Shown here: positions 1 through 64,000 of the stretch, in pieces
Layout of the letters: each line of letters starts with the position of its first letter
Numbering within the stretch: position 1 is the first letter of the stretch
IMG/VR virus record: IMGVR_UViG_3300028797_006177
Coordinates: 39,961-103,960 of that record
DNA: 64,000 nt
Strand: one strand, 5' to 3'
Source of the DNA: a virus
Taxonomy: Duplodnaviria > Caudoviricetes
Translations under genes and position numbers: made by a program
The notes under the pieces: generated by a model
Databases searched by the model: none
Told to the model about the DNA's origin: nothing
What the model saw: the letters and a program-made list of their open reading frames with translations, nothing else

Positions 1-113
1 GGATTCAGTGTCACGTCATGCCAGAAGAGACAGAGACCATCATCGACCAGGAGAAAGCGCAGCCGATGAAAGTGCAGTTCAAAATAGAGTTGGACCTCGT
101 TTATTAAAATGCT

Positions 114-2075
114 ATGGGACTCGAAGCCACGACAAAGAATTACTGGATAGCGCCGAACGCCATCAGCATTTCACTGAATGCCCTTGGCGATGAGAACCGC
201 ATACAAGGCAGCATAGTAAGTGGCTCGATAATTTCGTGCTATATCGAGAGTGTCAAGCCTGAGAGTGCCGGCGAACAGTATGCAGGCAACGGCGACGGGC
301 TTGGACTTGACAACGGCAGAAACCCAAAGCGCTGGTCCCTTGTCATATCGCCAACATTCTTCAATAGCGACACACTGAAATATGTCTATGCCGCCATTCC
401 AAGAAAGGCAAGTTTCAGCACGCTGGCAGTTGTGGTCTTCCCAAGCGAGAAGATAGACCTGTACGGCAAGAACGACAACGACGAGCAGATTGGCTCGATG
501 GACTATTTCTACGTTTGGCTGCAGGGCATCATCTCGGCACCGACAGGCTCTCCGCTGCATCGCGAATGGACACAAGATATGGTCTGGGGCTCGCTTGGCA
601 CATACGAGGATATCGTGGATATGTCCGAGTCAGACTGGTACTCATACTCTAAAACCACTGATACCGTTTCATTCCTGAAGCGGATTCTGATGAATGCCGG
701 CTCGTTCTTCCAGAACATCTTCCTCGGTGGCGCAAACAATGAACTGACAGGTGTTGCCACAGCAGCCACACCCAGCCAGTATATCAACTCCGACACGCTT
801 GTAGCCACGCCGAACTTCATCAAGCAGCACTACCTGCGGAAAGACGTTGACGACGAAGCGAACGGACAGATAACATTCAAGCAGAAGTCTATCCATGAGT
901 ATGGCGCTCAGTTCGGTTCTTCATTCGCGTCTGGTCTTGCAGGACATGGCGGCAAGATAGACGGACTTGGACAAGGCGAGCTTGAAAGCCTTACATTGCG
1001 CCGCTTCCTTGAAGTGCCGGAGCTGAGGTACAACCGCGTGAGCATATACGTCGGCAACCAGTGGCGTGCGCCAGGCGGCGGCATCATCGAGAGCGTAACA
1101 CCCGATGAAGACGAACAGGGGAATATCCTTACGACTGGCACCATCACACTGCATCTCGAAGACGGGGAAATCGGCACAATCGCAGTGGATGATATCTGTC
1201 AGGGCATCTTCCACGACGGCATAACGCCAGCCAACAATGATGCGGAGAGTTATGACGACGGCATAGGCAACTTCAAGTTTGGCGGATTCTTTACCAGCTA
1301 TTTCCGTGTGACCGAGATATTGGACAATGCGAAAAACAGCAGATTCCGCTATGCTCTGAGGCCTACGAACAACCTGCCGAGGCCGACTGGTGAAGCAGGA
1401 AGAACGGCAGGAGGCAGCTGGACGCAGAGTCATCATCCCTGCGAAGCAATGCACTTCGTGGCATACGGCAACTTCACGAACACGGACAGGCAGTCCTCGC
1501 GCTATTCCACCCTCACATACGAGCGTTTCCTGATGGGTGTGAACTGGTGGGAGTTCAACGAGAACAACGTCGGCGCTCAGTTCGGCGACCTCTCGAACCT
1601 GTCTGTTTTCGGCCTGGACATGACGGGCTATTCCGCTTATCTGAACAATATCTACATGAGCGGCACTATCCAGCAGTTCGAGAACTTGCCGCCACGCATG
1701 GAGATAGACACGCAGGGAGACAGTTTCCTGGCAATGGGAGAGAGTATGCTTGTGACATGTACGGTGATGCGCGGTTGGGATGATGTGACGTCGCAGGTGA
1801 CTCAATGGGAGGTGGTACGTGACAGCGGCGATGCAGCCGATGATGCTGCGTGGCTGTACCGAGAAAAGGTCATTGACTTCTACCGGGGAAATCCAAGACC
1901 TGCACAGGAGGAAGGAGAAGAAGAGTATTTGAATCCAGGTCAGCTCGTCTTATGTCACGACACAAACCCGACGATAGACGACCTCGGAAACAACACAAAC
2001 GTACTGAGTACGCTCTTTACATTCAAGGCGTATCTTGCAGACGGCAGTAATTCACAATTTCAATTAGAAATATAA
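114..2075 (+). CDS. Phage tail/baseplate-associated structural protein
   Basis: 653 aa in the tail operon; 'LESLTLRRFLEVPELRYNRV' segment typical of Bacteroidales phage tail proteins. Confidence 0.65.
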   Translation: MGLEATTKNYWIAPNAISISLNALGDENRIQGSIVSGSIISCYIESVKPESAGEQYAGNGDGLGLDNGRNPKRWSLVISPTFFNSDTLKYVYAAIPRKASFSTLAVVVFPSEKIDLYGKNDNDEQIGSMDYFYVWLQGIISAPTGSPLHREWTQDMVWGSLGTYEDIVDMSESDWYSYSKTTDTVSFLKRILMNAGSFFQNIFLGGANNELTGVATAATPSQYINSDTLVATPNFIKQHYLRKDVDDEANGQITFKQKSIHEYGAQFGSSFASGLAGHGGKIDGLGQGELESLTLRRFLEVPELRYNRVSIYVGNQWRAPGGGIIESVTPDEDEQGNILTTGTITLHLEDGEIGTIAVDDICQGIFHDGITPANNDAESYDDGIGNFKFGGFFTSYFRVTEILDNAKNSRFRYALRPTNNLPRPTGEAGRTAGGSWTQSHHPCEAMHFVAYGNFTNTDRQSSRYSTLTYERFLMGVNWWEFNENNVGAQFGDLSNLSVFGLDMTGYSAYLNNIYMSGTIQQFENLPPRMEIDTQGDSFLAMGESMLVTCTVMRGWDDVTSQVTQWEVVRDSGDAADDAAWLYREKVIDFYRGNPRPAQEEGEEEYLNPGQLVLCHDTNPTIDDLGNNTNVLSTLFTFKAYLADGSNSQFQLEI

Positions 2076-2076
2076 A

Positions 2077-3300
2077 ATGGAAAGCCAAAGAAAACGAATC
2101 AGGAGAGACTATGCACCGTTAACCATTATGGCTGGGCTTGTCTGCACGACTCCTCTCTCTCCGGTGACGCAGGTTTACAATTCACATCTGGACGAACTCG
2201 AACCAGATCGCACATTGTCGCCAACCGTCATACACCCCGACGTGGTGGCTCATGCAAAGGATGGAAGCTGGAAGCACCCACGGGCTAACGCATATCTTGC
2301 AAATATGGTGTGGAAGGTCAACGGGGTGGATATTACGACGCTCAGTGAATGGGAAAACAAGTTCACAATAGAAACAGCAACAGGCGTAACACGCGGCGAC
2401 ATCACCATCTACAAGAACATCAACCCTGGCTCTCATGTGGAACTGAGCTTCGAGGCAGAGCTTGCAGATGACAGGCTGGGCGTGAACATACCCATCAAGT
2501 GCGACCCTATCACCCTGATTACGGAGGACAGCAGCGACGACGAGTATAACATTAGCATCGGTGACGACCAGATTATCCAGTACGATCCATTCAAGGACAA
2601 GCTGCACCTGTATGAATATAAGGTAGCACACGGACTGACAACAGACAGCGAAGTGAACAGGAACGCTTCGATTGACGAAAACTGCTATGAGCGCACAATA
2701 CCGGTAACGGTATTCAAGGGAAAGGAGATTCTTCCGACGACAGAATATACATTGGAACTTTGCAGGATAGACTCTGTGTCACCTGTACTTATGCTCACTG
2801 CTCTTACTCCGTCGAGCGACGAGGAAGTTATAGCAGTTACGAAAACCTATATAACATTAGACCTTCGTCTCATAGAGAAGCGCGACTACCTGATTCGTGT
2901 TTACAAAGGTACCACCCGCTTGGCACAGTATCAGTTCTCCGTGAACAGGGTTTATCCGAAGTTCGATATCCGGCCCACGAACGGAACAAGCATTTCTCCC
3001 AACGACAAAGAGCGTTACGACGTTGCTATGGTGGACTGCGACGGCAATACGGTAGATTGTCCGGAAAGCATTATCAAGATTTTATGGAAGACAGACACAG
3101 CGGCCCTTACAGCCGTAGAACATGGAGAGGGCGGCGAAATTGTCTTCCAATTATCGAAGACAGGTATCGGCAACACCTATCTCAACAACTGGATTGACGT
3201 TTACTGCGAAGGCAATCAGAAGGAAGTGATGAGCGTTGCAAGGGACGAACTAAGCAATGAACTGACAGACGAAAACGGAGACACACTAATTTTCAACTAA
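2077..3300 (+). CDS. Phage tail structural protein (beta-rich)
   Basis: 407 aa, tightly packed in the tail operon. Confidence 0.55.
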   Translation: MESQRKRIRRDYAPLTIMAGLVCTTPLSPVTQVYNSHLDELEPDRTLSPTVIHPDVVAHAKDGSWKHPRANAYLANMVWKVNGVDITTLSEWENKFTIETATGVTRGDITIYKNINPGSHVELSFEAELADDRLGVNIPIKCDPITLITEDSSDDEYNISIGDDQIIQYDPFKDKLHLYEYKVAHGLTTDSEVNRNASIDENCYERTIPVTVFKGKEILPTTEYTLELCRIDSVSPVLMLTALTPSSDEEVIAVTKTYITLDLRLIEKRDYLIRVYKGTTRLAQYQFSVNRVYPKFDIRPTNGTSISPNDKERYDVAMVDCDGNTVDCPESIIKILWKTDTAALTAVEHGEGGEIVFQLSKTGIGNTYLNNWIDVYCEGNQKEVMSVARDELSNELTDENGDTLIFN

Positions 3301-3301
3301 T

Positions 3302-3532
3302 ATGCGGTACATTATTGCAGACAAGGTGAAAGCTGTAGCCTATGGCTTCGAGCTTCACGGACACAGGGTGAATGGAAACCTTATCCTGTTAAACGAGAAA
3401 GAGATGGAATGCAACCCTGCACTTGCTTCTGCTCCGACGCTGGAGAAAAAGTGCGAACTCATCCTGGGTTCCATCTACACACATCAAGATATTATTAACG
3501 AATTAGAACAAGGAGGCTGGAACAATGGCTAA
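3302..3532 (+). CDS. Small hypothetical tail-operon protein
   Basis: 76 aa, abuts or overlaps both neighbours. Confidence 0.6.
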   Translation: MRYIIADKVKAVAYGFELHGHRVNGNLILLNEKEMECNPALASAPTLEKKCELILGSIYTHQDIINELEQGGWNNG

Positions 3533-4589
3533 CAATTATTCTGCACAAGGCAGTATCACCATCAAGAGACTGCGTAACGGGGACTCTCTGTTCCTCACAT
3601 TCAACAACAACGGAATACCGCTTTATCAAGGCGTTGACCCAAATACCGGTGGCGTAACGCCAGACTGGACGGTTGCGGCAAACCAGCCGGAAATCATACC
3701 TGTTGCGAACTCAGTACGCGGTAATGCGGTAACATTGGGCAGTCACCAATGGTATTACAACAACAATTCTGTCCCCCTAACTTTCAACGGAGCGATTTCC
3801 GGTGACTGGCAGGCTGACAGCACAGGTAAGTTTGCCATAAGGATTTCCGGAAGCAACGTAGGTTCACTGAAAATCATCGCAAACCTCGCGTCGATCACAA
3901 ACATTGCAAGTGACAGTCTGACATACAAGGCTGTTGCCAGCGTTGGCGGGGTGGAGTACAATGTAGAGAAGAGCATTGATATTCTCATCCAGTACATCGG
4001 TGCATCATCCTATGTCGGTTTTGTCATGGCAGGCACAGAGCAGCTAACGTCATTAGTAACGAGTTCGACACTCACAACGAAACTTGAATGTTCTGGGAAA
4101 AATGTCACAAACTACTACGTGAAGTGGTACAAAGACACAGTAGAATGGGCTGAAAAGGCAGGTTTGAAGGAAATAACCGTTACTCGCAACGATGTGGACG
4201 GTACTCAGCTATTCATAGCAGAGTTTTACGAGAACTCTGGTGACACAGACTATGTATGCAGGGCCGGAATCAGAATCATTGATACGCTCGATGATTTCAA
4301 AGTTGACTGCTACATTTCAAGCACGAACAAAGAGGTAGATACAGGCTCTCCAGTAACCGTCGGGGCGAGGATAATCAATATGAGAACAGGTGCCGAGGTG
4401 ACTCCAACAAGTCCGATATGGGCGATGTACATTATGAAGAAGTCAGATTGGTCTGTTCTCAAATCTTCAAGTACGAACTCCATACAGGTTACGACTACCG
4501 AAACCGATGCCGGAGGACAGGAAAACGATGTGGAGGTTACAGCGGAAGTCAGCTGGTCTGATAGCTTATCCGACAGTTCGTCTGAGTAA
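3525..4589 (+). CDS. Phage tail structural protein (Ig-like/beta-rich)
   Basis: 354 aa, Thr/Ser/Val-rich, operon context. Confidence 0.55.
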   Translation: MANNYSAQGSITIKRLRNGDSLFLTFNNNGIPLYQGVDPNTGGVTPDWTVAANQPEIIPVANSVRGNAVTLGSHQWYYNNNSVPLTFNGAISGDWQADSTGKFAIRISGSNVGSLKIIANLASITNIASDSLTYKAVASVGGVEYNVEKSIDILIQYIGASSYVGFVMAGTEQLTSLVTSSTLTTKLECSGKNVTNYYVKWYKDTVEWAEKAGLKEITVTRNDVDGTQLFIAEFYENSGDTDYVCRAGIRIIDTLDDFKVDCYISSTNKEVDTGSPVTVGARIINMRTGAEVTPTSPIWAMYIMKKSDWSVLKSSSTNSIQVTTTETDAGGQENDVEVTAEVSWSDSLSDSSSE

Positions 4590-4620
4590 ACAATTATTCA
4601 CTATATTAAACTAACAGAAA

Positions 4621-5904
4621 ATGGCAAAGAAGAATTTGGCAACGGCAACAGCCGTAAATACGATGCAGTTGGGGAACTCTATCATTATAGAGGTAGGTGG
4701 CTCTGTCCGCAGAATTACCCTTGCAAACTTAATTGATGCTATCAATTCCGGCGACACACAGCTTCTTCACTCCGTGGCGTGGGGCGTGCCTCTGAAACAG
4801 AATTTATCAAGTCCCGCCTGGGGACGTGTCGGTAATCTCAACCTGTGGGAGGAGTATAAGGCAAAGAGCGGACGCTATCTCGTGAAGCAAAACGGAACTG
4901 CTGCAAAGCTTTCAACGGAAAACAGCGGCATTTATGCCGATGGAACGCCGCTTGACGAAACGGATGGGAATATTATGGTGGTATTCCCCGATTTGTACTA
5001 CCGTGTAGTGAGTGACCCCGTGACGAATGTGAATTATCTGTGGATGAGCATGATTCCTATTGGAGGTCATGTAATCAAGCATCCCGTAATCGGTGCATAT
5101 AAAGGCACGACAACACTTACGGAACTTGTTTCGCGTTCTGGCGCAGCTCCTGCAGGGTCCAAGACGATATCGCAGTTCTTGCAGTTGGCAAAAATGAACG
5201 GCAGCAACTGGGGGCTTACGAACTACGACCATATCAGGTTTATGATGATGCTTGCCCTCTCCGAGTATGGCTCCCCCAACATTCAAGCCCAACTTGGCTA
5301 CGGACTTTGCGGTAGCACATCCAACGGTGTTGGCTGGACTGAAACGCAATCATTACAGACAGGAGCGACAAAAAGCCTTGGCGATGCCGCAGGGAAAATT
5401 GATGTAAGCGTTTCAGGTGGAACAAATTGCTCCCACGTTAGTCTCTTCGGCATTGAAGACCCCTATGGTTGGCAATGGGAAATGATACAGGGCATCTATT
5501 GCGGCTCTTCCTCGAACAGCGGGCAAACAGGTAGCGAAGTATTCGTTTACGAGGGCAACCGTATGCCTTCGGCAGCAGAACTTGCCAGTCATCCAAGCGG
5601 CGAGTATAGGGAACTTAATCGTCTCACTTCGAGCGGCTATATTAAAACAGAATTGCTCGGCGAATATTTCGACCTGTTCCCTGCATCATTAGACGGCGGC
5701 TCTACGAGCTACTGGTGTGATTACTCCTATGCGTCCACCACTGGACAGTTGGTCCTGTGGGGCGGTGGTGCGAATGACGGCGCGGATTGCGGTCTCGCTT
5801 ACGTGAGCTCGTATCACGCTTTCTCGTTCTCGTATGCGTACTTCGGGGCCCGCCTTGCTTACTATGGTGAATTAACGATTGTGAATGGTGCAGATATCGC
5901 ATAA
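4621..5904 (+). CDS. DGR target protein; putative receptor-binding tail fibre with C-terminal C-type-lectin-fold variable region
   Basis: C-terminus 'LWGGGANDGADCGLAYVSSYHAFSFSYAYFGARL' is encoded by the VR; 'FGIEDPYGWQWE' motif typical of CLec-fold DGR targets. Confidence 0.9.
   Translation: MAKKNLATATAVNTMQLGNSIIIEVGGSVRRITLANLIDAINSGDTQLLHSVAWGVPLKQNLSSPAWGRVGNLNLWEEYKAKSGRYLVKQNGTAAKLSTENSGIYADGTPLDETDGNIMVVFPDLYYRVVSDPVTNVNYLWMSMIPIGGHVIKHPVIGAYKGTTTLTELVSRSGAAPAGSKTISQFLQLAKMNGSNWGLTNYDHIRFMMMLALSEYGSPNIQAQLGYGLCGSTSNGVGWTETQSLQTGATKSLGDAAGKIDVSVSGGTNCSHVSLFGIEDPYGWQWEMIQGIYCGSSSNSGQTGSEVFVYEGNRMPSAAELASHPSGEYRELNRLTSSGYIKTELLGEYFDLFPASLDGGSTSYWCDYSYASTTGQLVLWGGGANDGADCGLAYVSSYHAFSFSYAYFGARLAYYGELTIVNGADIA
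5747..5860 (+). repeat. DGR variable repeat (VR)
   Basis: 114-bp copy of 6103-6216 with 13 mismatches, all opposite TR adenines. Confidence 0.97.
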
Positions 5905-6102
5905 CACGAGGTTTGTTTCACGACCAATCACCCAATAAGAAGAGATACTCAAACGATTTGTTCTTTGAATAAAATGAAAACCCTCCGTCCAATCCGAGGA
6001 AGAATCACGGCCAACGAGAGGTCGCGCCGCAAAGCGCGACCGACCACGCTGGCGGCTTCGGGGCGAGAACCGACAGGCGACGGAGGTAGGTAGAGGGGAA
6101 TG

Positions 6103-6216
6103 AGTTGGTCCTGTGGGGCGGTGATGCGAATAACGGCGCGAATTGCGGTCTCGCTTACGTGAACTCGAATAACGCTTTCTCGAACTCGAATGCGAACATC
6201 GGGGCCCGCCATACTT
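6103..6216 (+). repeat. DGR template repeat (TR)
   Basis: Non-coding, AAC/AAT-rich copy of the VR lying between target gene and RT. Confidence 0.97.
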
Positions 6217-6476
6217 TGGAACACGGAAAACTGTATGTCCGTAAATCTTAAACATTCTCCGAGCCTTGCCCCAGCGCGTATAATGAACTACGCTGCGTAG
6301 CGGACGTGTTCCGCGATGGCAGAAAATCAAGTGCGGAAAGGTCTGTTTCCTTGCAGACAGACAAGCACGGCAAGTAGGTTTCTCTCGAACGCCGTGGGCT
6401 GGTTATCCAAGCAAGCCGAAAGGCAGAGCAGTATCGGGATAATGAACGAAATGGTCTGAAAAGACAAAATGAAAGT

Positions 6477-7358
6477 ATGGCAAAGACAGAGAACATAGAT
6501 TGGAATTCACTTGACCCAGAGGCCATCGACATGATTCTGAAAGCCCGAATAGCGGACTATTGGAAGAGTGTCGAGGCCAACGGAGGAAAAGAGCCTAAGA
6601 GAGCAGGGTATCTCATCGAGCGCATTGCGGACATCGACAACCTCAGAGACGCTGACAGGGCGGCACAGAACGGAAAGGTCAAGAAGAACCGCTTCATACG
6701 CAGGCACAACGAACACGCGGAGCAGGACTTGCGAGAGATTCAGATGATGATTCTCACTTTGGACTTCCCGCCGTGCGAATACGAGTTCATGGACGTGGTA
6801 AGCGATGCAGGAAAGCTCCGGCACATAGCGAAGCAGAAATACCATCCCTGGCGTATATTGGCTCATGCCATCATGCAGATAGTAGGGCCTTACATATACA
6901 GAAGTCTGATTCACGACACGTTTGCCTGCATCAAGGGAAAGGGGCTGCATTTCGGAGTAAAGCGGATGAAGATGATGCTCAGACGCTATCCCGAATACAA
7001 GTGGTTTTGGAAGACGGACTTCAAGAAGTTCTACCTCTCCATTCCTCACGACGTGATGCGAGAAGCCCTGCGGCACAAGTTCAAAGATGAGCGGTTTATA
7101 GAACTCATGGATATTGCGGTGTTCTCATACGAATCGGGTGAAGAAATAACGAATGAATTGAATGAAGAACTACGATGGAAAGAGAGGTGTGCCTATAGGC
7201 GCATTCACAAGCCAGCCGCTCGGCAACTTCGCCGCCAGCGTCATAGACCACTACATGAAGGAGCAGCGGAGGGTGAAGTGTTACCTTCGTTACTGCGACG
7301 ATGCCACAGGCAGGGCGATGACAAAGGCGGCGGCTCGCAGGGACTTGGAGGCGTTTGA
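6477..7358 (+). CDS. DGR reverse transcriptase, N-terminal part (fingers and motif A)
   Basis: 'TFACIKGKGLH' and 'KTDFKKFYLSIPH'; RT similarity is lost after about nt 7140. Confidence 0.85.
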   Translation: MAKTENIDWNSLDPEAIDMILKARIADYWKSVEANGGKEPKRAGYLIERIADIDNLRDADRAAQNGKVKKNRFIRRHNEHAEQDLREIQMMILTLDFPPCEYEFMDVVSDAGKLRHIAKQKYHPWRILAHAIMQIVGPYIYRSLIHDTFACIKGKGLHFGVKRMKMMLRRYPEYKWFWKTDFKKFYLSIPHDVMREALRHKFKDERFIELMDIAVFSYESGEEITNELNEELRWKERCAYRRIHKPAARQLRRQRHRPLHEGAAEGEVLPSLLRRCHRQGDDKGGGSQGLGGV

Positions 7359-7500
7359 GAGCGTATCTTCCGAGATAGGTCTGGTAGTGAAACACTCTGC
7401 AGTTGTTGCACCAATCGGAATAGAACGTCGCAATGAACGGAAGAGAGACCGTAAACGCAAGCGAAGCAAGAGGTCGCACGATAGACTTCTTGGGATATAG
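7162..7500 (+). CDS. DGR reverse transcriptase, central part (motifs B and C)
   Basis: 'GVPIGAFTSQPLGN' (DGR-type SQ motif) and 'YLRYCDD'; +1 frame relative to 6477. Confidence 0.85.
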   Translation: MKNYDGKRGVPIGAFTSQPLGNFAASVIDHYMKEQRRVKCYLRYCDDATGRAMTKAAARRDLEAFESVSSEIGLVVKHSAVVAPIGIERRNERKRDRKRKRSKRSHDRLLGI

Positions 7501-8017
7501 GTTCACTGTACATAGGATCAGGCTCAGAAAGAGCATCAAACAGACCTTTGCACGAAAGAGTAAACGATTAACAGACAAAGACAGGAGGCGCGAAGTCCTT
7601 GCCAGCTATTGGGGCTGGTGCAAGTGGGGCGATTGCAAGCACCTGTGGAATAAATTAACAGACAACGATATGAGTTTTGCAAGCTTAGGATTCAAAAAGC
7701 GCGACCTTGTGAAAGACGGTCAGAAGTTCTTCGATGTTCCGGAGAGGAAACTCATGGACATTCTGAACATGCCGTTTACGGTGTTGGATTTTCAACCGAA
7801 CATTACAACGCGACAGGGACCTGGCAGGTATTGCGTTCTGTGCGAGCAGGACGGCCAGCGTTTCAAGTTCATAACGAACTGCTTCAACATAAAAGACGTG
7901 CTCGACCAGGCGAGTGAGGCAGAGAAGCGTGGGAGCAAGGTGTTCCCTGTTGATGACGTCAGGGTAAAGCGTAGAAGTCTCGGCGACGGCAAGAGCGCGT
8001 ATTACTTTGAAGAATGA
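7433..8017 (+). CDS. DGR reverse transcriptase, C-terminal part (motif E and thumb) fused to a putative accessory domain
   Basis: 'IDFLGY', 'RLRKSIK' and 'ASYWGWCKWGD'; internal in-frame ATG at 7670 starts a 115-aa non-RT domain. Confidence 0.8.
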   Translation: MNGRETVNASEARGRTIDFLGYRFTVHRIRLRKSIKQTFARKSKRLTDKDRRREVLASYWGWCKWGDCKHLWNKLTDNDMSFASLGFKKRDLVKDGQKFFDVPERKLMDILNMPFTVLDFQPNITTRQGPGRYCVLCEQDGQRFKFITNCFNIKDVLDQASEAEKRGSKVFPVDDVRVKRRSLGDGKSAYYFEE

Positions 8018-8044
8018 TGTTTCACCAATAAAAACAAAAAGACA

Positions 8045-8419
8045 ATGAAAGCAAGTTATCAAATGACAGAACTCCCTCAGAGTGGAGTACAGGTTACAAT
8101 CGAAGGCGTACTGTTGCGCCTGCTGTTCGACTTCACGCAGGCAGAGCCTGTTGAGGGTGATGATAGGACGGACATCTACAACTGCGAGAGCGTGGATGTG
8201 AAGGGACGCGGCTACGGCGACATCGTTTCCGCTATTGTGAACGACCGCTACAGCGCCGACCAGGTGCAGGCTATCATGGCCAACTATGCGGAGGCCAGCG
8301 ATTCGGAGAGCACTATCACGCCGGAGAAGAGGGAAGAATACCTGGAGGAGTACGAAGCCTATCAGGGCTGGCGAAAACACGCCAAGGAGATAGCAGCAAC
8401 AGTTGTATCATCACTCTAA
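8045..8419 (+). CDS. Hypothetical phage protein downstream of the DGR RT
   Basis: 124 aa, A-rich leader. Confidence 0.7.
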   Translation: MKASYQMTELPQSGVQVTIEGVLLRLLFDFTQAEPVEGDDRTDIYNCESVDVKGRGYGDIVSAIVNDRYSADQVQAIMANYAEASDSESTITPEKREEYLEEYEAYQGWRKHAKEIAATVVSSL

Positions 8420-8431
8420 AGACAAAATCAC

Positions 8432-9316
8432 ATGCCGAGCGCAACGGGACATATCACGGTACGACGCAGCGCGAAAGACGGGTGCATACTGCGTGTGAGC
8501 GAATGGGCAGTTGGTATAGAGTACCATAATGACAAAGCTCTCACGAGTGGCACCCGATACCTTGACATCGCAGTTGTAACGACTGGTCCAAACACGTTCA
8601 ATGCCTACGAGTGCAAGCGGACACATACATCTTCAGCGAGTATTCCGGTCACGAACACTACCTATTGGCAACCGTTCAACAATCTGCAGCCTATCTACAC
8701 GCCTCTGATTATTGCCCAGAATGCCCTTCTGAAGTTTGCACAGACGAATCAACTGCTTGTGATGGATGCTGATGGTACCACAATAGTTGCAGGTCTTGGC
8801 GGTGGTGACTATCCATTGTGGATAGGTAATACACAGCCTAACGGAGCAACTTTCAAGGTGTCAAAAGCAGGCAAGTTATTTGCAACAGGAGCAGAGGTAA
8901 GCGGTGTTATAACATCTGAATATACGACAATGATGCACCGAGTCGTTATTGATTCCTTTAATGGAGGTATAATATGCTCTGGGCCTACATCAATAGATCA
9001 AAATAATCCACCTTATCCAGATGTGTCAGCAGTATATGCCAAAACTGTAGAAATTGGATGGGGATATTTTAGTGGTTCAACTCCGTCAAGCGGATATAGT
9101 AGTGCTGGGAAAGTAGGTGTATATATTGCAGCACATCCGGAATTTAACATTGAAATTGGACCAGAAGAAATAACCTTAAACGGCTATCTTTGTCAATTAA
9201 GTATAACACCAAAATTTGTTACATATAGAGAACGATGGGCTGGTACACCGTCGGGACAGTGGGATGAGTCTTATGTTGCTGAATGGAAAAGTATAATTAG
9301 TGCATTTGCGGAATAA
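8432..9316 (+). CDS. Putative tail fibre/tail tip protein
   Basis: 294 aa; 'FKVSKAGKLFATGAEVSGVI' fibre-like segment; AT-richer 3' half. Confidence 0.6.
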   Translation: MPSATGHITVRRSAKDGCILRVSEWAVGIEYHNDKALTSGTRYLDIAVVTTGPNTFNAYECKRTHTSSASIPVTNTTYWQPFNNLQPIYTPLIIAQNALLKFAQTNQLLVMDADGTTIVAGLGGGDYPLWIGNTQPNGATFKVSKAGKLFATGAEVSGVITSEYTTMMHRVVIDSFNGGIICSGPTSIDQNNPPYPDVSAVYAKTVEIGWGYFSGSTPSSGYSSAGKVGVYIAAHPEFNIEIGPEEITLNGYLCQLSITPKFVTYRERWAGTPSGQWDESYVAEWKSIISAFAE

Positions 9317-9328
9317 AATTATCATAAT

Positions 9329-9598
9329 ATGAAAATAGACTTTGAAAGAGTAGAGGTTTTCACAGGCATTGCAAAAAAGCAGTGCGTAGTAGAGAATATC
9401 AGAGAGCAGTTCGCAGATCTTATATATAATACGGGTATTGGAGTTGCAGCTCATGCTCTTGCGCTGAAGATATACAATTCAGACAGCGAGACAGAGTACA
9501 CCGAGGAAGAATGTAACATGATTCTGAAGTTCTCTGAAAGGTGTAGCCCTAACGTCATTGACGCAATAGGCAAATTGTTGGAGCAAGCAGAAAAATAA
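9329..9598 (+). CDS. Small conserved phage protein following the tail fibre (possible chaperone)
   Basis: 89 aa, last gene of the tail operon. Confidence 0.6.
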   Translation: MKIDFERVEVFTGIAKKQCVVENIREQFADLIYNTGIGVAAHALALKIYNSDSETEYTEEECNMILKFSERCSPNVIDAIGKLLEQAEK

Positions 9599-9601
9599 CT
9601 G

Positions 9602-11602
9602 TTACATCCCGTCTGGCATGACGACGAAGCCGATGCCGCCACGGAAGTGCTTCACGCCCATGTATAGTTCGTCGAAAGCGTCCGTTCCGTCGGTGCGGAG
9701 TTCCTCTGGTGTGGAATCCTGAGCATCTACGGATAGTTTCTCACCTCCCTTCTGCTTCTTGAACGTCGAACCGTTGTGGCCGTAGCTGAGTTTGACATCG
9801 CATTGCTCGACTGCTGCCGTCAGCGGTTCGTTGTTCTGCTGGTTGAAGGCAATGGCGGGATAGCCGAAGCCTGCAAATGCCTCGTTGATGTCCTTGTATT
9901 TCTGCATGTGGCTTGGTGCCTGCCCCATATCGACGGGATTTACTTGCCAGCCGTACTTGCGAAGTTCCTTTATCACGGTATCTTTGATGTCGTCCATTGA
10001 AATGCCGTGCAGCTTGAACTTGGCGGTGTGGGAGAAGTAGTAGTTGATGTGCTTGTTCTTCTTTTTGTGCGGGGCATAGTAGCGGTCGAAGTCGCGTATG
10101 AGGTCTTGAATCATGCCGCCGTTCTTCACGAACATCGAATTGAGGACATTCAGTGTCTCTACGCCGCCTCGCTTATACTGCTGACCGATGACAATCCAGT
10201 TAATGAGGTTGTTGTAGTCGAGGGCTATTTCAAGGTCGAGGTCGTCGCGCAGGTCGCCGTCGAGCGAGCAGTCCTTGATGTTGGAGAGGTAGTCGAAGTC
10301 TGGGCTTTCGTACTCGGTGGGGTATGCCGTGCCGCCAACTATCTGTTTGCCCTGCTTAATCTTGTAGGAATCGTTGATGGCTGGGCAGTCATCGTCTATG
10401 TAGGTATGTATGTCGGGGTCGAAGTTGCAGTAGAAGCCTTCGCCCGATTTCTTCGGACGCAGGTTTAGCACGGATATGCAGTAAACGAGCGCAGGCAAGT
10501 CGCGCTTCATTCTCCGCAAATAGTCTTCGCCAAGGATATCTATATTGTCAAGTGCGGATGCCCGCACAAAATAGAACGAATTACAACGCAGATCGTCGAT
10601 ATGCTTCCTGTATTTCTTTGCGCCTCGTATCGCCATCATCTCAAAATGTTCTTCGTGAGTAATCAGGAAGCGGTAGTCGTAGAGCAGTTCGGCATCCTCC
10701 TCGCTGATGAGCTTGTAGGACACAAGGCGCGTGATGGTGTCCTTGGAATCGACTTTGTTCTGCTTGGGTACAATCCTATATCCACCCTCGCGCAGTTCAA
10801 CGGCGGCGGCCAGCGCACGGATGCGCTCCTTGGTCTCAGGCGACACCACCTGCACCCTGTGTCCGTCCTTCTTGGCCGAGCGCAGCAGTTCGTTGAAGAA
10901 GATTACGCGGTCGGCATACTGCTCCAGTTCGGTCTGTATGTCGCGGTATGTCTTGCCCTCGAACTCGCCGTGGTCAATCACTGTGTCGAGCATATCCTCT
11001 TCCCTGCCAAGCCAGTTGCCCCTGTTGACCAGCGAAGCGTCGCTGACGAAGCAGGTGCTCTTGTAGAATGGGTTCTCTTCCGAAAAGCGTTTGTCGCCCA
11101 ACGGATGCACAATGCCGCTGTTGGCCGGCATCACCTCCTCGTCAATTTTCTTCTTGGGGAGAAACTTGCACTCGTCGGCATCCACATAGCAGAGCGTCAT
11201 GCCGTTGGCACTACCAAACACAGAAAGGCTGAGTGCGTGCATCAAGTGGCCGTTGGCAAACCACATGGCATTCTCGTAGGACTTCGGGCGTATGATGCAC
11301 TGCTGCGTACCTTTGGGCGGCTTGCCCCAGCCGAAGTGTACGCCTTCCTTGAAACCATAGAAACGCTCCAATGCGGCAACCACACCTGGGATAGTCCTTG
11401 AATAGAGTTGCTTCCTGCTTGCGCCAAGGAAAGCACCCGCCCCTTGCGGCAGGGATTGAGCCACTGCCCAGATGCGCGGACCGAGCACACCGTCTGTCTT
11501 ACCGAAGCGTCGGGCAGCAAGGACGCGGAGGTCTCTTGCTCCAGCATAGAAGATGCGCTGCTGGACGCGGTTCATATATACATCGCGAGTGTCCTGTGCC
11601 AT
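9602..11602 (-). CDS. terL: Terminase large subunit
   Basis: Walker A 'AARRFGKT', Walker B 'YVDADECKF', RNase H-like 'IALDYN' and 'DGTDAFD'. Confidence 0.9.
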   Translation of the reverse strand: MAQDTRDVYMNRVQQRIFYAGARDLRVLAARRFGKTDGVLGPRIWAVAQSLPQGAGAFLGASRKQLYSRTIPGVVAALERFYGFKEGVHFGWGKPPKGTQQCIIRPKSYENAMWFANGHLMHALSLSVFGSANGMTLCYVDADECKFLPKKKIDEEVMPANSGIVHPLGDKRFSEENPFYKSTCFVSDASLVNRGNWLGREEDMLDTVIDHGEFEGKTYRDIQTELEQYADRVIFFNELLRSAKKDGHRVQVVSPETKERIRALAAAVELREGGYRIVPKQNKVDSKDTITRLVSYKLISEEDAELLYDYRFLITHEEHFEMMAIRGAKKYRKHIDDLRCNSFYFVRASALDNIDILGEDYLRRMKRDLPALVYCISVLNLRPKKSGEGFYCNFDPDIHTYIDDDCPAINDSYKIKQGKQIVGGTAYPTEYESPDFDYLSNIKDCSLDGDLRDDLDLEIALDYNNLINWIVIGQQYKRGGVETLNVLNSMFVKNGGMIQDLIRDFDRYYAPHKKKNKHINYYFSHTAKFKLHGISMDDIKDTVIKELRKYGWQVNPVDMGQAPSHMQKYKDINEAFAGFGYPAIAFNQQNNEPLTAAVEQCDVKLSYGHNGSTFKKQKGGEKLSVDAQDSTPEELRTDGTDAFDELYMGVKHFRGGIGFVVMPDGM

Positions 11603-11607
11603 AGTGT

Positions 11608-11952
11608 CTATGATTTTTGTCTTGCAAAGATACAGGGTTCGCCTGTGGCTACCGACACGTCCATTTTGAATCCCGCCATTTTCAGGTCGTCGATATAGAG
11701 TTTCAGCGGGTCGCCGAGTCCGCAGACAGTCGCCTTGAAGAAGTCGCGGAGCCGCGACTCGTCGAACTGCTCATAGTTCGGGTCGAACTCGCCACAAGGT
11801 TTATAGTGCCGCACGAAGGCACTCACCTTTTCCTCTATCACATAGTCGCGGAGGTGAACTTGGAAGCCATCGCCGTTTCCAGGCAGCTCCGTCTCGTCGG
11901 GCATATCTTCCCAATCCTCCCAATCGCGGTTCTTCTTTTTCTTCTTTGCCAT
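11608..11952 (-). CDS. Hypothetical protein
   Basis: 114 aa in the terminase operon. Confidence 0.65.
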   Translation of the reverse strand: MAKKKKKNRDWEDWEDMPDETELPGNGDGFQVHLRDYVIEEKVSAFVRHYKPCGEFDPNYEQFDESRLRDFFKATVCGLGDPLKLYIDDLKMAGFKMDVSVATGEPCIFARQKS

Positions 11953-11954
11953 AC

Positions 11955-12683
11955 CTATTCCTCGTTCTCCACGAATATATCCTTTTCTTCCTCTTCGACG
12001 GGCTGCCAGATGCCGTTGATTTCCTCCATTTCCGTCATCATTTCCTTTTCCGTCATGCCGTAGCGTTTGCGCATCTTCTCTCTTTCTTCGTCCGACATGC
12101 TTTCGCGGCCTTGCTTGACAACGCTCACGTCGCCAGTGATGTTGATGTTGGTGTTCGGCATCTGCTCCTGCGGGTCGTCGTCCTCCTTGAAGTCGTTGTT
12201 GATTTTCGCAAGGTCTTGGTTAGCCTGCTTCACGGCCTGCCAAGTGCCTGTCTTTCGTCCGTAGTTCATCATCCACGAGATGTTGTCCTCGAACATCGCC
12301 TTGTGGATGTGCTTCTTTGATACGTTAATCCTGCCCACAAGCTGATTGATGAGATAGATATCGTTGGCGATTTCCGTTGCGCCGCGCTTCGTGACGGCAC
12401 CCGTCTCAGGGTCTTTGGCGATGCCCAGCGCACGAATCATCTCAATAGCCGACTCGTTGCCAAGCTCTGCCTGTGCGAAGAGGTTCTTGTAGTCACGCTC
12501 TGCGATGCGGGTGGCAAGTGTACGGACGGGTATGGACGGATTTTCGGTGAAGAGCTTGTAGCACTCCAATGCAAGCCGCGCACGGAACTGACCGGGCAGC
12601 GGAATGTTCACCCGCTCCAAATCCACCTGTCCGTAGGTCCACTTGACAACCTTGTCTATATATCCTTGCGATGGTTGGCTCAT
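11955..12683 (-). CDS. Putative terminase small subunit
   Basis: 242 aa helical protein with acidic tail upstream of terL; call is positional. Confidence 0.45.
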   Translation of the reverse strand: MSQPSQGYIDKVVKWTYGQVDLERVNIPLPGQFRARLALECYKLFTENPSIPVRTLATRIAERDYKNLFAQAELGNESAIEMIRALGIAKDPETGAVTKRGATEIANDIYLINQLVGRINVSKKHIHKAMFEDNISWMMNYGRKTGTWQAVKQANQDLAKINNDFKEDDDPQEQMPNTNINITGDVSVVKQGRESMSDEEREKMRKRYGMTEKEMMTEMEEINGIWQPVEEEEKDIFVENEE

Positions 12684-14053
12684 TGCTTCTTAGTTTTCTT
12701 GGTCGTTTGGTTGTTTGGTCGTTTAGTCGTTTGGGATGCAGGTTTCTTGCTTGCCTTCTTCTCGTCCTTTTCAGCCCGCCATGCGGCGTTGTCCTCCTTC
12801 GTCTTTTCCAGGATGGGCAGGAAGGAATCGGCGAACTCGTCGCCCTTCAGTTCCCTCAGCCGCTCGATGCGCTGTGCCATCGTCTTTACCCTCTCGTCGG
12901 AAGCGTCCTTGTCGGTGCGCTTGATGTAGCGGACGAGTTCTGCCACCTCCTTCTTCACGGCTTCCTCCTGACGCATCCGCTCGGCATATTCGGGCGAATC
13001 CTGCTCGATGATGGTCTTGATGCGCAAGTCCAGTTCGGGCGACTTCAATTTCTCGTAGTACGGACGGGTGATGTAGGTGATTTTTGCGAGGTCAACGCCC
13101 TTGAACTTCTTCTTGAAGCCCTCGGTGAACGGCTCGTCTATGGTCAGTCGCTTGTGCAGCACAGCCAATTCTTCATCCACCGCAGCGTAGGTGCTCTCGA
13201 ACTGCTCGCGAGCCTCTTCTGCCAACTGTGCGTACTTCGCTATCTCTTCCTGACTGCCGCCACGCTCTGCCAGCACCTTGGCCGTCTGTGCCGCGTCGCC
13301 GAATGCTGTGCGCTGCGCCCTCACCATGTCGATGCGGTCTTGCAGTTCCTTCGAGCAAAGCCACTTGATGCTGGAGAGGTGCAGGCGGTCGTTCTCGATG
13401 CGCTCGGTGTAGATTTCGTCCATTGAACATTGACCATTGACCATTGAAGATTGGTTCTTGTTGTCGTTTTCGTTATCGTTATCGTTGAACAGACTTGGGT
13501 TCATCTCCCTTTCCTTCGCTTCGCGCTTGGCTCTCTCTGCTGCCAGTTCCGCATTGTTCTTCTCGCGGGGTGCTTCGTCGCTGACAATGACTTCAATCCC
13601 CATCATGCGGGCAATCATAATCTGCGTTTCCATCTCGGCATCCTGCGGCTTCGGCACTTCCAGTCCGTGCTTCCTTGCCTCCACCTCTGCCAGCGACGGC
13701 CTTCCCCTGCGGCGCAGCGGCACGGTGGGCTTCACCAGCGCAAAGGTGCGTCCGTCGCTGCCCTTCATCGTCAGCGTCTTGCTCACCTCTGCCTTGCACC
13801 GCTCGAAGTACATCCTTAGTCGGCCTGCCCTCGCCTCGAAGTCGCCGTAGTGTAATGCCTTCTCTACGAAATCCGTGGCGAAAGGCCAAGCCCCAATCAG
13901 GTTCAAGGCTACCTTCATCTCGTCGCTGTCCTTCTGTTCCCACTGGTGCGGCTTCACCAGAGCGTCGAGCCTGTCGTTCATAAACTCCGTAAAACCCTTC
14001 ATCCATTGCAACTGCTCGTCGGCAGTCATTTCCGTGTAAAGTTTCTGTGCCAT
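12680..14053 (-). CDS. Hypothetical coiled-coil protein with AT-hook-like RRRGRP
   Basis: Likely start ATG 14053 downstream of a TACTTTTG promoter element. Confidence 0.7.
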   Translation of the reverse strand: MAQKLYTEMTADEQLQWMKGFTEFMNDRLDALVKPHQWEQKDSDEMKVALNLIGAWPFATDFVEKALHYGDFEARAGRLRMYFERCKAEVSKTLTMKGSDGRTFALVKPTVPLRRRGRPSLAEVEARKHGLEVPKPQDAEMETQIMIARMMGIEVIVSDEAPREKNNAELAAERAKREAKEREMNPSLFNDNDNENDNKNQSSMVNGQCSMDEIYTERIENDRLHLSSIKWLCSKELQDRIDMVRAQRTAFGDAAQTAKVLAERGGSQEEIAKYAQLAEEAREQFESTYAAVDEELAVLHKRLTIDEPFTEGFKKKFKGVDLAKITYITRPYYEKLKSPELDLRIKTIIEQDSPEYAERMRQEEAVKKEVAELVRYIKRTDKDASDERVKTMAQRIERLRELKGDEFADSFLPILEKTKEDNAAWRAEKDEKKASKKPASQTTKRPNNQTTKKTKKQ

Positions 14054-14080
14054 AGTCTCTTTTTTATGTTGTTTCTGCGA

Positions 14081-14176
14081 CAAAAGTACGAACGAAAGCG
14101 AAAAGTATTCGGACATATCTTCCCTCCTCCTCTGTCGGTTATTGTCCGCGCATCGGTTTTGCTTTTCTTACCTTTG
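14081..14176. promoter_or_regulatory. Divergent promoters for the terminase and portal operons
   Basis: TACTTTTG (minus, 14081-14088) and TACCTTTG (plus, 14169-14176), each with GTCCG 20-21 nt upstream. Confidence 0.7.
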
Positions 14177-14222
14177 CCATTGTAACAGAAAAAAACAATA
14201 ACAATTCAAACGATTATCAACA

Positions 14223-16022
14223 ATGGCAAACAAGAAAGCACAGCATCCCAATCTGGTCACTGTACGCGGCGCCGACGCGCTCCGCCGTGAACAGGACCGC
14301 CTTGCGAAGCAGGGCTTCATTCCCGCCCCGATGCCCAATGACTTCGGCCACAACGGAGTGGCAGGAGGCATGAAGCACGGATGGGAAGAGTATATCCACG
14401 CCCGTCTGATGTGCGAGGAGAACGGCAAGTCGGGCAAACACTACGCAACGCTTCATCTGTCGAGCGGCGGCGAAGTACCCGTACCCGACAACCTCGGCAC
14501 GAAGGGCTTGGGCTACATGGCATGGGGCATCTACAACAACAACCCGAATGTGGTCAGCCAGATGCGCGAGATTTCTCCCTACACAGCCAGCGCACATCGC
14601 TTCAATGTCGATTTATGCGAGGGCAAAGGACCGCGACCTGTCTATGCCTACACACAGTACGTTGGCGGCAACCTCACGGAGAAGCGGGTGGCATTCAAGG
14701 ACGCTGGCATCCTCTTGAAGGGATGGATTCGTGACCTGAAACGCGAACTGGCAAAGATAGAGGAGCCAAAGCAGAAAGGAAGCGATGAATCATATAAATA
14801 TCCGGATGACTATAGCTTCAATAACAAAAGCAGCGACCTTGCAGAAGACATCCGCGAACAAATCGAGGCATTGGAGAAGGACTACCAGAAGTGGAACGAC
14901 ACCAACACCGACATTCAGGACTTCCTTCGTCGCAACAACCTCCACCTCACCTACCTCTCGCTCGTCGAGGACATGCAGGACCAAAACATCTGCTTCCCAG
15001 AAATCACGCTCAACAAGCGCACCACTGGCGCAGACGGCAAGAACCTCCCCACGTCGATGTGGACACCTAAGATTGTAGGACTGAAATACCGCAGCGCCCA
15101 CGCCTGCCGCCTTGAACGGAAAGACCAAAACGGACGCATCAATTATGTGTATATATCAAACCAATGGATTGAGCAGGGCAACCAAGCCAACATCGTCATC
15201 AAACCCGAAGACCAGAAAATCGACGCGCTCCCCGCACTCGATCCGCAATCTCCCCTCACTGACTTGGAGAGAATTGTCAGAGAGACGCGCCGCGAGAATG
15301 GCAGCATCCGTCGCCGACCGACGCGCTTCATCCTCCCGATAGCCTACCCATCCGCAGGCCGTCCGTACTATCCGATACCTGCTTGGCAGAGCATCTTCAG
15401 CGGCGACATCTACGAGTACCTGATGACAATGGTGAGCGACCGCAACAAGCGCCGCCAGAACAGCAATGTCATCGGGCGCATCATCTACCTGAATCAGGAA
15501 TATATGGAGCGGCTTTATTATCAGAAAAAGGCTGATAATCCAGATGACAGAAGAAAAGTATTCAATGAACTTCGCGACCAAATCAATGGCTTCCTCGAAG
15601 ACCGAAATAACACGGGAAAGCCGCTCGTAGCCTACACCTTCCAGTCGAAGGCCGACGGCAAAACCTACGAGTCATGGAAAATCGTAGAAATCGAGGCCAA
15701 CAACAAGCAGACAGCCGAAGCGAACCAAAAGGAGCTTGCCGAAATCAGCAGCATCGTGTTCTTCGCCTTCGGGCTGGACAGCCGCTTGGTGGGCAACAGC
15801 CCAGGCGACGTAGCCAGCAGCGGCGGCACCGACCTCCGCGAGCGATATCTGCTGAAACAGGTGCAGATGTCGCCCATGCAGCAGCTCATGCTCCTGCCGC
15901 TCTATCTCGTCAAGTATTACAACGACTACGACGAACACCTCGAATGGGAAATCCCCCGCGAAGTGCTGACAACCCTCGACAACAGCAAGACCGGCATCAC
16001 AAATGCGGAACAACCCACCTAA
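14223..16022 (+). CDS. Portal protein
   Basis: 599 aa; 'GRPYYPIPAW', 'GSSGGTDLRERYL'-like and 'LTTLDNSKTG' segments typical of Bacteroidales phage portals; position next to terminase. Confidence 0.75.
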   Translation: MANKKAQHPNLVTVRGADALRREQDRLAKQGFIPAPMPNDFGHNGVAGGMKHGWEEYIHARLMCEENGKSGKHYATLHLSSGGEVPVPDNLGTKGLGYMAWGIYNNNPNVVSQMREISPYTASAHRFNVDLCEGKGPRPVYAYTQYVGGNLTEKRVAFKDAGILLKGWIRDLKRELAKIEEPKQKGSDESYKYPDDYSFNNKSSDLAEDIREQIEALEKDYQKWNDTNTDIQDFLRRNNLHLTYLSLVEDMQDQNICFPEITLNKRTTGADGKNLPTSMWTPKIVGLKYRSAHACRLERKDQNGRINYVYISNQWIEQGNQANIVIKPEDQKIDALPALDPQSPLTDLERIVRETRRENGSIRRRPTRFILPIAYPSAGRPYYPIPAWQSIFSGDIYEYLMTMVSDRNKRRQNSNVIGRIIYLNQEYMERLYYQKKADNPDDRRKVFNELRDQINGFLEDRNNTGKPLVAYTFQSKADGKTYESWKIVEIEANNKQTAEANQKELAEISSIVFFAFGLDSRLVGNSPGDVASSGGTDLRERYLLKQVQMSPMQQLMLLPLYLVKYYNDYDEHLEWEIPREVLTTLDNSKTGITNAEQPT

Positions 16023-16091
16023 ATTTACAATCTACAATTTGGGCGGTAGCAAATTTTTCACTTTTCACTATTCACTTTTCACTTAAAAGTT

Positions 16092-17243
16092 ATGCTAATA
16101 ACATCCATTGAAGAGCTTCGGCTCATAGATCCCAATCACGCATTCGATAGTATCGACGGCATGATGGGCTTCATCGACAACTCCGAGCACGATTTCCTCG
16201 AAGACAAACTTGGCAGACCTCTCTACGAAGCGCTCTGCCTTTGGTACAAGGCGCATCCCGAAAACCGCTCTTCTGTTGCAGACTATCAGACGGGCTACTG
16301 GAATCGCCTGCTGCTCATGGCGCAACGCTGTGTTGGCTTCGATGCCCTTGGTAATGCGTCTGGAATGCAGGGCGTGTCGTTCAACAATTCAGGAATGAAC
16401 GTCAGCATCGCCTCCGACTACCCCAAGGCCGACGAAAAGGAAAAGGAAACCTACCGCAAGACGGCTTTCACCAATGCCATGAAGTCCTGCGACATCATGC
16501 TTGCCGAACTGGAGCGGTGGGTAAGCCTCGCCGCTGCCGAACCGGAGGCTACTTCGCAAAGCTTAGGCGCTGGCGAAACCCAGTTGGTTGATTCCGATTC
16601 CAGCGAAGGCGAAGACATCGACCCAGCAGCTGAGCTTGCCGAAATCGTCACCCTCTGGCGGCAGTCGCGCTACTACTACCTTGCAGCCTCGATGCTCATC
16701 CCGTCTGCCGTTGTCCTGCAGCAGTACCTCGACTTCTCCGAGAGTCGCGAGAAGTTCATCCGTATGCTCCCAGACCTTCGCTTCATCCAGGAGGAGGTCA
16801 TTGCCGGAGCCATCGGGGAGGAATACCTCGACCACCTCGTTGATGTCAGCCTACAGCAGGCTGGCAACGCACAACCCATCACCACCAAGTCTCCATTGGA
16901 GCTGCGCATCATCCACCAGTTGCGCCGCGTCATGGTGGCATGGCTCGGCAGCCGGACTTCCGTCCTCAAATATACAAAGGAGGAGAAGGTTGCATTCCAC
17001 GACGACGGTGTGCGCAAGATGGAGGATGCCCAGAGGTTCATCCAGCAGCACCAGAGCGACCTCCTCGAAGCCTACGCCTCCGATGCCGATACCCTCGCCG
17101 CATTCAAGGCAAGTCCGCTCTACACAGAGCCAGCAGAAGCCGCCCCCGCCCCCGCCGCTGCCAGTCCTTGTTGCCATCAGCCATCAGACATCAGCCATCA
17201 GACATCTGACCGAGCCGCCTGCTGGACACCGCCACTGCTGTGA
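16092..17243 (+). CDS. Putative head-tail adaptor (DUF6712-like)
   Basis: 383 aa directly after the portal, 'EHDFLEDKLGRPLY'. Confidence 0.5.
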   Translation: MLITSIEELRLIDPNHAFDSIDGMMGFIDNSEHDFLEDKLGRPLYEALCLWYKAHPENRSSVADYQTGYWNRLLLMAQRCVGFDALGNASGMQGVSFNNSGMNVSIASDYPKADEKEKETYRKTAFTNAMKSCDIMLAELERWVSLAAAEPEATSQSLGAGETQLVDSDSSEGEDIDPAAELAEIVTLWRQSRYYYLAASMLIPSAVVLQQYLDFSESREKFIRMLPDLRFIQEEVIAGAIGEEYLDHLVDVSLQQAGNAQPITTKSPLELRIIHQLRRVMVAWLGSRTSVLKYTKEEKVAFHDDGVRKMEDAQRFIQQHQSDLLEAYASDADTLAAFKASPLYTEPAEAAPAPAAASPCCHQPSDISHQTSDRAACWTPPLL

Positions 17244-17313
17244 AAAGTTGAAAAATTGAAACAGTGCGGTAGCAAATTCTTCATTCTTCACTCTTAATTC
17301 TTCATTTAGAAAG

Positions 17314-17925
17314 ATGTTCAGACTCGATAACCTCTTAGAGCGTTGGGCGGAACTTTACACTCCGCTCAGACACAATGCCGCATCGCGCAAGACCTTCTTT
17401 CGCATCTCGATGATAGACGCCCAGAGCTACTTCATCCGCAACTACGCCACCCAGCCGTCGCCCTGTATGGCCTATGCCACCCACATCGACGCGGAGCTGG
17501 CGCAGCAGAACCCCAAGGCCATTTCCTACCGCCACGTCATCTACTTCCTCGCCAAGCAGCCCGCAGGCACACTCTCCAAGACCGCCATCACCGACGAAGA
17601 GGGTGCCACCGAAGCCCGCTTCAAGACCGACGACATGGTGCAAGACCTCCTCGCCGTCCTCTGGGCGATGAAATCCGCAGTAAATGGAAAGCACCCCTCC
17701 ATTATGGGAGGGGACTGGGGTGGGTCCGAGCTTGCGGCGTTCATCGCCGCCACCGCTGCCGACAAGCAGTATGCTGAAGGCTTGCGCGGCCTCCAACTTG
17801 ACGGCGCACATTGGGGCACCCTGCCAACGATGTTCAACGGTTGGCAACTCTGCGGCCTCACCATCGAACAAATATCCCCCCGCCTCCTCTGCATCAACCC
17901 GGAAAGATACGTCCAAGATGATTGA
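17314..17925 (+). CDS. Putative neck/tail-completion protein
   Basis: 203 aa; call is positional. Confidence 0.45.
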   Translation: MFRLDNLLERWAELYTPLRHNAASRKTFFRISMIDAQSYFIRNYATQPSPCMAYATHIDAELAQQNPKAISYRHVIYFLAKQPAGTLSKTAITDEEGATEARFKTDDMVQDLLAVLWAMKSAVNGKHPSIMGGDWGGSELAAFIAATAADKQYAEGLRGLQLDGAHWGTLPTMFNGWQLCGLTIEQISPRLLCINPERYVQDD

Positions 17926-18048
17926 TGCGCATCACACACCCCCCTTGATGCGCATCACACACCCCCTTTGATGCGCATCAACCAAAACATCCATAGGTAT
18001 GACACACCCCCCTTCAAGCGGTTGACGCACCCCCTTTCAAGCGGTTGA
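17923..18048 (+). repeat. 23-bp-period array of 12-bp palindromes
   Basis: TGATGCGCATCA at 17923, 17946 and 17969; TCAAGCGGTTGA at 18014 and 18037; CACACCCCC linkers. Confidence 0.9.
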
Positions 18049-18082
18049 ACCAAAAAATTGTAGCAAAATAGAAGATTAGATT

Positions 18083-18625
18083 ATGGCAACAATAATAGCA
18101 GAAGATTTCGGTGAAGGCAGAGATTTGTTCCCGATGCGCTATATCGCCGACCTGTTCAAGGAGCAGACCTTGCAGCAGCTTCAAATAAACATGATGACGC
18201 AGCGCGTTTGGCCTTTCGAGGTTTATCCAGGCTATCGTGTCCGCAATGAGAAACGAAAATTGCTGGGCGGCTGGGTATCTACTGGCGAAGGCATCAAGTC
18301 CTTTGAGGGTACTGTCATTGAAGCCGACGAGAATACGGGTATGGTCACGATGTCGTTCCGCTACAATGATTATATGCAGTATGTGGATATAGGTGTCGGA
18401 GCGTGGGGCAAGTCAGGCGACATTGACCGCAGCCGCAAGGTGCGCTATCGCAATCGTTATACAAATTGGGTGCCCAGCGGTGGCAAGACACATCGCCCTG
18501 CTATACAGCCTGAATTGAATCACCTGCTTACCCGCTTGGAGGACTATGTGCAGGACTTCTACGGCAAGAAATACGAGTTCAAGATGCTCGAAACATTCCA
18601 AGACCTCACGCTCTTCGTGGGGTAA
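18083..18625 (+). CDS. Putative tail-completion/virion morphogenesis protein
   Basis: 180 aa before the tape measure gene, 'YMQYVDIGVG'. Confidence 0.5.
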   Translation: MATIIAEDFGEGRDLFPMRYIADLFKEQTLQQLQINMMTQRVWPFEVYPGYRVRNEKRKLLGGWVSTGEGIKSFEGTVIEADENTGMVTMSFRYNDYMQYVDIGVGAWGKSGDIDRSRKVRYRNRYTNWVPSGGKTHRPAIQPELNHLLTRLEDYVQDFYGKKYEFKMLETFQDLTLFVG

Positions 18626-18666
18626 TTATCAATTATCAATTTTCAATTATCAATTAGATATAGGTT

Positions 18667-21600
18667 ATGGCAAAGAAGAAAGAAGTCATCATCACCTGTA
18701 ACGCCACCAACGTCAAGGCTGTCATCGAAGGTCTTGAACGTGGTATGGCCGCCCTCGCCAAAGAGGAGGAGAAGCTGCTGAAAACCATCAAGAAGCGCGG
18801 CTATGCAGAGGACGACGAGAAGAAGCGCCTGAAAGAACTGGAAAAGGCGATGGACGCTATGCGCACCAACGTGCAGAAGAACCGCGACGAGCAAAAGAAA
18901 CTTGCCGAGGTGATGAAAGACCTCGCAGGCTCCAAGCTGAAAGACCTCAAAAAGGCTCTACAAGAAGGCAAGGCTGCACTCAACAACATGTCGGAGCGCG
19001 ACCCCAAGCGCAAGCAGCTGGTTGATGACTTGCAGCGCATACAGAGGCAGATTGATAAGAATACAGGCGCAACAAACAAACTGAATACCGCGAACAAGGG
19101 ACTTTCTGCAACTCTTGCTACCACTGCCAAGAACCTTGCCACCTATATGATTGGCTTTGCTGGATTCAATAAGGTGAAGAGCCTGATTGAAGATGTATTC
19201 AAGGCAAACATCAAACTATCCGACAGCCTTGCCAATATCCGCAAAGTTTCAGGATTGAGCGGCGAGGCCATTAACCAGCTTTACCGCAACCTCTCGCAGA
19301 TTGACACCCGCAACACCATTGAGATGCTGAACCAGTTGGCCTATACAGGTGCGAAGCTCGGCATAGGTCAGAATTATGGCGTGGAAGGCTTGACCGGCTT
19401 CGTGAAAGCCGCAGAGCAGGTGCAGATGGCTCTTGGCGAGGATATGGGCGAAAAGGCATTGCCCGAACTTTCCAAGATGGTGGAGGTAATGGGCTTGATA
19501 CCGAAGTACGGCGTTGAGCAGGCTATGCAGAAAGCCGCCTCTGCTATCTTCCAACTTGGAGCGACATCTACGGCAACAGGCAGCAACATCGTGGAATTTT
19601 CCAAGCGACTGATGGGTCTTGCCAATGTGAGCCGTATCAGCACACAGGATTTGTTGGCTCTCGGTTCTGCATCGGATGCTATGGGACTGATGCCAGAAGT
19701 CAGCGCAACGGCATTTAACAAGCTCTTCACAAGCATTCAGCGCCAGCATAACCTTATTGAAGATTCGCTCGGACTGACCAAAGGCACTATCAAGAGCCTT
19801 TATGACGAAGGAAAGACGATGGATGCCATTGTGATGATATTCGAGAAGATGAACGAGAAGGGCAACTTGAACCTGCTCGGCTCTATCTTCAAGGATTTGG
19901 GAAGCGACGGAGCGCGTCTTGTCAATGTCATGGCGACAATGGCAGATCGTGCCGACATCCTGCGCAAGCACCTTGAAACCTCACGCAATGCTTTCAAGGA
20001 GGGCGAGGCTGTCATTGGTGAGTATATGATACAAAACCAAACTGCCGCCGCTTTGGTAGAACGTGCTTCTAACCTATGGGCAAAGGCATTCACCAATCCC
20101 GAAGGTGTGGATATGGTCAAGGAGATGGCACAGGCTTGGTATGACCTCAGTAAGCAGATGACGCAGAGCGAGGCACTGATGGGTTCTTTGCATACGTCAA
20201 TCAATGCGATTGCGTCGGCTATCGGTGCGCTCATCAAATTGTTCCCTGTGCTCATACGCTTTGCAATGATATTTGGCACCACTCTTGGCTTTAAGGGACT
20301 GATTGCAGGCATTGGCGGCATGATTACGGCTTTCCGTACCTTATATAAGGATATAGTGATGGCAACTGGCGCAATGGGTGCGTTCAATGTCGTAATGAAG
20401 TCAAATGCGGTTCTATTTGCCGTATCAGCCCTTATAACGGCCATTACACTTGTCAATGATTACAGCAAGGCAGCGGAGGAAGCAGCCAAGCGTGAACAGG
20501 AGCGCCAGGCAAAGCTCAAAGCCGCATTTGATAACTCCAAAGAATCAATAGAAAAAGTTGTCAGGCCGTTGCAAACCTACAAAAAGGCTCTCGAAGATGC
20601 CACCTTGTCAGAGAAACAACGTGCAGAAATGCTCAAACAATTCAGGACTGACTATCAAGAATACCTTGACTACCTCGGCGTTGAAATAAACTCTGTAGCA
20701 GAACTTGCAAAAGTTTATGCCAAGGTGGTTGACATAATGAAAATCAAGAAAGCCTACGAGGAGCGCGAGGAATACCGCACACAGCAGAACGGCGAAAACC
20801 GTATGTCGCGTATCGAGAACCAGGCAAAGGTAGAAGCCGCTGCACGTTCATTCGGAATTGAAGGGATTGACAAGAAATACCTCGAAGAAACTCAAAACAT
20901 AAGGAAAGACGGTGTTCTTTATTCAAAAGGTACTGCTGAGATTTATCGGGAGCTTCTTGAACAGAAAATGGGCGTTAGCGGTGGTCGTCTTGTTGGGTCG
21001 AACCTTTCTTTCAAGTATGTTAATGGTGAGTTGGTTGATAGCAGCAAGGTTGTTGGACCGGGCAATGGTGTTAGATGGAAGAGTATCGGTAGCAAGGAAC
21101 TATACGAGGCTATTGATAACTATATCGCAGCATATCGAGCCGAGCGAAGCACGAATAAGGATATAGACAAGAAGTTCGACACCGAGTATTCGTGGATCGA
21201 CAAGAACGGCAAGAAGCGCAAGCTGTCGGAGTTCAACATCGACGAATACAACGAAACCGTACAACTTGCCAAGTGGAAACGTCAAGGTACTCTCGAAAAC
21301 GAAGCCCCAGATAAGGATGCAATGAAGGCACTCAAAAAAGCGCAGCAGGAAGAAAAGAAGCGCTTTCAGGACGAAATGGAGCAGGCAGAAAAGGACTCCA
21401 CCGCTGTCATCAATGCTATTGAGGAGTTCTATCGCTTGCAGGAATCAGCATTGGAGCAGTTGGTGGCCGACGGCAAGATGACACGCGAGGAAGCCGACAA
21501 GATGATTAGCTATGTCCGAAACCGCAAGGACGAAATGCTGATGAATGCTCGCCGTGCCATTGCTGGCAAGGACAGCGACTTTGAGAAACTGCGCAAGACA

Positions 21601-23673
21601 ATGGATAGTGACTTGTTGCGTCCTAATGATGTCAACTCACAGCGGGCATTGAACACTGTGCAGACCATCGACGTGCAGGAAGCCGCAAAGAAGTTGCAAC
21701 GCTTCGACGGCTCGAAGAAAGTCTATGACTTGAATGCTGGTTCGTTTACACAAGCCATGTTGAAGAATGCCGCCCAGAACGAGTTGAACATCCAGCGCAG
21801 GCAGGCCGCTATGCAGCAGGAGATTGACAAGATTCTCTTGCAGTATGAGTTTGTGGAGCAGGCACAGCGCACGTTTGGCGACAAGCTGGTGAAGCTGGGA
21901 CTTGTCACGGACGGCTACGACAAGGTGGTGCAGCAGTTGGCAGACGGTACGGAAATCGTCGCCAACACCAAGGACGTACAGAGCCTTGCCGAGAAGGTGG
22001 TGAAGATGGACACGAAGAAGTTCTATGGCGTGGACGAGAAGGATGCGCTCGAACTTCGCAATATGATTGATGACTTGATGCACACCGTAGATAAGGACGG
22101 CAAGAAAATCCGCGAGTCGTTTGCCTCGATGTTCCCCAATCTGGACGAATGGCTGGAGAAGCCGGAGCAGTACAAGGAGCAGATGCAGGCTTTCTACAAG
22201 GCGATGATTGACATGGACCGCGACTACTACGCTGCGCTAAAGAAGAACTACGAGAAGGAAAAGCGCGAGTTCTCGGAGCGTTGGCAGGCTATGGGATGGG
22301 AGTCGCAGGAAAAGAAGGAAAACACCGCCTTAGAAACGCAGGAGAACCTTCGCAAGGCGACGGGTCAGGGCGAGAACTTCGGTCAGACGTATGGCTTTGC
22401 CGATACCATTGCCGATGACCCCGAAATAGCCCGCATCAAGAACCGCATGGAGTGGCGAGCCAAGGAGCTGGAAGACCTGCGTGCCCGCAATGCCAGCGAG
22501 GAACTCATCATGGAGAAGCAGAACGAGATGCTGAAAGAAGCCGCTGCCCTTGCCGAAAAGGTGAGCGCAGAGGTGGCAGAGCGCATCACAAAGATTCAGA
22601 CGTTGAGCGAGCCATTGAGTTCATTCGGAGAGGAAGTCGGCACCATGCTCGGCGAACAATGGCAGGGCATCAGCCGCGAAGGTAAGCTCACTTTCGGTCA
22701 GATGGCAAAGAACATGGGCATTGAATACGCCAAGCTGACCTTGAAGATGGCAAGCGAGAACCTGATGAAGAAGGTGCAGCAGGCACTCTTCTACAAGCAA
22801 ATGGAGATGCAGGAAATGCAGCACCAGGTGCAGATGACGAATATAGAGGTGCAGGGCGGTACGGCTCGCGTAGCTGCGCAGTCAAGCATCGGCGCAATGG
22901 GCTTGGGTGTTCAAGCCGCACAGAATGCAACCGAAGTGGCTGCAGAGGGTGGCAAGGCAACCATTATGACGATGTTCGGTATCAGTGAGGGTGCAGCCAA
23001 GACCATTGCAAAGCTCGGTTTCTGGGGTATTCCTCTGATTGCCGTCATTACATCGGTGCTCATGGCTTTGCTCAATAGCGCAAAATCCACCGCTTCGCAG
23101 GAAACCGCATCGGCTACAGATACCTCCTCCGCCTCCAACACCAAGACCAAGCTCGTCAGTGGTATGCTGACCTACGACAAGGGCAACGTGCAGCGCTTCA
23201 TCGGGCAGGACGGCAAGGTATATACCGCCACGGAGGAAGCACAGCCGAAGGACGGCCTTGTGACGCACCCCATCGCCACCACCGTTCAAGGACAGCCCGC
23301 TCTCGTTGCCGAGAACGGTCCCGAAATCGTGGTAGGCCGCGAAACCACAAAAGCCATAATGATGAACGAGCCGGAACTTATCCGCTACCTTGCCACCTAT
23401 CAGCAGCACGGCGGCGCTGGCTATCGTACATACGACAGCGGCAATACGTCGGAGATTACTCCTGACGATATGACGTCATCACGCAATAACGACATATTGG
23501 GCGGTACCACACTTAATGCTTTGGCACAGGTTGTCGCAGAACTCTCTTTCACCGTGCAGGAGCTGCAGAAGAATGGCGTACCGGCCTACATAAACAAGTA
23601 TGGCGCTGGCGGACTCATCGACGAAGTAAAATCTGGCTTAAAGTTTGATGCCAAGTATAACGTACAGCATTAG
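18667..23673 (+). CDS. Tail tape measure protein
   Basis: 1668 aa, helical and Ala-rich; TP901-like core 'LANIRKVSGL...IDTRNTIEML'; hydrophobic segments; C-terminal 'LVAENGPEIV'. Confidence 0.92.
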   Translation: MAKKKEVIITCNATNVKAVIEGLERGMAALAKEEEKLLKTIKKRGYAEDDEKKRLKELEKAMDAMRTNVQKNRDEQKKLAEVMKDLAGSKLKDLKKALQEGKAALNNMSERDPKRKQLVDDLQRIQRQIDKNTGATNKLNTANKGLSATLATTAKNLATYMIGFAGFNKVKSLIEDVFKANIKLSDSLANIRKVSGLSGEAINQLYRNLSQIDTRNTIEMLNQLAYTGAKLGIGQNYGVEGLTGFVKAAEQVQMALGEDMGEKALPELSKMVEVMGLIPKYGVEQAMQKAASAIFQLGATSTATGSNIVEFSKRLMGLANVSRISTQDLLALGSASDAMGLMPEVSATAFNKLFTSIQRQHNLIEDSLGLTKGTIKSLYDEGKTMDAIVMIFEKMNEKGNLNLLGSIFKDLGSDGARLVNVMATMADRADILRKHLETSRNAFKEGEAVIGEYMIQNQTAAALVERASNLWAKAFTNPEGVDMVKEMAQAWYDLSKQMTQSEALMGSLHTSINAIASAIGALIKLFPVLIRFAMIFGTTLGFKGLIAGIGGMITAFRTLYKDIVMATGAMGAFNVVMKSNAVLFAVSALITAITLVNDYSKAAEEAAKREQERQAKLKAAFDNSKESIEKVVRPLQTYKKALEDATLSEKQRAEMLKQFRTDYQEYLDYLGVEINSVAELAKVYAKVVDIMKIKKAYEEREEYRTQQNGENRMSRIENQAKVEAAARSFGIEGIDKKYLEETQNIRKDGVLYSKGTAEIYRELLEQKMGVSGGRLVGSNLSFKYVNGELVDSSKVVGPGNGVRWKSIGSKELYEAIDNYIAAYRAERSTNKDIDKKFDTEYSWIDKNGKKRKLSEFNIDEYNETVQLAKWKRQGTLENEAPDKDAMKALKKAQQEEKKRFQDEMEQAEKDSTAVINAIEEFYRLQESALEQLVADGKMTREEADKMISYVRNRKDEMLMNARRAIAGKDSDFEKLRKTMDSDLLRPNDVNSQRALNTVQTIDVQEAAKKLQRFDGSKKVYDLNAGSFTQAMLKNAAQNELNIQRRQAAMQQEIDKILLQYEFVEQAQRTFGDKLVKLGLVTDGYDKVVQQLADGTEIVANTKDVQSLAEKVVKMDTKKFYGVDEKDALELRNMIDDLMHTVDKDGKKIRESFASMFPNLDEWLEKPEQYKEQMQAFYKAMIDMDRDYYAALKKNYEKEKREFSERWQAMGWESQEKKENTALETQENLRKATGQGENFGQTYGFADTIADDPEIARIKNRMEWRAKELEDLRARNASEELIMEKQNEMLKEAAALAEKVSAEVAERITKIQTLSEPLSSFGEEVGTMLGEQWQGISREGKLTFGQMAKNMGIEYAKLTLKMASENLMKKVQQALFYKQMEMQEMQHQVQMTNIEVQGGTARVAAQSSIGAMGLGVQAAQNATEVAAEGGKATIMTMFGISEGAAKTIAKLGFWGIPLIAVITSVLMALLNSAKSTASQETASATDTSSASNTKTKLVSGMLTYDKGNVQRFIGQDGKVYTATEEAQPKDGLVTHPIATTVQGQPALVAENGPEIVVGRETTKAIMMNEPELIRYLATYQQHGGAGYRTYDSGNTSEITPDDMTSSRNNDILGGTTLNALAQVVAELSFTVQELQKNGVPAYINKYGAGGLIDEVKSGLKFDAKYNVQH

Positions 23674-23702
23674 ACACCTGTTTTTAACATAAAATTAACG
23701 CA

Positions 23703-23740
23703 TAGCGGCTTTCAATAATTGAAATGAAAGCCGCTATTTT
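23703..23740 (+). terminator. Intrinsic terminator after the tape measure gene
   Basis: TAGCGGCTTTCA...TGAAAGCCGCTA followed by a T-run. Confidence 0.75.
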
Positions 23741-23984
23741 TGTGCGTATAGTGTCTAAAACCAGCCCTTTTATGTCGTTATTACAATATTACGATATAAC
23801 GTAATTGCTTGTTTACAAAAGTGTTGAAATGCCTTTTTCAGTGTTGAAAAGTGTGCTTCGGTTGGTATTGGATAGAATCGAAGCTTCTTTGTCTGGATAT
23901 ACATAATTTTGTCTTCGGAAGCCGTTAATTCTTGCGGCTCTACCAACAAAACCCAATTTATTCACAACAAAAAACTTCAACACT

Positions 23985-24539
23985 ATGGCATTAGAGATGC
24001 AAGACCTCATGGCCTTAAAGTCTATGGGAAACGAAGGCGGCATGACGCCTTACGAACAGTTCAAGACGCAGCACATCCAGGCGAAGTCGCACACCAGCGG
24101 CATTGGCGTGGCTGGACTCGTGCTCGGCACAGTCGGCACCGCTATCGGCGTAGGCGCGTGGATCTTCGGTCCTATGTATGGCAACGCCAAGGCTAATCAA
24201 GCCAAGGAGGTGGCCGTGGCCGCCAAGGAGATTGCTGCGCTCCAGAACACAGCTACACAGCGTCAGCTCGACCAGTTGACCAACCTCTTCGCCGCAGAGC
24301 GTGCAGAGCGCATCGCTGGCGACGTCACACTCACCAACACGGTGAACGACAGCGTTCAGGGCAGTCAGCAAGGCACCCTCACAGCCCAGCAAGCTGCCGA
24401 GCTTAGCGCAGTGAACAGCGTGATGACGAAGACCTACGAGGACTTCGTGACTGGTCGCGCCAGCCTGAACCCAACTCCCGTGAGCATCTACAGCGCTCCC
24501 CAGCCCTGTAACTGTCCAGGTTGCGGCTGCAACGGCTAA
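23985..24539 (+). CDS. Accessory protein with N-terminal hydrophobic helix, coiled coil and Cys-rich tail
   Basis: 'GIGVAGLVLGTVGTAIGVGAW'; ends 'PCNCPGCGCNG'. Confidence 0.8.
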   Translation: MALEMQDLMALKSMGNEGGMTPYEQFKTQHIQAKSHTSGIGVAGLVLGTVGTAIGVGAWIFGPMYGNAKANQAKEVAVAAKEIAALQNTATQRQLDQLTNLFAAERAERIAGDVTLTNTVNDSVQGSQQGTLTAQQAAELSAVNSVMTKTYEDFVTGRASLNPTPVSIYSAPQPCNCPGCGCNG

Positions 24540-24620
24540 ACGGCCATTCGGCTAAACGGGATTAGGGGAAACTTTCCCAAGATTTCCCCTAATTTCCATT
24601 TTTAACTAATTCACGGCAAT

Positions 24621-24983
24621 ATGTTCAACTATGGAAAGAAAAAACGACGTATGCAGATGGTACAGCAAGGGATAAGAGCAACAAGCAAGAGCAGCCTGAA
24701 ACTTCAATGCCTCTTTTGCGCAAAAGGTGACTTGAAGGAGGCAAAGGAACTCTACGACTTCTTTGCCGGCGATATGCCCGATTTGCCAGACCATGACCCC
24801 GTGCCACCTACATGGCAGCAAAGCACGGCACAGACCGTGAACGGTATTATGGGCTGGCTAAAAGAGAATCAAGGGACACTGGCACAGGCTTACGACTTCA
24901 TCCAAGGCATCGTCAAGAAACGCGGAGCCAGTGAGTCAACCGCTCCGGCAGTCGAAACTCAATTACCACCAATCAATCAATAA
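24621..24983 (+). CDS. Hypothetical protein
   Basis: 120 aa, operon context. Confidence 0.7.
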   Translation: MFNYGKKKRRMQMVQQGIRATSKSSLKLQCLFCAKGDLKEAKELYDFFAGDMPDLPDHDPVPPTWQQSTAQTVNGIMGWLKENQGTLAQAYDFIQGIVKKRGASESTAPAVETQLPPINQ

Positions 24984-24998
24984 TAATTCACGGCAAAC

Positions 24999-25217
24999 AT
25001 GGACGGAAAGAGAGAAATTAAGGTATTCCCTGTCAGTTTCGAGGTGTATGGCTACGACGAACAGGAGGTTGAAGAACTGCGCAAGGCGATTGTCGGCTTT
25101 ATCGACTTCCACGCCAAGCAAAACCGACCAGTCCTGGCAGGCAAAGCGGCAAAAGCAATCTCTGGATGGGACAGCAACCCATTCGTAAGGAACAAAATTA
25201 TCGACTACTTCAAATAA
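24999..25217 (+). CDS. Hypothetical protein
   Basis: 72 aa, operon context. Confidence 0.7.
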   Translation: MDGKREIKVFPVSFEVYGYDEQEVEELRKAIVGFIDFHAKQNRPVLAGKAAKAISGWDSNPFVRNKIIDYFK

Positions 25218-25226
25218 AACGATATT

Positions 25227-25517
25227 ATGGCACAAGAAAACAATAATAAACAGCAATTCCAATGCTCTGGCAACTGCCTGAACTGCCAACCGGCACAGCG
25301 GCAGTATTGCGCCAGCCAACATTCCTTCTCAAACATGAAAGTCCTCGACAATATGATGGAGCTGCTGAAGAAGATGCAGGCCGACATGCTGGTGATGCAA
25401 GGCTCCATAACAGAGATGGCGGCAAAGGTGGAAGCAATTCAGAACAACGAAGCCAGCGTCTTCTCCCCAAACGGAGAGGGAGAACTTTTCCCAAAAGAGT
25501 TCAGAAAAGAAGAATAG
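25227..25517 (+). CDS. Small Cys-motif coiled-coil protein
   Basis: CxxxCxxCx7C at the N-terminus. Confidence 0.7.
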   Translation: MAQENNNKQQFQCSGNCLNCQPAQRQYCASQHSFSNMKVLDNMMELLKKMQADMLVMQGSITEMAAKVEAIQNNEASVFSPNGEGELFPKEFRKEE

Positions 25518-25588
25518 ACAGACGCACAGGAGGAGGACGGTGCAGAGAATAGGTCCTCGTATAAATAAACCAAATAAATTCAATAACT

Positions 25589-26044
25589 ATGGCTTGTAAT
25601 CAGAATGGAAAGACTTTCTACAACAGTCTTACTCCGTACCCTGGAGGCACAGCCGCCTCTACAACCTATCTGATGGATTGCACGCACTATACTTGCGGCA
25701 ACCGCCAGATGTGTGTCAATGCCGACGGATTCCCCTTGGCAAGTAACTTCGACATTCAGGTGATTGGCGTACCTCGTCCAGTGGGCGACCAGTATTGCTG
25801 CGACATCCGCTGCATCTGCGACCTTACCTACCAGCAGGTGTATCGTTGCGGCAATGGCTGTCCTAACAGCTGCCTGCAGACGGAAAAGGTCATCGTGACG
25901 AAGTGCATCCCATGTCCGTCTGCCGATGTGCCAACCGTGACAGCACTCGGCGTGAGCGCATCGCCTGTTGGAGCCTCCTGCGGCTGTCCCAGCACAAACG
26001 TCGCAGAAGTGGAGTTCGCCTTCACTGTTGCCACTGGAGCATAA
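25589..26044 (+). CDS. Cys-rich beta protein
   Basis: 15 Cys in 151 aa. Confidence 0.75.
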   Translation: MACNQNGKTFYNSLTPYPGGTAASTTYLMDCTHYTCGNRQMCVNADGFPLASNFDIQVIGVPRPVGDQYCCDIRCICDLTYQQVYRCGNGCPNSCLQTEKVIVTKCIPCPSADVPTVTALGVSASPVGASCGCPSTNVAEVEFAFTVATGA

Positions 26045-26047
26045 GGT

Positions 26048-26365
26048 ATGGACTGGCGGGATATTGCAGCGATTGTGTTTGTCTGCACGGCCATCAACCA
26101 CCTTGGACTGATACCCACCATCGAGCGCATAATCAAGCGCAAGTTGTGGATCATCGACTGCCCGAAGTGCCTTACCTGCTGGAGCGTGTTGGCATACCAA
26201 CTGGTAATAGGCTGTAACCCTTTGCTATCGCTTGCAATATCCCTCCTGTGCTCTTTCCTTGCCATGTGGCTCGAATTGTTTATGTACGCTATCGACACTT
26301 TATATAATAGAATATATGGCAAAATCGAAGACTACAACCAAGAAGACGGAACAGAATCCGACTGA
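26048..26365 (+). CDS. Small membrane protein with CxxC
   Basis: Hydrophobic helices flanking 'DCPKCLTCW'. Confidence 0.7.
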   Translation: MDWRDIAAIVFVCTAINHLGLIPTIERIIKRKLWIIDCPKCLTCWSVLAYQLVIGCNPLLSLAISLLCSFLAMWLELFMYAIDTLYNRIYGKIEDYNQEDGTESD

Positions 26366-26483
26366 GCAGCCCGTCGAGTCCGTTGCTGTACCACAGCCAC
26401 AAACGAAGCGCAGGATTGCCGTCCGCCGCGTACCCGTTCAATATACGCCACGCATTCCAACGGCTCGCTGCCCGTGGTGTTAA
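26316..26483 (+). CDS. Small basic protein ending in CPWC
   Basis: 55 aa from ATG 26316, overlapping the previous gene. Confidence 0.5.
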   Translation: MAKSKTTTKKTEQNPTEQPVESVAVPQPQTKRRIAVRRVPVQYTPRIPTARCPWC

Positions 26484-26590
26484 GTAAGAAATAAGAAATA
26501 AAAAATCGCCGTTTCCCGCTTATATCTGCAGAAATCCTGCAAATAAGCATGTTTGAACAGGCTTAAAATCTAATTAAAACAGAAAATAAA

Positions 26591-27097
26591 ATGAACGCAC
26601 AAGAACTGAAAGAGCAATACAATATGCTCTACAACATGATGGCTGCTTCAGCCGAGCCAAAAAACATGGAAGTGTTCGGTCATGTGATGACAGAAATGAT
26701 GGATGCGATGCTGGCAAAGATGCCCGCAGAAGCAGAGGAGATGATTCAGAAGCTGGAAAGCATCCGTTGGCATCAGTATCTCACACCAAAGGAGGCAGAG
26801 GCTATCGTCTCTAAGATGAAGCCCGAAGCACCTTGGAAGCGCGACGTGTGGAACAATGCCATGCAGTCGCTCGGCATCCCAACCGAGGAAGCGCCGTACT
26901 ACAACAGCTGCGCACTCTGGACGGAGATGAACAAGCAGTACAGCGACCACGCTCAGACCATCGCCGACAAAATCCTGAAAAAGCCGCTTTCCGAGATTCC
27001 CGCAGAGCAAATCGTGCCCGGCATTCATGCAATGGCGCTCGACGTGCTGAAGGACAAGGACGGCGTGTATGACATCCGTTCATACTTCGGCTTATAG
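26591..27097 (+). CDS. Hypothetical helical phage protein
   Basis: 168 aa, 'YLTPKEAEAIVSKM...LWTEMNKQYSDH...LKDKDG'. Confidence 0.75.
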   Translation: MNAQELKEQYNMLYNMMAASAEPKNMEVFGHVMTEMMDAMLAKMPAEAEEMIQKLESIRWHQYLTPKEAEAIVSKMKPEAPWKRDVWNNAMQSLGIPTEEAPYYNSCALWTEMNKQYSDHAQTIADKILKKPLSEIPAEQIVPGIHAMALDVLKDKDGVYDIRSYFGL

Positions 27098-27130
27098 CCT
27101 GTGCTGTGCGGTTTTCCGCGAGGAATCCAC

Positions 27131-27415
27131 ATGAACAACGCTGCCATTGACGCGCTTGTGCGCCGCAAGATGCTGGAGGACATCTACAAGAAGATGTCCG
27201 AAGAGGAAAAGCGGCTCTTTGCCATGCTTTCCCTGCAAAACAGGAACTACGACGAAATTCTACGGGCCATTCAGCAGAACCAGCAGCACCTGCAGCATCT
27301 TGTCCAGCACGCCGACCGCGACCAGTGGTATAAGGCTTTCGGCTCGGATGTCGCTGCCAATGTCCTCACGCAGACGACATTCTGGCTACTCGGCAGGCTC
27401 TTTTCAAAGCGATAG
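27131..27415 (+). CDS. Hypothetical protein
   Basis: 94 aa from ATG 27131; hairpin plus T-run follows at about 27466-27502. Confidence 0.6.
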   Translation: MNNAAIDALVRRKMLEDIYKKMSEEEKRLFAMLSLQNRNYDEILRAIQQNQQHLQHLVQHADRDQWYKAFGSDVAANVLTQTTFWLLGRLFSKR

Positions 27416-27559
27416 TCTGCCTCTAAAAAAACGATAAACCGTTCGTTCATATCGCCGTGAACGTCGGCGGGTGTCGGGCAAAAGTCCGTCGCCCGCCATT
27501 TTCATGTCCGTTGGTATTTTAGTTTTTCGCTACCTTTGCAAAAACAAAAAGAAATAACA

Positions 27560-27895
27560 ATGAACGAAGTTTTTAACGCCCTCTTACCCTACATCCTGAC
27601 AGCCATTATTCCGGCAGTAGGATTATACATAGGCTATATTCACCAGTTACGAACAAAAATGGCTGTCGTCGAGAAAACGCTCGAAACGCTGCAACGCAAT
27701 CAGGACAACATGCAGCGGCGCATGGACAACCACTCAAAAAAGCAAGATGAAATACTCGCTGCCATTTCTGCGCTGAGAGTGGAAGTTGTCAAGCAGCTGT
27801 CCGAAACAGAGAAGCACATCAACACCATTACCACCGAGCAGGCTGTCATTGCCGCAGAGGTAAAGAATATCAACCAAGTTTTGTCGAAAGAATGA
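27560..27895 (+). CDS. Single-TM coiled-coil protein (holin/antiholin-like)
   Basis: N-terminal TM 'LLPYILTAIIPAVGLYIGYI'; promoter TACCTTTG at 27531. Confidence 0.55.
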   Translation: MNEVFNALLPYILTAIIPAVGLYIGYIHQLRTKMAVVEKTLETLQRNQDNMQRRMDNHSKKQDEILAAISALRVEVVKQLSETEKHINTITTEQAVIAAEVKNINQVLSKE

Positions 27896-28152
27896 AACTG
27901 CTGGAAACACTAAAAAGCCGGTGGCGCAACGCCATGCCGCGCTTCTTCCGCATTATCTGCTGGTGCTGCACACTCATCAGCGGCACGGCTCTCGCGGTTA
28001 ATACGGCAATTACTGCGGGTGGCGGCGTGACACACGAATGGTGGAACGACATATATCCATATCTTCTCGGCATTCCCGCAGGCATGGCTTTCGTAGCCAA
28101 GTTCACACAAGGTTACGACAAAAACGGAAATCCAATCGAAAGGGACAATTAG
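27892..28152 (+). CDS. Putative holin
   Basis: 86 aa, two TM segments, basic N-terminus 'RWRNAMPRFFR'. Confidence 0.6.
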   Translation: MKLLETLKSRWRNAMPRFFRIICWCCTLISGTALAVNTAITAGGGVTHEWWNDIYPYLLGIPAGMAFVAKFTQGYDKNGNPIERDN

Positions 28153-28223
28153 TCATAAAAAGTTTTTGTTATGAGGTTAATAGTTTCCTGCGGAGCCGCT
28201 GTGACAGCGCCTCCGCTTTTGTT

Positions 28224-28454
28224 TTATTCAATCTCTTTCTCCATGTGCTTGATGATGTTATATACCTGCCTGTCGGTGTAGCTGTACCTCTGCGCCAGTG
28301 ACAGGATAACTACCTTCCGACTGCTTTCTGTCTGCTTCATCTTCAGATAGTCCCGATACAGGTCAGCATACTTGTAATCGTCAGGCCGAACACCCGCTTT
28401 TCGCAGTTTTCGCATCATTTCTTCACAATAAAGGATTAAATCTGCTCGCTTCAT
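28224..28454 (-). CDS. Small putative DNA-binding (HTH-like) protein
   Basis: 'LAQRYSYTDRQVYNIIKHM' helix-turn-helix-like C-terminus. Confidence 0.6.
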   Translation of the reverse strand: MKRADLILYCEEMMRKLRKAGVRPDDYKYADLYRDYLKMKQTESSRKVVILSLAQRYSYTDRQVYNIIKHMEKEIE

Positions 28455-28489
28455 ACTCTTTATATTGATTTTTTTTTCTAACTTTGCGG

Positions 28490-28620
28490 TCTCTACTTTA
28501 TTACACTAACAGAAAAAGCGCATCTACACACACAAGAATCCCATTCGTGGGTCTCGGTGAGGTGTAGATGCGCCGCGTAATAAAGTAGAGAGTATTGCGA
28601 GCCGAGACCCACCATTTTTT
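28490..28620 (+). ncRNA. Candidate structured ncRNA with pseudoknot
   Basis: TAACTTTG at 28479-28486; perfect stems 28491-28504/28577-28590, 28518-28529/28562-28573 and 28547-28557/28602-28612; U-run at the 3' end. Confidence 0.7.
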
Positions 28621-28686
28621 CTTTCGCAGGTCTCAGTATGTATTACCTAACAGGTATTTGGAATCCTTGTTATCGTTGCACTACTT

Positions 28687-29226
28687 TTAGTTCAACAGGT
28701 GTTTTACTTCTTCCCATGTTGCAACTTCCATCTCTCCCGTGTTGGGGTCGTAGTAACCAACGCCCAACGGCTCTATGGTAGCCTCTGTGCTGTCTGGTAT
28801 GATGAAGAACTCGAACGGCTCAACCTTTGGCGGCTGCATGTCGCCAAGTGCTATTTCTGCCCGACGTGCCCGCTTGATGCGGTCGATGTCCTGACGTTGC
28901 AGATCCTTGTTCTCGGCAAGAGCATGACGTACTGCAGCAAGCTCTTCTTCGCGGAAAAAGTCTTCCCATGCCTGCTGCGACTGCTGCCAGTAGATATACT
29001 GATAGATGTTATGGACGCTTTTCACCCATCCGTCTGCGCCGTTTGCCATAAGCAAGACGGTCATTGGCTGCGTGATGAATAATCGGTTGGTTTTGTTGTC
29101 GAAAGAAAGCTGTCCGCTCTGGAAGATTTTCTCCAGCAGTGCCCACGTCTGAAAAAGTTCACTTTGCTTCTTCAGTTCTTTCTTCTGTCTTCGGCGTTCC
29201 CGCCATAGTTTCAGAGGACTTTTCAT
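28687..29226 (-). CDS. Hypothetical protein
   Basis: Likely start ATG 29226. Confidence 0.65.
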   Translation of the reverse strand: MKSPLKLWRERRRQKKELKKQSELFQTWALLEKIFQSGQLSFDNKTNRLFITQPMTVLLMANGADGWVKSVHNIYQYIYWQQSQQAWEDFFREEELAAVRHALAENKDLQRQDIDRIKRARRAEIALGDMQPPKVEPFEFFIIPDSTEATIEPLGVGYYDPNTGEMEVATWEEVKHLLN

Positions 29227-29836
29227 TATAGTTCTTTTTGCGATTATTTTTCTTCTTTTTCGTCTGTTCTGTCTGTTGCGGTTCATTAACAATGGCATAG
29301 CGCCTTGCCTTGAAGTTCGCATTCCAGACATCTGTTATGGAGCGAACAGCAAGCCCCTCAGTGCGCCCAAACACACCGGCGTAGAGCGATAGTCCTGGTG
29401 TTACAGCGTCAACTATACGACCTTGTATGATGACGGTCCCTTCTGTCCCGCTGAATGCAAGCAGTCCGTCCGGCACACGGGCATCTGCAGCAAACTCCAC
29501 GCGCTCTTCAATCGTATCAACGCTGCATCCTATTCTCTCTGTTAGTAGTTTCAACTCATCGTTAGTGAGCGGTGCGGTTGTCAGCAGGCGCAGCGTCTTT
29601 ACCCATTCCAGACTCAGATAACGACCAACAACACGTATCATCTTTTCTGTGAACACCGGCACGGCGAGTGTCATCACCCGTGGCCGCTCGCTGCCGGCCA
29701 TCAGCATGACAGCTTTCATCCAATGCTCCAATGTCACGTCGCCGTTGGTTTGGAACACCACGGCGTGACCTCGCTCTTCCCTCAGCAGATACGGCAGTTG
29801 CCGCTCTGCACAACATGGTTCGATTATATTTGCCAT
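29159..29836 (-). CDS. Hypothetical protein
   Basis: Likely start ATG 29836; promoter at 29936-29943 (minus). Confidence 0.65.
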   Translation of the reverse strand: MANIIEPCCAERQLPYLLREERGHAVVFQTNGDVTLEHWMKAVMLMAGSERPRVMTLAVPVFTEKMIRVVGRYLSLEWVKTLRLLTTAPLTNDELKLLTERIGCSVDTIEERVEFAADARVPDGLLAFSGTEGTVIIQGRIVDAVTPGLSLYAGVFGRTEGLAVRSITDVWNANFKARRYAIVNEPQQTEQTKKKKNNRKKNYNEKSSETMAGTPKTEERTEEAK

Positions 29837-29970
29837 AGTTTCTTTTTTATTGAACATTAACCATTGCTCCGCCTGCGCCTGACCGTAGGGAAGAACATTG
29901 AACATTATATAATTCTTCGCTCTTCACTTTGATTGCAAAGGTAAGGCTTTGCAATCAACAGTTGCGGACA

Positions 29971-30873
29971 CTATCTTAACTTCATTTCTATCTCCTGTCC
30001 AACAGCTGCAGCGTAGGGCCGTATATCACCAACGGCTTCGTTGTCGTTGATGCAGAGAATACCTTGCGCTGAACGGATTGAGTCCCGCATTTCGCTGATG
30101 GTATTGAGCTTCGTTGAAACATAGTCGCGCTGCGGTGCGTGTTGAATATATTGACCCGATAGAATGTGCCACCACGAGTAGATGTATTGATTGAAGTTCT
30201 GCACAGTGCGAAACTTTGTCACACTACGCTCCATTTCCTTCGGCCAACGCTGCCAGAACATCTCGCAGGTTTTTCGGAGCATCGGAACCGTGCAGTGCCC
30301 CATGTGAAGCCATCCTGTAGAATAGTGCTTCCCGAACTCACGGCCAACAAAGTTCATCCCGTTCATACAGGCAATATGGAAGGCACTGTCTGGATTGAAT
30401 GCCTTTGTCGTTGTACGGAAACAAGGAAGTCCGTCTTGAAAGAAATCCTCTTCTCTGATGGGTGCCAATGGAAACATGTCGTCATTGCCGTATAGGAAGT
30501 AATCTGCCAGGCCCGGTATGCGATGCAGGTACATTTCAATCGCACGACTATTGAACGTAGGCAGTTTGTCTGCCGGCATGAAGTCGCGGTGGAAGACCAG
30601 CCGCAATCGCGGCCCTTCGTACTGAGATTTTGTCTCAGCAACCATCCACTCCTGCACCTGCGACGGCTTTGCCAACAGAATGACAATATCCCTTACCCAA
30701 GGCAAGAACTTCTGGATGCACTTAACGAGCAGAGGTTCCGTGCCCCATGTCCTGTACCGCACGTTTCCAAGTGCGGACTTGTCGTCTCTCCAATTCCCGT
30801 TTGCCGTAACATAGTCGTGTCGCCATTTTATGTCCTCTGGAAATACCATCGGAACCACATAGTCTATTTCCAT
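29971..30873 (-). CDS. Stealth-family hexose-1-phosphate transferase
   Basis: CR1 'IDYVVPMV', CR2 'PTFNSRAIEMYLHRIPGLADYFLYGNDDMF', CR3 'KFRTVQNFNQY', CR4 'LCINDN'. Confidence 0.9.
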   Translation of the reverse strand: MEIDYVVPMVFPEDIKWRHDYVTANGNWRDDKSALGNVRYRTWGTEPLLVKCIQKFLPWVRDIVILLAKPSQVQEWMVAETKSQYEGPRLRLVFHRDFMPADKLPTFNSRAIEMYLHRIPGLADYFLYGNDDMFPLAPIREEDFFQDGLPCFRTTTKAFNPDSAFHIACMNGMNFVGREFGKHYSTGWLHMGHCTVPMLRKTCEMFWQRWPKEMERSVTKFRTVQNFNQYIYSWWHILSGQYIQHAPQRDYVSTKLNTISEMRDSIRSAQGILCINDNEAVGDIRPYAAAVGQEIEMKLR

Positions 30874-30900
30874 ACTTTATGTTGATTGCCGTATAAGAAT

Positions 30901-30930
30901 CAACCCCGAAGCGGATATCTTCGGGGTTGA
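30901..30930 (-). terminator. Hairpin downstream of the tail tube gene
   Basis: CAACCCCGAAG...CTTCGGGGTTG inverted repeat. Confidence 0.55.
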
Positions 30931-30970
30931 AACCAACTATAAACTAAAACCCGTTCCCAAAACGAGATTC

Positions 30971-31531
30971 CTATTCGGAAGTTTCAGAGGATGCCAACAG
31001 GTCGTCCCACCCGCCAGATTGCGGAGCGGTAACGAACAAGTTGGGGTAGGCAACTGGACCGAGAATGAAGTTTACGGTCGAGATGCGGTCATCGCTGGCA
31101 GCAGCGCCCGTGTCGGTCGTTGCGCCGCCGGATTCGATGCGAACCTTCTTGTTGGGGTCGTACAGAATCTGAGCGTCGCCGCTGGGGTCTGGAAAAATCG
31201 CAAACCAGTCGAGGTTGTTCAGGGCGCGAAGGATCTTGCTGACCTTTGCATCCACCCCGTCAAACACCATCGTGCCTGTGATGTTGTAACCCTTTCGCTT
31301 GCCTTGGCTCTCGCCGGCAATCTTCTGGGCTTCCTCCTTCAGCTCGAACTTGAACAAGCCTTTTCCGTCCTTGAAGGTAGGAGTGGAATATACGTTGTCG
31401 GTAGCTGACAGCGGAGCCATTAAGTCAGCGCGAAGACCGATATAAACCACCTCGCCGAGACCTGCAAGGTTCTCCATGCACTCTTCTGCTGCGATGTAGT
31501 CCATCAAAGTAGGGCAATTTACTTGTGACAT
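30971..31531 (-). CDS. Putative major tail tube protein
   Basis: 186 aa after the capsid gene; 'ENLAGLG...GESQG...TTDTGAAASDDR' pattern. Confidence 0.65.
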   Translation of the reverse strand: MSQVNCPTLMDYIAAEECMENLAGLGEVVYIGLRADLMAPLSATDNVYSTPTFKDGKGLFKFELKEEAQKIAGESQGKRKGYNITGTMVFDGVDAKVSKILRALNNLDWFAIFPDPSGDAQILYDPNKKVRIESGGATTDTGAAASDDRISTVNFILGPVAYPNLFVTAPQSGGWDDLLASSETSE

Positions 31532-31640
31532 AATTGTATTCCTTTCTGTTAAGTTATTACTAAATCTGTTTATTAAAGGGGAGGGAGGTATGGACGGGCG
31601 ATATAGCGTTTGACCTCCCTAAGCCCCTTTCGTGGAGAAT

Positions 31641-32918
31641 TTAGTCACTCGAAGAGCTGCCTTCTGCCTCGAATATTGCGACTGCGCTCTCAGGCTGACC
31701 CTTCGTTACGACGTTAGCCGTAGAGGTGGTGGCGTTGCTTGCACCCTGCCAGCGGACGAACTTGTAGCCTAACTTCGGAGTGGCGGTAATGGTCAGGGTT
31801 GTGCCCTTAGCATACTCGCCATTGACAGCAGCGGGAGAAACAGATACGTCACCGTAGGCAGCATTGTTAGCCACTACCGTGAAGCTGTCCTTCTGGTAGT
31901 CGCCGCTCCAATACTTGTCCTCGATGGTGCCGCCGTTGGTCACGAAGTTGGCTGCGTTGATGCGCAGGATGCGAGTGCCGAACACGCCCTGGATCTGGAA
32001 CGTGATGGTCTTGTGGTCGCCGCCAGGAGTGGGGTCGCCGTGCATGATGCTGACGAAGCTCTGGTCGGCCTCGCTGTTTACGCCAAACTCCATGTTTCCA
32101 GGGATGGTAGCAATCATACGTGTGCCTTGACCGTAGTCGTCGCCGGGGCAGAACGTAACCTTCGGGTATTCGCGTACCTTGAAGTTGCCGTTTGCGTCGG
32201 GGATGAACTGAACGGCCTGGTGGCTACGATGCTTCTGCTCGTAGGCGTCTGCAATGTAGTTGCCGTAGGCGGTGCTCATATAGACGATAGTCTCGCGGCG
32301 CTTCAGTGCTGGATGCCACTTGTTGTACCACTTCACGAACTCGTCCCAAGCGGCGGAGTCGCCTTCTGAAACGGGAGCGTCGAGAGCGGCGCAGGGAATC
32401 AGGTTGCCTGCTGCTGCGGAAACATCGCCGTTGGCAATGTCCTTGTCGAGGTTGGCGTGCAGACCGTTGAAGAGAGCCATTTCGGGCTTCTCGCTGTTCT
32501 CGTCGCCGTGCCAGATGCAGGGATAAACATTGTCGTTGAAGGCAATGCCAATCTGGTTGACGAACTCTTCCGTCTTGGGGAACGAAGGCTTGGCAGAACC
32601 GTTGATGGTAATCTGCACTGGCTTCTCCTGGAAGTCGTCCTCATTGGCTGTGTAGTGATCCCAAACAATGTGGGCTTCGAGTACGCGCTCGGTCATGTAG
32701 CCGAGCGTCGAGTTCTGTGACTGACCGACCACCTTGCGGCGAGCGGTGCCACCCTTGCGGTTGAAGATGGTAGCGGTGTCCTTGAACTCCACACCAGTGA
32801 TGACCTTGATGGCCATGCGCTTCAACTCATCCTCGCTGTAATACGCAGGGCCGAGGATGATGTTACCCTGAAGGCGGTCCTTCACATGGGTAAGGTTTTC
32901 AATTCCAATAAATGCCAT
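31641..32918 (-). CDS. Major capsid protein with C-terminal Ig-like (InlB B-repeat/Flg_new-type) domain
   Basis: 425 aa directly after the protease; C-terminal 'YAKGTTLTITATPKLGYKFVRW'. Confidence 0.75.
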   Translation of the reverse strand: MAFIGIENLTHVKDRLQGNIILGPAYYSEDELKRMAIKVITGVEFKDTATIFNRKGGTARRKVVGQSQNSTLGYMTERVLEAHIVWDHYTANEDDFQEKPVQITINGSAKPSFPKTEEFVNQIGIAFNDNVYPCIWHGDENSEKPEMALFNGLHANLDKDIANGDVSAAAGNLIPCAALDAPVSEGDSAAWDEFVKWYNKWHPALKRRETIVYMSTAYGNYIADAYEQKHRSHQAVQFIPDANGNFKVREYPKVTFCPGDDYGQGTRMIATIPGNMEFGVNSEADQSFVSIMHGDPTPGGDHKTITFQIQGVFGTRILRINAANFVTNGGTIEDKYWSGDYQKDSFTVVANNAAYGDVSVSPAAVNGEYAKGTTLTITATPKLGYKFVRWQGASNATTSTANVVTKGQPESAVAIFEAEGSSSSD

Positions 32919-32987
32919 AGTCGTTAAAGAATTGTTGGTGAATAATTGAGTTAATTGAATCTTTGGGTTTCTTGTTTGGATGTCGGC

Positions 32988-34568
32988 TTACTTGTGAGCG
33001 GCTTCCCACTCCTTTTTAGCCTTCATGTTCTCTTCGTATCTCTTGGAGCTGTCGTAGGCATACTGAGTGCTGATGGCTACCTCAACTTCCTCTACGCCTG
33101 CGCCGTTGTTCGCGGGACTGCCTGCCTGAGCGCCTTCGCCCGGATCTTTGCTCAGTTCCTCAATCTGTGCGTTCAGGTCGCTGATTTGCTGGTCGCGCTC
33201 GGCGATAGTGCCGTTGGCGGTTTCCAGAGAAGTCTTAGCCTCGTCACGCTCGGCGGTCAGTGTCTCAATCTGAGCCTTCTGGCCTTCCGAGTCGTTCTGA
33301 AGCTGTGCCTTTTCCTGCTCCAGGGCAGCGATGGCGTTCTGCTTCTCTTCGATGGTAGCGTCCTTGGCTGCGATAGCCTCGGCATGTGCTGTGTTCAGAG
33401 CCTCGATAGCGGCTGTGTGCTCGCTGTTGGCTGTTTCGAGCTTCTGCTCCAACTCTGCCTTCTCGGATGTCAGTTGGTCTGCCAGAGCCTTAGCATCGGC
33501 AGCGCCCTTCTGATTCTCCTCGATGGCTGCGTTCAGGGTGGCAAGCAACTCTTCGTTCATGAAGGCACCGCCCTCCTGCATCTGCATCTCCTCCACCTGG
33601 AGGGCTGCAAACAGTGCTGGGAATTTTTCTTTCATGTTAATACTGTTGTTTAATTGGGTTGATAGGTTGTTTCCTTTTGTTCCGTTTGCGCTGGTCTTGC
33701 CTGCGCTCAGTTCGACGATGCGGTTCAAAGCTTCCTGCATGGTGGCCTGACCTTCAACGAGAATGCCCTCTACGTCCTTTACGTCAAACAGTTTGCCGTG
33801 AAGATGTTCGTCCTTGACATTTGGCCTGCGGCTCTTGATGAAGTTGCGGAATGCCTCTCCGTCGGCAATGAGTTCTTCCTTGATGAGCGTGTCGTCGTCG
33901 TTTTCTGCCAGTTCGCGGACGAAGCGATTCTTGTCGTAACTCTCTGGGTCATATACGATGTGCCACTTTCCGCCTGTCTCCGGGTCGATGTCGCCATCCT
34001 TATTCAAAATGTTAGCCCAATAGACGCCGACGCTACCGATTTGGTCGGTAGGGCTGTTGTAATAAACCTCGTCGCACATGGCAGACACCCAAATATGGGC
34101 GGAAGCACAAAGACCATCAATACGGCCTACGATTGGCTGCCCCTTTGAGCGGGCGTAGTCAGTGGCTTGCAGAAGGTCTGGGATTGTGTTTGATACACCA
34201 CCGGGGCCATTGATAAGAAGCAAGTGACCAAGACAGTTCTCCTTGTCTGCAGCCTCCATCATCATGTCGCGAAGTTCACGGGAACCGTAGGTGCAGGCAC
34301 CGCCCTCGCGGGTCAGTATGCCTTCGATGTAAAGAACATCAACAAAAGGCTGCTCGACATTCTTCCCTCCGGCGTTCTCTTCGCTATCAGCATCGTATGC
34401 TGCAAATGTACCGTCTGCCATGCTGTAGAAGCGAGCGCCATAGACTTTCTTGTCGTCTTTCAGAAGATGACCAGCCGCCATAGCGTTGAGCAGCCTCATA
34501 GCCTTCAAACCGAAGGTTGGCTCTATCAACCACTTGTTAGCGGTCATCATTTCCATTATTCCGTTCAT
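32988..34568 (-). CDS. S49-family prohead protease fused to a coiled-coil scaffold
   Basis: 'INGPGG', 'GLCASAHIWV' and 'IGSVGV'; long Ala/Glu coiled-coil C-terminus. Confidence 0.88.
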   Translation of the reverse strand: MNGIMEMMTANKWLIEPTFGLKAMRLLNAMAAGHLLKDDKKVYGARFYSMADGTFAAYDADSEENAGGKNVEQPFVDVLYIEGILTREGGACTYGSRELRDMMMEAADKENCLGHLLLINGPGGVSNTIPDLLQATDYARSKGQPIVGRIDGLCASAHIWVSAMCDEVYYNSPTDQIGSVGVYWANILNKDGDIDPETGGKWHIVYDPESYDKNRFVRELAENDDDTLIKEELIADGEAFRNFIKSRRPNVKDEHLHGKLFDVKDVEGILVEGQATMQEALNRIVELSAGKTSANGTKGNNLSTQLNNSINMKEKFPALFAALQVEEMQMQEGGAFMNEELLATLNAAIEENQKGAADAKALADQLTSEKAELEQKLETANSEHTAAIEALNTAHAEAIAAKDATIEEKQNAIAALEQEKAQLQNDSEGQKAQIETLTAERDEAKTSLETANGTIAERDQQISDLNAQIEELSKDPGEGAQAGSPANNGAGVEEVEVAISTQYAYDSSKRYEENMKAKKEWEAAHK

Positions 34569-34843
34569 AAATTTCTGTGCGTGTTAAATTTCCTGCTGCA
34601 AAATTCGGTCAAGACACGCGCAAGGCGGGGATAGAAAACGGCGGTTTTCGCCTCATTTCGGGCAAAATGGGGCTTTTGTTCGGCCTGTTGCGTTGCCAAC
34701 GCAACACCACAAAACAAAAAAAGCAGCGACCTTTTCAAGTCGCTGCCGAGTGAAACACACGAAGTACCGCCTCACACCCTCACGGGCTTCTGGCTGCAAA
34801 GTTGATTTGATTCTTTTACCCTATATAATAAATAATGTATGTT

Positions 34844-35368
34844 TCACGTTGTCTGTATGCGGATGATGCCGCTCATCGAGACGACTGTTGTCTTGATGCT
34901 CATCTTGGTGTTCTGCGCCGTTGTTTCTTCAACGGAAAACTGGCTGGTGTTCGGCACTTCATAGAGCAGATACCGCTCGCCGCCGTAGGTGGTGAGCACG
35001 ATGTGGAAGTCCGCTGTTTGCAGAGCCGCCTCCTTCGTCCTGATGGTGTCGAAGCCCGATTCTATGGGTATTTGCAGGGTGTGTGTAAACACTGTTCCCA
35101 TCAGTTCGCGCTTCCTTGTCGGTGTGTGGCTTGCGCCCTCCTGCATCTCGGCATCCGCCGTTGCGTCGCCCGCCATATTCAGGCTCAACAGCGATGCCGC
35201 TTTCAGCCTCGCGTCCGTCAGAGCGTCGTTGTTAGCCATCGTCACGCCGACCTCCGTCAGGTTGCGTTTGGCAAACGGCACGGCCACCTTCAGCGCCGCC
35301 ACCGGCATAAAGTCGATGCGGACTATCTCCTGCATCAGTAACTCCTGGCATTGTTCATTCTGTACCAT
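34844..35368 (-). CDS. Hypothetical phage protein
   Basis: Likely start ATG 35368. Confidence 0.6.
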   Translation of the reverse strand: MVQNEQCQELLMQEIVRIDFMPVAALKVAVPFAKRNLTEVGVTMANNDALTDARLKAASLLSLNMAGDATADAEMQEGASHTPTRKRELMGTVFTHTLQIPIESGFDTIRTKEAALQTADFHIVLTTYGGERYLLYEVPNTSQFSVEETTAQNTKMSIKTTVVSMSGIIRIQTT

Positions 35369-35475
35369 ATTTCCCAATTTTTTTAGTTTGATTACGTTTT
35401 GTTTTATGTAATTTTAGAGTTGGACAATAATTTTGCTGTTTTACCCTATTTTTTAACATGTCTTAACATGTACTT

Positions 35476-36270
35476 TTACATTTTTTTATTACGCATAAGG
35501 GCATTACCCTTTGTGCTCTCTATCAATTCGTCGATATTTTTTCCCCGATGTTCCTTCTCATTTTCGTAGAAGAAGAGCACATCCTCGTCGTCGATGTCGT
35601 CTGGCAGCATCTTGGCATCTTCCAGCCAGCGTTTCGCCATGCGTCGCATCGAGTCGCGGTCGGTGGCGTTGGTGCCGAGCGACATCTGATAGTGGTAGAA
35701 GAAGTGCTCGATGCACATCACCACGTCGCGCCCTGTTTTCGAGTCGAAGCGGATGCCGCGCTTCTCGCACACAAACAGCTCCTCGCATATCCAGTGGAGG
35801 AAGATGCGCAGGAACTCCCGCCTCAGTTGCCGCACCAGGGCGCAGGCTTCGTTGAACTTCAGAGTGAACGAGCCAGTAACCACCTTGTAGAAGCCGCCGA
35901 TGACCATTGTTCTCGGAGCCTGTATGCAGAGGTAGTCGAAGCCGTCCGTCTTCCTGTTGCGCTTCGTTCCGGTCAGGAAACAAATCTCGTCCATCGTGGG
36001 CCAGTCCGTCGGGTTGCGTTTCAGGATGACCTTGCCGCCCTGCGGAGCCTTGCCTTGCAGGATGTTCTTCCACATCCGCTCGGAGAAGCAACTGGTGTGC
36101 TCCATGTCCTTCTCGCTGACGAACAGCAGCCAGGAATCCATCATCGCATATTCCTGTTGGAACGGCGAGAATATCACCGGCTGGAACTCCGTCAGCGGCG
36201 GATCCGGTGCAATCCGCCCCCGATAGAACTGAGCAATATAGGTTGGAACACGTAAATATATGTTAGCCAT
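35476..36270 (-). CDS. Hypothetical phage protein (possible regulator)
   Basis: 264 aa with good codon usage; function unknown. Confidence 0.65.
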   Translation of the reverse strand: MANIYLRVPTYIAQFYRGRIAPDPPLTEFQPVIFSPFQQEYAMMDSWLLFVSEKDMEHTSCFSERMWKNILQGKAPQGGKVILKRNPTDWPTMDEICFLTGTKRNRKTDGFDYLCIQAPRTMVIGGFYKVVTGSFTLKFNEACALVRQLRREFLRIFLHWICEELFVCEKRGIRFDSKTGRDVVMCIEHFFYHYQMSLGTNATDRDSMRRMAKRWLEDAKMLPDDIDDEDVLFFYENEKEHRGKNIDELIESTKGNALMRNKKM

Positions 36271-36366
36271 TCTTTATAGTTTATAGTTTATGGTTTAGAG
36301 TTTAGAGACAGTTTTCGAGTTTAGAGTTCAACGAGTTTTTAACTTTCCACTATCAACTCTCAACTC

Positions 36367-37116
36367 TCAACTCTCCTCGCCTCTCTCCGCTTCCCTTGCT
36401 GCGGACTGCATCTCCGCGTACTCGCCGATGCTGATTTCCGTCATGCCCTCTGCATGGCACTGGTAGGCAGAGCAGAGGTAGATGCTCTGGCTGTACCTGA
36501 AGAATGTCGGCGTGACGGGTCTCACCACGTGCGGCTTGCCGTCGCTGCCCTTGCCGCCCGTCAGGTCGGCCCCGATGGTGTTCAGCACCGTCGTCGTCGT
36601 CACCACAGGCAGTTTCAGCCTCTCCTTCTCGATGCGGAAGCTCTCCTTGGCCGCCAGCGATAGTTTCTTGCGCTTGTTGGCAGACCTGGCCGCTTCGTCG
36701 TCGCGGTACAGCTCCGTGTAGAAGCACACCACCTGTCCGTTGGGCTTCCGCTTCGCCTCCTTCTTGTAGATGCGTGTCGCCGTGTCGTTGGGAATCTTCG
36801 TCTCGTCCTCGATTTCCTGCACCATCATCCGCATCTTCACGTCCGGCACCCACATCTCTATGCCGTCGGCATCCTTGCCGATGGAGCGCCACACATTCGG
36901 GCGAGGCGGCTTGCCGCTCTCGAACGACACACACGCCACCCCGCCGGCAAACGCCGAATCCACAGGGTAGTATTGCTGTGCGCCAGCCTTCGCCGCGAAC
37001 TTGTCAGCCGCCTTCTCCGCCTTGTCGCACAAATGCCACAGTTTCATAAACACCTTTCCAAGCTCCGACTTCATGTGGAACTTGTAGCAATAACGCTTTT
37101 CTTCTTTTTTATTCAT
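36367..37116 (-). CDS. Hypothetical phage protein
   Basis: 249 aa. Confidence 0.65.
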   Translation of the reverse strand: MNKKEEKRYCYKFHMKSELGKVFMKLWHLCDKAEKAADKFAAKAGAQQYYPVDSAFAGGVACVSFESGKPPRPNVWRSIGKDADGIEMWVPDVKMRMMVQEIEDETKIPNDTATRIYKKEAKRKPNGQVVCFYTELYRDDEAARSANKRKKLSLAAKESFRIEKERLKLPVVTTTTVLNTIGADLTGGKGSDGKPHVVRPVTPTFFRYSQSIYLCSAYQCHAEGMTEISIGEYAEMQSAAREAERGEES

Positions 37117-37149
37117 GTTGCTTATAGTTTATAGTTTCTTTATTTTTCG

Positions 37150-37512
37150 ACCACAGATTACACAGATTCAACGGATTTCTATCTCTAAGGAGTCGAGGAA
37201 CTACGGAGTTTTTCTTCTTTAACCACGAATTGCACGAATTTCACGAATTTTGGGGCAGACGGGAACGGATGGCTCCTTGCGCTGTGCTTTGGCACTGCGC
37301 CAATGCAGAGTGTGGCAGAAATCATCTGGAAAGCTCGCTCTCCGAGTGATTTCCGTCACACCCTGCATCCGCTGCAATAACGCCTATTGCAGCATAAGCC
37401 ATCTGTTCCGTTCCTACTCCTTTACTCCTATACTCCTTAGCCATATCCGTTCAATCCGTTTAATCCGTGGTTGTTATATATATATTCGTGTTAATTAGTG
37501 CAATCCGTGTTC
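37150..37512. repeat. Multi-arm hairpin element 1 within REP-like short repeats
   Basis: Core 37251-37410; flanks of CACGAAT, ACTCCTT and AATCCGT repeats. Confidence 0.75.
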
Positions 37513-38161
37513 AAAACATCATTCTGAGCCACGGCAGCCAGAACTTCTTCGTCCACCATAACAGCGCGAAGACCACCGCCCCGACGAGCATCCACCGCAT
37601 TGCGTCCCACAGCTTCTTGTACCACGGCCTGTTGTCGCCAGGCACCGGCGTCACCGTCACAGCCGTCGAGTCCTCCTGCTCGTGGTGAGCCTTCACCTCC
37701 TCGAACCGCTCCTGCCAAGCCGCGTCCAGCGAATCGACTGCCGTCAGCAGCCGCTGTTCATATTCCTGCTGCATCCGCTGCTCGCGCTGCTGTTGCTGGC
37801 GTGAGATGTCGCGCTCCGTGGTGCGCTGCTCCTGCTTGAAGACCCTGCCCAGGCTGTCCACCCACGTCGTGATGGTCTCCGTCACACGCTCCTTCTCCTG
37901 CTCCTGGATCTGCTGTTCCGTCTGTTGCGAAGAAATGATCGCCCGCAGGTCGCTCTCAAACTGTTCCCGCACCTCCTGCAGCCTGCTGTCCACCGCCGCC
38001 ACCACCGCCAGCGAGTCCGCCTCGCTACGATGGTGCTGCTGCTCTGCCACAGCCTTCGGCGCAGAGCACCCCATCAGCATCAGCCACACAACGCAAAAAA
38101 TAAACGCTGCCACGAACACCTTCAACAGCCACTCGGCAAGCTTTTCCAAATCAACTTTCAT
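37511..38161 (-). CDS. Lipoprotein with C-terminal TM; putative spanin/Rz-like lysis protein
   Basis: 'LMLMGC' lipobox-like motif, coiled coil, C-terminal 'PWYKKLW' followed by a TM helix. Confidence 0.55.
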   Translation of the reverse strand: MKVDLEKLAEWLLKVFVAAFIFCVVWLMLMGCSAPKAVAEQQHHRSEADSLAVVAAVDSRLQEVREQFESDLRAIISSQQTEQQIQEQEKERVTETITTWVDSLGRVFKQEQRTTERDISRQQQQREQRMQQEYEQRLLTAVDSLDAAWQERFEEVKAHHEQEDSTAVTVTPVPGDNRPWYKKLWDAMRWMLVGAVVFALLWWTKKFWLPWLRMMF

Positions 38162-38199
38162 AATTTACAATTTTACAATTTGACGAATTGAGTTTCTTT

Positions 38200-38475
38200 C
38201 CGACCACAGATTTAACGGATTGATTGCCGCGCTGGAAGAAAAATGTTCTCTGCGTACAGGAGTGTACGCTATGGCGAGATTGCATCATATCACTCCGAAA
38301 GCCAGCTTTCAGGATGATATTGTGAAATCCCGCCTTGCCAGTGGCGAAGCCGCTGCCCGAACATTTTTCTGCCTGCCCCATATTCGTGTAAATTAGTGCA
38401 ATTCGTGTTCAAAAAACTCCTTTACTCCTTGACTCCTTAGACATAATCCGTCAAATCCGTTCAATCCGTGGTTTG
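38200..38475. repeat. Multi-arm hairpin element 2 within REP-like short repeats
   Basis: Core 38229-38380; closing stem AGAAAAATGTTC/GAACATTTTTCT. Confidence 0.75.
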
Positions 38476-38676
38476 AGAAATAGTGTTGCAAAAATAATAA
38501 AGAATTTTCATTTATAGCAACAAAACTTGCTATAATAATAATAAAAGTTGCTAAAATGACAAGAAATAGCAAGAAATAGCAAGTCCGCACTCTTTGCAGC
38601 AATTTTATTACCTTTGCACAACCCAAAAATAACAACCCAATAGCAACATAATAGCAACTTAATAGCAACTTTCGAT

Positions 38677-38937
38677 ATGACAACTCTTGAACAGCAGAAG
38701 ATGATGCTCGACATAGACGGCATCTTCACCCACCACGAAGCCACCCCAACCGACCTCCTCACCGCAGCCCAGGCCATCGCCGTCAGCGCCATCGGCGACC
38801 TCGTGAACAAAGACCTCAAGAAGGCAGCCTCTCCGTCCGGCAACGACGCGCTGCACCGCCTCGCCGACGGCATTGCCGACCAAATCCGCACCGCCATGCA
38901 CATGCGTGTCAACGCAGGCTGGCACAAAGACTGGTGA
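38677..38937 (+). CDS. Hypothetical protein
   Basis: 86 aa after a TACCTTTG promoter (38609). Confidence 0.65.
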   Translation: MTTLEQQKMMLDIDGIFTHHEATPTDLLTAAQAIAVSAIGDLVNKDLKKAASPSGNDALHRLADGIADQIRTAMHMRVNAGWHKDW

Positions 38938-39121
38938 AAAATCCTTTACAACGCCATTTTAGCCAGTTTTCAAACGTCAGCAAACAATTCGCCGATTGTT
39001 TGTACCCGATTTCAAGATTGTTTGTACCCGATGCAGGAACTGGCTGCCGGAGATACACCCCAAAAAGGCAACGCGACGCCTCGGAAGTTCGCAAAATTAT
39101 TTACAAAAACCATTTTATTCT

Positions 39122-39715
39122 ATGTCAGAATTAAAGCTAAAAGTCAAGAAATCCGTCCTGAAGCGCAAGCTGGATGGCGTGACCGTTGCAGGCTACTATG
39201 GCCGCGTGATTACTAACGGCAAGAAGACATTCGACGAGATTGCACGCTCGTCGGCCAAGAACACCACGCTCCACCCCAAGGAAGCGTCGCTGGCCGCTGA
39301 GCTGCTGCTCGAAGGAGTCGCCGAAGAACTGAAGCAGGGCTACATCGTGGACCTCGGACCTCTCGGCACCATCTATCCAGCCGTCAACTCGCCCTGGAAG
39401 CGCGATGCCGACGACCTCACGCTCTCCGAGATGAAGCCAAAGGTGAACTATGCCGCCAGCCGTGGCATCGCATCTGCCATCAGGGGAGCAGACCTCGGCT
39501 GGGCAACCGAAAAGGACGAAAAGGAAGGCACCGAGACACCATCCGACGACGACGACATCACGCAGAGCAACGACAACACCGGCGGTGACAACACTGGTGG
39601 TGACGACAATGGCTCACAGGGTGGAGGCAGCGGCACTGGAGGCGACAACACTGGTGGCACCGGTGGCGGTGACAACGGTGGCGGCGATCCCGACCCAGGC
39701 GACGACCAGGATTAA
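39122..39715 (+). CDS. Bacteroidetes HU-like DNA-binding protein with Gly/Asp-rich tail
   Basis: 'EELKQGYIVDLGPLGTIYP' HU-like core; GGDN tail. Confidence 0.85.
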   Translation: MSELKLKVKKSVLKRKLDGVTVAGYYGRVITNGKKTFDEIARSSAKNTTLHPKEASLAAELLLEGVAEELKQGYIVDLGPLGTIYPAVNSPWKRDADDLTLSEMKPKVNYAASRGIASAIRGADLGWATEKDEKEGTETPSDDDDITQSNDNTGGDNTGGDDNGSQGGGSGTGGDNTGGTGGGDNGGGDPDPGDDQD

Positions 39716-39764
39716 GAGCGACCGCAATTCATAATTCACAGTGTCCCGCCCCACAGGACACTAA

Positions 39765-39805
39765 AAATCCCGCCGCAGGACCACGATAGCCTGTCGGCGG
39801 GATTA
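39765..39805. terminator. Bidirectional hairpin between convergent genes
   Basis: AATCCCGCCG...CGGCGGGATT. Confidence 0.6.
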
Positions 39806-39833
39806 TTGTGCAATCGTCAAACGGTAAATGTCA

Positions 39834-40385
39834 TTACCAATCTTCCTCTGCCTCCACCTTTTTTTCGTTGACGTACTTTGTCAGGTCGGCCACGATTTTC
39901 TGGAACGTCCCTTCGCAGGCAGGCTTGCCGTTCTTGTGGTAGTATTTGTAGCAAGTCTTCTGCTGCCCTGACAGCCCAAGGTCGCCCAGGTTCTTCGGCA
40001 GTTCGTCCACCAGTATGCCCATGTTGTTGTCGAATGCGGCTTGGTGGTCTGCCCTGTGGTTGAAGTTGCGCATCGTCAGCTTCAACCTGCCGTCGCGGAA
40101 CTGCACGTCAATCAGAAACTCGATGAAGCCGTTGATGCTCGAATACATCATGTTTGCCGTGAATGGCATCGTACCCTTGCCTGTGATTTGCTTGCCTGGA
40201 TTCTCGTTCTGGATGACAGCCTTGCTGTCGTTGAACGACTCCACGAACCAGTTTCGCGTAGCCTCGTAGAGCGCATTCGCGTCCATGTTTTCCTGTTTGA
40301 TAACCGCGCTCAGCTCCAACGGCTTCTGCGCCCACACACTCACTGTCATAGCTGCCAATGCAGCCAAAATCATAAATCTTTTCAT
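39834..40385 (-). CDS. Secreted DUF4468-like protein (moron)
   Basis: Signal peptide; 'LYEATRNWF...SKAVIQ...GKG...FRDGRLK' pattern. Confidence 0.7.
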   Translation of the reverse strand: MKRFMILAALAAMTVSVWAQKPLELSAVIKQENMDANALYEATRNWFVESFNDSKAVIQNENPGKQITGKGTMPFTANMMYSSINGFIEFLIDVQFRDGRLKLTMRNFNHRADHQAAFDNNMGILVDELPKNLGDLGLSGQQKTCYKYYHKNGKPACEGTFQKIVADLTKYVNEKKVEAEEDW

Positions 40386-40398
40386 ATCGCCTATATTT

Positions 40399-40785
40399 TT
40401 AATTTTTCATAATCCCTATCGTCACTGCCTTGTTGCAATGCGGGCAGAGGAAAGCTGCCACTGGCTGCAAGGGCTGCTCATGCTGACCGAACACCAATTC
40501 CTCCAACTTCGACATCTGCTCCTGATGTTCGATTGACGAAGATTCGGCTTCTGTCTGTTCTGCTGGCTGTTCCGCTGGCCGTTGTTGCCCCTTGCCTTCA
40601 TTCTCATACCAGTCGTCGAAGAACTCAGCAGGATGGCAACCAACAATCTTGGCGATGTCTATCATCTTCTTCACATTCGGGTATGCACTGATGGTCGCCG
40701 ACAGCGATCCCTTCGTGATGCCAAGCTCATTGGCCACCTGTTCCAACGTGAAGCCATGCTTCTGTATAACTGCTAATATCTGCAT
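40399..40785 (-). CDS. XRE-family HTH regulator with C-terminal CxxC
   Basis: 'TLEQVANELGITKGSLS'; 'CPHCNK'. Confidence 0.85.
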   Translation of the reverse strand: MQILAVIQKHGFTLEQVANELGITKGSLSATISAYPNVKKMIDIAKIVGCHPAEFFDDWYENEGKGQQRPAEQPAEQTEAESSSIEHQEQMSKLEELVFGQHEQPLQPVAAFLCPHCNKAVTIGIMKN

Positions 40786-41184
40786 GATTTTTATCTTTTC
40801 TTAGTTTTGTTTGAATTTTGCTGCAAATGTATGATGTTTTTACTAAATATCCAAACTTTTAAGCAAGTTTTTATAACTTTTTGGCAACTTTGTTTGATAT
40901 TTTCGCTTTTTCCTGCACTTTCTCGGCAATTTTTAGCCTCTTTTTGCGGCGGAAATCCAAACGGCTTTCTGTCCCCTCGCAAAATGCACTAAATATCAGC
41001 ATTTTAGGCTTTCTGTTCTTTTTGCAGCGGAAATCACGATGCCGAAGGAAAGTTGTAACTCGCTGATTTTTATATCTTCTCATTTCGGCAACCAAACCCG
41101 ATGCCTTTGATTCAAAGAGAAGACCGCCGCCACACTGGGCGCGACCGGCTGCGCCCTGCGGCCCTGAATGCAGGGAATATGCTC

Positions 41185-41615
41185 CGGCCTTGCAGAGCGA
41201 ATGCTCGGAGCACCTTGAAGCCCTTGCAGGTGAAGATGCAGCCTTGAAGCCCTTGAAGCCTTGAAGCCCTTGCAGGTGAAGATGCAGCCTTGAAGCCCTT
41301 GAAGCCTTGAAGCCCTTGCAGGTGAAGATGCAGCCTTGAAGCCCTTGAAGCCTTAAAGCCCTTGCAGATGATGATGCAGCCTTGAAGCCCTGCAAGCAGG
41401 TGAAAGCCCTTGCAGATGATGATGCAGCCTTGAAGCCCTTGAAGCCCTTGAAGCCCTTGCAGGTGAAGATGCAGCCTTGAAGCCCTTGAAGCCCTGCAAA
41501 ACACTATACATTATTATATATATATAAGGCTGCAAGATGAAGCCTTGAAGCCCTGCAAGGTGATGAAGCCTTGCAAGATCTTGAAGCGAATGCAAGATGA
41601 AGCCTTGAAGATGCA
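41185..41615 (+). repeat. Left low-complexity repeat block of the AAA/vWA island
   Basis: Permuted words GAAGCC(C)TT, GCAGGT and GATGCAG; a ~46-bp unit repeated about 3 times. Confidence 0.9.
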
Positions 41616-41716
41616 GAAATAACAATAAAATGCAAGATGAAAAAGCCCTTTTTGCACTAAAATTGAAAGAAAAACACGAAAAAGTTACTTTTGAATGAAA
41701 AAAACTCCTTAAAATG

Positions 41717-41746
41717 TTTGTATATTCATATTATTTTGTAACTTTG
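41717..41746 (+). promoter_or_regulatory. Canonical Bacteroidetes promoter
   Basis: TTTG-N18-TAACTTTG upstream of 41810. Confidence 0.7.
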
Positions 41747-41809
41747 CAAGCGAAAAGTTAACATTTAATTATTAATCAAGGTGAAAGCCTTATCAAAAAA
41801 CAAAGTATT

Positions 41810-43372
41810 ATGAAGCAATTAAAAAGTGAAATTCTTGCTATCAAAGCAAGAGGCACCTATGAAGGCAAACAGTACTCCGTATCTGGTGCAAAGTGTGAAC
41901 TTTATCTTGAAGATGATAATATCTTCTTAATGTCACACAATTCAAAATGGAATAGGCTCGAAGAAGATGAAGCCTTGCAGCCTAAGAAAATGCATTCCTG
42001 GAAAAGTTATGCTTTTATCTGCAAAGCTAAGAAGATGCACGAATCACTTTCAAGTAGTGACATATCATTCTATAATGCAGAAATAAATGCAGCACTTAAT
42101 ATGATTATAGAATCTTTTGATTTATATGAAGTGAAGAAAGATGATGCACCAGTGAAAGATGATGCAGCCTTGCAGCCCTTGAAGAAAGATGAAGATGCAC
42201 CAGTGAAAGATGATGCAGTGCAGCCCTTGAAGAAAGATGAAGATGCACCAGTGAAAGATGATGCAGTGCAGCCCTTGAAGAAAGATGAAGATGCACCAGT
42301 GAAAGATGATGCAGTGCAGCCCTTGAAGAAAGATGATGCAGTGCAGCCCTTGCAGGGCTTGCAAGGTGCAGTTCTTGCAGGTGATAAGATGCAGATGATG
42401 CAGATGATGATGCAGATGATGATGCAGCCTTCAGGAATAAGTGAAGAAGCCTTGCAGATGATTCAAGGATTAAAGAATCAAAATGAACTGCAAGCAAAAG
42501 CCCTTGAAGCATATAAGACAAGATTAGAAGCCCTTGAAAATAAGGCACCTTCAAGGATTATTCACGAATTTCATACAGAAAAAGGTATTAAGAAGATAGA
42601 AGGTGAAATTTACCACAAGAACTTTGATAAGATTATGAAGGTTATAAACTTGAATATACCGGTTTATCTGTTTGGCCCTGCTGGTAGTGGAAAGAATGTA
42701 CTTGCGGAGCAGATAGCAAAAGCCCTTGATATTCCCTTCTATTATTCGAATAGTGTTACACAAGAATTCAAGGTTACCGGACATTCTGACATTAATGGAA
42801 AACTTGTTGAAACAGAATTTTATAAGGCTTTCACTAAGGGAGGCTTATTCATGCTTGACGAAGTAGATTCAAGTGATCCTAATGCTTTGATAGTTCTTAA
42901 TGCTGCACTTGCTAATGGATATTTTGATTTTCCAGTAGTAGGTAAGATGATGATGCATGAAGATTTTAGGTGCATAGCTGCAGGTAACACAAAAGGCACT
43001 GGAGCAACCTTAGAATATTCTTCAAGGTTTATTATAGATGAAGCCACAAGGGATCGCTTTTGCTTCTTTGAAGTAGATTATGATGAAAACATAGAAAAAG
43101 CCATTATAAAAAGGTATGATGCAGATGATGAAATTTTGCCTTTTGTCTATGATATTCGCAAAAGTGCAAAGAAGAATCAAGTACATGTTTTGTCCGGTAA
43201 CAGATTAATCAAGAATCTTGCAAGGCTTACAAAAGCAGGATTATCAATTAAAGATGCAGTGTTAAGTGCTTTCTTTGATAAGTACAACAAAGATGATTTA
43301 AGAATCCTTGCAGGTGACATGCTTACATATAATAATAAATATACTGAAGCCTTGAAGATGCTTGCAGCATAG
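41810..43372 (+). CDS. AAA+ ATPase (MoxR/CbbQ/CobS-like) with repeat-containing N-terminus
   Basis: Walker A 'GPAGSGKN', Walker B 'FMLDEVD', 'IAAGNT' and 'DEATRDRF'. Confidence 0.9.
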   Translation: MKQLKSEILAIKARGTYEGKQYSVSGAKCELYLEDDNIFLMSHNSKWNRLEEDEALQPKKMHSWKSYAFICKAKKMHESLSSSDISFYNAEINAALNMIIESFDLYEVKKDDAPVKDDAALQPLKKDEDAPVKDDAVQPLKKDEDAPVKDDAVQPLKKDEDAPVKDDAVQPLKKDDAVQPLQGLQGAVLAGDKMQMMQMMMQMMMQPSGISEEALQMIQGLKNQNELQAKALEAYKTRLEALENKAPSRIIHEFHTEKGIKKIEGEIYHKNFDKIMKVINLNIPVYLFGPAGSGKNVLAEQIAKALDIPFYYSNSVTQEFKVTGHSDINGKLVETEFYKAFTKGGLFMLDEVDSSDPNALIVLNAALANGYFDFPVVGKMMMHEDFRCIAAGNTKGTGATLEYSSRFIIDEATRDRFCFFEVDYDENIEKAIIKRYDADDEILPFVYDIRKSAKKNQVHVLSGNRLIKNLARLTKAGLSIKDAVLSAFFDKYNKDDLRILAGDMLTYNNKYTEALKMLAA

Positions 43373-43467
43373 AAGCAGATGAAGCCTTGAAGCCCTGCAA
43401 AGGGCTTTCAAGGGCTTCAAAGATAGAAGATACAAGAATATAAGGTAACACTAAAAACAAAGCGAAA

Positions 43468-44313
43468 ATGAAGCACATTTTAAATATATATAATAGCTTG
43501 CACGAGCTTTCTTCATACCTTGCACAAGAAGGCACAAGTACACTTTTTGAATTTAGAAAGAATCATCTTTCAAGTGAAGCAGAAGGTGATAAGGCTTTCA
43601 AGTTCACGAGCACTAAATCATATAAAGATGCAGATGATTTAATGAAATTCGGTGACAAGAAGAATGCAAAGAAGCTAAATGCAGCCTTGAAGATTAATGC
43701 ACCTGCATTCGGTATGATGAATAAGAAAAAAGCATTTAACTCTGTTTGGGGATTTATTCCTAATGTAGGTGCAGCCCTTGCAGGTGATCCATTAAATATG
43801 ATTATGATGCAGAATATACCAGCACAAAAGAAAGTTATAACTATCATTTATGATAAATCTGTAGATCACACTATCAAGACAAGTGAAATTATAGAAGCAA
43901 GTGCAAGATTAATTAATGCTATCATAGCACTTGAAAATGCAGGTAAGCGAGTAAATCTGTTTATCTTAGGAGGATTCGCTAATAAATATAGTGTGAATGC
44001 AGATGAAAGCATGATAGCACTTACAAAGATTAAAGATTCTGGTAGTTTATTCGAAAAGGAAAAACTTGCATATTCCCTGCTTAATCCTTCATTCCATAGA
44101 AGGCACATGTTTAAGTGCTTAGAAAAGCAAGAAGGCTTAACACTTAGTGCTTTTCACGAGCATTATGGATATCCTCCTCATAAAGGGCTTACAGAAAAAG
44201 TGCTTAAAGAAAAAAGATTTAATTATGATGCACTTTTCACTTTCTATGATATTCGTGACAAGCAAGATGAAGATATTAAGAAGATGATAGAAGCAAGGAA
44301 AAGTGCAGCATGA
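43468..44313 (+). CDS. vWA-like partner of the AAA+ ATPase
   Basis: 'ITIIYDKSV' degenerate MIDAS strand, 'LENAGKRVNL' and 'PSFHRR'; adjacent to a MoxR-like ATPase. Confidence 0.65.
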   Translation: MKHILNIYNSLHELSSYLAQEGTSTLFEFRKNHLSSEAEGDKAFKFTSTKSYKDADDLMKFGDKKNAKKLNAALKINAPAFGMMNKKKAFNSVWGFIPNVGAALAGDPLNMIMMQNIPAQKKVITIIYDKSVDHTIKTSEIIEASARLINAIIALENAGKRVNLFILGGFANKYSVNADESMIALTKIKDSGSLFEKEKLAYSLLNPSFHRRHMFKCLEKQEGLTLSAFHEHYGYPPHKGLTEKVLKEKRFNYDALFTFYDIRDKQDEDIKKMIEARKSAA

Positions 44314-44314
44314 A

Positions 44315-44770
44315 AGCAGATGAAGCCTTGAAGCCCTGCAAAGGGCTTTCAAGGCTTCAAAAGATGCAGGTGACAAGATGCACCAGTGAAGCAAGCAAAA
44401 GCCCTTGAAGGGCTTAAAAAGGCTTTCTTGAAGCCCTTGCAAGATGAAGCCTTGAAGATGCTCGGAGCATTCCTGCATGATGCAGCCTTGAAGCCCTGCA
44501 AGCAGGTGAAAGCCCTTGCAGGTGATGATGAAGCCTTGAAGCCCTGCAAGCAGGTGAAAGCCCTTGCAGATGATGATGCAGCCTTGAAGCCCTTGAAGAT
44601 GCTCGGAGCATTCATTCAAGATGAAGCCTTGAAGATGATGAAGCCTTGAAGATGATGAAGCCTTGAAGATGATGAAGCCTTGAAGATGATGAAGCCTTGA
44701 AGATGATGAAGCCTTGAAGATGATGAAGCCTTGAAGATGATGAAGCCTTGAAGATGATGAAGCCTTGAAG
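44315..44770 (+). repeat. Right repeat block; includes GATGAAGCCTTGAAGAT (17 bp) as 8 full copies plus 1 partial at 44620-44770
   Basis: Counted directly. Confidence 0.95.
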
Positions 44771-44884
44771 CCCTTATATTATATATTATATGTATGTTAT
44801 AGATGTTATAGAAAATTAGAAAAATTAGAAAATTATATATATTATAGAACCGCTGAGAAATCAGCATTAAAAAAATTAAGTATT

Positions 44885-45103
44885 ATGAACACAAAAATTT
44901 ATCTTCTGAGTTTTACGTTTGGACTCAACGCGACAACGACAACGATTTACACGAGCGACCCGCTCGGCACAGTCATGCAACTTGCAGCAAAGGGGCACCA
45001 ACTTGAGCACGTGACATATAAGGCCGTGCCTGAAAGCGAAACGGCTGCAGCTGCGGAGCAGATGAAAGCGGAGCAGGAGTGGAAATTTATGGAATGGAGC
45101 TGA
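44885..45103 (+). CDS. Small early-region hypothetical protein
   Basis: ATG 44885 after an A-rich leader. Confidence 0.6.
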   Translation: MNTKIYLLSFTFGLNATTTTIYTSDPLGTVMQLAAKGHQLEHVTYKAVPESETAAAAEQMKAEQEWKFMEWS

Positions 45104-45240
45104 ATAAGTTAAGAGTTAAGAGTTAAGAATTATATATTATAGGACCGCTGAGAAATCACAGATTTTTGAATTTATAAATTTTGAATTTTGAATTATAATT
45201 TTTAATCCGTCCTTTATAGGACATCAAAAAAATTACAGAT

Positions 45241-45801
45241 ATGGCAACAATTAAGATGAACGCCACAAAAGGCGCAAACGAGAACGGAAACGGCATGAGC
45301 CAAAGTTTTGTAAATCCTTTCAACAACAACGACCCCGAGCGGTATTGGGAGAGCCGCGACTATGCTATGAACATCGCGGCCACGGCCCTGCGGCAAATCT
45401 TCGGCAGCTTGGCGGAGGACTTCGGCAAGGAGCATTGGGTTGGAGTCATCAGTTCCTGGGGCTGCGTGACGATTGAGGGCAAGATTGTTCACCGAGTGCT
45501 CCGCTGGCGCGAGATGCCCGCCATCGCGCTGCGTGTGCATGGCTACGAGCATGACGGGTGGGTGATTGTCAGCCTGAACGAAGGGGCGGACGTGTACGAG
45601 GTGGAATTGGCGGACGAGCAATTTTTCGCCATTGAAGGCAGCCGCCACGAGGAGGTATATTGCGACATGCTTGGCTCGCTTATAGACCGCCTCGTGGAAA
45701 CGGGCGACAAGACAAAAGCGGAGTATGACGCTCAAATCAAAGCATCATATCCGGCTGAATGCTTTGCGAAGGAGCACGGAGTGCAGGTGGTCTATTTATA
45801 G
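45241..45801 (+). CDS. Early-region hypothetical protein
   Basis: 186 aa. Confidence 0.75.
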   Translation: MATIKMNATKGANENGNGMSQSFVNPFNNNDPERYWESRDYAMNIAATALRQIFGSLAEDFGKEHWVGVISSWGCVTIEGKIVHRVLRWREMPAIALRVHGYEHDGWVIVSLNEGADVYEVELADEQFFAIEGSRHEEVYCDMLGSLIDRLVETGDKTKAEYDAQIKASYPAECFAKEHGVQVVYL

Positions 45802-45863
45802 GCCGCCTGCGAAATTAGGCTTTTTCAATCTTTTAATTTTTCAATTTTTCAACTTTTATTGTC

Positions 45864-46604
45864 ATGGATAAGTTATTAAATTACATTGTTGGCCGTATGA
45901 ACGGCGCGAAGTATGGGGCGCCGGAGTTTTATTGGTGGGTGAGCGAGAACCTTCCGAAGGCGGACGCGGAGCCTATCTTGGACGCAATCGACTCGGCTTG
46001 TGAGGCAAACGTGAAACGCGCCATATCGGACTACTTTACTCGGCATCAGCTTTATCCCCTTGCGCTGCACTATGTGGCTGCAGCAAGCTGGCTGAATGAT
46101 GACCCCGAACAGAGTAACCCTCTTACCTACGGGACCTATGTGACGATGCACAGCACGGAGCACGCACTTGACACGCAGGAGGACGAGTACGAGATTGAGG
46201 CGACATATCAGGCGGACGCGAGGCTCACACTGCGCAGGCAGGTCATTGGGGCGTATCTGCAAGCCTTGAGGCACGGCCATAAGCCTTGGCGGGGTATCGT
46301 TATAGAGCTTCCGCGAAATCGGTTTAATGTGGAGTGTGTTTCGCTTCGCTGCTTGAAGGCGGACAGAGACCGCGTGCAGGGTGCTTTTATGGCGCAACAC
46401 GAAAAGAACCGGCACCTACCGCCCGAAGAACAAAAGGAGGCGACAATCCGCGATGTGCATTTTAACGTGCATGTGACAATCAGGACGGGCAAAGGCATTA
46501 GCGGTTTCGCAGTGGAGCGCGTGGTGACGCTGCATGTGAAGCATCAGCACGTATCGGCCCATCCGAGGGAGTGGTACTTGAAAAATAAAAAAATGAAGAA
46601 TTAA
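45864..46604 (+). CDS. Early-region hypothetical protein
   Basis: 246 aa. Confidence 0.7.
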   Translation: MDKLLNYIVGRMNGAKYGAPEFYWWVSENLPKADAEPILDAIDSACEANVKRAISDYFTRHQLYPLALHYVAAASWLNDDPEQSNPLTYGTYVTMHSTEHALDTQEDEYEIEATYQADARLTLRRQVIGAYLQALRHGHKPWRGIVIELPRNRFNVECVSLRCLKADRDRVQGAFMAQHEKNRHLPPEEQKEATIRDVHFNVHVTIRTGKGISGFAVERVVTLHVKHQHVSAHPREWYLKNKKMKN

Positions 46605-46682
46605 GAATGAAGAATTAAGAATTATATATTATAGAAAGGCTGCGAAATTAGAGTTTTTCTTTTCATAATACTTTGTTAAATA

Positions 46683-46718
46683 GAAAAGGGCTGCGTCGTG
46701 ATGACGCGGCCCTTTTCG
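46683..46718. terminator. Bidirectional intrinsic terminator
   Basis: GAAAAGGGCTGCGTC...GACGCGGCCCTTTTC. Confidence 0.75.
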
Positions 46719-46804
46719 CTTTTGCTCGCTGAAAGCTGCTCGCCACAACAGCCGTTTTATAGGGCGTGTGGGAAATTAGTCGTTATTATAGGCGGTGTGA
46801 AAAA

Positions 46805-47302
46805 TTAGTCGTTTACAAGCCTGTAGCGGCGCGTTTCGCCTTTCAGCGGGTCAATGGTCAGCAGGTCGTAATCAAGGCCGCTGGCGGGCTTCTGTGGGGC
46901 TTGTGGGGCTTCTTCGCTTTCTTTGCTCGCGATGGAATCACTCGCCACACTACCGGCGGCGGGTGCCTGCGGTTCTGGCGGCAACTGTCCGGCGGCGCGG
47001 AGGTCGGCGATGACTTCGGCGGGAGTGTTGAGCAACATCCAGGCGGGGACATCCAGGGCGGCGGCGATGCGGTCAATGGTGGAGAGCGTTGGGTTCTTCT
47101 GTCCTTTCAGGAAGCCGGTGACGTTACTGGGGTTCAGGTCAAGGGCGGTGGCGAGCTGCGTGGGCGACATGGAGCGCAAGGCCATAAGGTCTTTTAGCAG
47201 TGCGGTAAGTTTCGCGGGTCGGTCCTGCGGGGTGTCGGGTGCCGCTTGGCTTGCTTCTTGCAGGATCAATTCTTCTTGCAGGGCGATTTCTTCTTCTGTC
47301 AT
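46805..47302 (-). CDS. XRE-family HTH regulator
   Basis: 'SPTQLATALDLNPSNVTGFLKGQKNPTLSTIDRIAAALDV'. Confidence 0.88.
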   Translation of the reverse strand: MTEEEIALQEELILQEASQAAPDTPQDRPAKLTALLKDLMALRSMSPTQLATALDLNPSNVTGFLKGQKNPTLSTIDRIAAALDVPAWMLLNTPAEVIADLRAAGQLPPEPQAPAAGSVASDSIASKESEEAPQAPQKPASGLDYDLLTIDPLKGETRRYRLVND

Positions 47303-47536
47303 GGTTTTGCGTGTTTATGTTTTATTATTCTACATTTATATTATAATATACTTAAATCGGGTGCAAAATACGGGCTTTTTCAATTAAAAACAAAGAAAAA
47401 CGCATTAATTTTGCTTTTTATTGAAAATAATTGCAAGAATGTTTGGCGGTTTCAACATTTTGTTGTAACTTTGCAGCAGATTTAATAACAATTAAATGTT
47501 TAACCGCCGAGAAATCGGCAATAAAAAATTAAAGTT

Positions 47537-47722
47537 ATGGCACAGACAATGACCTATGCTGCAAGAAAGGAAGCAGCACGTGAGCAAGCAATCGACTGGC
47601 AGGATTGGCTCAGCGAAAACAATGTTTCCTACGAAGGGCTCGCAATCGCAACTAACTATTTTGAAAAACTCGGCAGGCGCTACGGACTCATCCGCGAATT
47701 TCGTGAGAACGCAATTATATAG
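47537..47722 (+). CDS. Small hypothetical protein
   Basis: 61 aa after canonical promoter TTTG-N20-TAACTTTG (47442-47473). Confidence 0.7.
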   Translation: MAQTMTYAARKEAAREQAIDWQDWLSENNVSYEGLAIATNYFEKLGRRYGLIREFRENAII

Positions 47723-47800
47723 GGCGAATTATTATCTACTATACATTATAATATATTATTATAGAACCGCTGAGAAATTAGCATTAAAACATTTACGACT

Positions 47801-48145
47801 ATGGCAAACAAGAGACAAAAGGAGTGGGCGTATTTTGATACGAGCTTCGACAAGGAACCATGTTTTGAATTGATGATGAAGTACGGCGACGCGAAGGCGT
47901 GTTGTCATCCAGGTCCCTGCGACTACGACTGCGAGGGAGTGATGCAACTGCCATACATGCGCAAGCAGCTCGACCAACTGACCGACAAGCAGATTGAGGT
48001 AGCTGTCCGTGAGTATGGAGTGGAATTTGAAGAGTACGAAGGGCGCGAAGTGCCGCGCAACATCTTGGAGCTTTATCTGGTCTGGCTGGCTGCGGGCGAC
48101 ATCGTTGATGAAGTCTATGAACGCGAAAACCGCAAAGCTGCATAA
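47801..48145 (+). CDS. Early-region hypothetical protein
   Basis: 114 aa. Confidence 0.7.
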   Translation: MANKRQKEWAYFDTSFDKEPCFELMMKYGDAKACCHPGPCDYDCEGVMQLPYMRKQLDQLTDKQIEVAVREYGVEFEEYEGREVPRNILELYLVWLAAGDIVDEVYERENRKAA

Positions 48146-48202
48146 CATTATATTATTTATTATAGAATCTCTGCAAGATTAACCTTTTCAACTTTTATTA
48201 TT

Positions 48203-48691
48203 ATGAATAGCAAAAATAATTACCAATTAGGCGACCGCGTAAAGAACAACGCAACGGGCGCAATAGGCACTATCACGGACTTTGGCACACATGAAGGCAA
48301 AACGACTTACATTGTGAAGTACAACGAAATGCAACGCAGGCCGGACGGCTTCGAGTATCAGAACGAGGAAGTATTTGCCGAGGAAATCAGTATCATGGCA
48401 AAGTATATTCTTTCTATTACGGCTCACACAAAGATGGACGACGCGGGCAACTCGGCTTCGTGGTGCTTGTGGAGCAAGGAGTTTGACAAGAACATTACGA
48501 ACATCGGTATCACGAACAGCTGTCCTCCCGTGCTTGACAGGTTGCTGACACTCATGCCCTGCGGGGAATGGACCATTGACGACGGAGAAGATGTGCGCGG
48601 CACGACATATTGTCAATATGTGTGGTACGAGGATGGTAACACCGAAACGGGTAACTACCTGCTCGGTGCGTGGCACGAACTTCAAGATTAA
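48203..48691 (+). CDS. Hypothetical protein with N-terminal SH3/KOW-like segment
   Basis: 'YQLGDRVK...GAIGTITD...YIVKY'. Confidence 0.65.
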   Translation: MNSKNNYQLGDRVKNNATGAIGTITDFGTHEGKTTYIVKYNEMQRRPDGFEYQNEEVFAEEISIMAKYILSITAHTKMDDAGNSASWCLWSKEFDKNITNIGITNSCPPVLDRLLTLMPCGEWTIDDGEDVRGTTYCQYVWYEDGNTETGNYLLGAWHELQD

Positions 48692-48792
48692 AAGATTAAA
48701 AAATTAAAAAGTTAAAAAAGAGTCTATTATAGCACCTCTGCAAGATTAGTGATTTTTCATTTTTAATTGTTCATTTTTAATTTATTCATATT

Positions 48793-49386
48793 ATGATTAT
48801 TGATTTTATTCTTGACCGCAAGGGCGGTGAAAAAAAGTATGTGGCTAACGACTTTTATCTGGAGCTGATGGACTACCGCAAGACGTGGCCCGCTATCTGC
48901 GACCCGATTATTACGGCGATGGATGCAGGCTCGGAGCAGGACGTGATTAGCGAACTGTGCAACTACATCAAGGAGCAGCAGTGGCCGGAAGCTCTGTGCA
49001 ACTGGATTTCGTCTGTGAAGTGGACGGAGGACGATCCTGAACGGGGCTTTGAAATCCGCGTGAAGTTTGCGGCTGTGGATGTGATGGGCAAGGACTATGT
49101 GGAGCGGTTCGTGACGTGGCAACCTATTCCGCCAAGCGAAGCGGAAGATAAGTTAAAGCCACTCGCGGAGGCGATGCACATTGCCATGAACATGGGATGG
49201 CAGGTGTGGCGCAAACTGACGATGGAGGTGCCCGAAATCAAGCAGACGCTTGTCTGTGCGCCGAAGGATGCGGAGTCAGCGAAGCAACTGCAAGAGCTTT
49301 TGGAACGTGCGGAGCGAGAAGGCCGTCCCGTGACGGCTGAAACGCAGGCGCGGACTATTCTTGCAAAATCTGTGGGGGAAGCCTAA
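48793..49386 (+). CDS. Early-region hypothetical protein
   Basis: 197 aa; N-terminus resembles that of 45864..46604. Confidence 0.7.
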   Translation: MIIDFILDRKGGEKKYVANDFYLELMDYRKTWPAICDPIITAMDAGSEQDVISELCNYIKEQQWPEALCNWISSVKWTEDDPERGFEIRVKFAAVDVMGKDYVERFVTWQPIPPSEAEDKLKPLAEAMHIAMNMGWQVWRKLTMEVPEIKQTLVCAPKDAESAKQLQELLERAEREGRPVTAETQARTILAKSVGEA

Positions 49387-49485
49387 AATCAATTCAAAAT
49401 TCAAAATTCAAAATTATTATTATAGAACCTCGGAATAATTAGTGTTTCAACTTTTTAATGTTTCAACTTTTCAACTTTTATATTT

Positions 49486-50040
49486 ATGGCTACTATTAAC
49501 AACATTTCGATCACGTTTGCAACGCAGGACCAATATCTGCGCGGCAAGCAGGTGTTTGACAGCGAGGGCGAGAGCAGCCTGTGGGCTGGCGACTGGCACG
49601 ACGACACAATGACGATTGACTTCTGCGACGGAGGTACGATGGACGAACTGAAGCAGGTGATTATGGAGCAAACGGAGAAGTTTGGCATTACGGACTTCAC
49701 CATCAGCCACGAAGAGGTGAGCGAGATTCCCGACGATGACTGCGAGGTTCCCGTGGTGGCAAAGATTGAAGTGACATTCCCGAAGAAGGTTAGCGGGATT
49801 GGTGAGCGGGAACGCTACGAACTGGAGACGTTCACCTTTGAAGCGGACGGGACTAAGAGTGCTTGGGAACAATCGTCAGACGCTTTCGAGGAAGCGGTCA
49901 GGCGCGGCCACAACCCGAACAAAAACATCCGTATGCACTGGATAGAGAACGCTCCAACTACGCCGGACGGGGAAACCTACGACGTGGAAATCAAGTGTCC
50001 CAACGGACGCAAAGCGGGCAAGTTAAAAAGTGAAAAGTGA
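49486..50040 (+). CDS. Acidic early-region hypothetical protein
   Basis: 184 aa, Asp/Glu-rich. Confidence 0.7.
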   Translation: MATINNISITFATQDQYLRGKQVFDSEGESSLWAGDWHDDTMTIDFCDGGTMDELKQVIMEQTEKFGITDFTISHEEVSEIPDDDCEVPVVAKIEVTFPKKVSGIGERERYELETFTFEADGTKSAWEQSSDAFEEAVRRGHNPNKNIRMHWIENAPTTPDGETYDVEIKCPNGRKAGKLKSEK

Positions 50041-50099
50041 AAAGTGAAAAATGAAAAATTATTAACCGCCTTTATAGGGCATCAAAAAAATTAGTGATT

Positions 50100-50327
50100 A
50101 TGAAAGCAAAAGCTATTGGCAGAATTATGTTCGATGTTACGACATGCGACATCGGAGAGGCAAACATTATGATTAACACGAGAGAACGCTCGTACTGCTA
50201 CAACCCACGTCAGGACGAATGCAAGCACGAATGGTCCTTGAACGAGGACGAAAATGTGTTGCGTCTGACTACTGACAGCGGAACGGCGTGGATTGACTGC
50301 GACGCGGTGACAAGCATCGAAATCTAA
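50100..50327 (+). CDS. Small hypothetical protein
   Basis: ATG 50100. Confidence 0.6.
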   Translation: MKAKAIGRIMFDVTTCDIGEANIMINTRERSYCYNPRQDECKHEWSLNEDENVLRLTTDSGTAWIDCDAVTSIEI

Positions 50328-50382
50328 TTATAGAACCTGTGAAAGATTATCCGTTATAACAAACATTAAAAATTATTGAATT

Positions 50383-50739
50383 ATGCCACTTACATGGAAT
50401 TGGAAAGACAAGATGGGCGAGGTGACTTGCCGAACAAAGCGCACGGACGGAACAACCCAAACCTACAAGGAGAACATCTATCAGGGCAACTGCCTATGCG
50501 TGACACTCTACGAGTATAAGGAAGGCGACAAAGAGAAGTATCAGCTGGCTTGGTTCCTTGGCGATGAGCAGCATCTGAAGCGCATCCTGAAGCATGACCC
50601 GAAATTCTTTGCCGACATCAAGACGGCGAAGCTGAACCTCTACTACAAGCAATGCCTCACCTTGCAGAAATACTTGGTAAGGCTGGGTGCGAAAGTCATT
50701 ACTTATTATAAAGAACCTAAAAAATCAGTGAAACAATGA
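50383..50739 (+). CDS. Hypothetical protein
   Basis: 118 aa. Confidence 0.7.
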   Translation: MPLTWNWKDKMGEVTCRTKRTDGTTQTYKENIYQGNCLCVTLYEYKEGDKEKYQLAWFLGDEQHLKRILKHDPKFFADIKTAKLNLYYKQCLTLQKYLVRLGAKVITYYKEPKKSVKQ

Positions 50740-50957
50740 AACTGAGAATAACTTTCGGTGCTGCGGGTGACAGGAAGTGCATCGAGCACCAATGGGACTA
50801 CAACGGCAAGTTTGAGGACAACATGCGACGCGCTACGCTGGCAGCTATGGACAGCGGTATGACTCTCGACGAACTGCGCAACGGCACGGCTGACATCATG
50901 GCGGTGAAGGAGCACGATGGCGAGACCTGTCCCTGCTGCGGACGCGAACTGAAATAG
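50736..50957 (+). CDS. Small protein with C-terminal CxxC
   Basis: ATGA overlap with the previous gene; 'CPCCGR'. Confidence 0.65.
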   Translation: MKLRITFGAAGDRKCIEHQWDYNGKFEDNMRRATLAAMDSGMTLDELRNGTADIMAVKEHDGETCPCCGRELK

Positions 50958-51020
50958 CTATCAATTTTTAATTTTTAATTGTTAATTTTTAATTGTTAAT
51001 TTTTAATTATACACAAGATT

Positions 51021-51884
51021 ATGCACACATTGAAATTATCCGAAAAGCCATGCAAGCTGCACAAGGTGCGTTATGACATGGCAAAAAATTCAGAGTTTGT
51101 CGTCACCCAAGAAGGACCGCTGTCGCGCTGCGACCTCGGAGGGTGCATCATCGGACTACGCCAGCCCTACTTCGTGGCGAAGATTCACACCTTCAAGACA
51201 CGGGACAAGCGCGTGGAGGTCAGCGAAAGGAACGAAAAGGAACGCATCGAGTGGCTGCTGCAACGGCTGAAAGCCTACGAGACGGCACGGGAGGCACAGC
51301 AAAGCGGTATGACTGTCCGCGAAGTGTGCGGCGACCACTACGACGAGGAACTGGACGAACCCCGCGTTGTCGCAAAGGTGCCAGGGCTGAACATGTACCT
51401 CGAACTGCTCGGTACGTTGAGCGCGGAGGACGTGAACGGTGAACGCTTCTGGCAGGAACGGCAGGACGGCAGCGGGCAGGTGATTCGTCAGCCATTCGAC
51501 CGCATGATTGATGCAGCGGCAGCTACGGCACTGAATCGCATGGCCTACTTCCTGCGGGCTATGACGGCACGCAAAGACCGGCGCGACTGCGCTACGCTGG
51601 CGAGCGACTGGCAGCCGCGTGACGACTGGCGCGAGGACTACGACGACGAGGAGTATTTCCAACGGCCTGAACAGCGCGGCATCGGCTTCGACTTCGTGGA
51701 CGAAAGCCGTCGGCCTATGCCACACCCCAAACACACGATGTCGGATGCTGAAAAGGAGGAATATCAGCTGCTGAAACAGGATGCGATAGACAGGGGCGAA
51801 CCGCTCGACAAGGACGCGCTGGCACGTCTGGCACAGCAGGCTTGCGCTAACGTGGCGGCATACAAGATGATGAAGAAAGATTAG
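51021..51884 (+). CDS. Hypothetical protein
   Basis: 287 aa. Confidence 0.7.
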   Translation: MHTLKLSEKPCKLHKVRYDMAKNSEFVVTQEGPLSRCDLGGCIIGLRQPYFVAKIHTFKTRDKRVEVSERNEKERIEWLLQRLKAYETAREAQQSGMTVREVCGDHYDEELDEPRVVAKVPGLNMYLELLGTLSAEDVNGERFWQERQDGSGQVIRQPFDRMIDAAAATALNRMAYFLRAMTARKDRRDCATLASDWQPRDDWREDYDDEEYFQRPEQRGIGFDFVDESRRPMPHPKHTMSDAEKEEYQLLKQDAIDRGEPLDKDALARLAQQACANVAAYKMMKKD

Positions 51885-52579
51885 AACAGCGACAGTTGAC
51901 GCGCAACAGGAGTGCCGTCGGATTGAGTAATCAGTCCGGCGGTTTCTTTTTCGTAGTGTAAACAGCCGCGACGGAAATACTCGGCATCCAGTTCGCAGCC
52001 GTAGTAGTCAAGACCAAGGCTGTAGGCAGCGATGCGGGATGACTGACTGCCCATCATCGGGTCGAAGACCTTTGGAGCATCTGCGGGCGTGACCTGAACC
52101 GACTCCATCCAGACCTGCATCAGCCAGCGGTAGAGGGCGACGGGCTTCTCCGTCGGGTGGAAGTGGTCGCCATCCTTCGAGCGGGCACTACTGCCATGCC
52201 ACACGCGGGCATTGCACGTCAGACTGGTCCAAGCATACTCCGCCTGCGCCATCGAGAAGCCGTCGGGGATGTTCGTCTTTACCCATGTCAGGAAGCACTT
52301 GCACGGAGGCATATCGGGAAAGAAGTTGGCACCCCAAATGATTTGATGCTGACTGACGCGAGCCAACTCCGCAAAGAAAGCAGCATCGGGGGCGGTGTCC
52401 CATCGGTTCATGTCGCTGTCGCCATGATTGTATCGACGGAACCGCCCGCCAAAGCGTACTCCGTCGGTAGCGACTCCACCGAACCCATACGGCGGATCGG
52501 CCACGGCAAGATGAAAGAACCCGTCGGGCAGTGTGCGCATATACTCTATGCAGTCTTGATTAAAAACCTGTGATGTCAT
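51881..52579 (-). CDS. Orphan N6-adenine/N4-cytosine DNA methyltransferase (beta class)
   Basis: 'ADPPY', 'HPTEKP' and 'FDPMMGSQS'; likely start ATG 52579. Confidence 0.92.
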   Translation of the reverse strand: MTSQVFNQDCIEYMRTLPDGFFHLAVADPPYGFGGVATDGVRFGGRFRRYNHGDSDMNRWDTAPDAAFFAELARVSQHQIIWGANFFPDMPPCKCFLTWVKTNIPDGFSMAQAEYAWTSLTCNARVWHGSSARSKDGDHFHPTEKPVALYRWLMQVWMESVQVTPADAPKVFDPMMGSQSSRIAAYSLGLDYYGCELDAEYFRRGCLHYEKETAGLITQSDGTPVARQLSLF

Positions 52580-52750
52580 ATTGCCATCGTTATTTACATC
52601 GACAAAGGTAATGCAAAGCTCGCACAAAAAGCGGACAAGGCTTGCACAGCGGGCGGAGGCAATAGTGAAGCATTGACAGGTCGCAGGCTCTTTTTATGTC
52701 CGCGAAGTTGTCGCAAATGATATACCTTTGCGATGTAATTCAAAAAGTAT

Positions 52751-52855
52751 ATGAAAACAGAACAGCAAGACAGAACATTCAGCATCCGTTTCTCCCTATA
52801 CTTACTAAGTATCGCAGCAGGGCTTCTATTGGGGCAACTATTACAACACCTATAA
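52751..52855 (+). CDS. 34-aa hydrophobic peptide (below ORF-track cutoff)
   Basis: MKTEQQDRTFSIRFSLYLLSIAAGLLLGQLLQHL directly after promoter TACCTTTG (52723). Confidence 0.45.
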   Translation: MKTEQQDRTFSIRFSLYLLSIAAGLLLGQLLQHL

Positions 52856-52903
52856 GAGAGTAATTCTCAATTCTCAATTATCAATTATCAATTTGAAACA
52901 ACG

Positions 52904-53221
52904 GTGCCAAAACAACAACCTACAATCTCATGGCAGCAGCTCCGCAACTATATGGAGCAATGGACGTGGCGCGACCAGCGTACCGGCTGCGAGGTGACGG
53001 GCTTCAACCCGCCAGACAAAGCAAAGGATAAGCGACAAAAGCCGTTCTACTTCCGAGCCATCACCATCAAGGGCGAGGTCATCAGCGGCGAAGCCATCTG
53101 CCTCAAAGTGTTCCTGAACGAGCATCAACGCATGGTGCAGTTCACACAATCAAAACAAATCCGCAGAATAAGGGATTACCTGGTCATGGAAGTGAACGGG
53201 GTGCGCGTGATAACTCATTGA
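52904..53221 (+). CDS. Hypothetical phage protein
   Basis: GTG start, 105 aa. Confidence 0.65.
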   Translation: MPKQQPTISWQQLRNYMEQWTWRDQRTGCEVTGFNPPDKAKDKRQKPFYFRAITIKGEVISGEAICLKVFLNEHQRMVQFTQSKQIRRIRDYLVMEVNGVRVITH

Positions 53222-53560
53222 ACACGGATTGCACAGATTAAACGGATAAGACTTAAACGCGAATTATCATAAATTTAACCACTAATTACTCTAATTACAC
53301 GAAATGTTATATCTAAGGAGTTTAGGAGGAAAGGAGTTCCACGCTGGAAGAAAAATGTTCGGGCAGCGACGTGTCGCTGGCAGCGGTAGTGATTGCTCTC
53401 TTTTGTCTCGAAAGCACGCTTTCAGAGCAAAAGACAGAAATCTCTACCCAAGCGTACAAGCCTGTACGCAAAAACATTTTTCTGTCTGCCCCAATTCGTG
53501 AATAATTCGTGGCAATTCGTGTTAAAAGAAAACTCCTTAACTCCTTGACTCCTTAGAATA
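53221..53560. repeat. Multi-arm hairpin element 3 within REP-like short repeats
   Basis: Core 53342-53493 shares its ends with element 2. Confidence 0.75.
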
Positions 53561-53604
53561 AAATTAAATGGTAAATGGTAAATGATTAAATAGTAAATGA
53601 AATT

Positions 53605-54042
53605 ATGGCAACATTTATTTCAAAAAACTTCTCGCTGGAGGAACTGACCGCGAGTGATACGGCGAAGACGAAAGGCATCAAGAATGTCCCTGGAACTGCC
53701 GAGGTGTGCGCACTGTGCGCACTGGTGCATAACGTCCTGCAGCCGCTGCGCGATGCGATGGGCGAGCCTATCAAGATTGGCTCAGGCTATCGCAGCAAGG
53801 CACTCAACAAAGCCGTGGGCGGCGTGACCAACTCGCAGCACATGAAGGGCGAGGCCGTGGACCTGTGCATCGACGGCGACTTGGCAAAGGGCAAGCGGTG
53901 GTTCAACTGGATCAAGACGCACTGCCAGTTCGACCAGATTATCTGGGAGCATAACGCGAAAGGCTCCTATTGGGTACACGTCAGCTTCCGCGCCGATGGA
54001 CAGAACCGAAAGCAAGTCATCAACGAACTGCTGAAAAAGTAA
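53605..54042 (+). CDS. Endolysin, peptidase M15 family
   Basis: 'SGYRSKALNKAVGG..SQHMKGEAVD...WVHVS' (Zn ligands H-D-H). Confidence 0.92.
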   Translation: MATFISKNFSLEELTASDTAKTKGIKNVPGTAEVCALCALVHNVLQPLRDAMGEPIKIGSGYRSKALNKAVGGVTNSQHMKGEAVDLCIDGDLAKGKRWFNWIKTHCQFDQIIWEHNAKGSYWVHVSFRADGQNRKQVINELLKK

Positions 54043-54335
54043 GGCCGCTCTTTCTCTTGTCGTCATAACGTCATACCGATATATCGACATATCGAAAGCG
54101 GCCAAAAAGAAAGAGAATGAGGTTTTCTCATTTTTTGTTTTTAGGTTAATAAAGTTTTTCTTTGGGTGCGGTGGGCTGTGAAGCTCGCCGCATTTTTTTG
54201 TGTTCCGTGCGGAGAAAGGGAACACTCTGGCCGCTGCGTGTATGTCGCCGCGCCCAAAAGTTGAAAAACAATCAAGAATTGAACAATAAAAGTTGCTATT
54301 GATAGCAAGTGTTCACATTGTTCGCACAAACTATT

Positions 54336-54947
54336 CTACCTTGATGCTGGTTGGACATTAACATAAAAGGCTATAGCCTGTGCTACCATGACTTCAATAC
54401 TCTCTCCCCTCTCCATCTTTAGATTACTTAATCTGCGATACATTGATAATGGTATTTTAGCAAAGACGCCTTTTAGCCCACTTTTATCTTTCTTAGGACG
54501 GAGCAATTTTACATTAGCCTTTTGTTGGAGAATTGATGACGGCCTGACGTCTCTATGTATATTCTTTTCACGATGTCTTGGCGATAACGGCATAGAGTCT
54601 CTATACAAGTAGTCGGCGCGTGTTCTCATGTTCAGAGATGGGTGCATTGTGTTTATATAAAACTCCTCCCTTTCCCTAAGATGGTCTTTGTCTGAAAACT
54701 CTATAGCATACAAATCAAAACCACCGCTCTTGTCAAAAGCACTTTGAACCTTCTTTGATCCGTGCAGCCCTCTTTTCAAAAACGAAACAAAAGACTGGAA
54801 CCTGTTACGGATATTTATCGACGACCCAATATATGATTCGCCTCCAAACATGATGACATAAACAATGTTTTCGTTCTTTGGCGAAACCCAAATCATTTCA
54901 CCTTCTCGATACTCACCAATCTTCTCATACTTGCTGACATCAATCAT
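54336..54947 (-). CDS. GIY-YIG nuclease fused to a ribbon-helix-helix-like domain
   Basis: 'VYVI...YIGSS..IRNR...REEFYI...LN'; C-terminus similar to 60469..60786. Confidence 0.75.
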   Translation of the reverse strand: MIDVSKYEKIGEYREGEMIWVSPKNENIVYVIMFGGESYIGSSINIRNRFQSFVSFLKRGLHGSKKVQSAFDKSGGFDLYAIEFSDKDHLREREEFYINTMHPSLNMRTRADYLYRDSMPLSPRHREKNIHRDVRPSSILQQKANVKLLRPKKDKSGLKGVFAKIPLSMYRRLSNLKMERGESIEVMVAQAIAFYVNVQPASR

Positions 54948-55570
54948 TGCTCTACCTTTATTTCTTTTACCTTAATAGTATTCCCGCATTTGTCACACCT
55001 GATTGTAAGTTCGCCTTGCGATGGTTGAGTCTTACATACATCGTTTGGATCAGCAAAGATTTGCCACATAGGTACCTCTAAAATTTCTGCTATCTTGTTG
55101 ATAGTTTCAAGCGAAGGCATAACGCGACCATTAAGCATATTACTGATGGTTTGCTTAGTGACCCCCAAACGATTAGCCAAATCTACGGACTTCATTCCTT
55201 TGGAGTCCATTATATCCCTTAGCCTGCAAATAGAATTTTTTGGGCGATAAATATTTAGTGTAGGCTCCAATTCCTTTATGAAAAACATTTCTCTGTTTTT
55301 CAATAAATTAGTTTCTACTCCTCTTTCAATTACATAAACATCAAAAACACCTTCGTTTTCAAAAACTTCCTGCATTTTCTCCGTATGTTCACAGTGTAAG
55401 AACGATTTAACGTGTTCCTTTATTCTTATATACAGATATTCGGCAGAGCCAATATAAAAATCCTCTTTGAACTTTATCAAGTACACAGCGTTTATGTCGC
55501 GCCCCTCTAACCAATGCAAGCGGCCTTCAATAAACTCGCCTACCTTTTCGTATTTGCTAACGTCTATCAT
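54944..55570 (-). CDS. GIY-YIG nuclease fused to XRE HTH and CxxC
   Basis: 'VYLI...FYIGSA...REMFFI...LN' plus 'DLANRLGVTKQTISNMLNGRVMPSLETI' and 'CDKC'. Confidence 0.8.
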   Translation of the reverse strand: MIDVSKYEKVGEFIEGRLHWLEGRDINAVYLIKFKEDFYIGSAEYLYIRIKEHVKSFLHCEHTEKMQEVFENEGVFDVYVIERGVETNLLKNREMFFIKELEPTLNIYRPKNSICRLRDIMDSKGMKSVDLANRLGVTKQTISNMLNGRVMPSLETINKIAEILEVPMWQIFADPNDVCKTQPSQGELTIRCDKCGNTIKVKEIKVEQ

Positions 55571-55869
55571 TGCTCGTCATTTGATTTCGTTTCTTCTGCT
55601 TTTGCCAGGCGGAGTTCCTTGCCACAATAGGGGCAGACAATAGACTGGCCACCTGGGGAAATACTTGCATCCACGCCCTCTTCTGGAGCAAGCAGGCGCC
55701 ACTCTTGGACACCCAGTGCTTTTGCAACCGATTGAAGGGTGTTCATTGATAGATTTTTCCCGCCATTCACAAGATTGCCTATATACTGCGGGGATTTACC
55801 CAACCTTTTGGCCAGCTCCTTTGATGTGATGTCAAGCCTTTTCATTTCTCTTTTTATATAGATATTCAT
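55567..55869 (-). CDS. XRE-family HTH regulator with CxxC (repressor candidate)
   Basis: 'SKELAKRLGKSPQYIGNLVNG' and 'CPYC'; divergent from the 56055 operon. Confidence 0.85.
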   Translation of the reverse strand: MNIYIKREMKRLDITSKELAKRLGKSPQYIGNLVNGGKNLSMNTLQSVAKALGVQEWRLLAPEEGVDASISPGGQSIVCPYCGKELRLAKAEETKSNDEQ

Positions 55870-56054
55870 AAAACTCTTTTTCTTTACTTTTCGACTGCAA
55901 AGGTAATAAAAATAAACGTATTTTCTTTGTCTTAATTGTGAAAAAGAGTTAAAAACACCTATTTTCTTTATTTTTATTCTTATTTTCTTTGGCTGTTACA
56001 CTTATTTTCTTTACCTTTGCAGCAGATTTAGAACAAACAAATAATTTTTAGACT

Positions 56055-56372
56055 ATGGCAGACAACATGAAGAAGATGCTGGCAGACCAGCAGAAGATTA
56101 ACGAGGCTGTGAAGTATATTATGACCTACTTCGGCGAAGAGAGTTGCTACTGCAATCACATTGAACAGATGCTCGACGCGCAGACGCAGATTATCGGGCT
56201 AATGGAACTCGCGAAGCAGAAGGTTTTAACCGACCCTTCGCAAGAGTTTGAATGCTCAACTGACAAAATTATCTGGTTTCTCTATGATGTGAGGCAATAT
56301 CTGAAGATGCTGGAGCCGTTTGCAAACCTGCTTGGACAGACTGGCTACGGCAAGCCGATTGAAACAGATTGA
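56055..56372 (+). CDS. Hypothetical protein
   Basis: 105 aa after canonical promoter TTTG-N20-TACCTTTG (55988-56019). Confidence 0.7.
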   Translation: MADNMKKMLADQQKINEAVKYIMTYFGEESCYCNHIEQMLDAQTQIIGLMELAKQKVLTDPSQEFECSTDKIIWFLYDVRQYLKMLEPFANLLGQTGYGKPIETD

Positions 56373-56549
56373 GCAACACACAAAACCAAACAATCTCTAC
56401 TTTATCTATATTGCACACGGCAACATTTGTGCCTGACGAGGAGCGGGACGCTCCTGCTCCTCGTCTTTCAATCAATCAACATTTCAACATTTACACATTT
56501 CAAGAAATTTTGAAATCAATCAACAAACAAATAAATAAACATTACAATC

Positions 56550-56825
56550 ATGGAAGCAACAATTCAACAAAACAACATTTCAAGAAATGTTTCAATCAAC
56601 ATTGCATCATTTGTGGCAAGCGTTCAAAACGCATTGAAAACAATCAAGCAACGTGCATTGAAGGAATTATCTCTGCCGCGTCTGTATCGCCGCCAGTTGC
56701 GGATGATTAACGCACTGGCACGCGGCATCGAGGCACATCCTACGCTGACGAACGTCATCCTCATTGCAATGTGCGCGATGCTGGCGTATGAAGTCCTGAA
56801 TTATGAGTTTACAACAAGTCTTTAA
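56550..56825 (+). CDS. Small protein with C-terminal TM helix
   Basis: 91 aa. Confidence 0.55.
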   Translation: MEATIQQNNISRNVSINIASFVASVQNALKTIKQRALKELSLPRLYRRQLRMINALARGIEAHPTLTNVILIAMCAMLAYEVLNYEFTTSL

Positions 56826-56844
56826 TTATACATTATAATATAAT

Positions 56845-57633
56845 ATGCAAAAGGCATTGAAGTATTGGGATGGTGCGAATCCCAAGATATACGCTATTCT
56901 GACGCAAAAGGAGGATGGCGGTTGGCACCTGGCGTGTCACTGGACTGACCGCATACTGGAGTATGACTGCGAACTCGTTGAGGATCGCCTCGGTCAGCAC
57001 CTGCGTTATGGTAGTGGCTCTATGCTGCCTCTGCGCAATAGCAAGGGACAGCTCTACGGGCGTTGGAGCGAGGCAACGGAGGAGGAAATAAACGACCTTC
57101 CATGCAAGGAAGTGGCGACGGAGGAAGTGACGACAACTGAGGATGTGGTGACTTCCGAGACAGCAGAACCAGCCGAACCAGCTGTCAATACTGAGGATGC
57201 AGTGGTCGTCACAGAAGATGCAGAGGTTGTGGCTTTGGAAGCTGAACCTGAACCAGAACCAGTTTATACAGACTCGGCGGAATTGGAGCGTCTGAAAGCT
57301 GAGAATGATGCTTTGCTATCGCGTATAGCCGAAATGGAAGCAGAACGGCAAAAGGCGAAACAAACGCGCCGTAAGAAGCAGCAGCCGCAGCACCTTGAAG
57401 CTGCGGCAGAGCCGAAGCCTACGGAGAAGGAGCCGCAGCCAAAGCGTTATGACGTTATAACAGAATCACGGGATAACACCAAATGCGCCGTGCAGAGCGG
57501 CAGCGGCCACAATTTCCTGAAAGCTATCGGTTCTGTGGCTGCGATGACGGTTGCGCTGGTGGTTATCTGGCAGACTGGACTACTGATTCCGCTTGGACTG
57601 ATTGGGCTGGCAATGTCGGGAATAATCAAATAG
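56845..57633 (+). CDS. Protein with acidic linker, coiled coil and C-terminal TM helices
   Basis: 262 aa. Confidence 0.7.
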   Translation: MQKALKYWDGANPKIYAILTQKEDGGWHLACHWTDRILEYDCELVEDRLGQHLRYGSGSMLPLRNSKGQLYGRWSEATEEEINDLPCKEVATEEVTTTEDVVTSETAEPAEPAVNTEDAVVVTEDAEVVALEAEPEPEPVYTDSAELERLKAENDALLSRIAEMEAERQKAKQTRRKKQQPQHLEAAAEPKPTEKEPQPKRYDVITESRDNTKCAVQSGSGHNFLKAIGSVAAMTVALVVIWQTGLLIPLGLIGLAMSGIIK

Positions 57634-57742
57634 TTGAAATTGATAATTGAAAATTGACAATTTTATTTTTACTATACGTTATAATAAACGTGTGGTATCA
57701 CACAAAGATATTCAATTTATTAACAACTTAAATTTTTCTATT

Positions 57743-58609
57743 ATGAAGAAAAATCTTTTTTGGCTGGCTGGCATCGCAGTGATGCTGGCGGCTTGTGAGA
57801 ACGAAATGGACGATGCGTCCGCAGTTAGTAACGAGACCAAGACGGTGACTTTCTCCGTGCAGGGCGACTTCGAGAAGCCTACCTTCGAGGGCATGACCCG
57901 TGCCGGACTGGAGGCGGACGGCAAGGCGATGACGGACCTTTGGGTGCTGGACTATCAGAACGGCACACTGCTGCAGCAGGTACACCAGACGGCAGAGGAT
58001 GCGGACTTCGGCTCACCGTCGCTCGCACTGGGCTATGGGGCGCACCATGTCTATTTCGTGACCTCTCGCGGCACTACGCCGACACTCCTGACCGACGCGC
58101 ACAAGATTACCTGGGCGAAGGCGATGGACACGTTCTATAAGGATTATAGCATCAACGTGGCATCATCGACTTCTGCCACTCAGAGTGTGACGCTGGATCG
58201 TGTGGCAACGAAACTCTCTGTGACTGTCAATGACGAGATTCCAGAGGGCATTTCGTCCATCGAGCTGACGCCTGCCACTTGGTACAGCGGTCTGGACTAC
58301 ATCAGCGGACAGCCTACGGATGCGCTGACCAATGAAGCGAGGGTGATTAGTATTCCTGCGTCGTATGTGGGCAGGACGGAAACGAATCTGAGCATCTACG
58401 GCATCAGCAGCACGACGGAATGGACAACGGGCGTAACGATAACGGCTCGTGACGGAGACGGCAATGTACTGGGGCAGGCCGAGCTGGACGATGCGCCATT
58501 CATGGCTAACCGAGTGACGAGCTACAGCGGCAATCTGTTTTCCAGCGGCGGCGGTTTCGCGCTAAGCCTGAATGCAGAGTGGGGAACAGAATACACAGGA
58601 AGCTGGTGA
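57743..58609 (+). CDS. FimB/Mfa2-like type V pilin lipoprotein
   Basis: Lipobox 'LAAC', 'MTRA' processing-type site, 'LDRVATKL', C-terminal 'LNAEWG..Y..W' strand. Confidence 0.75.
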   Translation: MKKNLFWLAGIAVMLAACENEMDDASAVSNETKTVTFSVQGDFEKPTFEGMTRAGLEADGKAMTDLWVLDYQNGTLLQQVHQTAEDADFGSPSLALGYGAHHVYFVTSRGTTPTLLTDAHKITWAKAMDTFYKDYSINVASSTSATQSVTLDRVATKLSVTVNDEIPEGISSIELTPATWYSGLDYISGQPTDALTNEARVISIPASYVGRTETNLSIYGISSTTEWTTGVTITARDGDGNVLGQAELDDAPFMANRVTSYSGNLFSSGGGFALSLNAEWGTEYTGSW

Positions 58610-58654
58610 AAAAATTGAAAAATTGAAAGATTAAAAAGTTAAAACTTAAAGATT

Positions 58655-59518
58655 ATGAAAAAGTTCATTTTTCTTTCAATGATTACGGCTCTGGTTTCCT
58701 GTCAGCAGATTGATTTCGACGACATCAAGGCGGACGATGGAAGCGATGCCAATGTGGTGCTAACGTTCTCGACATACGGTCAGCAGGAGTTTACTCGTGC
58801 GGCTGCACCCTTGACGGACCAGTGCTCGCGTCTATCGGTAGCGGTGTTCGACGAGGACGATGCAAAGGTTGGTTCTACGAAGAGCCAGAAGGTAGGCGAC
58901 ACGAACTTTGGTACCATCGGGCTGTCGTTGCAGGACGGCACTTATACCATCGTGGCGATTGCTCACAACGGCGAGGGGAACTGCACGATTACTTCTCCAA
59001 GCAAGGTGACGTTTCCGAGCAATAAGATGACCGACACGTTCTGCTACTGCGGCGAGCTGGTGGTGGATGGCAGTGTTAGCGAGACGCTGGAAATGAAGCG
59101 TGTGGTGGCGATGATGCGCCTAACGATTACCGATGCTATTCCTGAAGGCGTGGCAAGGTTGAAGTTCTATTATACAGGCGGCAGTTCAACACTGAATCCT
59201 CGCACGGGTTTCGGTTGCGTGAACTCGAAGCAGACGGAGTATCGCAGCGTGATAGACGACAACGGTATGCCTGTCAGTGTCTATGAGATTTACACAGCTC
59301 CGCATGAGCAGAACGATATTCTGAAACTGACCATCACTTCGCAGGATGCCAGCAACGGCGACATTGACGTGTTCGAGCCGATGGAGAACATTCCCGTGAC
59401 GGTCAATAAGATTACGACTTGGGAAGGTGCGCTCTTCGGCGGCAGTTCGTCATCAGGAGGCAATATCGGCATTACGCTTGATACGGCCTGGGGCGGCTTT
59501 ATTAACTACACTTGGTAA
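58655..59518 (+). CDS. FimB/Mfa2-like type V pilin lipoprotein (paralog)
   Basis: Lipobox 'LVSC', 'FTRA', 'MKRVVAMM', C-terminal 'LDTAWGG..Y.W'. Confidence 0.75.
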   Translation: MKKFIFLSMITALVSCQQIDFDDIKADDGSDANVVLTFSTYGQQEFTRAAAPLTDQCSRLSVAVFDEDDAKVGSTKSQKVGDTNFGTIGLSLQDGTYTIVAIAHNGEGNCTITSPSKVTFPSNKMTDTFCYCGELVVDGSVSETLEMKRVVAMMRLTITDAIPEGVARLKFYYTGGSSTLNPRTGFGCVNSKQTEYRSVIDDNGMPVSVYEIYTAPHEQNDILKLTITSQDASNGDIDVFEPMENIPVTVNKITTWEGALFGGSSSSGGNIGITLDTAWGGFINYTW

Positions 59519-59585
59519 CTCTCTTTATAGGACGGTGGGGCGACCACCCTGCCGTCCTTTTCAATAAATCAAGAAAGCAAGAATT

Positions 59586-60395
59586 ATGGAAAACAATAAA
59601 ACAAGATTGAAAGAAGTGTTGGCTGTGGTCAACAACAAGGGCGGGGTAGGGAAGACTACCACCGTACAGAGTTTGGCGGCGGCGATGGTGCGCGAGCATC
59701 CTGAATGGCGGGTGCTGGTGATTGACATGGACCCACAAGGAAATCTGTCGCAGCTGATGGGCTGGAACGGCGAGAGGATGCCGACGGTGACGGACGCACT
59801 ATCATCAGAGCAGGGACTGTTGCCTATCTACAAGAACAACCGGGGCATATACTACGTTCCGTCGTCGCCTGCGCTGCAGAAGATTGAGCCGAAGATGATG
59901 GCGCAGATGCAGCCGTATATGGTGCTCCGCAAGTTGTTTATAGGCAAGGTGGAGGATTACAGCGACGAAGGCATCAGCACCATCCCTTATTATTTCGACT
60001 ATGTGCTGATTGACTGCCCTCCTGCACTAAGCATGTGTACCTACAATGCTATGGCGGTGGCAAGTGGTTTACTGATACCAGTTCAGATGGAAGGGCTATC
60101 GGTGTCAGGATTGGCACCAATTATCGTGGAAATGGAGCGAGTTAAGCGAGAACTAAACTCAGGATTGGAACTGCGAGGCATCCTGCCCGTGATGGTTGAC
60201 ATGCGTCCGAACATCGTGCGGTCTTTTGTGGACTATCTGAAAGGGGCGTATGGCGACAATGTGACATCGACCATTATCCCGCGTTCTGTAAAGGTCAACG
60301 AGGCACAGACGAAGAAGCAGAACATCTACGAGTATAAGCAGTGGTCGCCTGTGGCCAATGCGTATGAAAAATTAGTTAAAGAACTATTCGGGTGA
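59586..60395 (+). CDS. parA: ParA/Soj partition ATPase
   Basis: 'NNKGGVGKTT', 'IDMDPQGNL' and 'IDCPP'. Confidence 0.95.
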   Translation: MENNKTRLKEVLAVVNNKGGVGKTTTVQSLAAAMVREHPEWRVLVIDMDPQGNLSQLMGWNGERMPTVTDALSSEQGLLPIYKNNRGIYYVPSSPALQKIEPKMMAQMQPYMVLRKLFIGKVEDYSDEGISTIPYYFDYVLIDCPPALSMCTYNAMAVASGLLIPVQMEGLSVSGLAPIIVEMERVKRELNSGLELRGILPVMVDMRPNIVRSFVDYLKGAYGDNVTSTIIPRSVKVNEAQTKKQNIYEYKQWSPVANAYEKLVKELFG

Positions 60396-60468
60396 AGAAA
60401 ATTGCCAAATGGCTAAATAGTACATAAATTGTAAATTGTAAATCGTCAAATCGTAAATGAATAGGGTT

Positions 60469-60786
60469 ATGGGAAAGAACAACTGGAACCTGCAGGACAT
60501 GCAGGAAACCTTAGTCAAGGACACGGAGCAGCGCATTGAGCAGGGCTTCGAGAGTATTAAGAATGAAAATGGCGGCAGCTTCGTGGTGAAGCCTGCAACC
60601 GAGGCACCTGTGCCGCCAATGAAGGACGAGCAGCAGGCCGAGCCTACCAAGGGTGTGCAGACGTACATACCTATGTCGATGTACCGCCGCTTGAATGACA
60701 TCAAACTGACCAGGGGAGAGACTATAGCAAACCTTGTGGCAGAAGCGGTGGCGCTGTGGCTGGATGTTCAAGAGGGCAAATTATAG
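60469..60786 (+). CDS. Putative ribbon-helix-helix partition partner (ParG-like)
   Basis: Small gene after parA; disordered N-terminus and 'GVQTYIPMSMYRRL' strand-helix-helix. Confidence 0.6.
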   Translation: MGKNNWNLQDMQETLVKDTEQRIEQGFESIKNENGGSFVVKPATEAPVPPMKDEQQAEPTKGVQTYIPMSMYRRLNDIKLTRGETIANLVAEAVALWLDVQEGKL

Positions 60787-60794
60787 TCACAACT

Positions 60795-61256
60795 ATGACC
60801 AGAATCAATAGTGCTATTCATGTGCGATGCCTGACGGACGAGCATCTGCTGGCTGAACATCGAGAGATTAAGCGACTTCCGTTCTGTCTGCGCGAGGCTA
60901 TCAGGACTGGAAGCATTAAGCATATTCCTGAGAAGTTCGTGCTGGGAAAAGGGCATGTAAAGTTCTTCCTGGATAAACAGCAATTTGTCTATAACAGATA
61001 CATCGACATTCATTGCGCTGTCAGAGGCAGAGGGTTCAACGTGCAGTCGTATATTGATAATTGGAGTACACATTGCGTCAAGGACTACTGGAACGACTAT
61101 ACCCCAACATACGAGGAACGACAGTTACTCATTGATCGCATCACCGACCGCATCATGCACAGCAAGAAGCAAACGTGGCACTACTACGGCCAGGCCATAT
61201 CAAAAGAAGCCGCAGTGCGTCTGCTGATGGGCAACGAAGTGTCCGAAACTATATAA
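60795..61256 (+). CDS. denV: Pyrimidine-dimer DNA glycosylase (T4 endonuclease V-like)
   Basis: 'MTRIN...LTDEHLLAEHREIKRL...LGKGHVKFF'. Confidence 0.92.
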   Translation: MTRINSAIHVRCLTDEHLLAEHREIKRLPFCLREAIRTGSIKHIPEKFVLGKGHVKFFLDKQQFVYNRYIDIHCAVRGRGFNVQSYIDNWSTHCVKDYWNDYTPTYEERQLLIDRITDRIMHSKKQTWHYYGQAISKEAAVRLLMGNEVSETI

Positions 61257-61336
61257 ATGGACACCTTAGTGCAAACTATAATATCCGACACCACAAACTA
61301 TATAAGAAGGTGAATACAACTATATATTTGGACACC
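61246..61336 (+). repeat. Iteron-like repeats; candidate replication origin
   Basis: AACTATA-N6-(G/C)GACACC-type units at 61246, 61273, 61295 (partial) and 61317, the last three 22 bp apart; AT-rich tract follows. Confidence 0.65.
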
Positions 61337-61512
61337 TTATTTATATACTATATATAGAAATACTCTTTATAAATGATGGAGAAAAGGGTAGCGTTCAGTA
61401 TAGTACGGAATGCGAAAACTGCGATAAACAAAGGGTTTGCGGTGTGTCAAGGTGAACAATGTTATAGTAGAATCGTGCATTTTGCACAACATAATTGAAG
61501 ATTTCAATAGTT

Positions 61513-62772
61513 ATGGAAGAGAATAAACAGCAGTTGATGGAGTGCGCACGGCAGGAGATGTGGATCAAGACGCCGTTCTCGTACATCAAGCTCGGACCGA
61601 AACTGACGCTGTTCCAGCAGGACACGATGCTGATGGTCAGCGACCACCTGCAGCAGTATGTGAAGAACTTCTTCGACCTGAATCTGAACAACACAGAGGC
61701 GAAGCCGAGGGCACTCTTCACTAAGTACCTGCTGGAGCATGGCATCCCGCCGTTCCGCATCAACCTGGCCGACATGGACATTGACCCCGCCAACTACAAG
61801 GTGGTGCGCAAGGCCATTGAGGAAATGAACTTGCTGGTGGAGCATCAGGAGTTCGACGAGAACGGAAAGCCGACGGGACATACTATTTTCTCGCCTGTGT
61901 TCACGAAGTTCCGCGTGCCGAGGACGGGCGACTACTACCGCAAGCGCGACGAGCAGGGCGAGATTATCGTGGAGTCTGCGAGGCATAGCGGTTACATTGA
62001 GGTGGAGATTAACAAGGATGTGGCACAGTATGCCTTCGACATGAGCCAGGGCTACGCCAATCACCCGAAACTGATTGCACGCTATGCCACGAAGCGTAGC
62101 ACGCCACGGCTCTACTTCAAGCTGCAGGAGTTGATGGGTAGGGAGCGGCACACCCGCGTCCGTCTGACGGTGCAGGAGATTAAGAACTTTCTCGGCTTCG
62201 AGACATTCAAGGATGATGCAACGGGCGAGTGGGTGGTGCCGTATCAGAAGTTCGCCCATTTCAAGACAAAGGTGCTGGATGCTGTGAAGGCCGACCTCGA
62301 CCAGATGGCACGTGACAACCATACAGACATCACGTTTAGCTACGAGCCTGTCTATCTGAACGGACGCAGGCGCGGCGACCCTGACTATATCGAGTTCACG
62401 GTTATGAGTACCAACCTTGGACTTGGATATTCCTTACTAACCAAGAAAGACACACCTGCAACAGGACAAGCAAAGGACTTGGTAAAGCAGGCAAGCCTTC
62501 GCATCGAGCAAATCAAGGAGCAATGGGAACAATGTAGGGCCGATATGCTCAGTCATTGCACAAGGGAGAATAGCTTCCGCGTCATAACATCACTCTCCTT
62601 TGAATCTTGGACGGAAGACACGAAGACGCTCATGCTGAGACTGGAAAAATACGACGACTATTCGTGGATTATGCAGCCGCATGTGTCGGGCGACTTGGTG
62701 AAGCCTGCGATGCTGAAACATTTCGGCACAGGTGTGAGCTGGATGTATAGTGTGCCACCACCTGCTATTTAG
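61513..62772 (+). CDS. Plasmid-type replication initiator (Rep_3/RepB-like)
   Basis: 'TPRLYFKL...LTVQEIKNFLG...YQKFAHFKTKVLD' winged-helix pattern; iterons upstream. Confidence 0.8.
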   Translation: MEENKQQLMECARQEMWIKTPFSYIKLGPKLTLFQQDTMLMVSDHLQQYVKNFFDLNLNNTEAKPRALFTKYLLEHGIPPFRINLADMDIDPANYKVVRKAIEEMNLLVEHQEFDENGKPTGHTIFSPVFTKFRVPRTGDYYRKRDEQGEIIVESARHSGYIEVEINKDVAQYAFDMSQGYANHPKLIARYATKRSTPRLYFKLQELMGRERHTRVRLTVQEIKNFLGFETFKDDATGEWVVPYQKFAHFKTKVLDAVKADLDQMARDNHTDITFSYEPVYLNGRRRGDPDYIEFTVMSTNLGLGYSLLTKKDTPATGQAKDLVKQASLRIEQIKEQWEQCRADMLSHCTRENSFRVITSLSFESWTEDTKTLMLRLEKYDDYSWIMQPHVSGDLVKPAMLKHFGTGVSWMYSVPPPAI

Positions 62773-63961
62773 CATTCTTCTTTTTAGCCCCAAACACTTT
62801 ATTGAGCAGCTTGAAGTTGTTGTCGTTGATGATGGTGAAATCCTTGGCAATGTATATGTCGGCTATGTCGTATGTTCCGACGTGGTTCAGGGCTTCGTCA
62901 ACATCACTCTTTGAGAAGTGCATCATGTTACGGGAAAGCGTGGCAAAGGTATGACGCGCCTGGTAGAACTGGAGGTTGTCGATGCCGAGTTCCTCGCCAA
63001 CATCTTTCAGACCGATATTGATGGCACGATTGAAGTCGGAAGCGGACGAATATCGCTTGCTAAACGAGAACACCTTGCCGCTGCCTTTGTATCGCCTCAT
63101 TAGATCGGCAATAACGGGATGAACTTTTACTTCGATATAAGCATTGTCGCTACGCCTGTCCTGTGTCTTTGCCCTGTTGTATTTTATCGTGTCGTTCCTG
63201 ATTTCTTTGGCTTCGTACATATCAACGGAGTTCATACCCATCAGACAAAAGGACAGGATAAAACAATCCCTTGCGAGTTGAGCGCGACTACCTGGCCTAC
63301 CTTTATAATTATATATAGTAAGTAGTTGCTCCAGAGTCAATGCGCGGACACCCTTCTTTATTTGCTGCTTCGGTACGCGGTACCGCAGAAACGGGTCGTT
63401 GGCTATGACAGTCTCATAGTCTGTGTTGTACCTGCGCATCGCCTCATGGTACAGATGCCGGATAAATCCAAGATACATCGACTGCGCTCGTGGTCTGTCT
63501 TGCAGGTGCCTGTCGTAGTCTTCCAGAAGTTTGTATGTGATGCTCTTGAACGGCAGCATCCTCTTCCCAACAAACCCCTCCAATGAGTTAAGCATCGTCT
63601 TGTAGTTCTTTACGCCCTTGATGCTTGTCTTGTCAATCCATTCGTCTGCAAAGGCGAAGAAGTCCAGTTCGTCTTTCTTCGCTACGATCCTGCTGACAAT
63701 TTCGCCAGCATCCATTGTCGCACGGCCAAGGTAATCTAATTGCAGCGCGTCGAGCCTTTCTTGAAGCTCTCGTCGCTTGTTATCTATCATCTTTGCCTTC
63801 TCCGGCTCCCTTATGCGCTTCCCGTTGGTCGTCAGTTCTGAATCCGAGACGGACACTCCAGTCGGGATGCGCTTCTTATGTAACCCCTGACATAACAAGA
63901 ACGACACGGGATGCACGCGCTTCTTATTCTTTTTCCCTATTTCAATCGTTATTGTAGCCAT
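62765..63961 (-). CDS. int: Tyrosine integrase
   Basis: 'YNRAKT', 'FYQARHTFAT', 'ALNH' and 'IADIY'; N-terminal arm-binding and SAM-like domains; start ATG 63961. Confidence 0.92.
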   Translation of the reverse strand: MATITIEIGKKNKKRVHPVSFLLCQGLHKKRIPTGVSVSDSELTTNGKRIREPEKAKMIDNKRRELQERLDALQLDYLGRATMDAGEIVSRIVAKKDELDFFAFADEWIDKTSIKGVKNYKTMLNSLEGFVGKRMLPFKSITYKLLEDYDRHLQDRPRAQSMYLGFIRHLYHEAMRRYNTDYETVIANDPFLRYRVPKQQIKKGVRALTLEQLLTIYNYKGRPGSRAQLARDCFILSFCLMGMNSVDMYEAKEIRNDTIKYNRAKTQDRRSDNAYIEVKVHPVIADLMRRYKGSGKVFSFSKRYSSASDFNRAINIGLKDVGEELGIDNLQFYQARHTFATLSRNMMHFSKSDVDEALNHVGTYDIADIYIAKDFTIINDNNFKLLNKVFGAKKKNAK

Positions 63962-64000
63962 ACTTGCTTCTGTTTTGACGGAAAACTGACGGAAATACAT

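Follow-up and report, generated by a model that had tools for sequence, protein, structure and literature searches.

The window examined here, a 64,000-nt stretch of phage DNA, is part of a single 104-kb contig that carries terminase-like and portal-like genes. It holds a DGR cassette with a tail protein gene as target and a DGR-type reverse transcriptase (RT) in which every catalytic motif is present, spread over three ORFs. The initial annotation had described these ORFs as overlapping, with each step a +1 frame change, and the ORF coordinates and motif positions agree with that description. The features are as follows.

4621..5904, plus strand: DGR target gene, a 427-aa tail protein with the VR near its C-terminus (PHROG 5302 tail protein, E 8e-53)
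5747..5860, plus strand: VR, with 13 mismatches to the TR, all at TR adenines
6103..6216, plus strand: TR, pairing with the single VR
6477..7358, plus strand: RT piece A, 293 aa, frame 0 (PHROG 1423, E 2e-37), comprising an N-terminal extension, fingers, motif A and then an added acidic/basic helix to ~7182; the remainder, up to 7358, is an unconstrained tail according to the frame-specific constraint analysis
7017-7019, plus strand: Asp181 of motif A (TDFKKFY), in piece A
7162..7164, plus strand: junction-1 ATG, putative start of piece B (open ATG in 39/43 lineages, 23.2 expected)
7162..7500, plus strand: RT piece B, 112 aa, frame +1 (PHROG 1423, E 1.5e-14), comprising motif B (IGAFTSQ, 7195), motif C (YCDD, 7291), a palm helix and an added basic tail
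7433..7435, plus strand: junction-2 ATG, putative start of piece C (open ATG in 42/45 lineages, 26.4 expected)
7450..7464, plus strand: R-x-R-x-R of the piece B tail, read in frame B downstream of the piece C ATG
7433..8017, plus strand: RT piece C as a whole, 194 aa, frame +2
7433..7672, plus strand: first part of piece C, with an unconstrained leader, G-R-x-IDFLGY (motif E) and a short thumb (PHROG 1423, E 1.6e-12)
7481, plus strand: motif E (IDFLGY), in piece C
7673..8017, plus strand: second part of piece C, a fused beta-barrel, tentatively OB/SSB-like (PHROG 19665, E 2.5e-12)

The three pieces tile a single RT profile in order, covering PHROG 1423 positions 93-271 (piece A), 280-362 (piece B) and 365-437 (piece C). 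The nearest solved relative of piece A is the 328-aa RT of PDB 8ub7 (E 3e-15), and Pfam detects the RT pieces barely. No ORF was found between the target gene and the RT. A two-codon mini-ORF (ATG AAT TGA, 7153-7164) lies directly 5' of the piece B ATG in the same frame; relatives are without it.

The TR/VR pair had been called pristine; 13/13 mismatches are at TR adenines, and 44 nt separate the end of the VR from the stop codon of the tail gene. In two JGI assemblies (3300028832 and 3300037512) the RT is identical to that of the window throughout, junctions included. These assemblies show 11 differences from the window in 6,585 bp, none of them in the RT, and 11/11 are VR sites at TR adenines (P 4e-9). 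The two assemblies (loci L363 and L364) have one VR allele in common, these 11 adenine-templated sites lying between 5768 and 5833 of the window. The DGR of the window phage has recently been diversified, in an adenine-specific manner. Neither a second VR nor another RT was found on the 104-kb contig, and because there is no other RT, the split enzyme is likely the source of VR mutagenesis: it would copy the TR RNA, with adenine-specific errors, into the VR of the tail gene. No Pfam or PHROGs family match to Avd, which occurs in 74% of DGRs and is not defining, was obtained among the neighbours.

The same layout is widespread. Related loci with all motifs numbered 334, many of them near-copies, and lineages were defined as clusters at 90% identity. 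Offsets of +1/+1 were seen in 230/334 loci, which after clustering left junction 1 in 43 lineages and junction 2 in 45. Carriers of the split RT include Bacteroides, Muribaculaceae and other Bacteroidales genomes; among genome contigs, an alignment-based search gave 27 matches, while a single-protein search gave 0. The split is present in the cultured phages BI-TP1 and LoVEphage as well. Every split is +1, and no +2, ATGA-coupled or non-overlapping relatives were found. In 37/43 split lineages the RT is accompanied by a TR/VR pair whose mismatches are almost all at adenines; of the six others, five have <610 nt of flank. All three pieces are under purifying selection, with pN far below pS; for the window against L001, pN/pS values are 0.13/0.63 (A), 0.19/0.77 (B) and 0.10/0.55 (C). 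Identical independent assemblies and 43 lineages with the same offsets show that the split is due neither to chance nor to an assembly error, and both conditions that would have refuted the initial annotation fail: the homologues are not uniformly single-ORF, nor is selection relaxed. These comparisons show that the three-frame RT is genuine and conserved, that selection maintains it and that it is compatible with DGR activity. Five LoVEphage-like loci (L026, L030, L332, L369 and L373) carry deletions at YCDD or motif A, or a broken piece C, and by their sequence inactive DGRs do occur within the clade.

The anatomy of the junctions is best understood by comparison with single-ORF relatives. 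The distance between motifs A and B is 129-138 nt in these relatives and 172-184 nt in split forms, and that between motifs C and E is mostly 132-141 nt against 175-208 nt, pointing to an insertion of ~35-65 nt at each junction. In insert 1, frame A encodes the conserved helix and stays constrained until ~5 codons before the IG of motif B, with frame B taking over selection at R-G. In insert 2, the basic tail is encoded in frame B, which is constrained until 5-6 codons before IDF, where frame C takes over at G-R, a pair that precedes IDFLGY in 113/118 homologues. R97, R99 and R101 of the piece B tail are invariant in 24 alignment rows, and changes in the RxRxR region leave the frame-B residues unaltered but alter those of frame C. 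Frame B stays constrained for ~10 codons beyond the piece C ATG. The stop of piece A falls 14-236 nt past IG and its tail is not shortened (mean quantile 0.67). For piece B, most lineages have the stop 2 nt inside motif E, where xTT is used in 34/45 against 42/143 comparable Ile codons.

What is conserved at these junctions differs from what had first been proposed. The hexamer AATGAA is indeed present at 7161 and 7432, with a third copy at 7152 and 36 across the window, but it fails as a shared signal, being found at both junctions in only 2/43 lineages, which likewise rejects it as a recoding signal; the sequence around the ATG takes 8 different hexamer forms at the first junction and 18 at the second. 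An in-frame stop does stand directly before the first ATG (TGA 7159-7161), but at the second junction the stop (TAG 7421-7423) is three codons upstream rather than adjacent. Across lineages the distance from stop to ATG is 0-65 codons, so that adjacency is neither a junction feature nor a coupling device. The conserved element is the ATG alone.

Several observations characterise these ATGs. Their counts exceed what the amino acids of the upstream frame and the local codon usage would predict. The p values are optimistic because the lineages share ancestry; with 21 distant rows, junction 1 retains p 0.002 and junction 2 is borderline at p 0.06. Upstream codons for N, D, H or Y are T-ending at ratios of 46:1 (junction 1) and 44-46:3 (junction 2), compared with 401:167 elsewhere, and the T-ending fraction at the junctions exceeds that of all 12 control columns (0.59-0.86). 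TTG or GTG codons stand in 5/7 of the ATG-less exceptions over both junctions: all four such lineages at junction 1 have TTG there (TTG/GTG in 8/39 others), and one of the three at junction 2 has GTG at -14. L279 and L185 show no start at the usual junction-2 position. Between the ATG and the core at junction 1 there are 0 stops where 4.2 are expected (p 0.004), and the junction-2 ATG codon has undergone 7 changes in frame C against 57 in the overlapping frame-B codon. The junction ATGs lie in a weakly folded, A-rich context that is intermediate between true starts and random ATGs, with median MFE values of -2.9 and -5.4 compared with -7.9 for other +1 ATGs in the RT and -3.3 for true starts. 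Translation initiation in Bacteroidia is SD-independent (PMC6847099), and A-rich, weakly folded junction ATGs fit initiation of this kind.

How, then, is the RT expressed? The initial annotation had offered a heterotrimer or double +1 frameshifting, as a putative means of rationing DGR activity, and these are still the two live readings. We favour the former, in which the RT consists of three separately initiated chains forming one enzyme, and consider it probable on comparative grounds, with appreciable room for doubt. The preference arises because no slippery codon, SD, homopolymer or stop is found at the hand-over, while the ATG is conserved. A frame shift at the junction-2 ATG is itself excluded, as frame B is constrained ~10 codons past it, and the ATG therefore needs another use. 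Translation would begin at 6477 and be initiated anew at 7162 and at 7433, two ATGs internal to the upstream ORFs; around the junction-2 ATG, one stretch of bases would serve both to open chain C and to complete chain B. Chains A (fingers and motif A), B (motifs B and C) and C (motif E, thumb and OB-like domain) would then co-fold, so that the polymerase palm sheet would be built from all three. Each cut would have come with its 35-65 nt insertion, from which the downstream chain would gain its start codon and the upstream chain an additional C-terminal tail, namely the acidic/basic helix on A and RxRxR on B. Termination-coupled restart at junction 1 was rejected as the source of chain B, given the variable position of the piece A stop and its lack of selection for early termination.

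A co-fold of the three chains scored 0.84, against 0.00 for the best control, with contacts agreeing at ≥92% and partner pLDDT of 76-79; the mark was reached by 58/80 solved and 2/110 mismatched pairs. In the model, B is threaded between A and C, the added helix of A touches B, and the tail of B is unplaced. Such a predicted pass is expected from the likeness to solved RTs and does not separate three chains from a frameshifted product.

Some results do count against three chains. At both junctions, selection changes frame within 1-2 codons, after basic residues; every split is +1; chain A would carry 5-80 junk residues; and the junction ATGs score under true starts (PWM start scores of 1.4 and -1.6 versus 4.5), the window copy having T at -3 of the 7162 ATG, with junction 2 borderline on distant rows and without a usual start in L279 and L185. 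The first two of these, together with the unconstrained ORF A tail, are what would be expected if one RT chain were made through two programmed +1 frameshifts at the hand-overs (~7180-7183 and ~7465-7472), to which ribosome pausing on poly-basic nascent peptides (R-K-x-R, RxRxR) may contribute. A natural A-B fusion points the same way: in P0122 (L371:2501-3394, 2 contigs) a 1-nt deletion lies exactly at the junction-1 hand-over. There is precedent in the prfB gene of Bacteroidia, which undergoes a +1 shift of ~7% even without an SD (PMC10798248), and two frameshifts were proposed for Quimbyvirus by Benler et al. 2021 (PMC8008677). Nevertheless, we regard this account as unlikely, if a serious contender. 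It does not explain why an ATG is conserved 6-18 codons before each hand-over, nor does it account for the TTG/GTG replacements and the open frame. Sites allowing same-box +1 re-pairing occur in only 25/43 and 22/45 lineages and are of mixed kinds, SD-like sequence is present in 2 (junction 1) and 6 (junction 2) lineages, and there are no A7/T7 runs. Across split lineages no conserved shift site with a stop, hungry codon or SD stimulator was found. The B stop was discarded as a stimulating site, since the G-R upstream of it is conserved in frame C. An SD-stimulated shift was set aside too, because the AGAGG seen in 32/43 lineages at junction 1 encodes R-G, which the others write CGN-GGN, and at junction 2 it occurs in 11/45. 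A nascent-peptide frameshift signal is possible.

A mixed route, with one junction frameshifted and the other newly started, or both processes running, appears quite unlikely. The ATGs might then supply extra B or C, such as a surplus thumb-OB protein, while a shifted full-length chain would be catalytic. Such a route would accommodate both the ATG signal and the tight hand-over, as well as the weaker statistics of junction 2 on distant rows and the independent gain and loss of the junctions. It nevertheless requires two mechanisms where one suffices, and neither junction has a slippery site.

Repair at the RNA level, through transcriptional slippage, editing, splicing or a gene-60-like hop over the inserts, we consider highly improbable. 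Removing the ~49-nt inserts of the window copy would restore the ancestral spacing of 132 and 141 nt, and matching Gly codons flank insert 1 in that copy. These codons are not conserved, however, and a hop between them fits only the window copy and L008; moreover, the amino acids that the inserts encode in the upstream frame are under selection, insert lengths vary only by multiples of three with no homopolymer, and an Rfam search gave no match. An assembly error or a decayed pseudogene, with VR variation old or supplied in trans, is just as remote: a few close relatives do carry true lesions (YCDD deletions, broken piece C), but identical junctions in independent assemblies, the recurrence in 43 lineages and two cultured phages, the low pN relative to pS in all pieces, the confinement of assembly differences to TR adenines and the lack of another RT on the contig speak against it.

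Returning to three separately started chains, the phylogeny allows a tentative history. Split RTs and that of LoVEphage form one clade, with the window and LoVEphage inside it at 100/100 support, and in a larger quick tree 41/41 split rows fall on one side. Two-piece AB/C forms (L070, L075, L089, L360 and L361) combine the ancestral A-B spacing with the same junction 2; L070, L089, L360 and L361 have the same ATG and basic tail and lie at the base of the clade beside the intact RT L077, L070, L089 and L077 sitting at an open basal fork of the RT tree. A converse A/BC form, P0088 (L365:342-1737), is represented by 52 contigs nested inside the split clade, having lost the basic tail and the junction-2 ATG while keeping junction 1 and its ATG. 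These forms suggest that junction 2 arose first and that re-fusion occurs, and their sequences would be consistent with two junctions gained and lost independently. In the heterotrimer reading, the enzyme would have passed stepwise from intact to AB/C to A/B/C, with occasional re-fusion to A/BC. The RT would then probably be a natural heterotrimer of stepwise origin with a shared active site, motif A being on chain A, YCDD on B and motif E on C. A second A/BC form, P0125 (L377:142-960), was observed, in which B and C are fused, the basic tail is deleted and junction 1 is kept with its ATG.

Piece C ends in a further domain of 115 aa (PHROG 19665), which many single-ORF relatives encode as a gene of its own downstream of the RT; in relatives such as L083 and L090 that gene overlaps the stop codon of the RT. 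A nearly invariant in-frame Met at 7670 stands just before it. The domain is modelled at pLDDT ~80-90, and its best structure match is the PRD1 SSB P12 (Z 5.5, a middling score, rmsd 3.3, 87 aligned), with most top rows being OB folds; a Foldseek search with piece C gave no match at E 0.001. Based on the model, an OB/SSB-like fold is assigned tentatively. As a guess, it may serve as a nucleic-acid-binding accessory part in a cassette without Avd, and it is possibly an accessory component of Avd-less DGRs more generally, maybe with its own start at Met 7670.

Other features of the window were recorded. Low-complexity arrays of 17-, 46- and 48-nt units (GATGAAGCCTTGAAGAT type) occupy ~3.6 kb at 41167-44806, with few long ORFs nearby. 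Between 44828 and 50362, a motif of the ATTATAGAACC...GAAATTAG type recurs in 7-8 copies at a spacing of 260-1,800 nt and is likely a promoter or operator before small genes. The terminase large subunit and its neighbours (9602-14116) are encoded on the minus strand; they separate the tail module, which is on the plus strand, from the portal gene.

The initial annotation knew of no DGR built this way. A three-frame RT was in fact published in 2021, when Benler et al. (PMC8008677) described the Quimbyvirus DGR RT as spanning three overlapping frames and put forward two programmed frameshifts, without a junction comparison; LoVEphage (Van Espen et al. 2021, PMC8525569; MW660583) belongs to the same clade as the window RT. 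The comparison of lineages made here favours separate starts over frameshifts, and a literature search found no paper testing how the three-frame RT is expressed. If the favoured reading is true, the published double-frameshift reading would be overturned for one of the commonest gut phages, and the split might serve to control how host-recognition proteins are hypermutated. Among the phages of this clade, LoVEphage isolates, BI-TP1 and PV4-TP1 are in culture. In annotations the RT label is placed on piece A only, with piece B missed or truncated, so that active split DGRs are easily scored as broken.

LoVEphage is the best named relative of the window. Its piece A is 66% identical, its +1/+1 offsets are the same and its motif spacing is identical (181/96/190 nt); its tail module is syntenic at 42-64% identity, with the target gene at 56%. 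It differs in having two VRs where the window phage, a 104-kb contig, has one. BI-TP1 (PQ571265) likewise encodes its RT across three overlapping frames and shows VR variation specific to adenines. A B. dorei CP011531.1 prophage is matched at ~95% by Quimbyvirus and by LoVEphage alike. Sequence comparison with LoVEphage places the window RT in the three-frame clade, and through the shared match to CP011531.1 the Quimbyvirus ORFs 52-54 would have the layout seen here. The terminase (9602-11602) tells a different story, its 24 matches being other phages at 24-29% with LoVEphage not among them. From this, the window phage is probably of a different lineage from Quimbyviridae with the tail-DGR module common to both, and the module has probably moved between phage lineages.

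The DGR of Bordetella phage BPP-1 (summarised by Wu et al. 2018, PMC5758913) shares the cassette of target with VR, TR and RT, the adenine-specific mutagenesis of a tail protein and a homologous RT, PDB 8ub7 being the best solved match. However, bRT is a single chain of 328 aa and Avd has a gene of its own, whereas the window has three ORFs and Avd was not found. The window further differs in its OB-like domain fused to the thumb and follows Wu's architecture A order, TR-RT (PMC5758913). The prfB gene of Bacteroidia (PMC10798248) offers a +1 change in the same host group, but the window junctions are without a stop at the shift site, a conserved slippery codon or an SD.

Should the three chains assemble, they would constitute a tripartite RT of natural origin, of interest for the study of polymerase folding and for split-RT tools. 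Naturally split DNA polymerases exist in the T4-like gp43A/gp43B and the two-subunit archaeal PolB, which are two-chain B-family enzymes. Like these, the window RT would have a palm assembled from separately encoded chains; unlike them, it is an RT, encoded in three overlapping ORFs, and its catalytic aspartates would lie on two chains.

Follow-up and report, generated by a model that had tools for sequence, protein, structure and literature searches.

The stretch of DNA analysed here (64,000 nucleotides, hereafter referred to as the window) belongs to the 104-kb genome of an integrase-bearing prophage of the rumen Prevotella type. Positions 41185-44772 of the window (hereafter referred to as the island) constitute the lowest-complexity DNA of this genome, and contain the genes encoding an ATPase and a DUF7192 protein, together with three low-vocabulary tracts located upstream from these genes, in the linker-coding part of the ATPase gene and downstream (Table 1). 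Related loci carry cassettes of two types, hereafter referred to as AT-type, as in the window, and GC-type. The window contains no tRNA gene, the genome has a single tRNA-Pro, and the ends of the record carry no terminal repeats. The long genes are open under translation table 11, and recoding of TGA or TAG is therefore not needed.

Table 1. Features of the cassette and its borders, in window coordinates. Array copy numbers rest on short-read assemblies and their exact values are provisional.
Feature	Position	Strand	Details
Conserved left cassette boundary	41094-41137	+	AAACCCGATGCC at 41094-41105, CGCCGCCACACTG at 41125-41137
Left low-vocabulary array	41185-41625	+	46-bp repeat x 6.0 at 41213-41493 (TRF)
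Near-palindrome in left array	41202-41211	+	TGCTCGGAGC
AT block in left array	41500-41527	+	Followed by a short second array to 41620
Bacteroidota promoter-like signal	41717-41746	+	TTTG, 18 nt, TAACTTTG; precedes the ATPase gene
AAA_5 (MoxR/CobS-like) ATPase, 520 aa	41810-43372	+	Pfam, PHROG
Intragenic low-vocabulary tract, ATPase linker	42132-42430	+	48-bp repeat x 4.3 at 42132-42336 (KKDEDAPVKDDAVQPL) and ATG/CAG run (TRF)
Terminator-like hairpin past the ATPase gene	43380-43419	+	Word GAAGCCCT and its complement
DUF7192 protein, weakly vWA-like, 281 aa	43468-44313	+	Pfam, PHROG
Second copy of the ATPase-gene hairpin, past the DUF7192 gene	44321-44359	+	Fold z -4.9 to -6.3
Right low-vocabulary array	44360-44772	+	48-bp repeat x 2.4 at 44477-44593; perfect 17-bp repeat x 8.9 at 44620-44770 (TRF)
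Near-palindromes in right array	44459 and 44600	+	
AT-rich block and first phage promoter cassette	44773-44860	+	TATATTATATGTATGTTATAG...; conserved right cassette end

Several of these features are common to both cassette types. The boundary motif CGCCGCCACACTG was found in the window, L002, L003, L019 and L021; contig G001 stops directly past its copy of AAACCCGATGCC, and contig L019 about 20 bases short of its copy of CGCCGCCACACTG. The sequence TTTTGTAACTTTGC is also kept in AT-type and GC-type loci, and the promoter-like signal probably acts as a promoter, given the TTTG/TAnnTTTG promoter consensus known for hosts of the Bacteroidota type. The hairpin following the ATPase gene folds better than expected (z -4.1; equalled by 0 of 200 shuffles). 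An AT-rich block of one kind closes both arrays, and a 12-13-bp palindrome, ATGCTCG(G)AGCAT, is confined to the arrays (at the positions of the near-palindromes in Table 1), again in both cassette types. The palindrome, the AT block and the left boundary motif, which lie in or beside the arrays, look like protein sites. These three elements are left unaccounted for by the explanation that we favour below.

The preliminary description, based on the letters alone, had depicted an AT-rich island with flanks built from permutations of a few words, nearly all on one strand, and word densities and strand counts bear this out. The GC content of the 41-45 kb region is 0.34-0.43 (about 0.50 elsewhere). 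The four island bins contain the words first noticed (GAAGCC, CTTGAAG, GATGCAG, TTGCAAG, GAAGAT and others) at a total of 36-113 per kb, and none of the 100 other genome bins exceeds 13 per kb. GAAGCC occurs 20 times on the plus strand and 0 times on the minus strand in one flank bin, and 18 times and once, respectively, in the other; in eight arrays from four loci, CCTTGAAG was found 74 times and its reverse complement not at all. Local complexity falls to 0.26 in the left array, the lowest value in the genome (genome median 0.94). The suspected scarcity of CG, GAG and CTC is also real, with a CpG observed/expected ratio of 0.23 in the island and 1.08 in the rest, and with 3.6 GAG and 2.5 CTC per kb as against 16.6 and 12.3, respectively. 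The restriction of the vocabulary goes beyond composition: the island has 1161 distinct 6-mers, versus the 2120, 1703 and 1385 expected from Markov models of order 0, 1 and 2 (base, dinucleotide and trinucleotide composition; z -28, -15 and -6). The structured coding parts, taken alone, are also restricted (z -11, -8 and -4.8, versus -6.6, -4.1 and -0.9 for control genes). The excess of reshuffled short motifs over all three levels of composition is that of cryptically simple DNA.

The words extend into coding sequence, as had been proposed for the ATPase gene, in which they form the 48-bp repeats listed in Table 1, and the ATPase translation contains MQMMQMMMQMMMQP. Array 7-mers are 2.1-2.3 times as frequent in the AAA domain and DUF7192 as in synonymous-codon shuffles (z 6.4 and 6.0; controls 0.8-3.0). 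Conservation of synonymous sites within words is modest in the ATPase (0.83 versus 0.61), and none was detected in DUF7192. GATGCAG is read in two frames, encoding D-A 27 times and M-Q 37 times, and the GC-type word CAGGAACAG, which yields QEQ in some alleles, yields TGT(D) in another. The same words are thus translated in two frames, and the DNA repeats are primary, with the protein sequence following. This two-frame reading and the excess of words over codon-usage expectation uphold the earlier suggestion that a DNA-level process shapes the island. The arrays themselves were rejected as coding sequence: they contain stops, and neither the 87-aa ORF at 44386-44649 nor any other array ORF is conserved. 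Searches of the arrays against Rfam yielded nothing near the gathering score. Arrays of the window and of the GC type showed no folding beyond that of shuffles (z +1.7 to -0.9; left array, +1.6), and the upstream array of one relative, L002, folded somewhat better (z -3.0 and -2.0).

The ATPase consists of a beta-rich N-domain (residues 1-105), a low-complexity linker, a coiled stretch and an AAA module (residues 235-520). It is AAA_5/MoxR-CobS-like on the basis of both profile matches (Pfam AAA_5, 50.8 bits for a cut-off of 22, residues 285-417; phrog_249, E 9.8e-56) and Walker motifs (A, GPAGSGK; B, FMLDE), which are invariant or nearly so in 12 homologues. CobS proper was rejected, because TIGR01650 was not matched by the window ATPase at E <= 0.01 and there are no chelatase genes nearby; a GC-type allele scored 15.1 bits against this profile (cut-off 558.55). 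The N-domain model (pLDDT 81) had no fold match (best Z 3.8), and an ESM Atlas search with this domain gave no usable match. The DUF7192 protein matches Pfam DUF7192 (102.5 bits) and phrog_1909. The two proteins are 44% and 30% identical, respectively, to the AAA ATPase of Kayvirus and the product of its neighbouring gene (281 aa), and an AAA gene with an adjacent DUF7192 gene downstream was found in 21 of 21 distant loci.

The AAA+/vWA pair of the preliminary description stands as regards the ATPase; the vWA assignment is weak. For the DUF7192 model (pLDDT 81.5), the closest match is the vWA domain of NorD (Z 6.9, rmsd 4.9, 176 aligned residues), followed by the Rea1 MIDAS domain (Z 5.8), and all the top matches are vWA/MIDAS domains, albeit with Z below 8 and a Foldseek E of 1.7e-3. 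The MIDAS motif DxSxS, expected after the first strand, is not conserved in DUF7192: it is replaced by D129-K-S-V-D133 in the window protein and by N-x-S-V-x in the family consensus, and V132 is the only one of these residues that is invariant or nearly so in 16 sequences. In PADLOC, the ATPases gave only short Walker-A-centred matches (E 1e-5 or weaker) and DUF7192 gave none. Our literature searches found no paper naming DUF7192, and a search for phage CobS/CobT found nothing on function. We would guess that the pair is a remodelling chaperone involved in phage-host or phage-phage conflict.

The three tracts were present in 13 of 13 related loci, of both cassette types, from at least 11 independent assemblies differing in samples and pipelines. 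Flank tracts were found in none of 22 more distant AAA/DUF7192 loci, and a few distant homologues (L030, L032) have a low-complexity linker without such tracts. The coupling of array and gene pair, suggested previously, thus holds within this phage lineage, with two vocabularies, but not at the distant loci; the arrays are no general property of the pair, which lies in ordinary DNA at these 22 loci, including that of the strictly lytic Kayvirus. A near-identical backbone bears a GC-rich allele with 33-37% amino-acid identity and a wholly different tract vocabulary, rich in CG. Between 12 and 40% of linker 10-mers recur in the flank arrays of the same cassette type, and 0% across types. In the closest relative, L010, unique DNA is 87-92% identical to that of the window and the arrays are rearranged, with homology restarting within the right array, at 44664. 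The 46-, 48- and 17-bp units of the window are absent in that form from L010 and L002-L007, in which the order also differs. A scan of IMG/VR with the ATPase retrieved no relative, a scan of IMG/VR and JGI metagenomes with the neighbouring genes retrieved contig G001 only, and a pattern scan with CCGCCGCCACACTG was unspecific (117 loci, 0 homologous to the window). In Logan contigs the arrays were unbridged, with no joint seen across the cassette, and neither empty-site nor excised-circle forms of the locus were found.

The phylogenies inferred for the N-domain and the AAA module are in conflict. The N-domain of the window ATPase groups with P0002-5 (support 100/99) and its AAA module with P0006/7 (89/93), and P0009 shows the reverse pattern (93/97 and 100/99). 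The maximum chi-square breakpoint maps to 42319-42374, within the linker tract (chi2 64.7; 0 of 500 permutations). Crossovers thus fall in the ATPase linker tract, although this may be explained in part by the linker being the best-conserved DNA (up to 100% identity). Whole cassettes are also exchanged between near-identical backbones: the window, L010 and L011 share 91-94% identity in the protein encoded next to the cassette, downstream, whereas the identity of the cassette to that of the window is 51-74% for L010 and 33-37% for L011. The events resolved are limited to two clear swaps of domains and the replacement of one whole cassette. The junctions of this replacement were not placed at arrays, homology between the window and L011 restarting only at about 45202, past an extra small gene, on the right, and the left junction being missing from the G001 assembly. 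Mosaic patches were also found within structured coding sequence, and breakpoints therefore extend beyond the tracts.

The explanation that we favour, with evenly balanced confidence, is that the tracts are slippage-made, concertedly evolving, cryptically simple DNA serving as the recombination joints of a hypervariable cassette. We infer that they originate from slippage or template switching: replication slippage together with template switching would generate the three tracts and keep reshuffling them, and gene conversion among the three would keep their vocabulary alike. As all cassettes of one type share their words, which have a common orientation and occupy the same three positions, the tracts would provide homology between otherwise diverged alleles. 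Exchange in the linker would trade the N-domain against the AAA module, in frame, and exchange at or beyond the flank arrays would replace the whole promoter-ATPase-DUF7192 cassette. The tracts would presumably be maintained by the ease of shuffling itself, at a locus engaged in an arms race. One-strandedness would arise without selection, because slippage and unequal exchange yield direct repeats only. A point against this explanation is the retention of 0.4-0.7 kb non-coding arrays across alleles with amino-acid identities down to 37%: it suggests a role under selection, of which recombination by itself is no proof. It seems improbable that the arrays are a cis-acting substrate of the AAA+/vWA-like pair, in a self-diversifying or self-mobilising module in which the variable N-domain would enable the ATPase to act on proteins of recombination or replication at the flanking and intragenic tracts of its own cassette. 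If true, the cassette and its repeats would jointly form a system linked to recombination or replication and not described before, instead of a passive hot spot.

Recombination joints must be weighed against binding sites. We consider it doubtful that the arrays are cis-acting sites (origin iterons, centromere-like sequences or operators) bound by cassette proteins, for instance by the N-domain of the ATPase, or by the neighbouring HTH regulator. They adjoin AT-rich blocks and sit upstream of promoters, the palindrome is restricted to them in both cassette types, a divergent HTH gene lies next to the cassette, cumulative GC skew has a local minimum at the left edge, and vocabulary switches with cassette allele, as iterons do with their initiator. 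Nevertheless, units and spacing are not fixed, with different arrangements in close relatives, a single vocabulary accompanies three N-domain types that are 49-61% identical, the skew minimum falls at a switch in gene orientation, and 15-20 kb away the element carries genes for a Rep3_C-containing protein of its own and for a ParA-like protein. The pair's location in ordinary DNA at the 22 other loci also argues against this interpretation, as does, more weakly, the lack of a recognised DNA-binding fold in the N-domain model. We give similarly limited credence to the tracts being a neutral by-product of slippage in a recently acquired cassette of odd composition, with recombination there incidental. 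The perfect 17-bp and 48-bp repeats imply very recent expansion, the arrays are unstructured and non-coding, and low-complexity linkers occur alone in L030 and L032; however, the three tracts persist in place in compact phage genomes carrying the two divergent types, constrained coding sequence is also enriched in array words, and crossovers do map to a tract.

The preliminary description had proposed either a leading region, purged of restriction sites, from which an anti-defence remodeller is expressed, or polar binding or decoy sites recognised by a translocase or nuclease; we considered the latter as Chi-like or decoy sites for enzymes of the host. Clustered polar Chi sites are known in some lambdoid phages (PMC12315714) and provide a precedent, the words are biased to one strand, CpG is scarce and several CG-containing palindromes are absent, and conflict genes typically undergo allelic replacement at hot spots. 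These proposals nonetheless appear very unlikely. The density of GATC in the island is 2.2 times that of the rest (1.39 versus 0.62 per kb) and CTAG is absent from the whole genome, so the purge is carried by the backbone rather than the island; moreover, GC-type arrays are rich in CG. AT-type and GC-type backbones are about 90% identical and hosts are therefore probably shared, yet no word of at least six bases combines abundance with polarity in the two vocabularies alike (AT-type, 13 arrays; GC-type, 6 arrays). The only PADLOC matches were generic P-loop ones, and nothing in this prophage indicates that the island region enters first. An artefact of short-read metagenome assembly is scarcely credible: unitigs and several long contigs do break at arrays, but the three-tract architecture recurs across the independent assemblies, one array is identical at 679 of 679 bases in three of them, and the intragenic tract stays in frame in 12 aligned full-length homologues.

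The locus resembles several known systems in part. Cryptic simplicity was reportedly described by Tautz, Trick and Dover in 1986 as scrambled short-motif DNA resulting from slippage; the tracts share with it few-word permutations beyond composition, direct orientation, fast turnover and spill-over into tolerant coding sequence. They differ from it in occupying only three fixed places around one phage cassette, and in being a property conserved across two unrelated vocabularies and tied to mapped crossovers. The origin of lambda lies within the linker of gene O, and P4 has ori/crr; like the cassette, these systems have repeats, covarying with the allele, where the linker of an ATPase or initiator is encoded, as well as AT-rich blocks and a further cluster of repeats at a distance of some kb. 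The cassette nevertheless has no fixed iteron or spacing and no recognised DNA-binding domain, and the gene pair is array-free in other phages. As in NorQ/NorD and CobS/CobT, in which a MoxR-type AAA+ protein has a vWA partner, an AAA_5 protein is followed by a partner matching NorD-vWA and Rea1-MIDAS, but here MIDAS is not conserved, there is an additional beta-rich N-domain and a repeat linker, and the chelatase/NOR context is lacking. In T4-type phages, genes are reordered, exchanged or lost by recombination between PeSL promoter/stem-loop cassettes (Arbiol et al. 2010, PMC2839356). The locus shares with this system short non-coding sequences that are repeated where genes adjoin in a hyperplastic region. 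However, PeSLs are discrete promoter and terminator units, whereas the joints described here are 0.3-0.7-kb arrays with no fixed unit, one of them inside a gene, permitting in-frame domain swapping; the stem-loop part has a counterpart only in the two hairpins that follow the genes, and the arrays have no promoter-like unit. The sea urchin Sp185/333 immune genes are flanked by STRs, and it has been suggested that the repeats provide platforms on which recombination, conversion, duplication and deletion take place (Oren et al. 2016, PMC5103432). Both loci have fast-diversifying genes with flanking simple and internal repeats at which short-read assemblies break, but the sea urchin genes are eukaryotic and multi-copy, with pure GA/GAT microsatellites, whereas the phage cassette is single-copy, with complex word arrays.

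Phage mosaicism is usually attributed to rare illegitimate exchange or to homology in conserved genes. The hypervariable cassette described here would bring its own portable homology, in the form of fast-evolving flanking word arrays, and an array in a disordered linker within a gene would permit in-frame domain swapping. The reading of words in two frames indicates that a low-complexity protein linker can be dictated by the dynamics of DNA repeats. If general, such tracts would account for recurrent assembly breaks and, in uncultured phages, would flag loci on which diversifying selection acts, besides providing a handle on the function of the widespread phage AAA_5/DUF7192 pair, including that of Staphylococcus Kayvirus.

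The low-vocabulary island (41185-44772) lies around and within a cassette of promoter, ATPase gene and DUF7192 gene, and comprises three tracts of reshuffled short words: a left array upstream, a tract in the ATPase linker and a right array downstream. The words singled out in the preliminary description (GAAGCC, CTTGAAG, GATGCAG, TTGCAAG, GAAGAT and others) together reach 36-113 per kb within the island, versus ≤13 per kb in all other kilobases of the genome, and nearly all lie on the plus strand. GC content is 0.34-0.43 over 41-45 kb, versus about 0.50 elsewhere. Within the island, the observed/expected ratio is 0.23 for CpG, about 0.5 for AC, GT and GG, and 1.93 for the dinucleotide GC, with GAG and CTC 4-5 times rarer than elsewhere. 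This restriction goes beyond what composition explains: the island has 1161 distinct 6-mers, whereas Markov simulations of order 0, 1 and 2 gave 2120, 1703 and 1385 (z -28, -15 and -6). The structured coding parts, taken alone, are also poorer in 6-mers than control genes, and in the AAA domain and DUF7192 array 7-mers occur at 2.1-2.3 times their frequency in synonymous-codon shuffles (z 6.4 and 6.0; controls 0.8-3.0). In a 300-bp scan, the left array was the complexity minimum of the genome (0.26, median 0.94). The preliminary description was thus borne out as regards the AT-rich island with words on one strand, the rarity of CG, GAG and CTC, and the 48-bp repeats inside the ATPase coding sequence, and GC content alone does not account for the k-mer bias. 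Next lowest in complexity in the genome is 56340-56700, where CAATCAACATTTCAA-like words, unrelated to the island vocabulary, surround the start of a small gene.

Features of the island and its surroundings (window positions)
Feature	Position	Strand	Remarks
Divergent HTH gene	40399-40785	minus	Borders the island on one side
Palindrome ATGCTCG(G)AGCAT, 12-13 bp	41202, 44459, 44600		Also in arrays of L002-L004, L019 and L021
Repeat, 46 bp x6	41213-41493		Tandem Repeats Finder
AAA_5 ATPase, 520 aa	41810-43372		Pfam 50.8 bits; phrog_249, "CobS-like" phage family
Repeat, 48 bp x4.3	42132-42336		Tandem Repeats Finder; within ATPase gene
DUF7192 protein, 281 aa	43468-44313		
Repeat, 48 bp x2.4	44477-44593		Tandem Repeats Finder
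Repeat, 17 bp x8.9, perfect	44620-44770		Tandem Repeats Finder; copy numbers of all these repeats as assembled
Second HTH gene	46805-47302		Repressor-like
Mfa2-like fimbrial anchor protein	58655-59518		Near integrase
ParA-like ATPase	59586-60395		Near integrase
Pyrimidine-dimer glycosylase-like gene	60756-61256		Near integrase
Rep3_C initiator domain protein	61495-62772		Adjoins integrase

The phage, found in bovine gut metagenomes and represented by a single record of 103,960 bp, is read as temperate because a tyrosine integrase gene is present at the right end (62765-64000, minus strand). On its other side, the island borders an array of small early genes. The region 58655-64000, which includes a pair of 22-nt direct repeats (61247 and 61318), could represent a maintenance module of plasmid type or the border of a further element. 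The genome also encodes, at 14.5-35 kb (L023, L024), RNA ligase-like, radical-SAM, PAPS-reductase-domain and DUF3310 proteins together with an N6/N4 DNA methylase and a DnaN-like beta clamp; this group may serve DNA modification and replication.

Over its C-terminal 290 residues, the ATPase shares 44% identity with the AAA ATPase of Staphylococcus Kayvirus phages, in which the next gene also encodes 281 aa, with 30% identity to the window DUF7192. A DUF7192-like gene directly followed the ATPase gene in all 21 distant loci (Kayvirus, two metagenome loci and 18 MAG contigs labelled Treponema, Clostridia, Bacilli, Bacteroidales, Alistipes and Thiomicrorhabdus). The best match to the DUF7192 model (pLDDT 81.5) was the NorQ-bound NorD vWA domain (Z 6.9, 6.4), with Rea1 MIDAS at Z 5.8. 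DUF7192 may be the vWA partner proposed previously: all the top matches were vWA domains, but their scores were modest and the MIDAS motif was not conserved in DUF7192. The ATPase has, in addition to its low-complexity linker, an extra beta-rich N-domain (aa 1-105; model pLDDT 81), the model of which had no recognisable fold. Neither protein matched a known defence family or belongs to CobS proper.

Proteins 63-78% identical were present in ENA and Logan assemblies, and seven loci were fetched from seven samples (L002-L007, L010). Low-vocabulary DNA with the same strand orientation occurred in all seven, both upstream and downstream and within the ATPase linker, and the vocabulary was similar (GATGCACCCTTGAAG, GAAGCCCTGCAAG, GATGATGCA...; hereafter AT-type) but differently ordered. 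The array was identical in three samples (L004-L006; 679/679 bases). In unique flanking DNA, L010 matches the window at 87-92% identity, but its arrays are rearranged and shorter. The decisive locus was the 92.3-kb IMG/VR contig G001, the downstream genes of which match window 45202-47997 at 88-93% DNA identity. In place of the island, it carries a GC-rich ATPase gene (37% amino-acid identity) and DUF7192 (33%), followed by an array with a wholly different vocabulary (CAGATGACCGCC, CAGGAACAGG...; hereafter GC-type), also found in the linker of its own ATPase. The assembly broke on the tracts, as one end lies inside this linker and the other just past a copy of the left-boundary motif AAACCCGATGCC. 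Four further GC-type loci (L018-L021) had an array on each flank as well as the linker tract; in one assembly (L018, 4487-5892) the ATPase gene is split into 309-aa and 154-aa ORFs, through a frameshift in the allele or a misassembly. A complexity scan detected all three tracts in 13/13 loci of the two types, versus flank tracts in 0/22 loci with more distant homologues, two of which had a mildly simple linker. Homologous pairs at the 22 distant loci thus lack the flank tracts, and the coupling of arrays and ATPase pair put forward previously holds within this phage lineage but does not extend to the gene family at large.

Several other features were observed at these loci. In L003, an IS605-family TnpB gene (694 aa; OrfB_IS605, Cas12f1-like TNB) has inserted to the left of the left array, at a distance of a few hundred bases (2628-4712). 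Some relatives (L004, 4947-5090; L007, 478-618) have a conserved ORF of 46-47 aa (MKQ..YYL..LFECMILFFTLIN.GARN...), which carries a leader-sequence copy of its own and separates the ATPase gene from the promoter region; the window lacks it. A 74-aa gene (MNTKIYLLSF...; 44880-45103), with a copy of TATATTATAG(A/G)ACCGCTGAGAAATCA on each side, occurs in the window and in L010 but not in G001, an insertion/deletion at promoter-cassette junctions. Unrelated simple repeats, an array of the heptamer ACTATGA together with direct repeats of ~100 bp, occur nearby in L004 (1850-2000 and 2590-2900); this phage group is generally repeat-prone.

The DNA words are primary and the protein sequence secondary. 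AT-type words serve as linker codons (GAT GAT GCA CCC TTG AAG, encoding DDAPLK), and a one-base shift yields a Met/Gln run (ATG ATG CAG); GATGCAG is read as D-A 27 times and as M-Q 37 times in six ATPase genes, and the L007 and L010 linkers are Q/M-rich throughout, corresponding to the other frame. Likewise, the GC-type word CAGGAACAG encodes QEQ in L019 and G001 (locus L011) and TGT(D) in L021. Between 12 and 40% of linker 10-mers also occur in flank arrays within a type, versus 0% across types. The flank arrays are not genes: the plus frames contain stops, the ORFs lack conservation, and the open minus-strand frames reflect only the lack of TA and TC. Window and GC-type arrays were no more stably folded than shuffled sequences (z +1.7 to -0.9), and the upstream array of one relative was somewhat more so (z -3.0, -2.0); clear structure was confined to a hairpin with two copies, one after each gene (z -4 to -6).

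The tracts are sites of exchange. Identity matrices and maximum likelihood trees for the N-domain and the AAA module conflict: the window N-domain groups with homologues P0002-5 (84-86% identity; support 100/99), its AAA module with P0006/7 (86-87%; support 89/93), and P0009 has the reciprocal pattern. For the triplet window/L002/L004, informative sites shift from 92:21 to 157:249, with a maximum chi-square breakpoint at 42319-42374, within the linker tract (chi2 64.7; highest of 500 permutations, 23.0). The window, L010 and L011 share a backbone, with neighbouring proteins 91-94% identical, and have three very different cassettes. Homology between the window and L010 resumes at 44664, within the right array; between the window and G001, it resumes on the right only at 45202, past an extra small gene, and the G001 assembly does not include the left junction of the replacement. 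Some mosaic patches also lie within structured coding sequence.

The preliminary description attributed the vocabulary to a force acting on the DNA and coupled to the ATPase pair, a general inference that stands in part, although neither specific mechanism was supported. The phage strongly avoids two 4-base palindromes genome-wide, with no CTAG in the 103,960 bases and 67 copies of GATC (observed/expected 0.18 outside the island). A restriction-site-purged leading region is ruled against by this genome-wide absence of CTAG and by GATC being denser in the island (1.39 versus 0.62 per kb), which looks like a less ameliorated import. Polar binding or decoy sites for a translocase or nuclease, including a host Chi-like word, are opposed by the finding that no word is common to the AT-type and GC-type vocabularies. 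An origin or centromere is a less likely alternative for the arrays. The array-only palindrome ATGCTCG(G)AGCAT, the conserved left boundary CGCCGCCACACTG and the AT block at the close of every array are common to both cassette types and look like protein sites; however, there is no fixed unit, order is not conserved, no DNA-binding fold was recognised, and the Rep3_C-containing protein and ParA-like gene lie elsewhere in the element. The palindrome (GC-type form GTGCTCGAGC) is the only CG-, GAG- or CTC-containing word tolerated in AT-type arrays, and is a candidate operator.

The simplest account involves slippage, conversion and exchange. Slippage and template switching would make and reshuffle short direct repeats where the cassette tolerates them, namely on both flanks and within the disordered linker; gene conversion would keep the three tracts alike within a cassette type; and the common words would provide enough homology for diverged alleles to recombine in register. 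One-strand orientation would follow because only direct repeats arise, and the account would also explain the fast rearrangement of arrays, the vocabulary following the allele rather than the host, the reading of words in two frames, the breaks in assemblies and the crossover mapped to the linker tract. We infer that selection maintains ease of shuffling. The mechanism resembles that of the PeSL cassettes of T4-type phages, a similar case (PMC2839356), and that of the repeat-flanked Sp185/333 genes (PMC5103432). The system is a repeat-mediated modular exchange already known in kind, its unusual feature being an intragenic, in-frame joint with the same vocabulary as the flanks.

Follow-up and report, generated by a model that had tools for sequence, protein, structure and literature searches.

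A repeated 23-bp two-part motif in the ORFan array of temperate Prevotella-associated rumen phages: a candidate promoter and leader cassette with gene shuffling at its borders

What is the signal that is repeated before the small genes of this phage, and is it read in DNA, in RNA or by a recombinase? The window, i.e. the whole stretch of 64,000 nucleotides that was analysed (positions 39,961 to 103,960 of the IMG/VR record IMGVR_UViG_3300028797_006177), contains an array of small genes without family assignment (ORFans), almost every one of which is preceded by a 23-bp two-part motif, TTATAG-N10-AAATTAG or a close variant. A preliminary description of this DNA listed 15 copies and suggested either a phage-specific promoter or activator site, or a recombination site making the region an integron-like cassette array.

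Sequence and distribution of the motif

The motif occurs in 15–18 copies, all on the + strand and within window positions 44797–50728 (genome positions 84757–90688, ~5.6–5.9 kb); no copy was found outside this region in the whole 103,960-bp provirus record. It was present at all 15 positions listed before, 12 of which match with no more than one mismatch (0.04 expected; maximum of 1 in 100 shuffles), and the copies at 45137, 48160 and 50328 have 2 mismatches each, in the 3' half. The spacer is 10 nt in every copy, as had been claimed, and the near-match reported at 50706 is real. Two copies can be added to the list, a variant at 50354 and a degenerate copy within an ORF at 46300. The extended consensus reads TTATAG-n5-cTGAr-AAAT(T/C)A(G), followed by a weaker n-G-A-T-T.

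When the 3' half only was used for scanning, the exact 5' hexamer was found at the fixed spacing in 45 of the 49 sense matches versus 0 of the 8 antisense matches. Since the hexamer was recovered by a scan anchored on the other half, the search itself does not account for the coupling. Neither conserved half is the reverse complement of the other, and the motif has no dyad symmetry. ATG follows it at quantised distances of 5–6, 19–21 (~20) or 41–49 (~43) nt.

Organization of the array

In the usual layout, the preceding gene ends with its stop codon, an AT-rich stretch or stem-loop often comes next, and the 23-bp motif is then separated from ATG by a short leader. At the left edge, after a 450-bp tandem-repeat spacer, two exact copies (44797–44819 and 44806–44828) are interleaved, in agreement with the preliminary description. 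The next copy (44842–44864) precedes the ATG of a 72-aa gene (44885–45103) by 20 nt, with its spacer and 3' half forming a leader hairpin of the type AACC-stem-GAAA-stem. It is followed by a copy with the 3' half AAATCAC (45137–45159) and by a hairpin-type copy (45214–45236) situated 4 nt before the ATG of a 186-aa gene (45241–45801), in which a GTCC/GGAC stem presents TTATA in its loop and is followed by an A-rich tail. The stop codon of this gene is the TAG (45799–45801) of the following exact copy (45796–45818), again as previously noted; here TTATA lies in the loop of a 10–11-bp stem formed with the end of the 186-aa gene, and the ATG of a 246-aa gene is 45 nt away. The degenerate copy (46300–46322, 2 mismatches) is inside the 246-aa ORF, and the homologous place is kept in the related contig G001; whether it counts as a copy is uncertain.

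An exact copy at 46629–46651 is followed by ~30 nt and then by a bidirectional terminator (46683–46717), with no ORF in between. This motif–terminator unit (46629–46717), a candidate for a short RNA, has been kept in five relatives. No Rfam family matched at the gathering threshold in the whole window; the sole match, the sub-threshold BTnc231 (46603–46716), is driven by the terminator. Two more exact copies (46757–46779 and 46786–46808) lie between the terminator and the 3' end of a convergent HTH gene (46805–47302, - strand, 165 aa), into which they point antisense, and an equivalent copy is kept in G001, L045, L050 and L056.

The sole host-type promoter of the array, TTTG-N20-TAACTTTG (47442–47473, + strand), is overlapped by an inverted repeat (47449–47469) and heads the right-hand sub-array. 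The leader hairpin after it, which closes the promoter region (47442–47519) with AACC at 47502–47505 and stem-GAAA-stem at 47506–47519, is without TTATAG. Downstream, an exact copy (47759–47781), 19 nt before the ATG of a 114-aa gene, is part of a ~55-nt junction that is near-identical before five unrelated gene families. Then come a copy 20 nt before the ATG of a 162-aa gene (48160–48182, both mismatches in the 3' half), two copies with 1 mismatch, each 43 nt before an ATG (48727–48749, 197-aa gene; 49420–49442, 184-aa gene), and an exact hairpin-type copy (50072–50094) 5 nt before the ATG of a 75-aa gene. The copy at 50328–50350 immediately follows a TAA stop and is paired with the variant at 50354–50376, which is of a TTATAA type recurrent in relatives and is located 6 nt before the ATG of a 118-aa gene, while the near-match (50706–50728) is contained in the last part of that gene and precedes the ATG of a 73-aa gene by 7 nt. 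The sub-array is closed by an intrinsic terminator (51914–51943, + strand) after a conserved 287-aa gene (51021–51884), with neither a further host-type promoter nor a further terminator in between. Stems of 9–11 bp were found in 7 motif copies, and many copies have just AT-rich flanks. The array has as its neighbours an AAA+ ATPase, a DUF7192 protein, an HTH protein and ORFans.

Conservation in relatives and gene exchange at the motif

The motif is kept in at least eight related phage contigs (G001, G002, L042, L045, L047, L049, L050 and L056), each of which has 4–17 copies, without exception in the sense orientation relative to small ORFan genes, and it is conserved among relatives whose spacer sequences diverge. 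In a 3.4-Mb Prevotella MAG, exact copies were present on its phage contig only, and matches with 1 mismatch off this contig were at control level. In the sister clade L055/L058, each small gene upstream of the conserved 287-aa gene has a host-type promoter (TTTG-N19–21-TAnnTTTG) with, beside it, the same leader hairpin module. In the clade of the window, the motif occupies the position of this promoter. It is most likely the core of a portable regulatory junction in one lineage of temperate Prevotella-associated rumen phages.

Breakpoints of gene gain, loss, swap and fusion among the relatives coincide with the motif, the ends of homology blocks cluster within ~40 nt of it, and fusions and fissions of genes at its borders were seen between relatives. 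In G002, three perfect copies are located in frame at the domain borders of a 1146-aa polyvalent-protein ORF, with no start codon near. The cassette-like behaviour that the preliminary description had proposed is therefore real.

A candidate phage-class promoter

We consider it about an even chance (probability roughly 0.5) that the motif is a phage-class promoter with a leader cassette, functionally like the promoter-early stem-loops (PeSLs) of T4-type phages. A phage-specific promoter or activator, as first suggested, is still the best reading, its support being entirely positional and comparative. As had been stated, the motif departs from the consensus of the Bacteroidota host (TTTG at -33, a 19–21-nt spacer and TAnnTTTG at -7; PMC7366714): neither half matches that of a host sigma-A promoter and the spacing is 10 nt. 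Its 3' half shares 4 of the 6 specified positions of the host -7 box in that consensus, and this likeness, with N5-ATG fitting a start 4–7 nt downstream, counts for the promoter reading, as does the correspondence with the promoters of the sister clade. Moreover, the copy before the terminator without an ORF and the antisense copies, found in five genomes, make sense only as start or DNA sites.

The motif would act on DNA as a class of phage-specific promoters, one per small gene, read by the host RNA polymerase together with a hypothetical phage-encoded factor. Two registers can be envisaged. In one, the 3' half would be a variant host -7 box and TTATAG an upstream box, ~10 bp closer than the host -33 element, a geometry as in T4 middle promoters; transcription would start 4–6 nt past the motif, giving near-leaderless mRNAs at the N5-ATG copies. 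In the other, TTATAG would be a -7-like box, with the start near motif position 10 and the conserved 3' half as the 5' end of the leader. As the junction recurs before many genes, recombination between its copies would swap, delete and fuse genes, as with the PeSLs.

Several observations weigh against promoters. Neither a phage sigma factor (Sigma70_r2) nor a NusG-like factor or T7-type polymerase was found, so the reader protein is hypothetical; for the T7-type polymerase, profile PF00940 gave no match, but its controls were silent as well, and none of the unassigned ORFs is long enough for a polymerase, none exceeding ~800 aa. The host-type promoter and end terminator of the right-hand sub-array mean that internal promoters are not required for expression, and the in-ORF copies of G002, having no start codon nearby, are odd for promoters. 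Where the leader hairpin lies inside the motif, it would be lost if transcription started downstream. In addition, leaderless mRNAs are rare in Bacteroides (~3.7%; PMC7366714). Promoter activity, the start site and a dedicated factor are inferred, whereas the motif itself, its specificity for strand and place, its conservation, its quantised distances to start codons and the shuffling and fusion at its borders are observed.

Alternative explanations

The breakpoints, the direct repeats flanking every gene and the copies at polyvalent-protein domain borders would also fit a target of dedicated site-specific recombination, i.e. an integron-like array with cassettes excised and inserted at the motif, and indeed, as in integron attC arrays, small genes of the same orientation are parted by a repeated site and are gained and lost in site-bounded units. 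The integron-like mechanism put forward earlier is nevertheless not supported: no recombinase adjoins the array, no IntI-type enzyme with an attI was found beside it, no serine recombinase or resolvase is present, and the only tyrosine recombinase, an integrase of a divergent phage type (62765–63997, - strand), is at the provirus edge ~12 kb away. The motif has neither dyad symmetry nor the imperfect inverted repeats and bulged hairpin of attC, flank–spacer pairing occurring in a subset of copies only, and, unlike attC, it is upstream of genes at a fixed distance to their start codons. This fixed spacing and the sense-strand rule indicate expression instead, and homologous exchange between any repeated junctions predicts the same breakpoints. 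We regard site-specific recombination as very improbable, and recombination between copies of the regulatory junction, as in the T4-type PeSLs (PMC2839356), is a better explanation of the shuffling. It is also conceivable, though quite unlikely, that the copies are asymmetric sites at which a phage repressor blocks elongating RNA polymerase, so that the ORFan array is silent in the lysogen. Dispersed, asymmetric operators are known for P1 C1. Like the stoperators of cluster A mycobacteriophages (L5 gp71; PMC9283540), the motif is a phage-specific, asymmetric, multi-copy site in short intergenic gaps, in one orientation to transcription and overlapping some stop codons; five relatives contain an HTH gene within the array, and the in-frame copies kept in the long early gene of G002 fit a roadblock better than a promoter. 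However, those stoperators are 13–14 bp, genome-wide and identical to the early-promoter operator (in L5, one sequence is both operator and stoperator), whereas the motif is 23 bp, bipartite, limited, within the 103,960 bp, to one array of 5.6 kb and not dispersed among the lytic operons, and absent from the adjacent early promoter: the region 47303–47536 beside the HTH gene contains no full motif but the conventional inverted repeat 47449–47469. The quantised ATG spacing would have no role in a roadblock, and the motif is conserved though the HTH proteins differ (79% identity in G001; 182 aa in L056 versus 165 aa here). Immunity specificities usually diverge.

The motif may instead act in the RNA of polycistronic early transcripts, as the site of a sequence-specific endoribonuclease or of a RegA-like translational regulator, each cistron being cut or controlled and the adjacent hairpins stabilising the new 5' ends. 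T4 RegA is a translational regulator of many early genes. We hold this explanation to be unlikely, with some structural observations in its favour. The sub-arrays resemble single operons, with a single host-type promoter, a single terminator at the end and no terminator inside, and the 3' half coincides with an A-rich initiation region which is also found downstream of the host-type promoters of the lineage, likewise 4–6 nt from ATG. The motif overlaps a family of strand-specific leader hairpins with G-U pairs and compensatory stems (27 sense versus 0 antisense), and pairing of the upstream flank with the spacer scored 4.51 versus 4.00 ± 0.11 in permuted controls. On the other hand, the copies past the terminator, antisense to the HTH gene, would normally not be transcribed, those 20–45 nt from ATG are unfit as ribosome-occluding operators, and no covariation was seen in the mini-hairpin of the 3' half (paired cells, 70.8% versus 72.5% in shuffles). 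In G002, cleavage at the copies inside the polyvalent ORF would destroy the mRNA, and no nuclease or RNA-binding candidate was found.

Relation to known systems and implications

For the preferred reading, a promoter with a leader cassette, the closest analogue is provided by the PeSLs of the T4-type phages phi1 and RB49 (Arbiol et al. 2010, PMC2839356; Comeau et al. 2014, PMC4122927). In both cases i) repeated intergenic cassettes are concentrated in a variable ORFan region (here 15–18 copies in 5.9 kb), ii) the order is stop codon, AT-rich stretch, two-box signal, variably placed stem-loops (G-T pairs included; here predicted for a part of the copies), translation start region and ATG, and iii) the cassettes are tied to gene insertion, deletion, replacement and split or fusion (here the five-family junction, the block ends and the fusions and fissions between related genomes). 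They differ in that activity has been demonstrated for the PeSL promoters, which conform to the host sigma-70 consensus, whereas the motif, with its rigid 10-nt spacer, is off the Bacteroidota consensus, contains no host primary-sigma promoter within the cassette and is a candidate promoter only; the present phage is also temperate.

T4 middle promoters have a MotA box ~12 bp upstream of the -10 element. The motif resembles them in having its upstream box closer to a -10-type element than a normal -35/-33 element would be, which would imply a phage activator re-targeting the host RNA polymerase, but the sequences are unrelated, the host sigma factor differs and no MotA or AsiA homologue was found. 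Virus-specific classes of intergenic repeats before genes are also described for the halovirus HF2, where promoters were conjectured to reside in the repeats and reporter constructs were made to test this (PMC8707807); HF2 is an archaeal virus with TATA-type promoters, and its repeats and host transcription machinery are unrelated.

Almost nothing is known of transcription timing in Bacteroidota phages, and a sharply defined, lineage-specific signal of non-host type offers a direct handle on it, through pull-down of its reader and mapping of start sites. The motif also marks the borders at which ORFan genes swap and fuse into or split from multi-domain polyvalent proteins, which makes the evolution of phage accessory and anti-host arrays testable in concrete terms, and it lends itself well to searching rumen and gut viromes for such arrays. 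A broader proposal, which we think has a small chance of being correct, is that a phage factor unlike the known sigma, NusG and polymerase families redirects the Bacteroidota RNA polymerase to -25/-10 promoters, and that free ORFan genes and polyvalent proteins interconvert by junction exchange. If true, this undescribed factor and the exchange of junctions would constitute a route by which anti-host arrays and polyvalent proteins are built from one pool of cassettes.

Phage genome and host

The 64-kb window is the right-hand part of a single 103,960-bp IMG/VR provirus record and carries genes for the tail, portal and terminase. A divergent tyrosine integrase (62765–63997, minus strand) lies at the very right end of the record; it was missed by a six-frame search for the PF00589 family and detected by a direct Pfam scan, with a SAM-like domain at E = 2.6e-10 and a catalytic domain at just E = 1e-3. 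Its neighbours are a Rep-like initiator gene (61495–62772) and a ParA-like gene (59586–60395). Since Bacteroidota host-type promoters are present elsewhere in the genome, e.g. at 47442–47473, and the contig of one relative is part of a rumen Prevotella MAG, the host is most likely a Prevotella.

Across the whole phage genome, many 5' leaders are built of short tandem 6–8-nt words (taaatgg, tcaatta, cttttca, ctataaa), for example at 16050–16091, 17270–17313, 18625–18666, 35476–35520 (minus strand) and 53560–53604, a genome-wide habit that is not specific to the small-gene array. About 450 bp of non-coding tandem 17-bp repeats with variants were also seen at 44300–44780, separating a DUF7192 gene from the first copies of the motif.

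Occurrence and form of the motif

The motif TTATAG-N10-AAATTAG was matched 12 times at one mismatch or fewer, against 0.04 expected. With two mismatches permitted in the 3' half (AAATTAG), all 15 copies listed in the preliminary description and its near-match at 50706 were recovered; additional to that list are a variant copy (50354) and, within an ORF, a degenerate one (46300). All copies are on the plus strand, and none lies outside 44797–50728 in the whole 104-kb genome. The interleaved pair at 44797/44806 and the stop codon supplied by the motif at 45799–45801 are present as described earlier, and the motif does depart from the host promoter consensus.

Exact-pattern scans and neighbourhood look-ups identified related contigs, all of which have the motif exclusively in sense orientation: G001 (10 copies on 92 kb, syntenic with the window), G002 (25 kb, 4 copies), L042 (a Prevotella MAG contig, 8 copies), L056 (128 kb, 13 copies) and the metagenome contigs L045, L050, L049 and L047 (17, 16, 6 and 4 copies, respectively). 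The motif is thus a trait of the phage lineage and not a local oddity. The consensus from 87 distinct copies is TTATAG-n5-cTGAr-AAAT(T/C)A(G), with the first five spacer bases almost unconstrained. When sites were anchored by the 3' half only, 45 of 49 sense matches and none of 8 antisense matches had the exact 5' hexamer at the fixed spacing.

The preliminary description had named an equal frequency of the motif in AT-rich host intergenic DNA as a refuting result. In a 3.4-Mb Prevotella MAG, exact copies were confined to the phage contig and one-mismatch matches off that contig were at the level of a reversed-pattern control, so that the motif is not a host intergenic feature. Across 185,579 species genomes, a scan for the exact pattern gave isolated chance-level matches, one Prevotella MAG contig excepted. 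The array had no DNA match in public phage genomes, and a literature search on the TTATAG hexamer in connection with phages and promoters yielded nothing of relevance. In a sister clade (contigs L055, 3200–6300, and L058, 640–720), TTATAG is retained with a different 3' part ending TCACC-GATTT, in just 1–3 copies, and the majority of the small genes carry a repeated host-type promoter cassette in its stead.

Junction anatomy and leader structure

Distances from motif to start codon are quantised, at 5–6 nt (28 copies), 19–21 nt (10 copies) and 41–49 nt (17 copies). The upstream ORF stops just before the motif or on either of its TAG triplets in 26 cases, and only one reading frame is open through it. 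Some copies have an AT-rich run 5' of the motif; at other copies, base pairing between the upstream flank and the spacer places TTATA in a loop. The best stem of this pairing averaged 4.51, compared with 4.00 ± 0.11 for permuted flanks and spacers, and stems of 9–11 bp with G-U pairs occur at seven copies. A GNRA mini-hairpin was considered as the reason for conservation of the 3' half and rejected, as the pair counts showed no covariation.

A 5' leader module distinct from the motif was also recognised, which runs from AACC through a 4–5-bp GC stem, its GNRA or TTATA loop and the returning stem strand to an A-rich tail and the ATG. It is present at 44848–44887, 47502–47539 and 50064–50102 as well as in five contigs (L045, L050, L055, L056 and L058), and was found 27 times in sense and never in antisense orientation at 8 loci. 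Its stems are compensatory, with at least 9 different stem sequences, G-U pairs included. It had no Rfam match, and no Rfam family reached the gathering threshold anywhere in the window. In this phage lineage, the module probably serves to stabilise mRNA or to start translation. It overlaps the motif in two registers, with TTATAG abutting AACC or TTATA in place of the GNRA loop.

Gene gain and loss at the motif

The arrays of the window and G001 are collinear, with genes inserted, missing or replaced. Breakpoints, which the preliminary description had proposed to compare with the motif, do coincide with it: the ends of homology blocks in eight arrays gather within about 40 nt of a copy, in part an expected result of its location at gene borders. 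Five unrelated protein families have an almost identical junction of about 55 nt ahead of their genes.

Two array genes, encoding 162 aa (48203–48691) and 184 aa (49486–50040), resemble two-cassette fusions. The C-terminal half of the latter corresponds by tblastn to a stand-alone gene preceded by the motif in G001 and L042. The former contains, in frame at 48384–48397, a relic of the motif 3' half followed by ATG; its C-terminal half would correspond to a stand-alone 92-aa gene on contig L051, whose N-terminal sequence resembles, by eye and unaligned, the sequence at this point. G002 encodes a 1146-aa polyvalent protein (L009, 5979–9419, minus strand) with LPD5 (residues 186–287) and LPD1 (435–499) domains. 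Three perfect motif copies lie in frame at residues of about 176, 421 and 1044, two of them 10–14 residues ahead of these domains, and a fourth is immediately 3' of the stop codon.

Transcription units and gene-less copies

The right sub-array begins at a host-type promoter, TTTG-N20-TAACTTTG (47442–47473), and closes at a terminator (51914–51943), with no terminators between its genes. The promoter is overlapped by an inverted repeat, GTTTCAAC-N5-GTTGTAAC (47449–47469), which is kept in five relatives and is likely the operator of the divergent HTH protein (46805–47302, minus strand). The left sub-array ends at a bidirectional terminator (46683–46717).

Two motif arrangements without a downstream gene are kept in five genomes: 1) a copy ahead of the terminator, at a distance of about 30 nt in the window (46651 to 46683) and slightly more in relatives, and 2) one or two copies past the terminator, before the 3' end of the convergent HTH gene and directed into that gene. 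The unit at 46629–46717, a candidate short regulatory RNA kept in G001, L045, L050 and L056, has no ORF and consists of the motif, about 30 nt with a conserved TAYTACTTTG word and the strong bidirectional terminator. The Bacteroides sRNA BTnc231 was rejected as a match for 46603–46716 (34.9 bits against a cut-off of 80.4), the alignment being mostly on the terminator.

Function of the motif

The motif is most likely a promoter of a phage-specific class, a reading favoured by its tie to gene starts and the sense strand, its absence from the host and its rigid two-box form. The strongest point comes from the sister clade, whose 287-aa protein is about 50% identical to that of the window clade. 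There each of the equivalent small genes has the same leader module behind a promoter of the host type, and the motif fills the slot of that promoter in the window clade; one promoter per small gene is thus the habit of the group. At 4 of 6 specified positions the 3' half agrees with the host -7 box, and its distance to starts with an ATG 5–6 nt downstream fits such a box. Transcription would then begin near those start codons; alternatively, TTATAG may be the -7-like box, with a start near motif position 10. The copies without a downstream ORF also speak for a promoter, as they make sense if a short RNA, or a transcript antisense to the HTH gene, starts from them. Weaknesses of the promoter reading are that the operon layout makes internal promoters unnecessary, that G002 contains copies within an ORF and that the searches described below gave no reader protein.

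That operon layout is compatible with an RNA-level signal for processing or translational control, as is the overlap of the motif with leader hairpins; it does not fit the copies lying past the terminator, however, and we consider such a signal unlikely. A stoperator-like roadblock, as in the cluster A mycobacteriophages, would account for the copies within ORFs and matches the single-orientation rule (PMC9283540), but the neighbouring early promoter bears a different likely operator, which is palindromic, and the motif is limited to 5.6 kb, making this explanation rather doubtful. The integron-like cassette mechanism raised in the preliminary description was not borne out: the integrase is not adjacent to the array and attC-like sites are absent, and a dedicated recombination system of this type is very improbable.

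Searches of the phage genome for Sigma70_r2 and NusG found none, one for a T7-type polymerase (PF00940) gave no match either, its controls being silent as well, and no protein reading the motif emerged among the candidates searched. Every array, including those of the distant G002, L055 and L058, is closed at its distal end by a conserved gene for a 287-aa protein (51021–51884). This product was considered as a possible reader and set aside: none of its 33 homologues is named, neither Pfam nor PHROG gave a match, and no fold match was convincing (model pLDDT 72; Foldseek E > 1; best VIA Z 5.8, within noise). Sigma-54 was suggested by a similar box geometry and an AAA+ neighbour gene and was likewise rejected, since the motif lacks the GG/GC dinucleotides and the neighbouring ATPase, of AAA_5-like type, gives no more than a weak partial match to the sigma-54 activator domain.

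Among described systems, the PeSL cassette of T4-type phages comes closest and shares with the motif junction its layout, its association with ORFans and its part in modular shuffling (PMC2839356); PeSL sites occur also between the halves of split genes (PMC2839356). Unlike PeSLs, the motif departs from the host consensus, has a rigid spacer and is tied to polyvalent proteins, and the phage is temperate with a host in the Bacteroidota. The motif copies in and just after the polyvalent-protein gene of G002 suggest a possible interconversion, at this junction, of such proteins with free ORFan cassettes.
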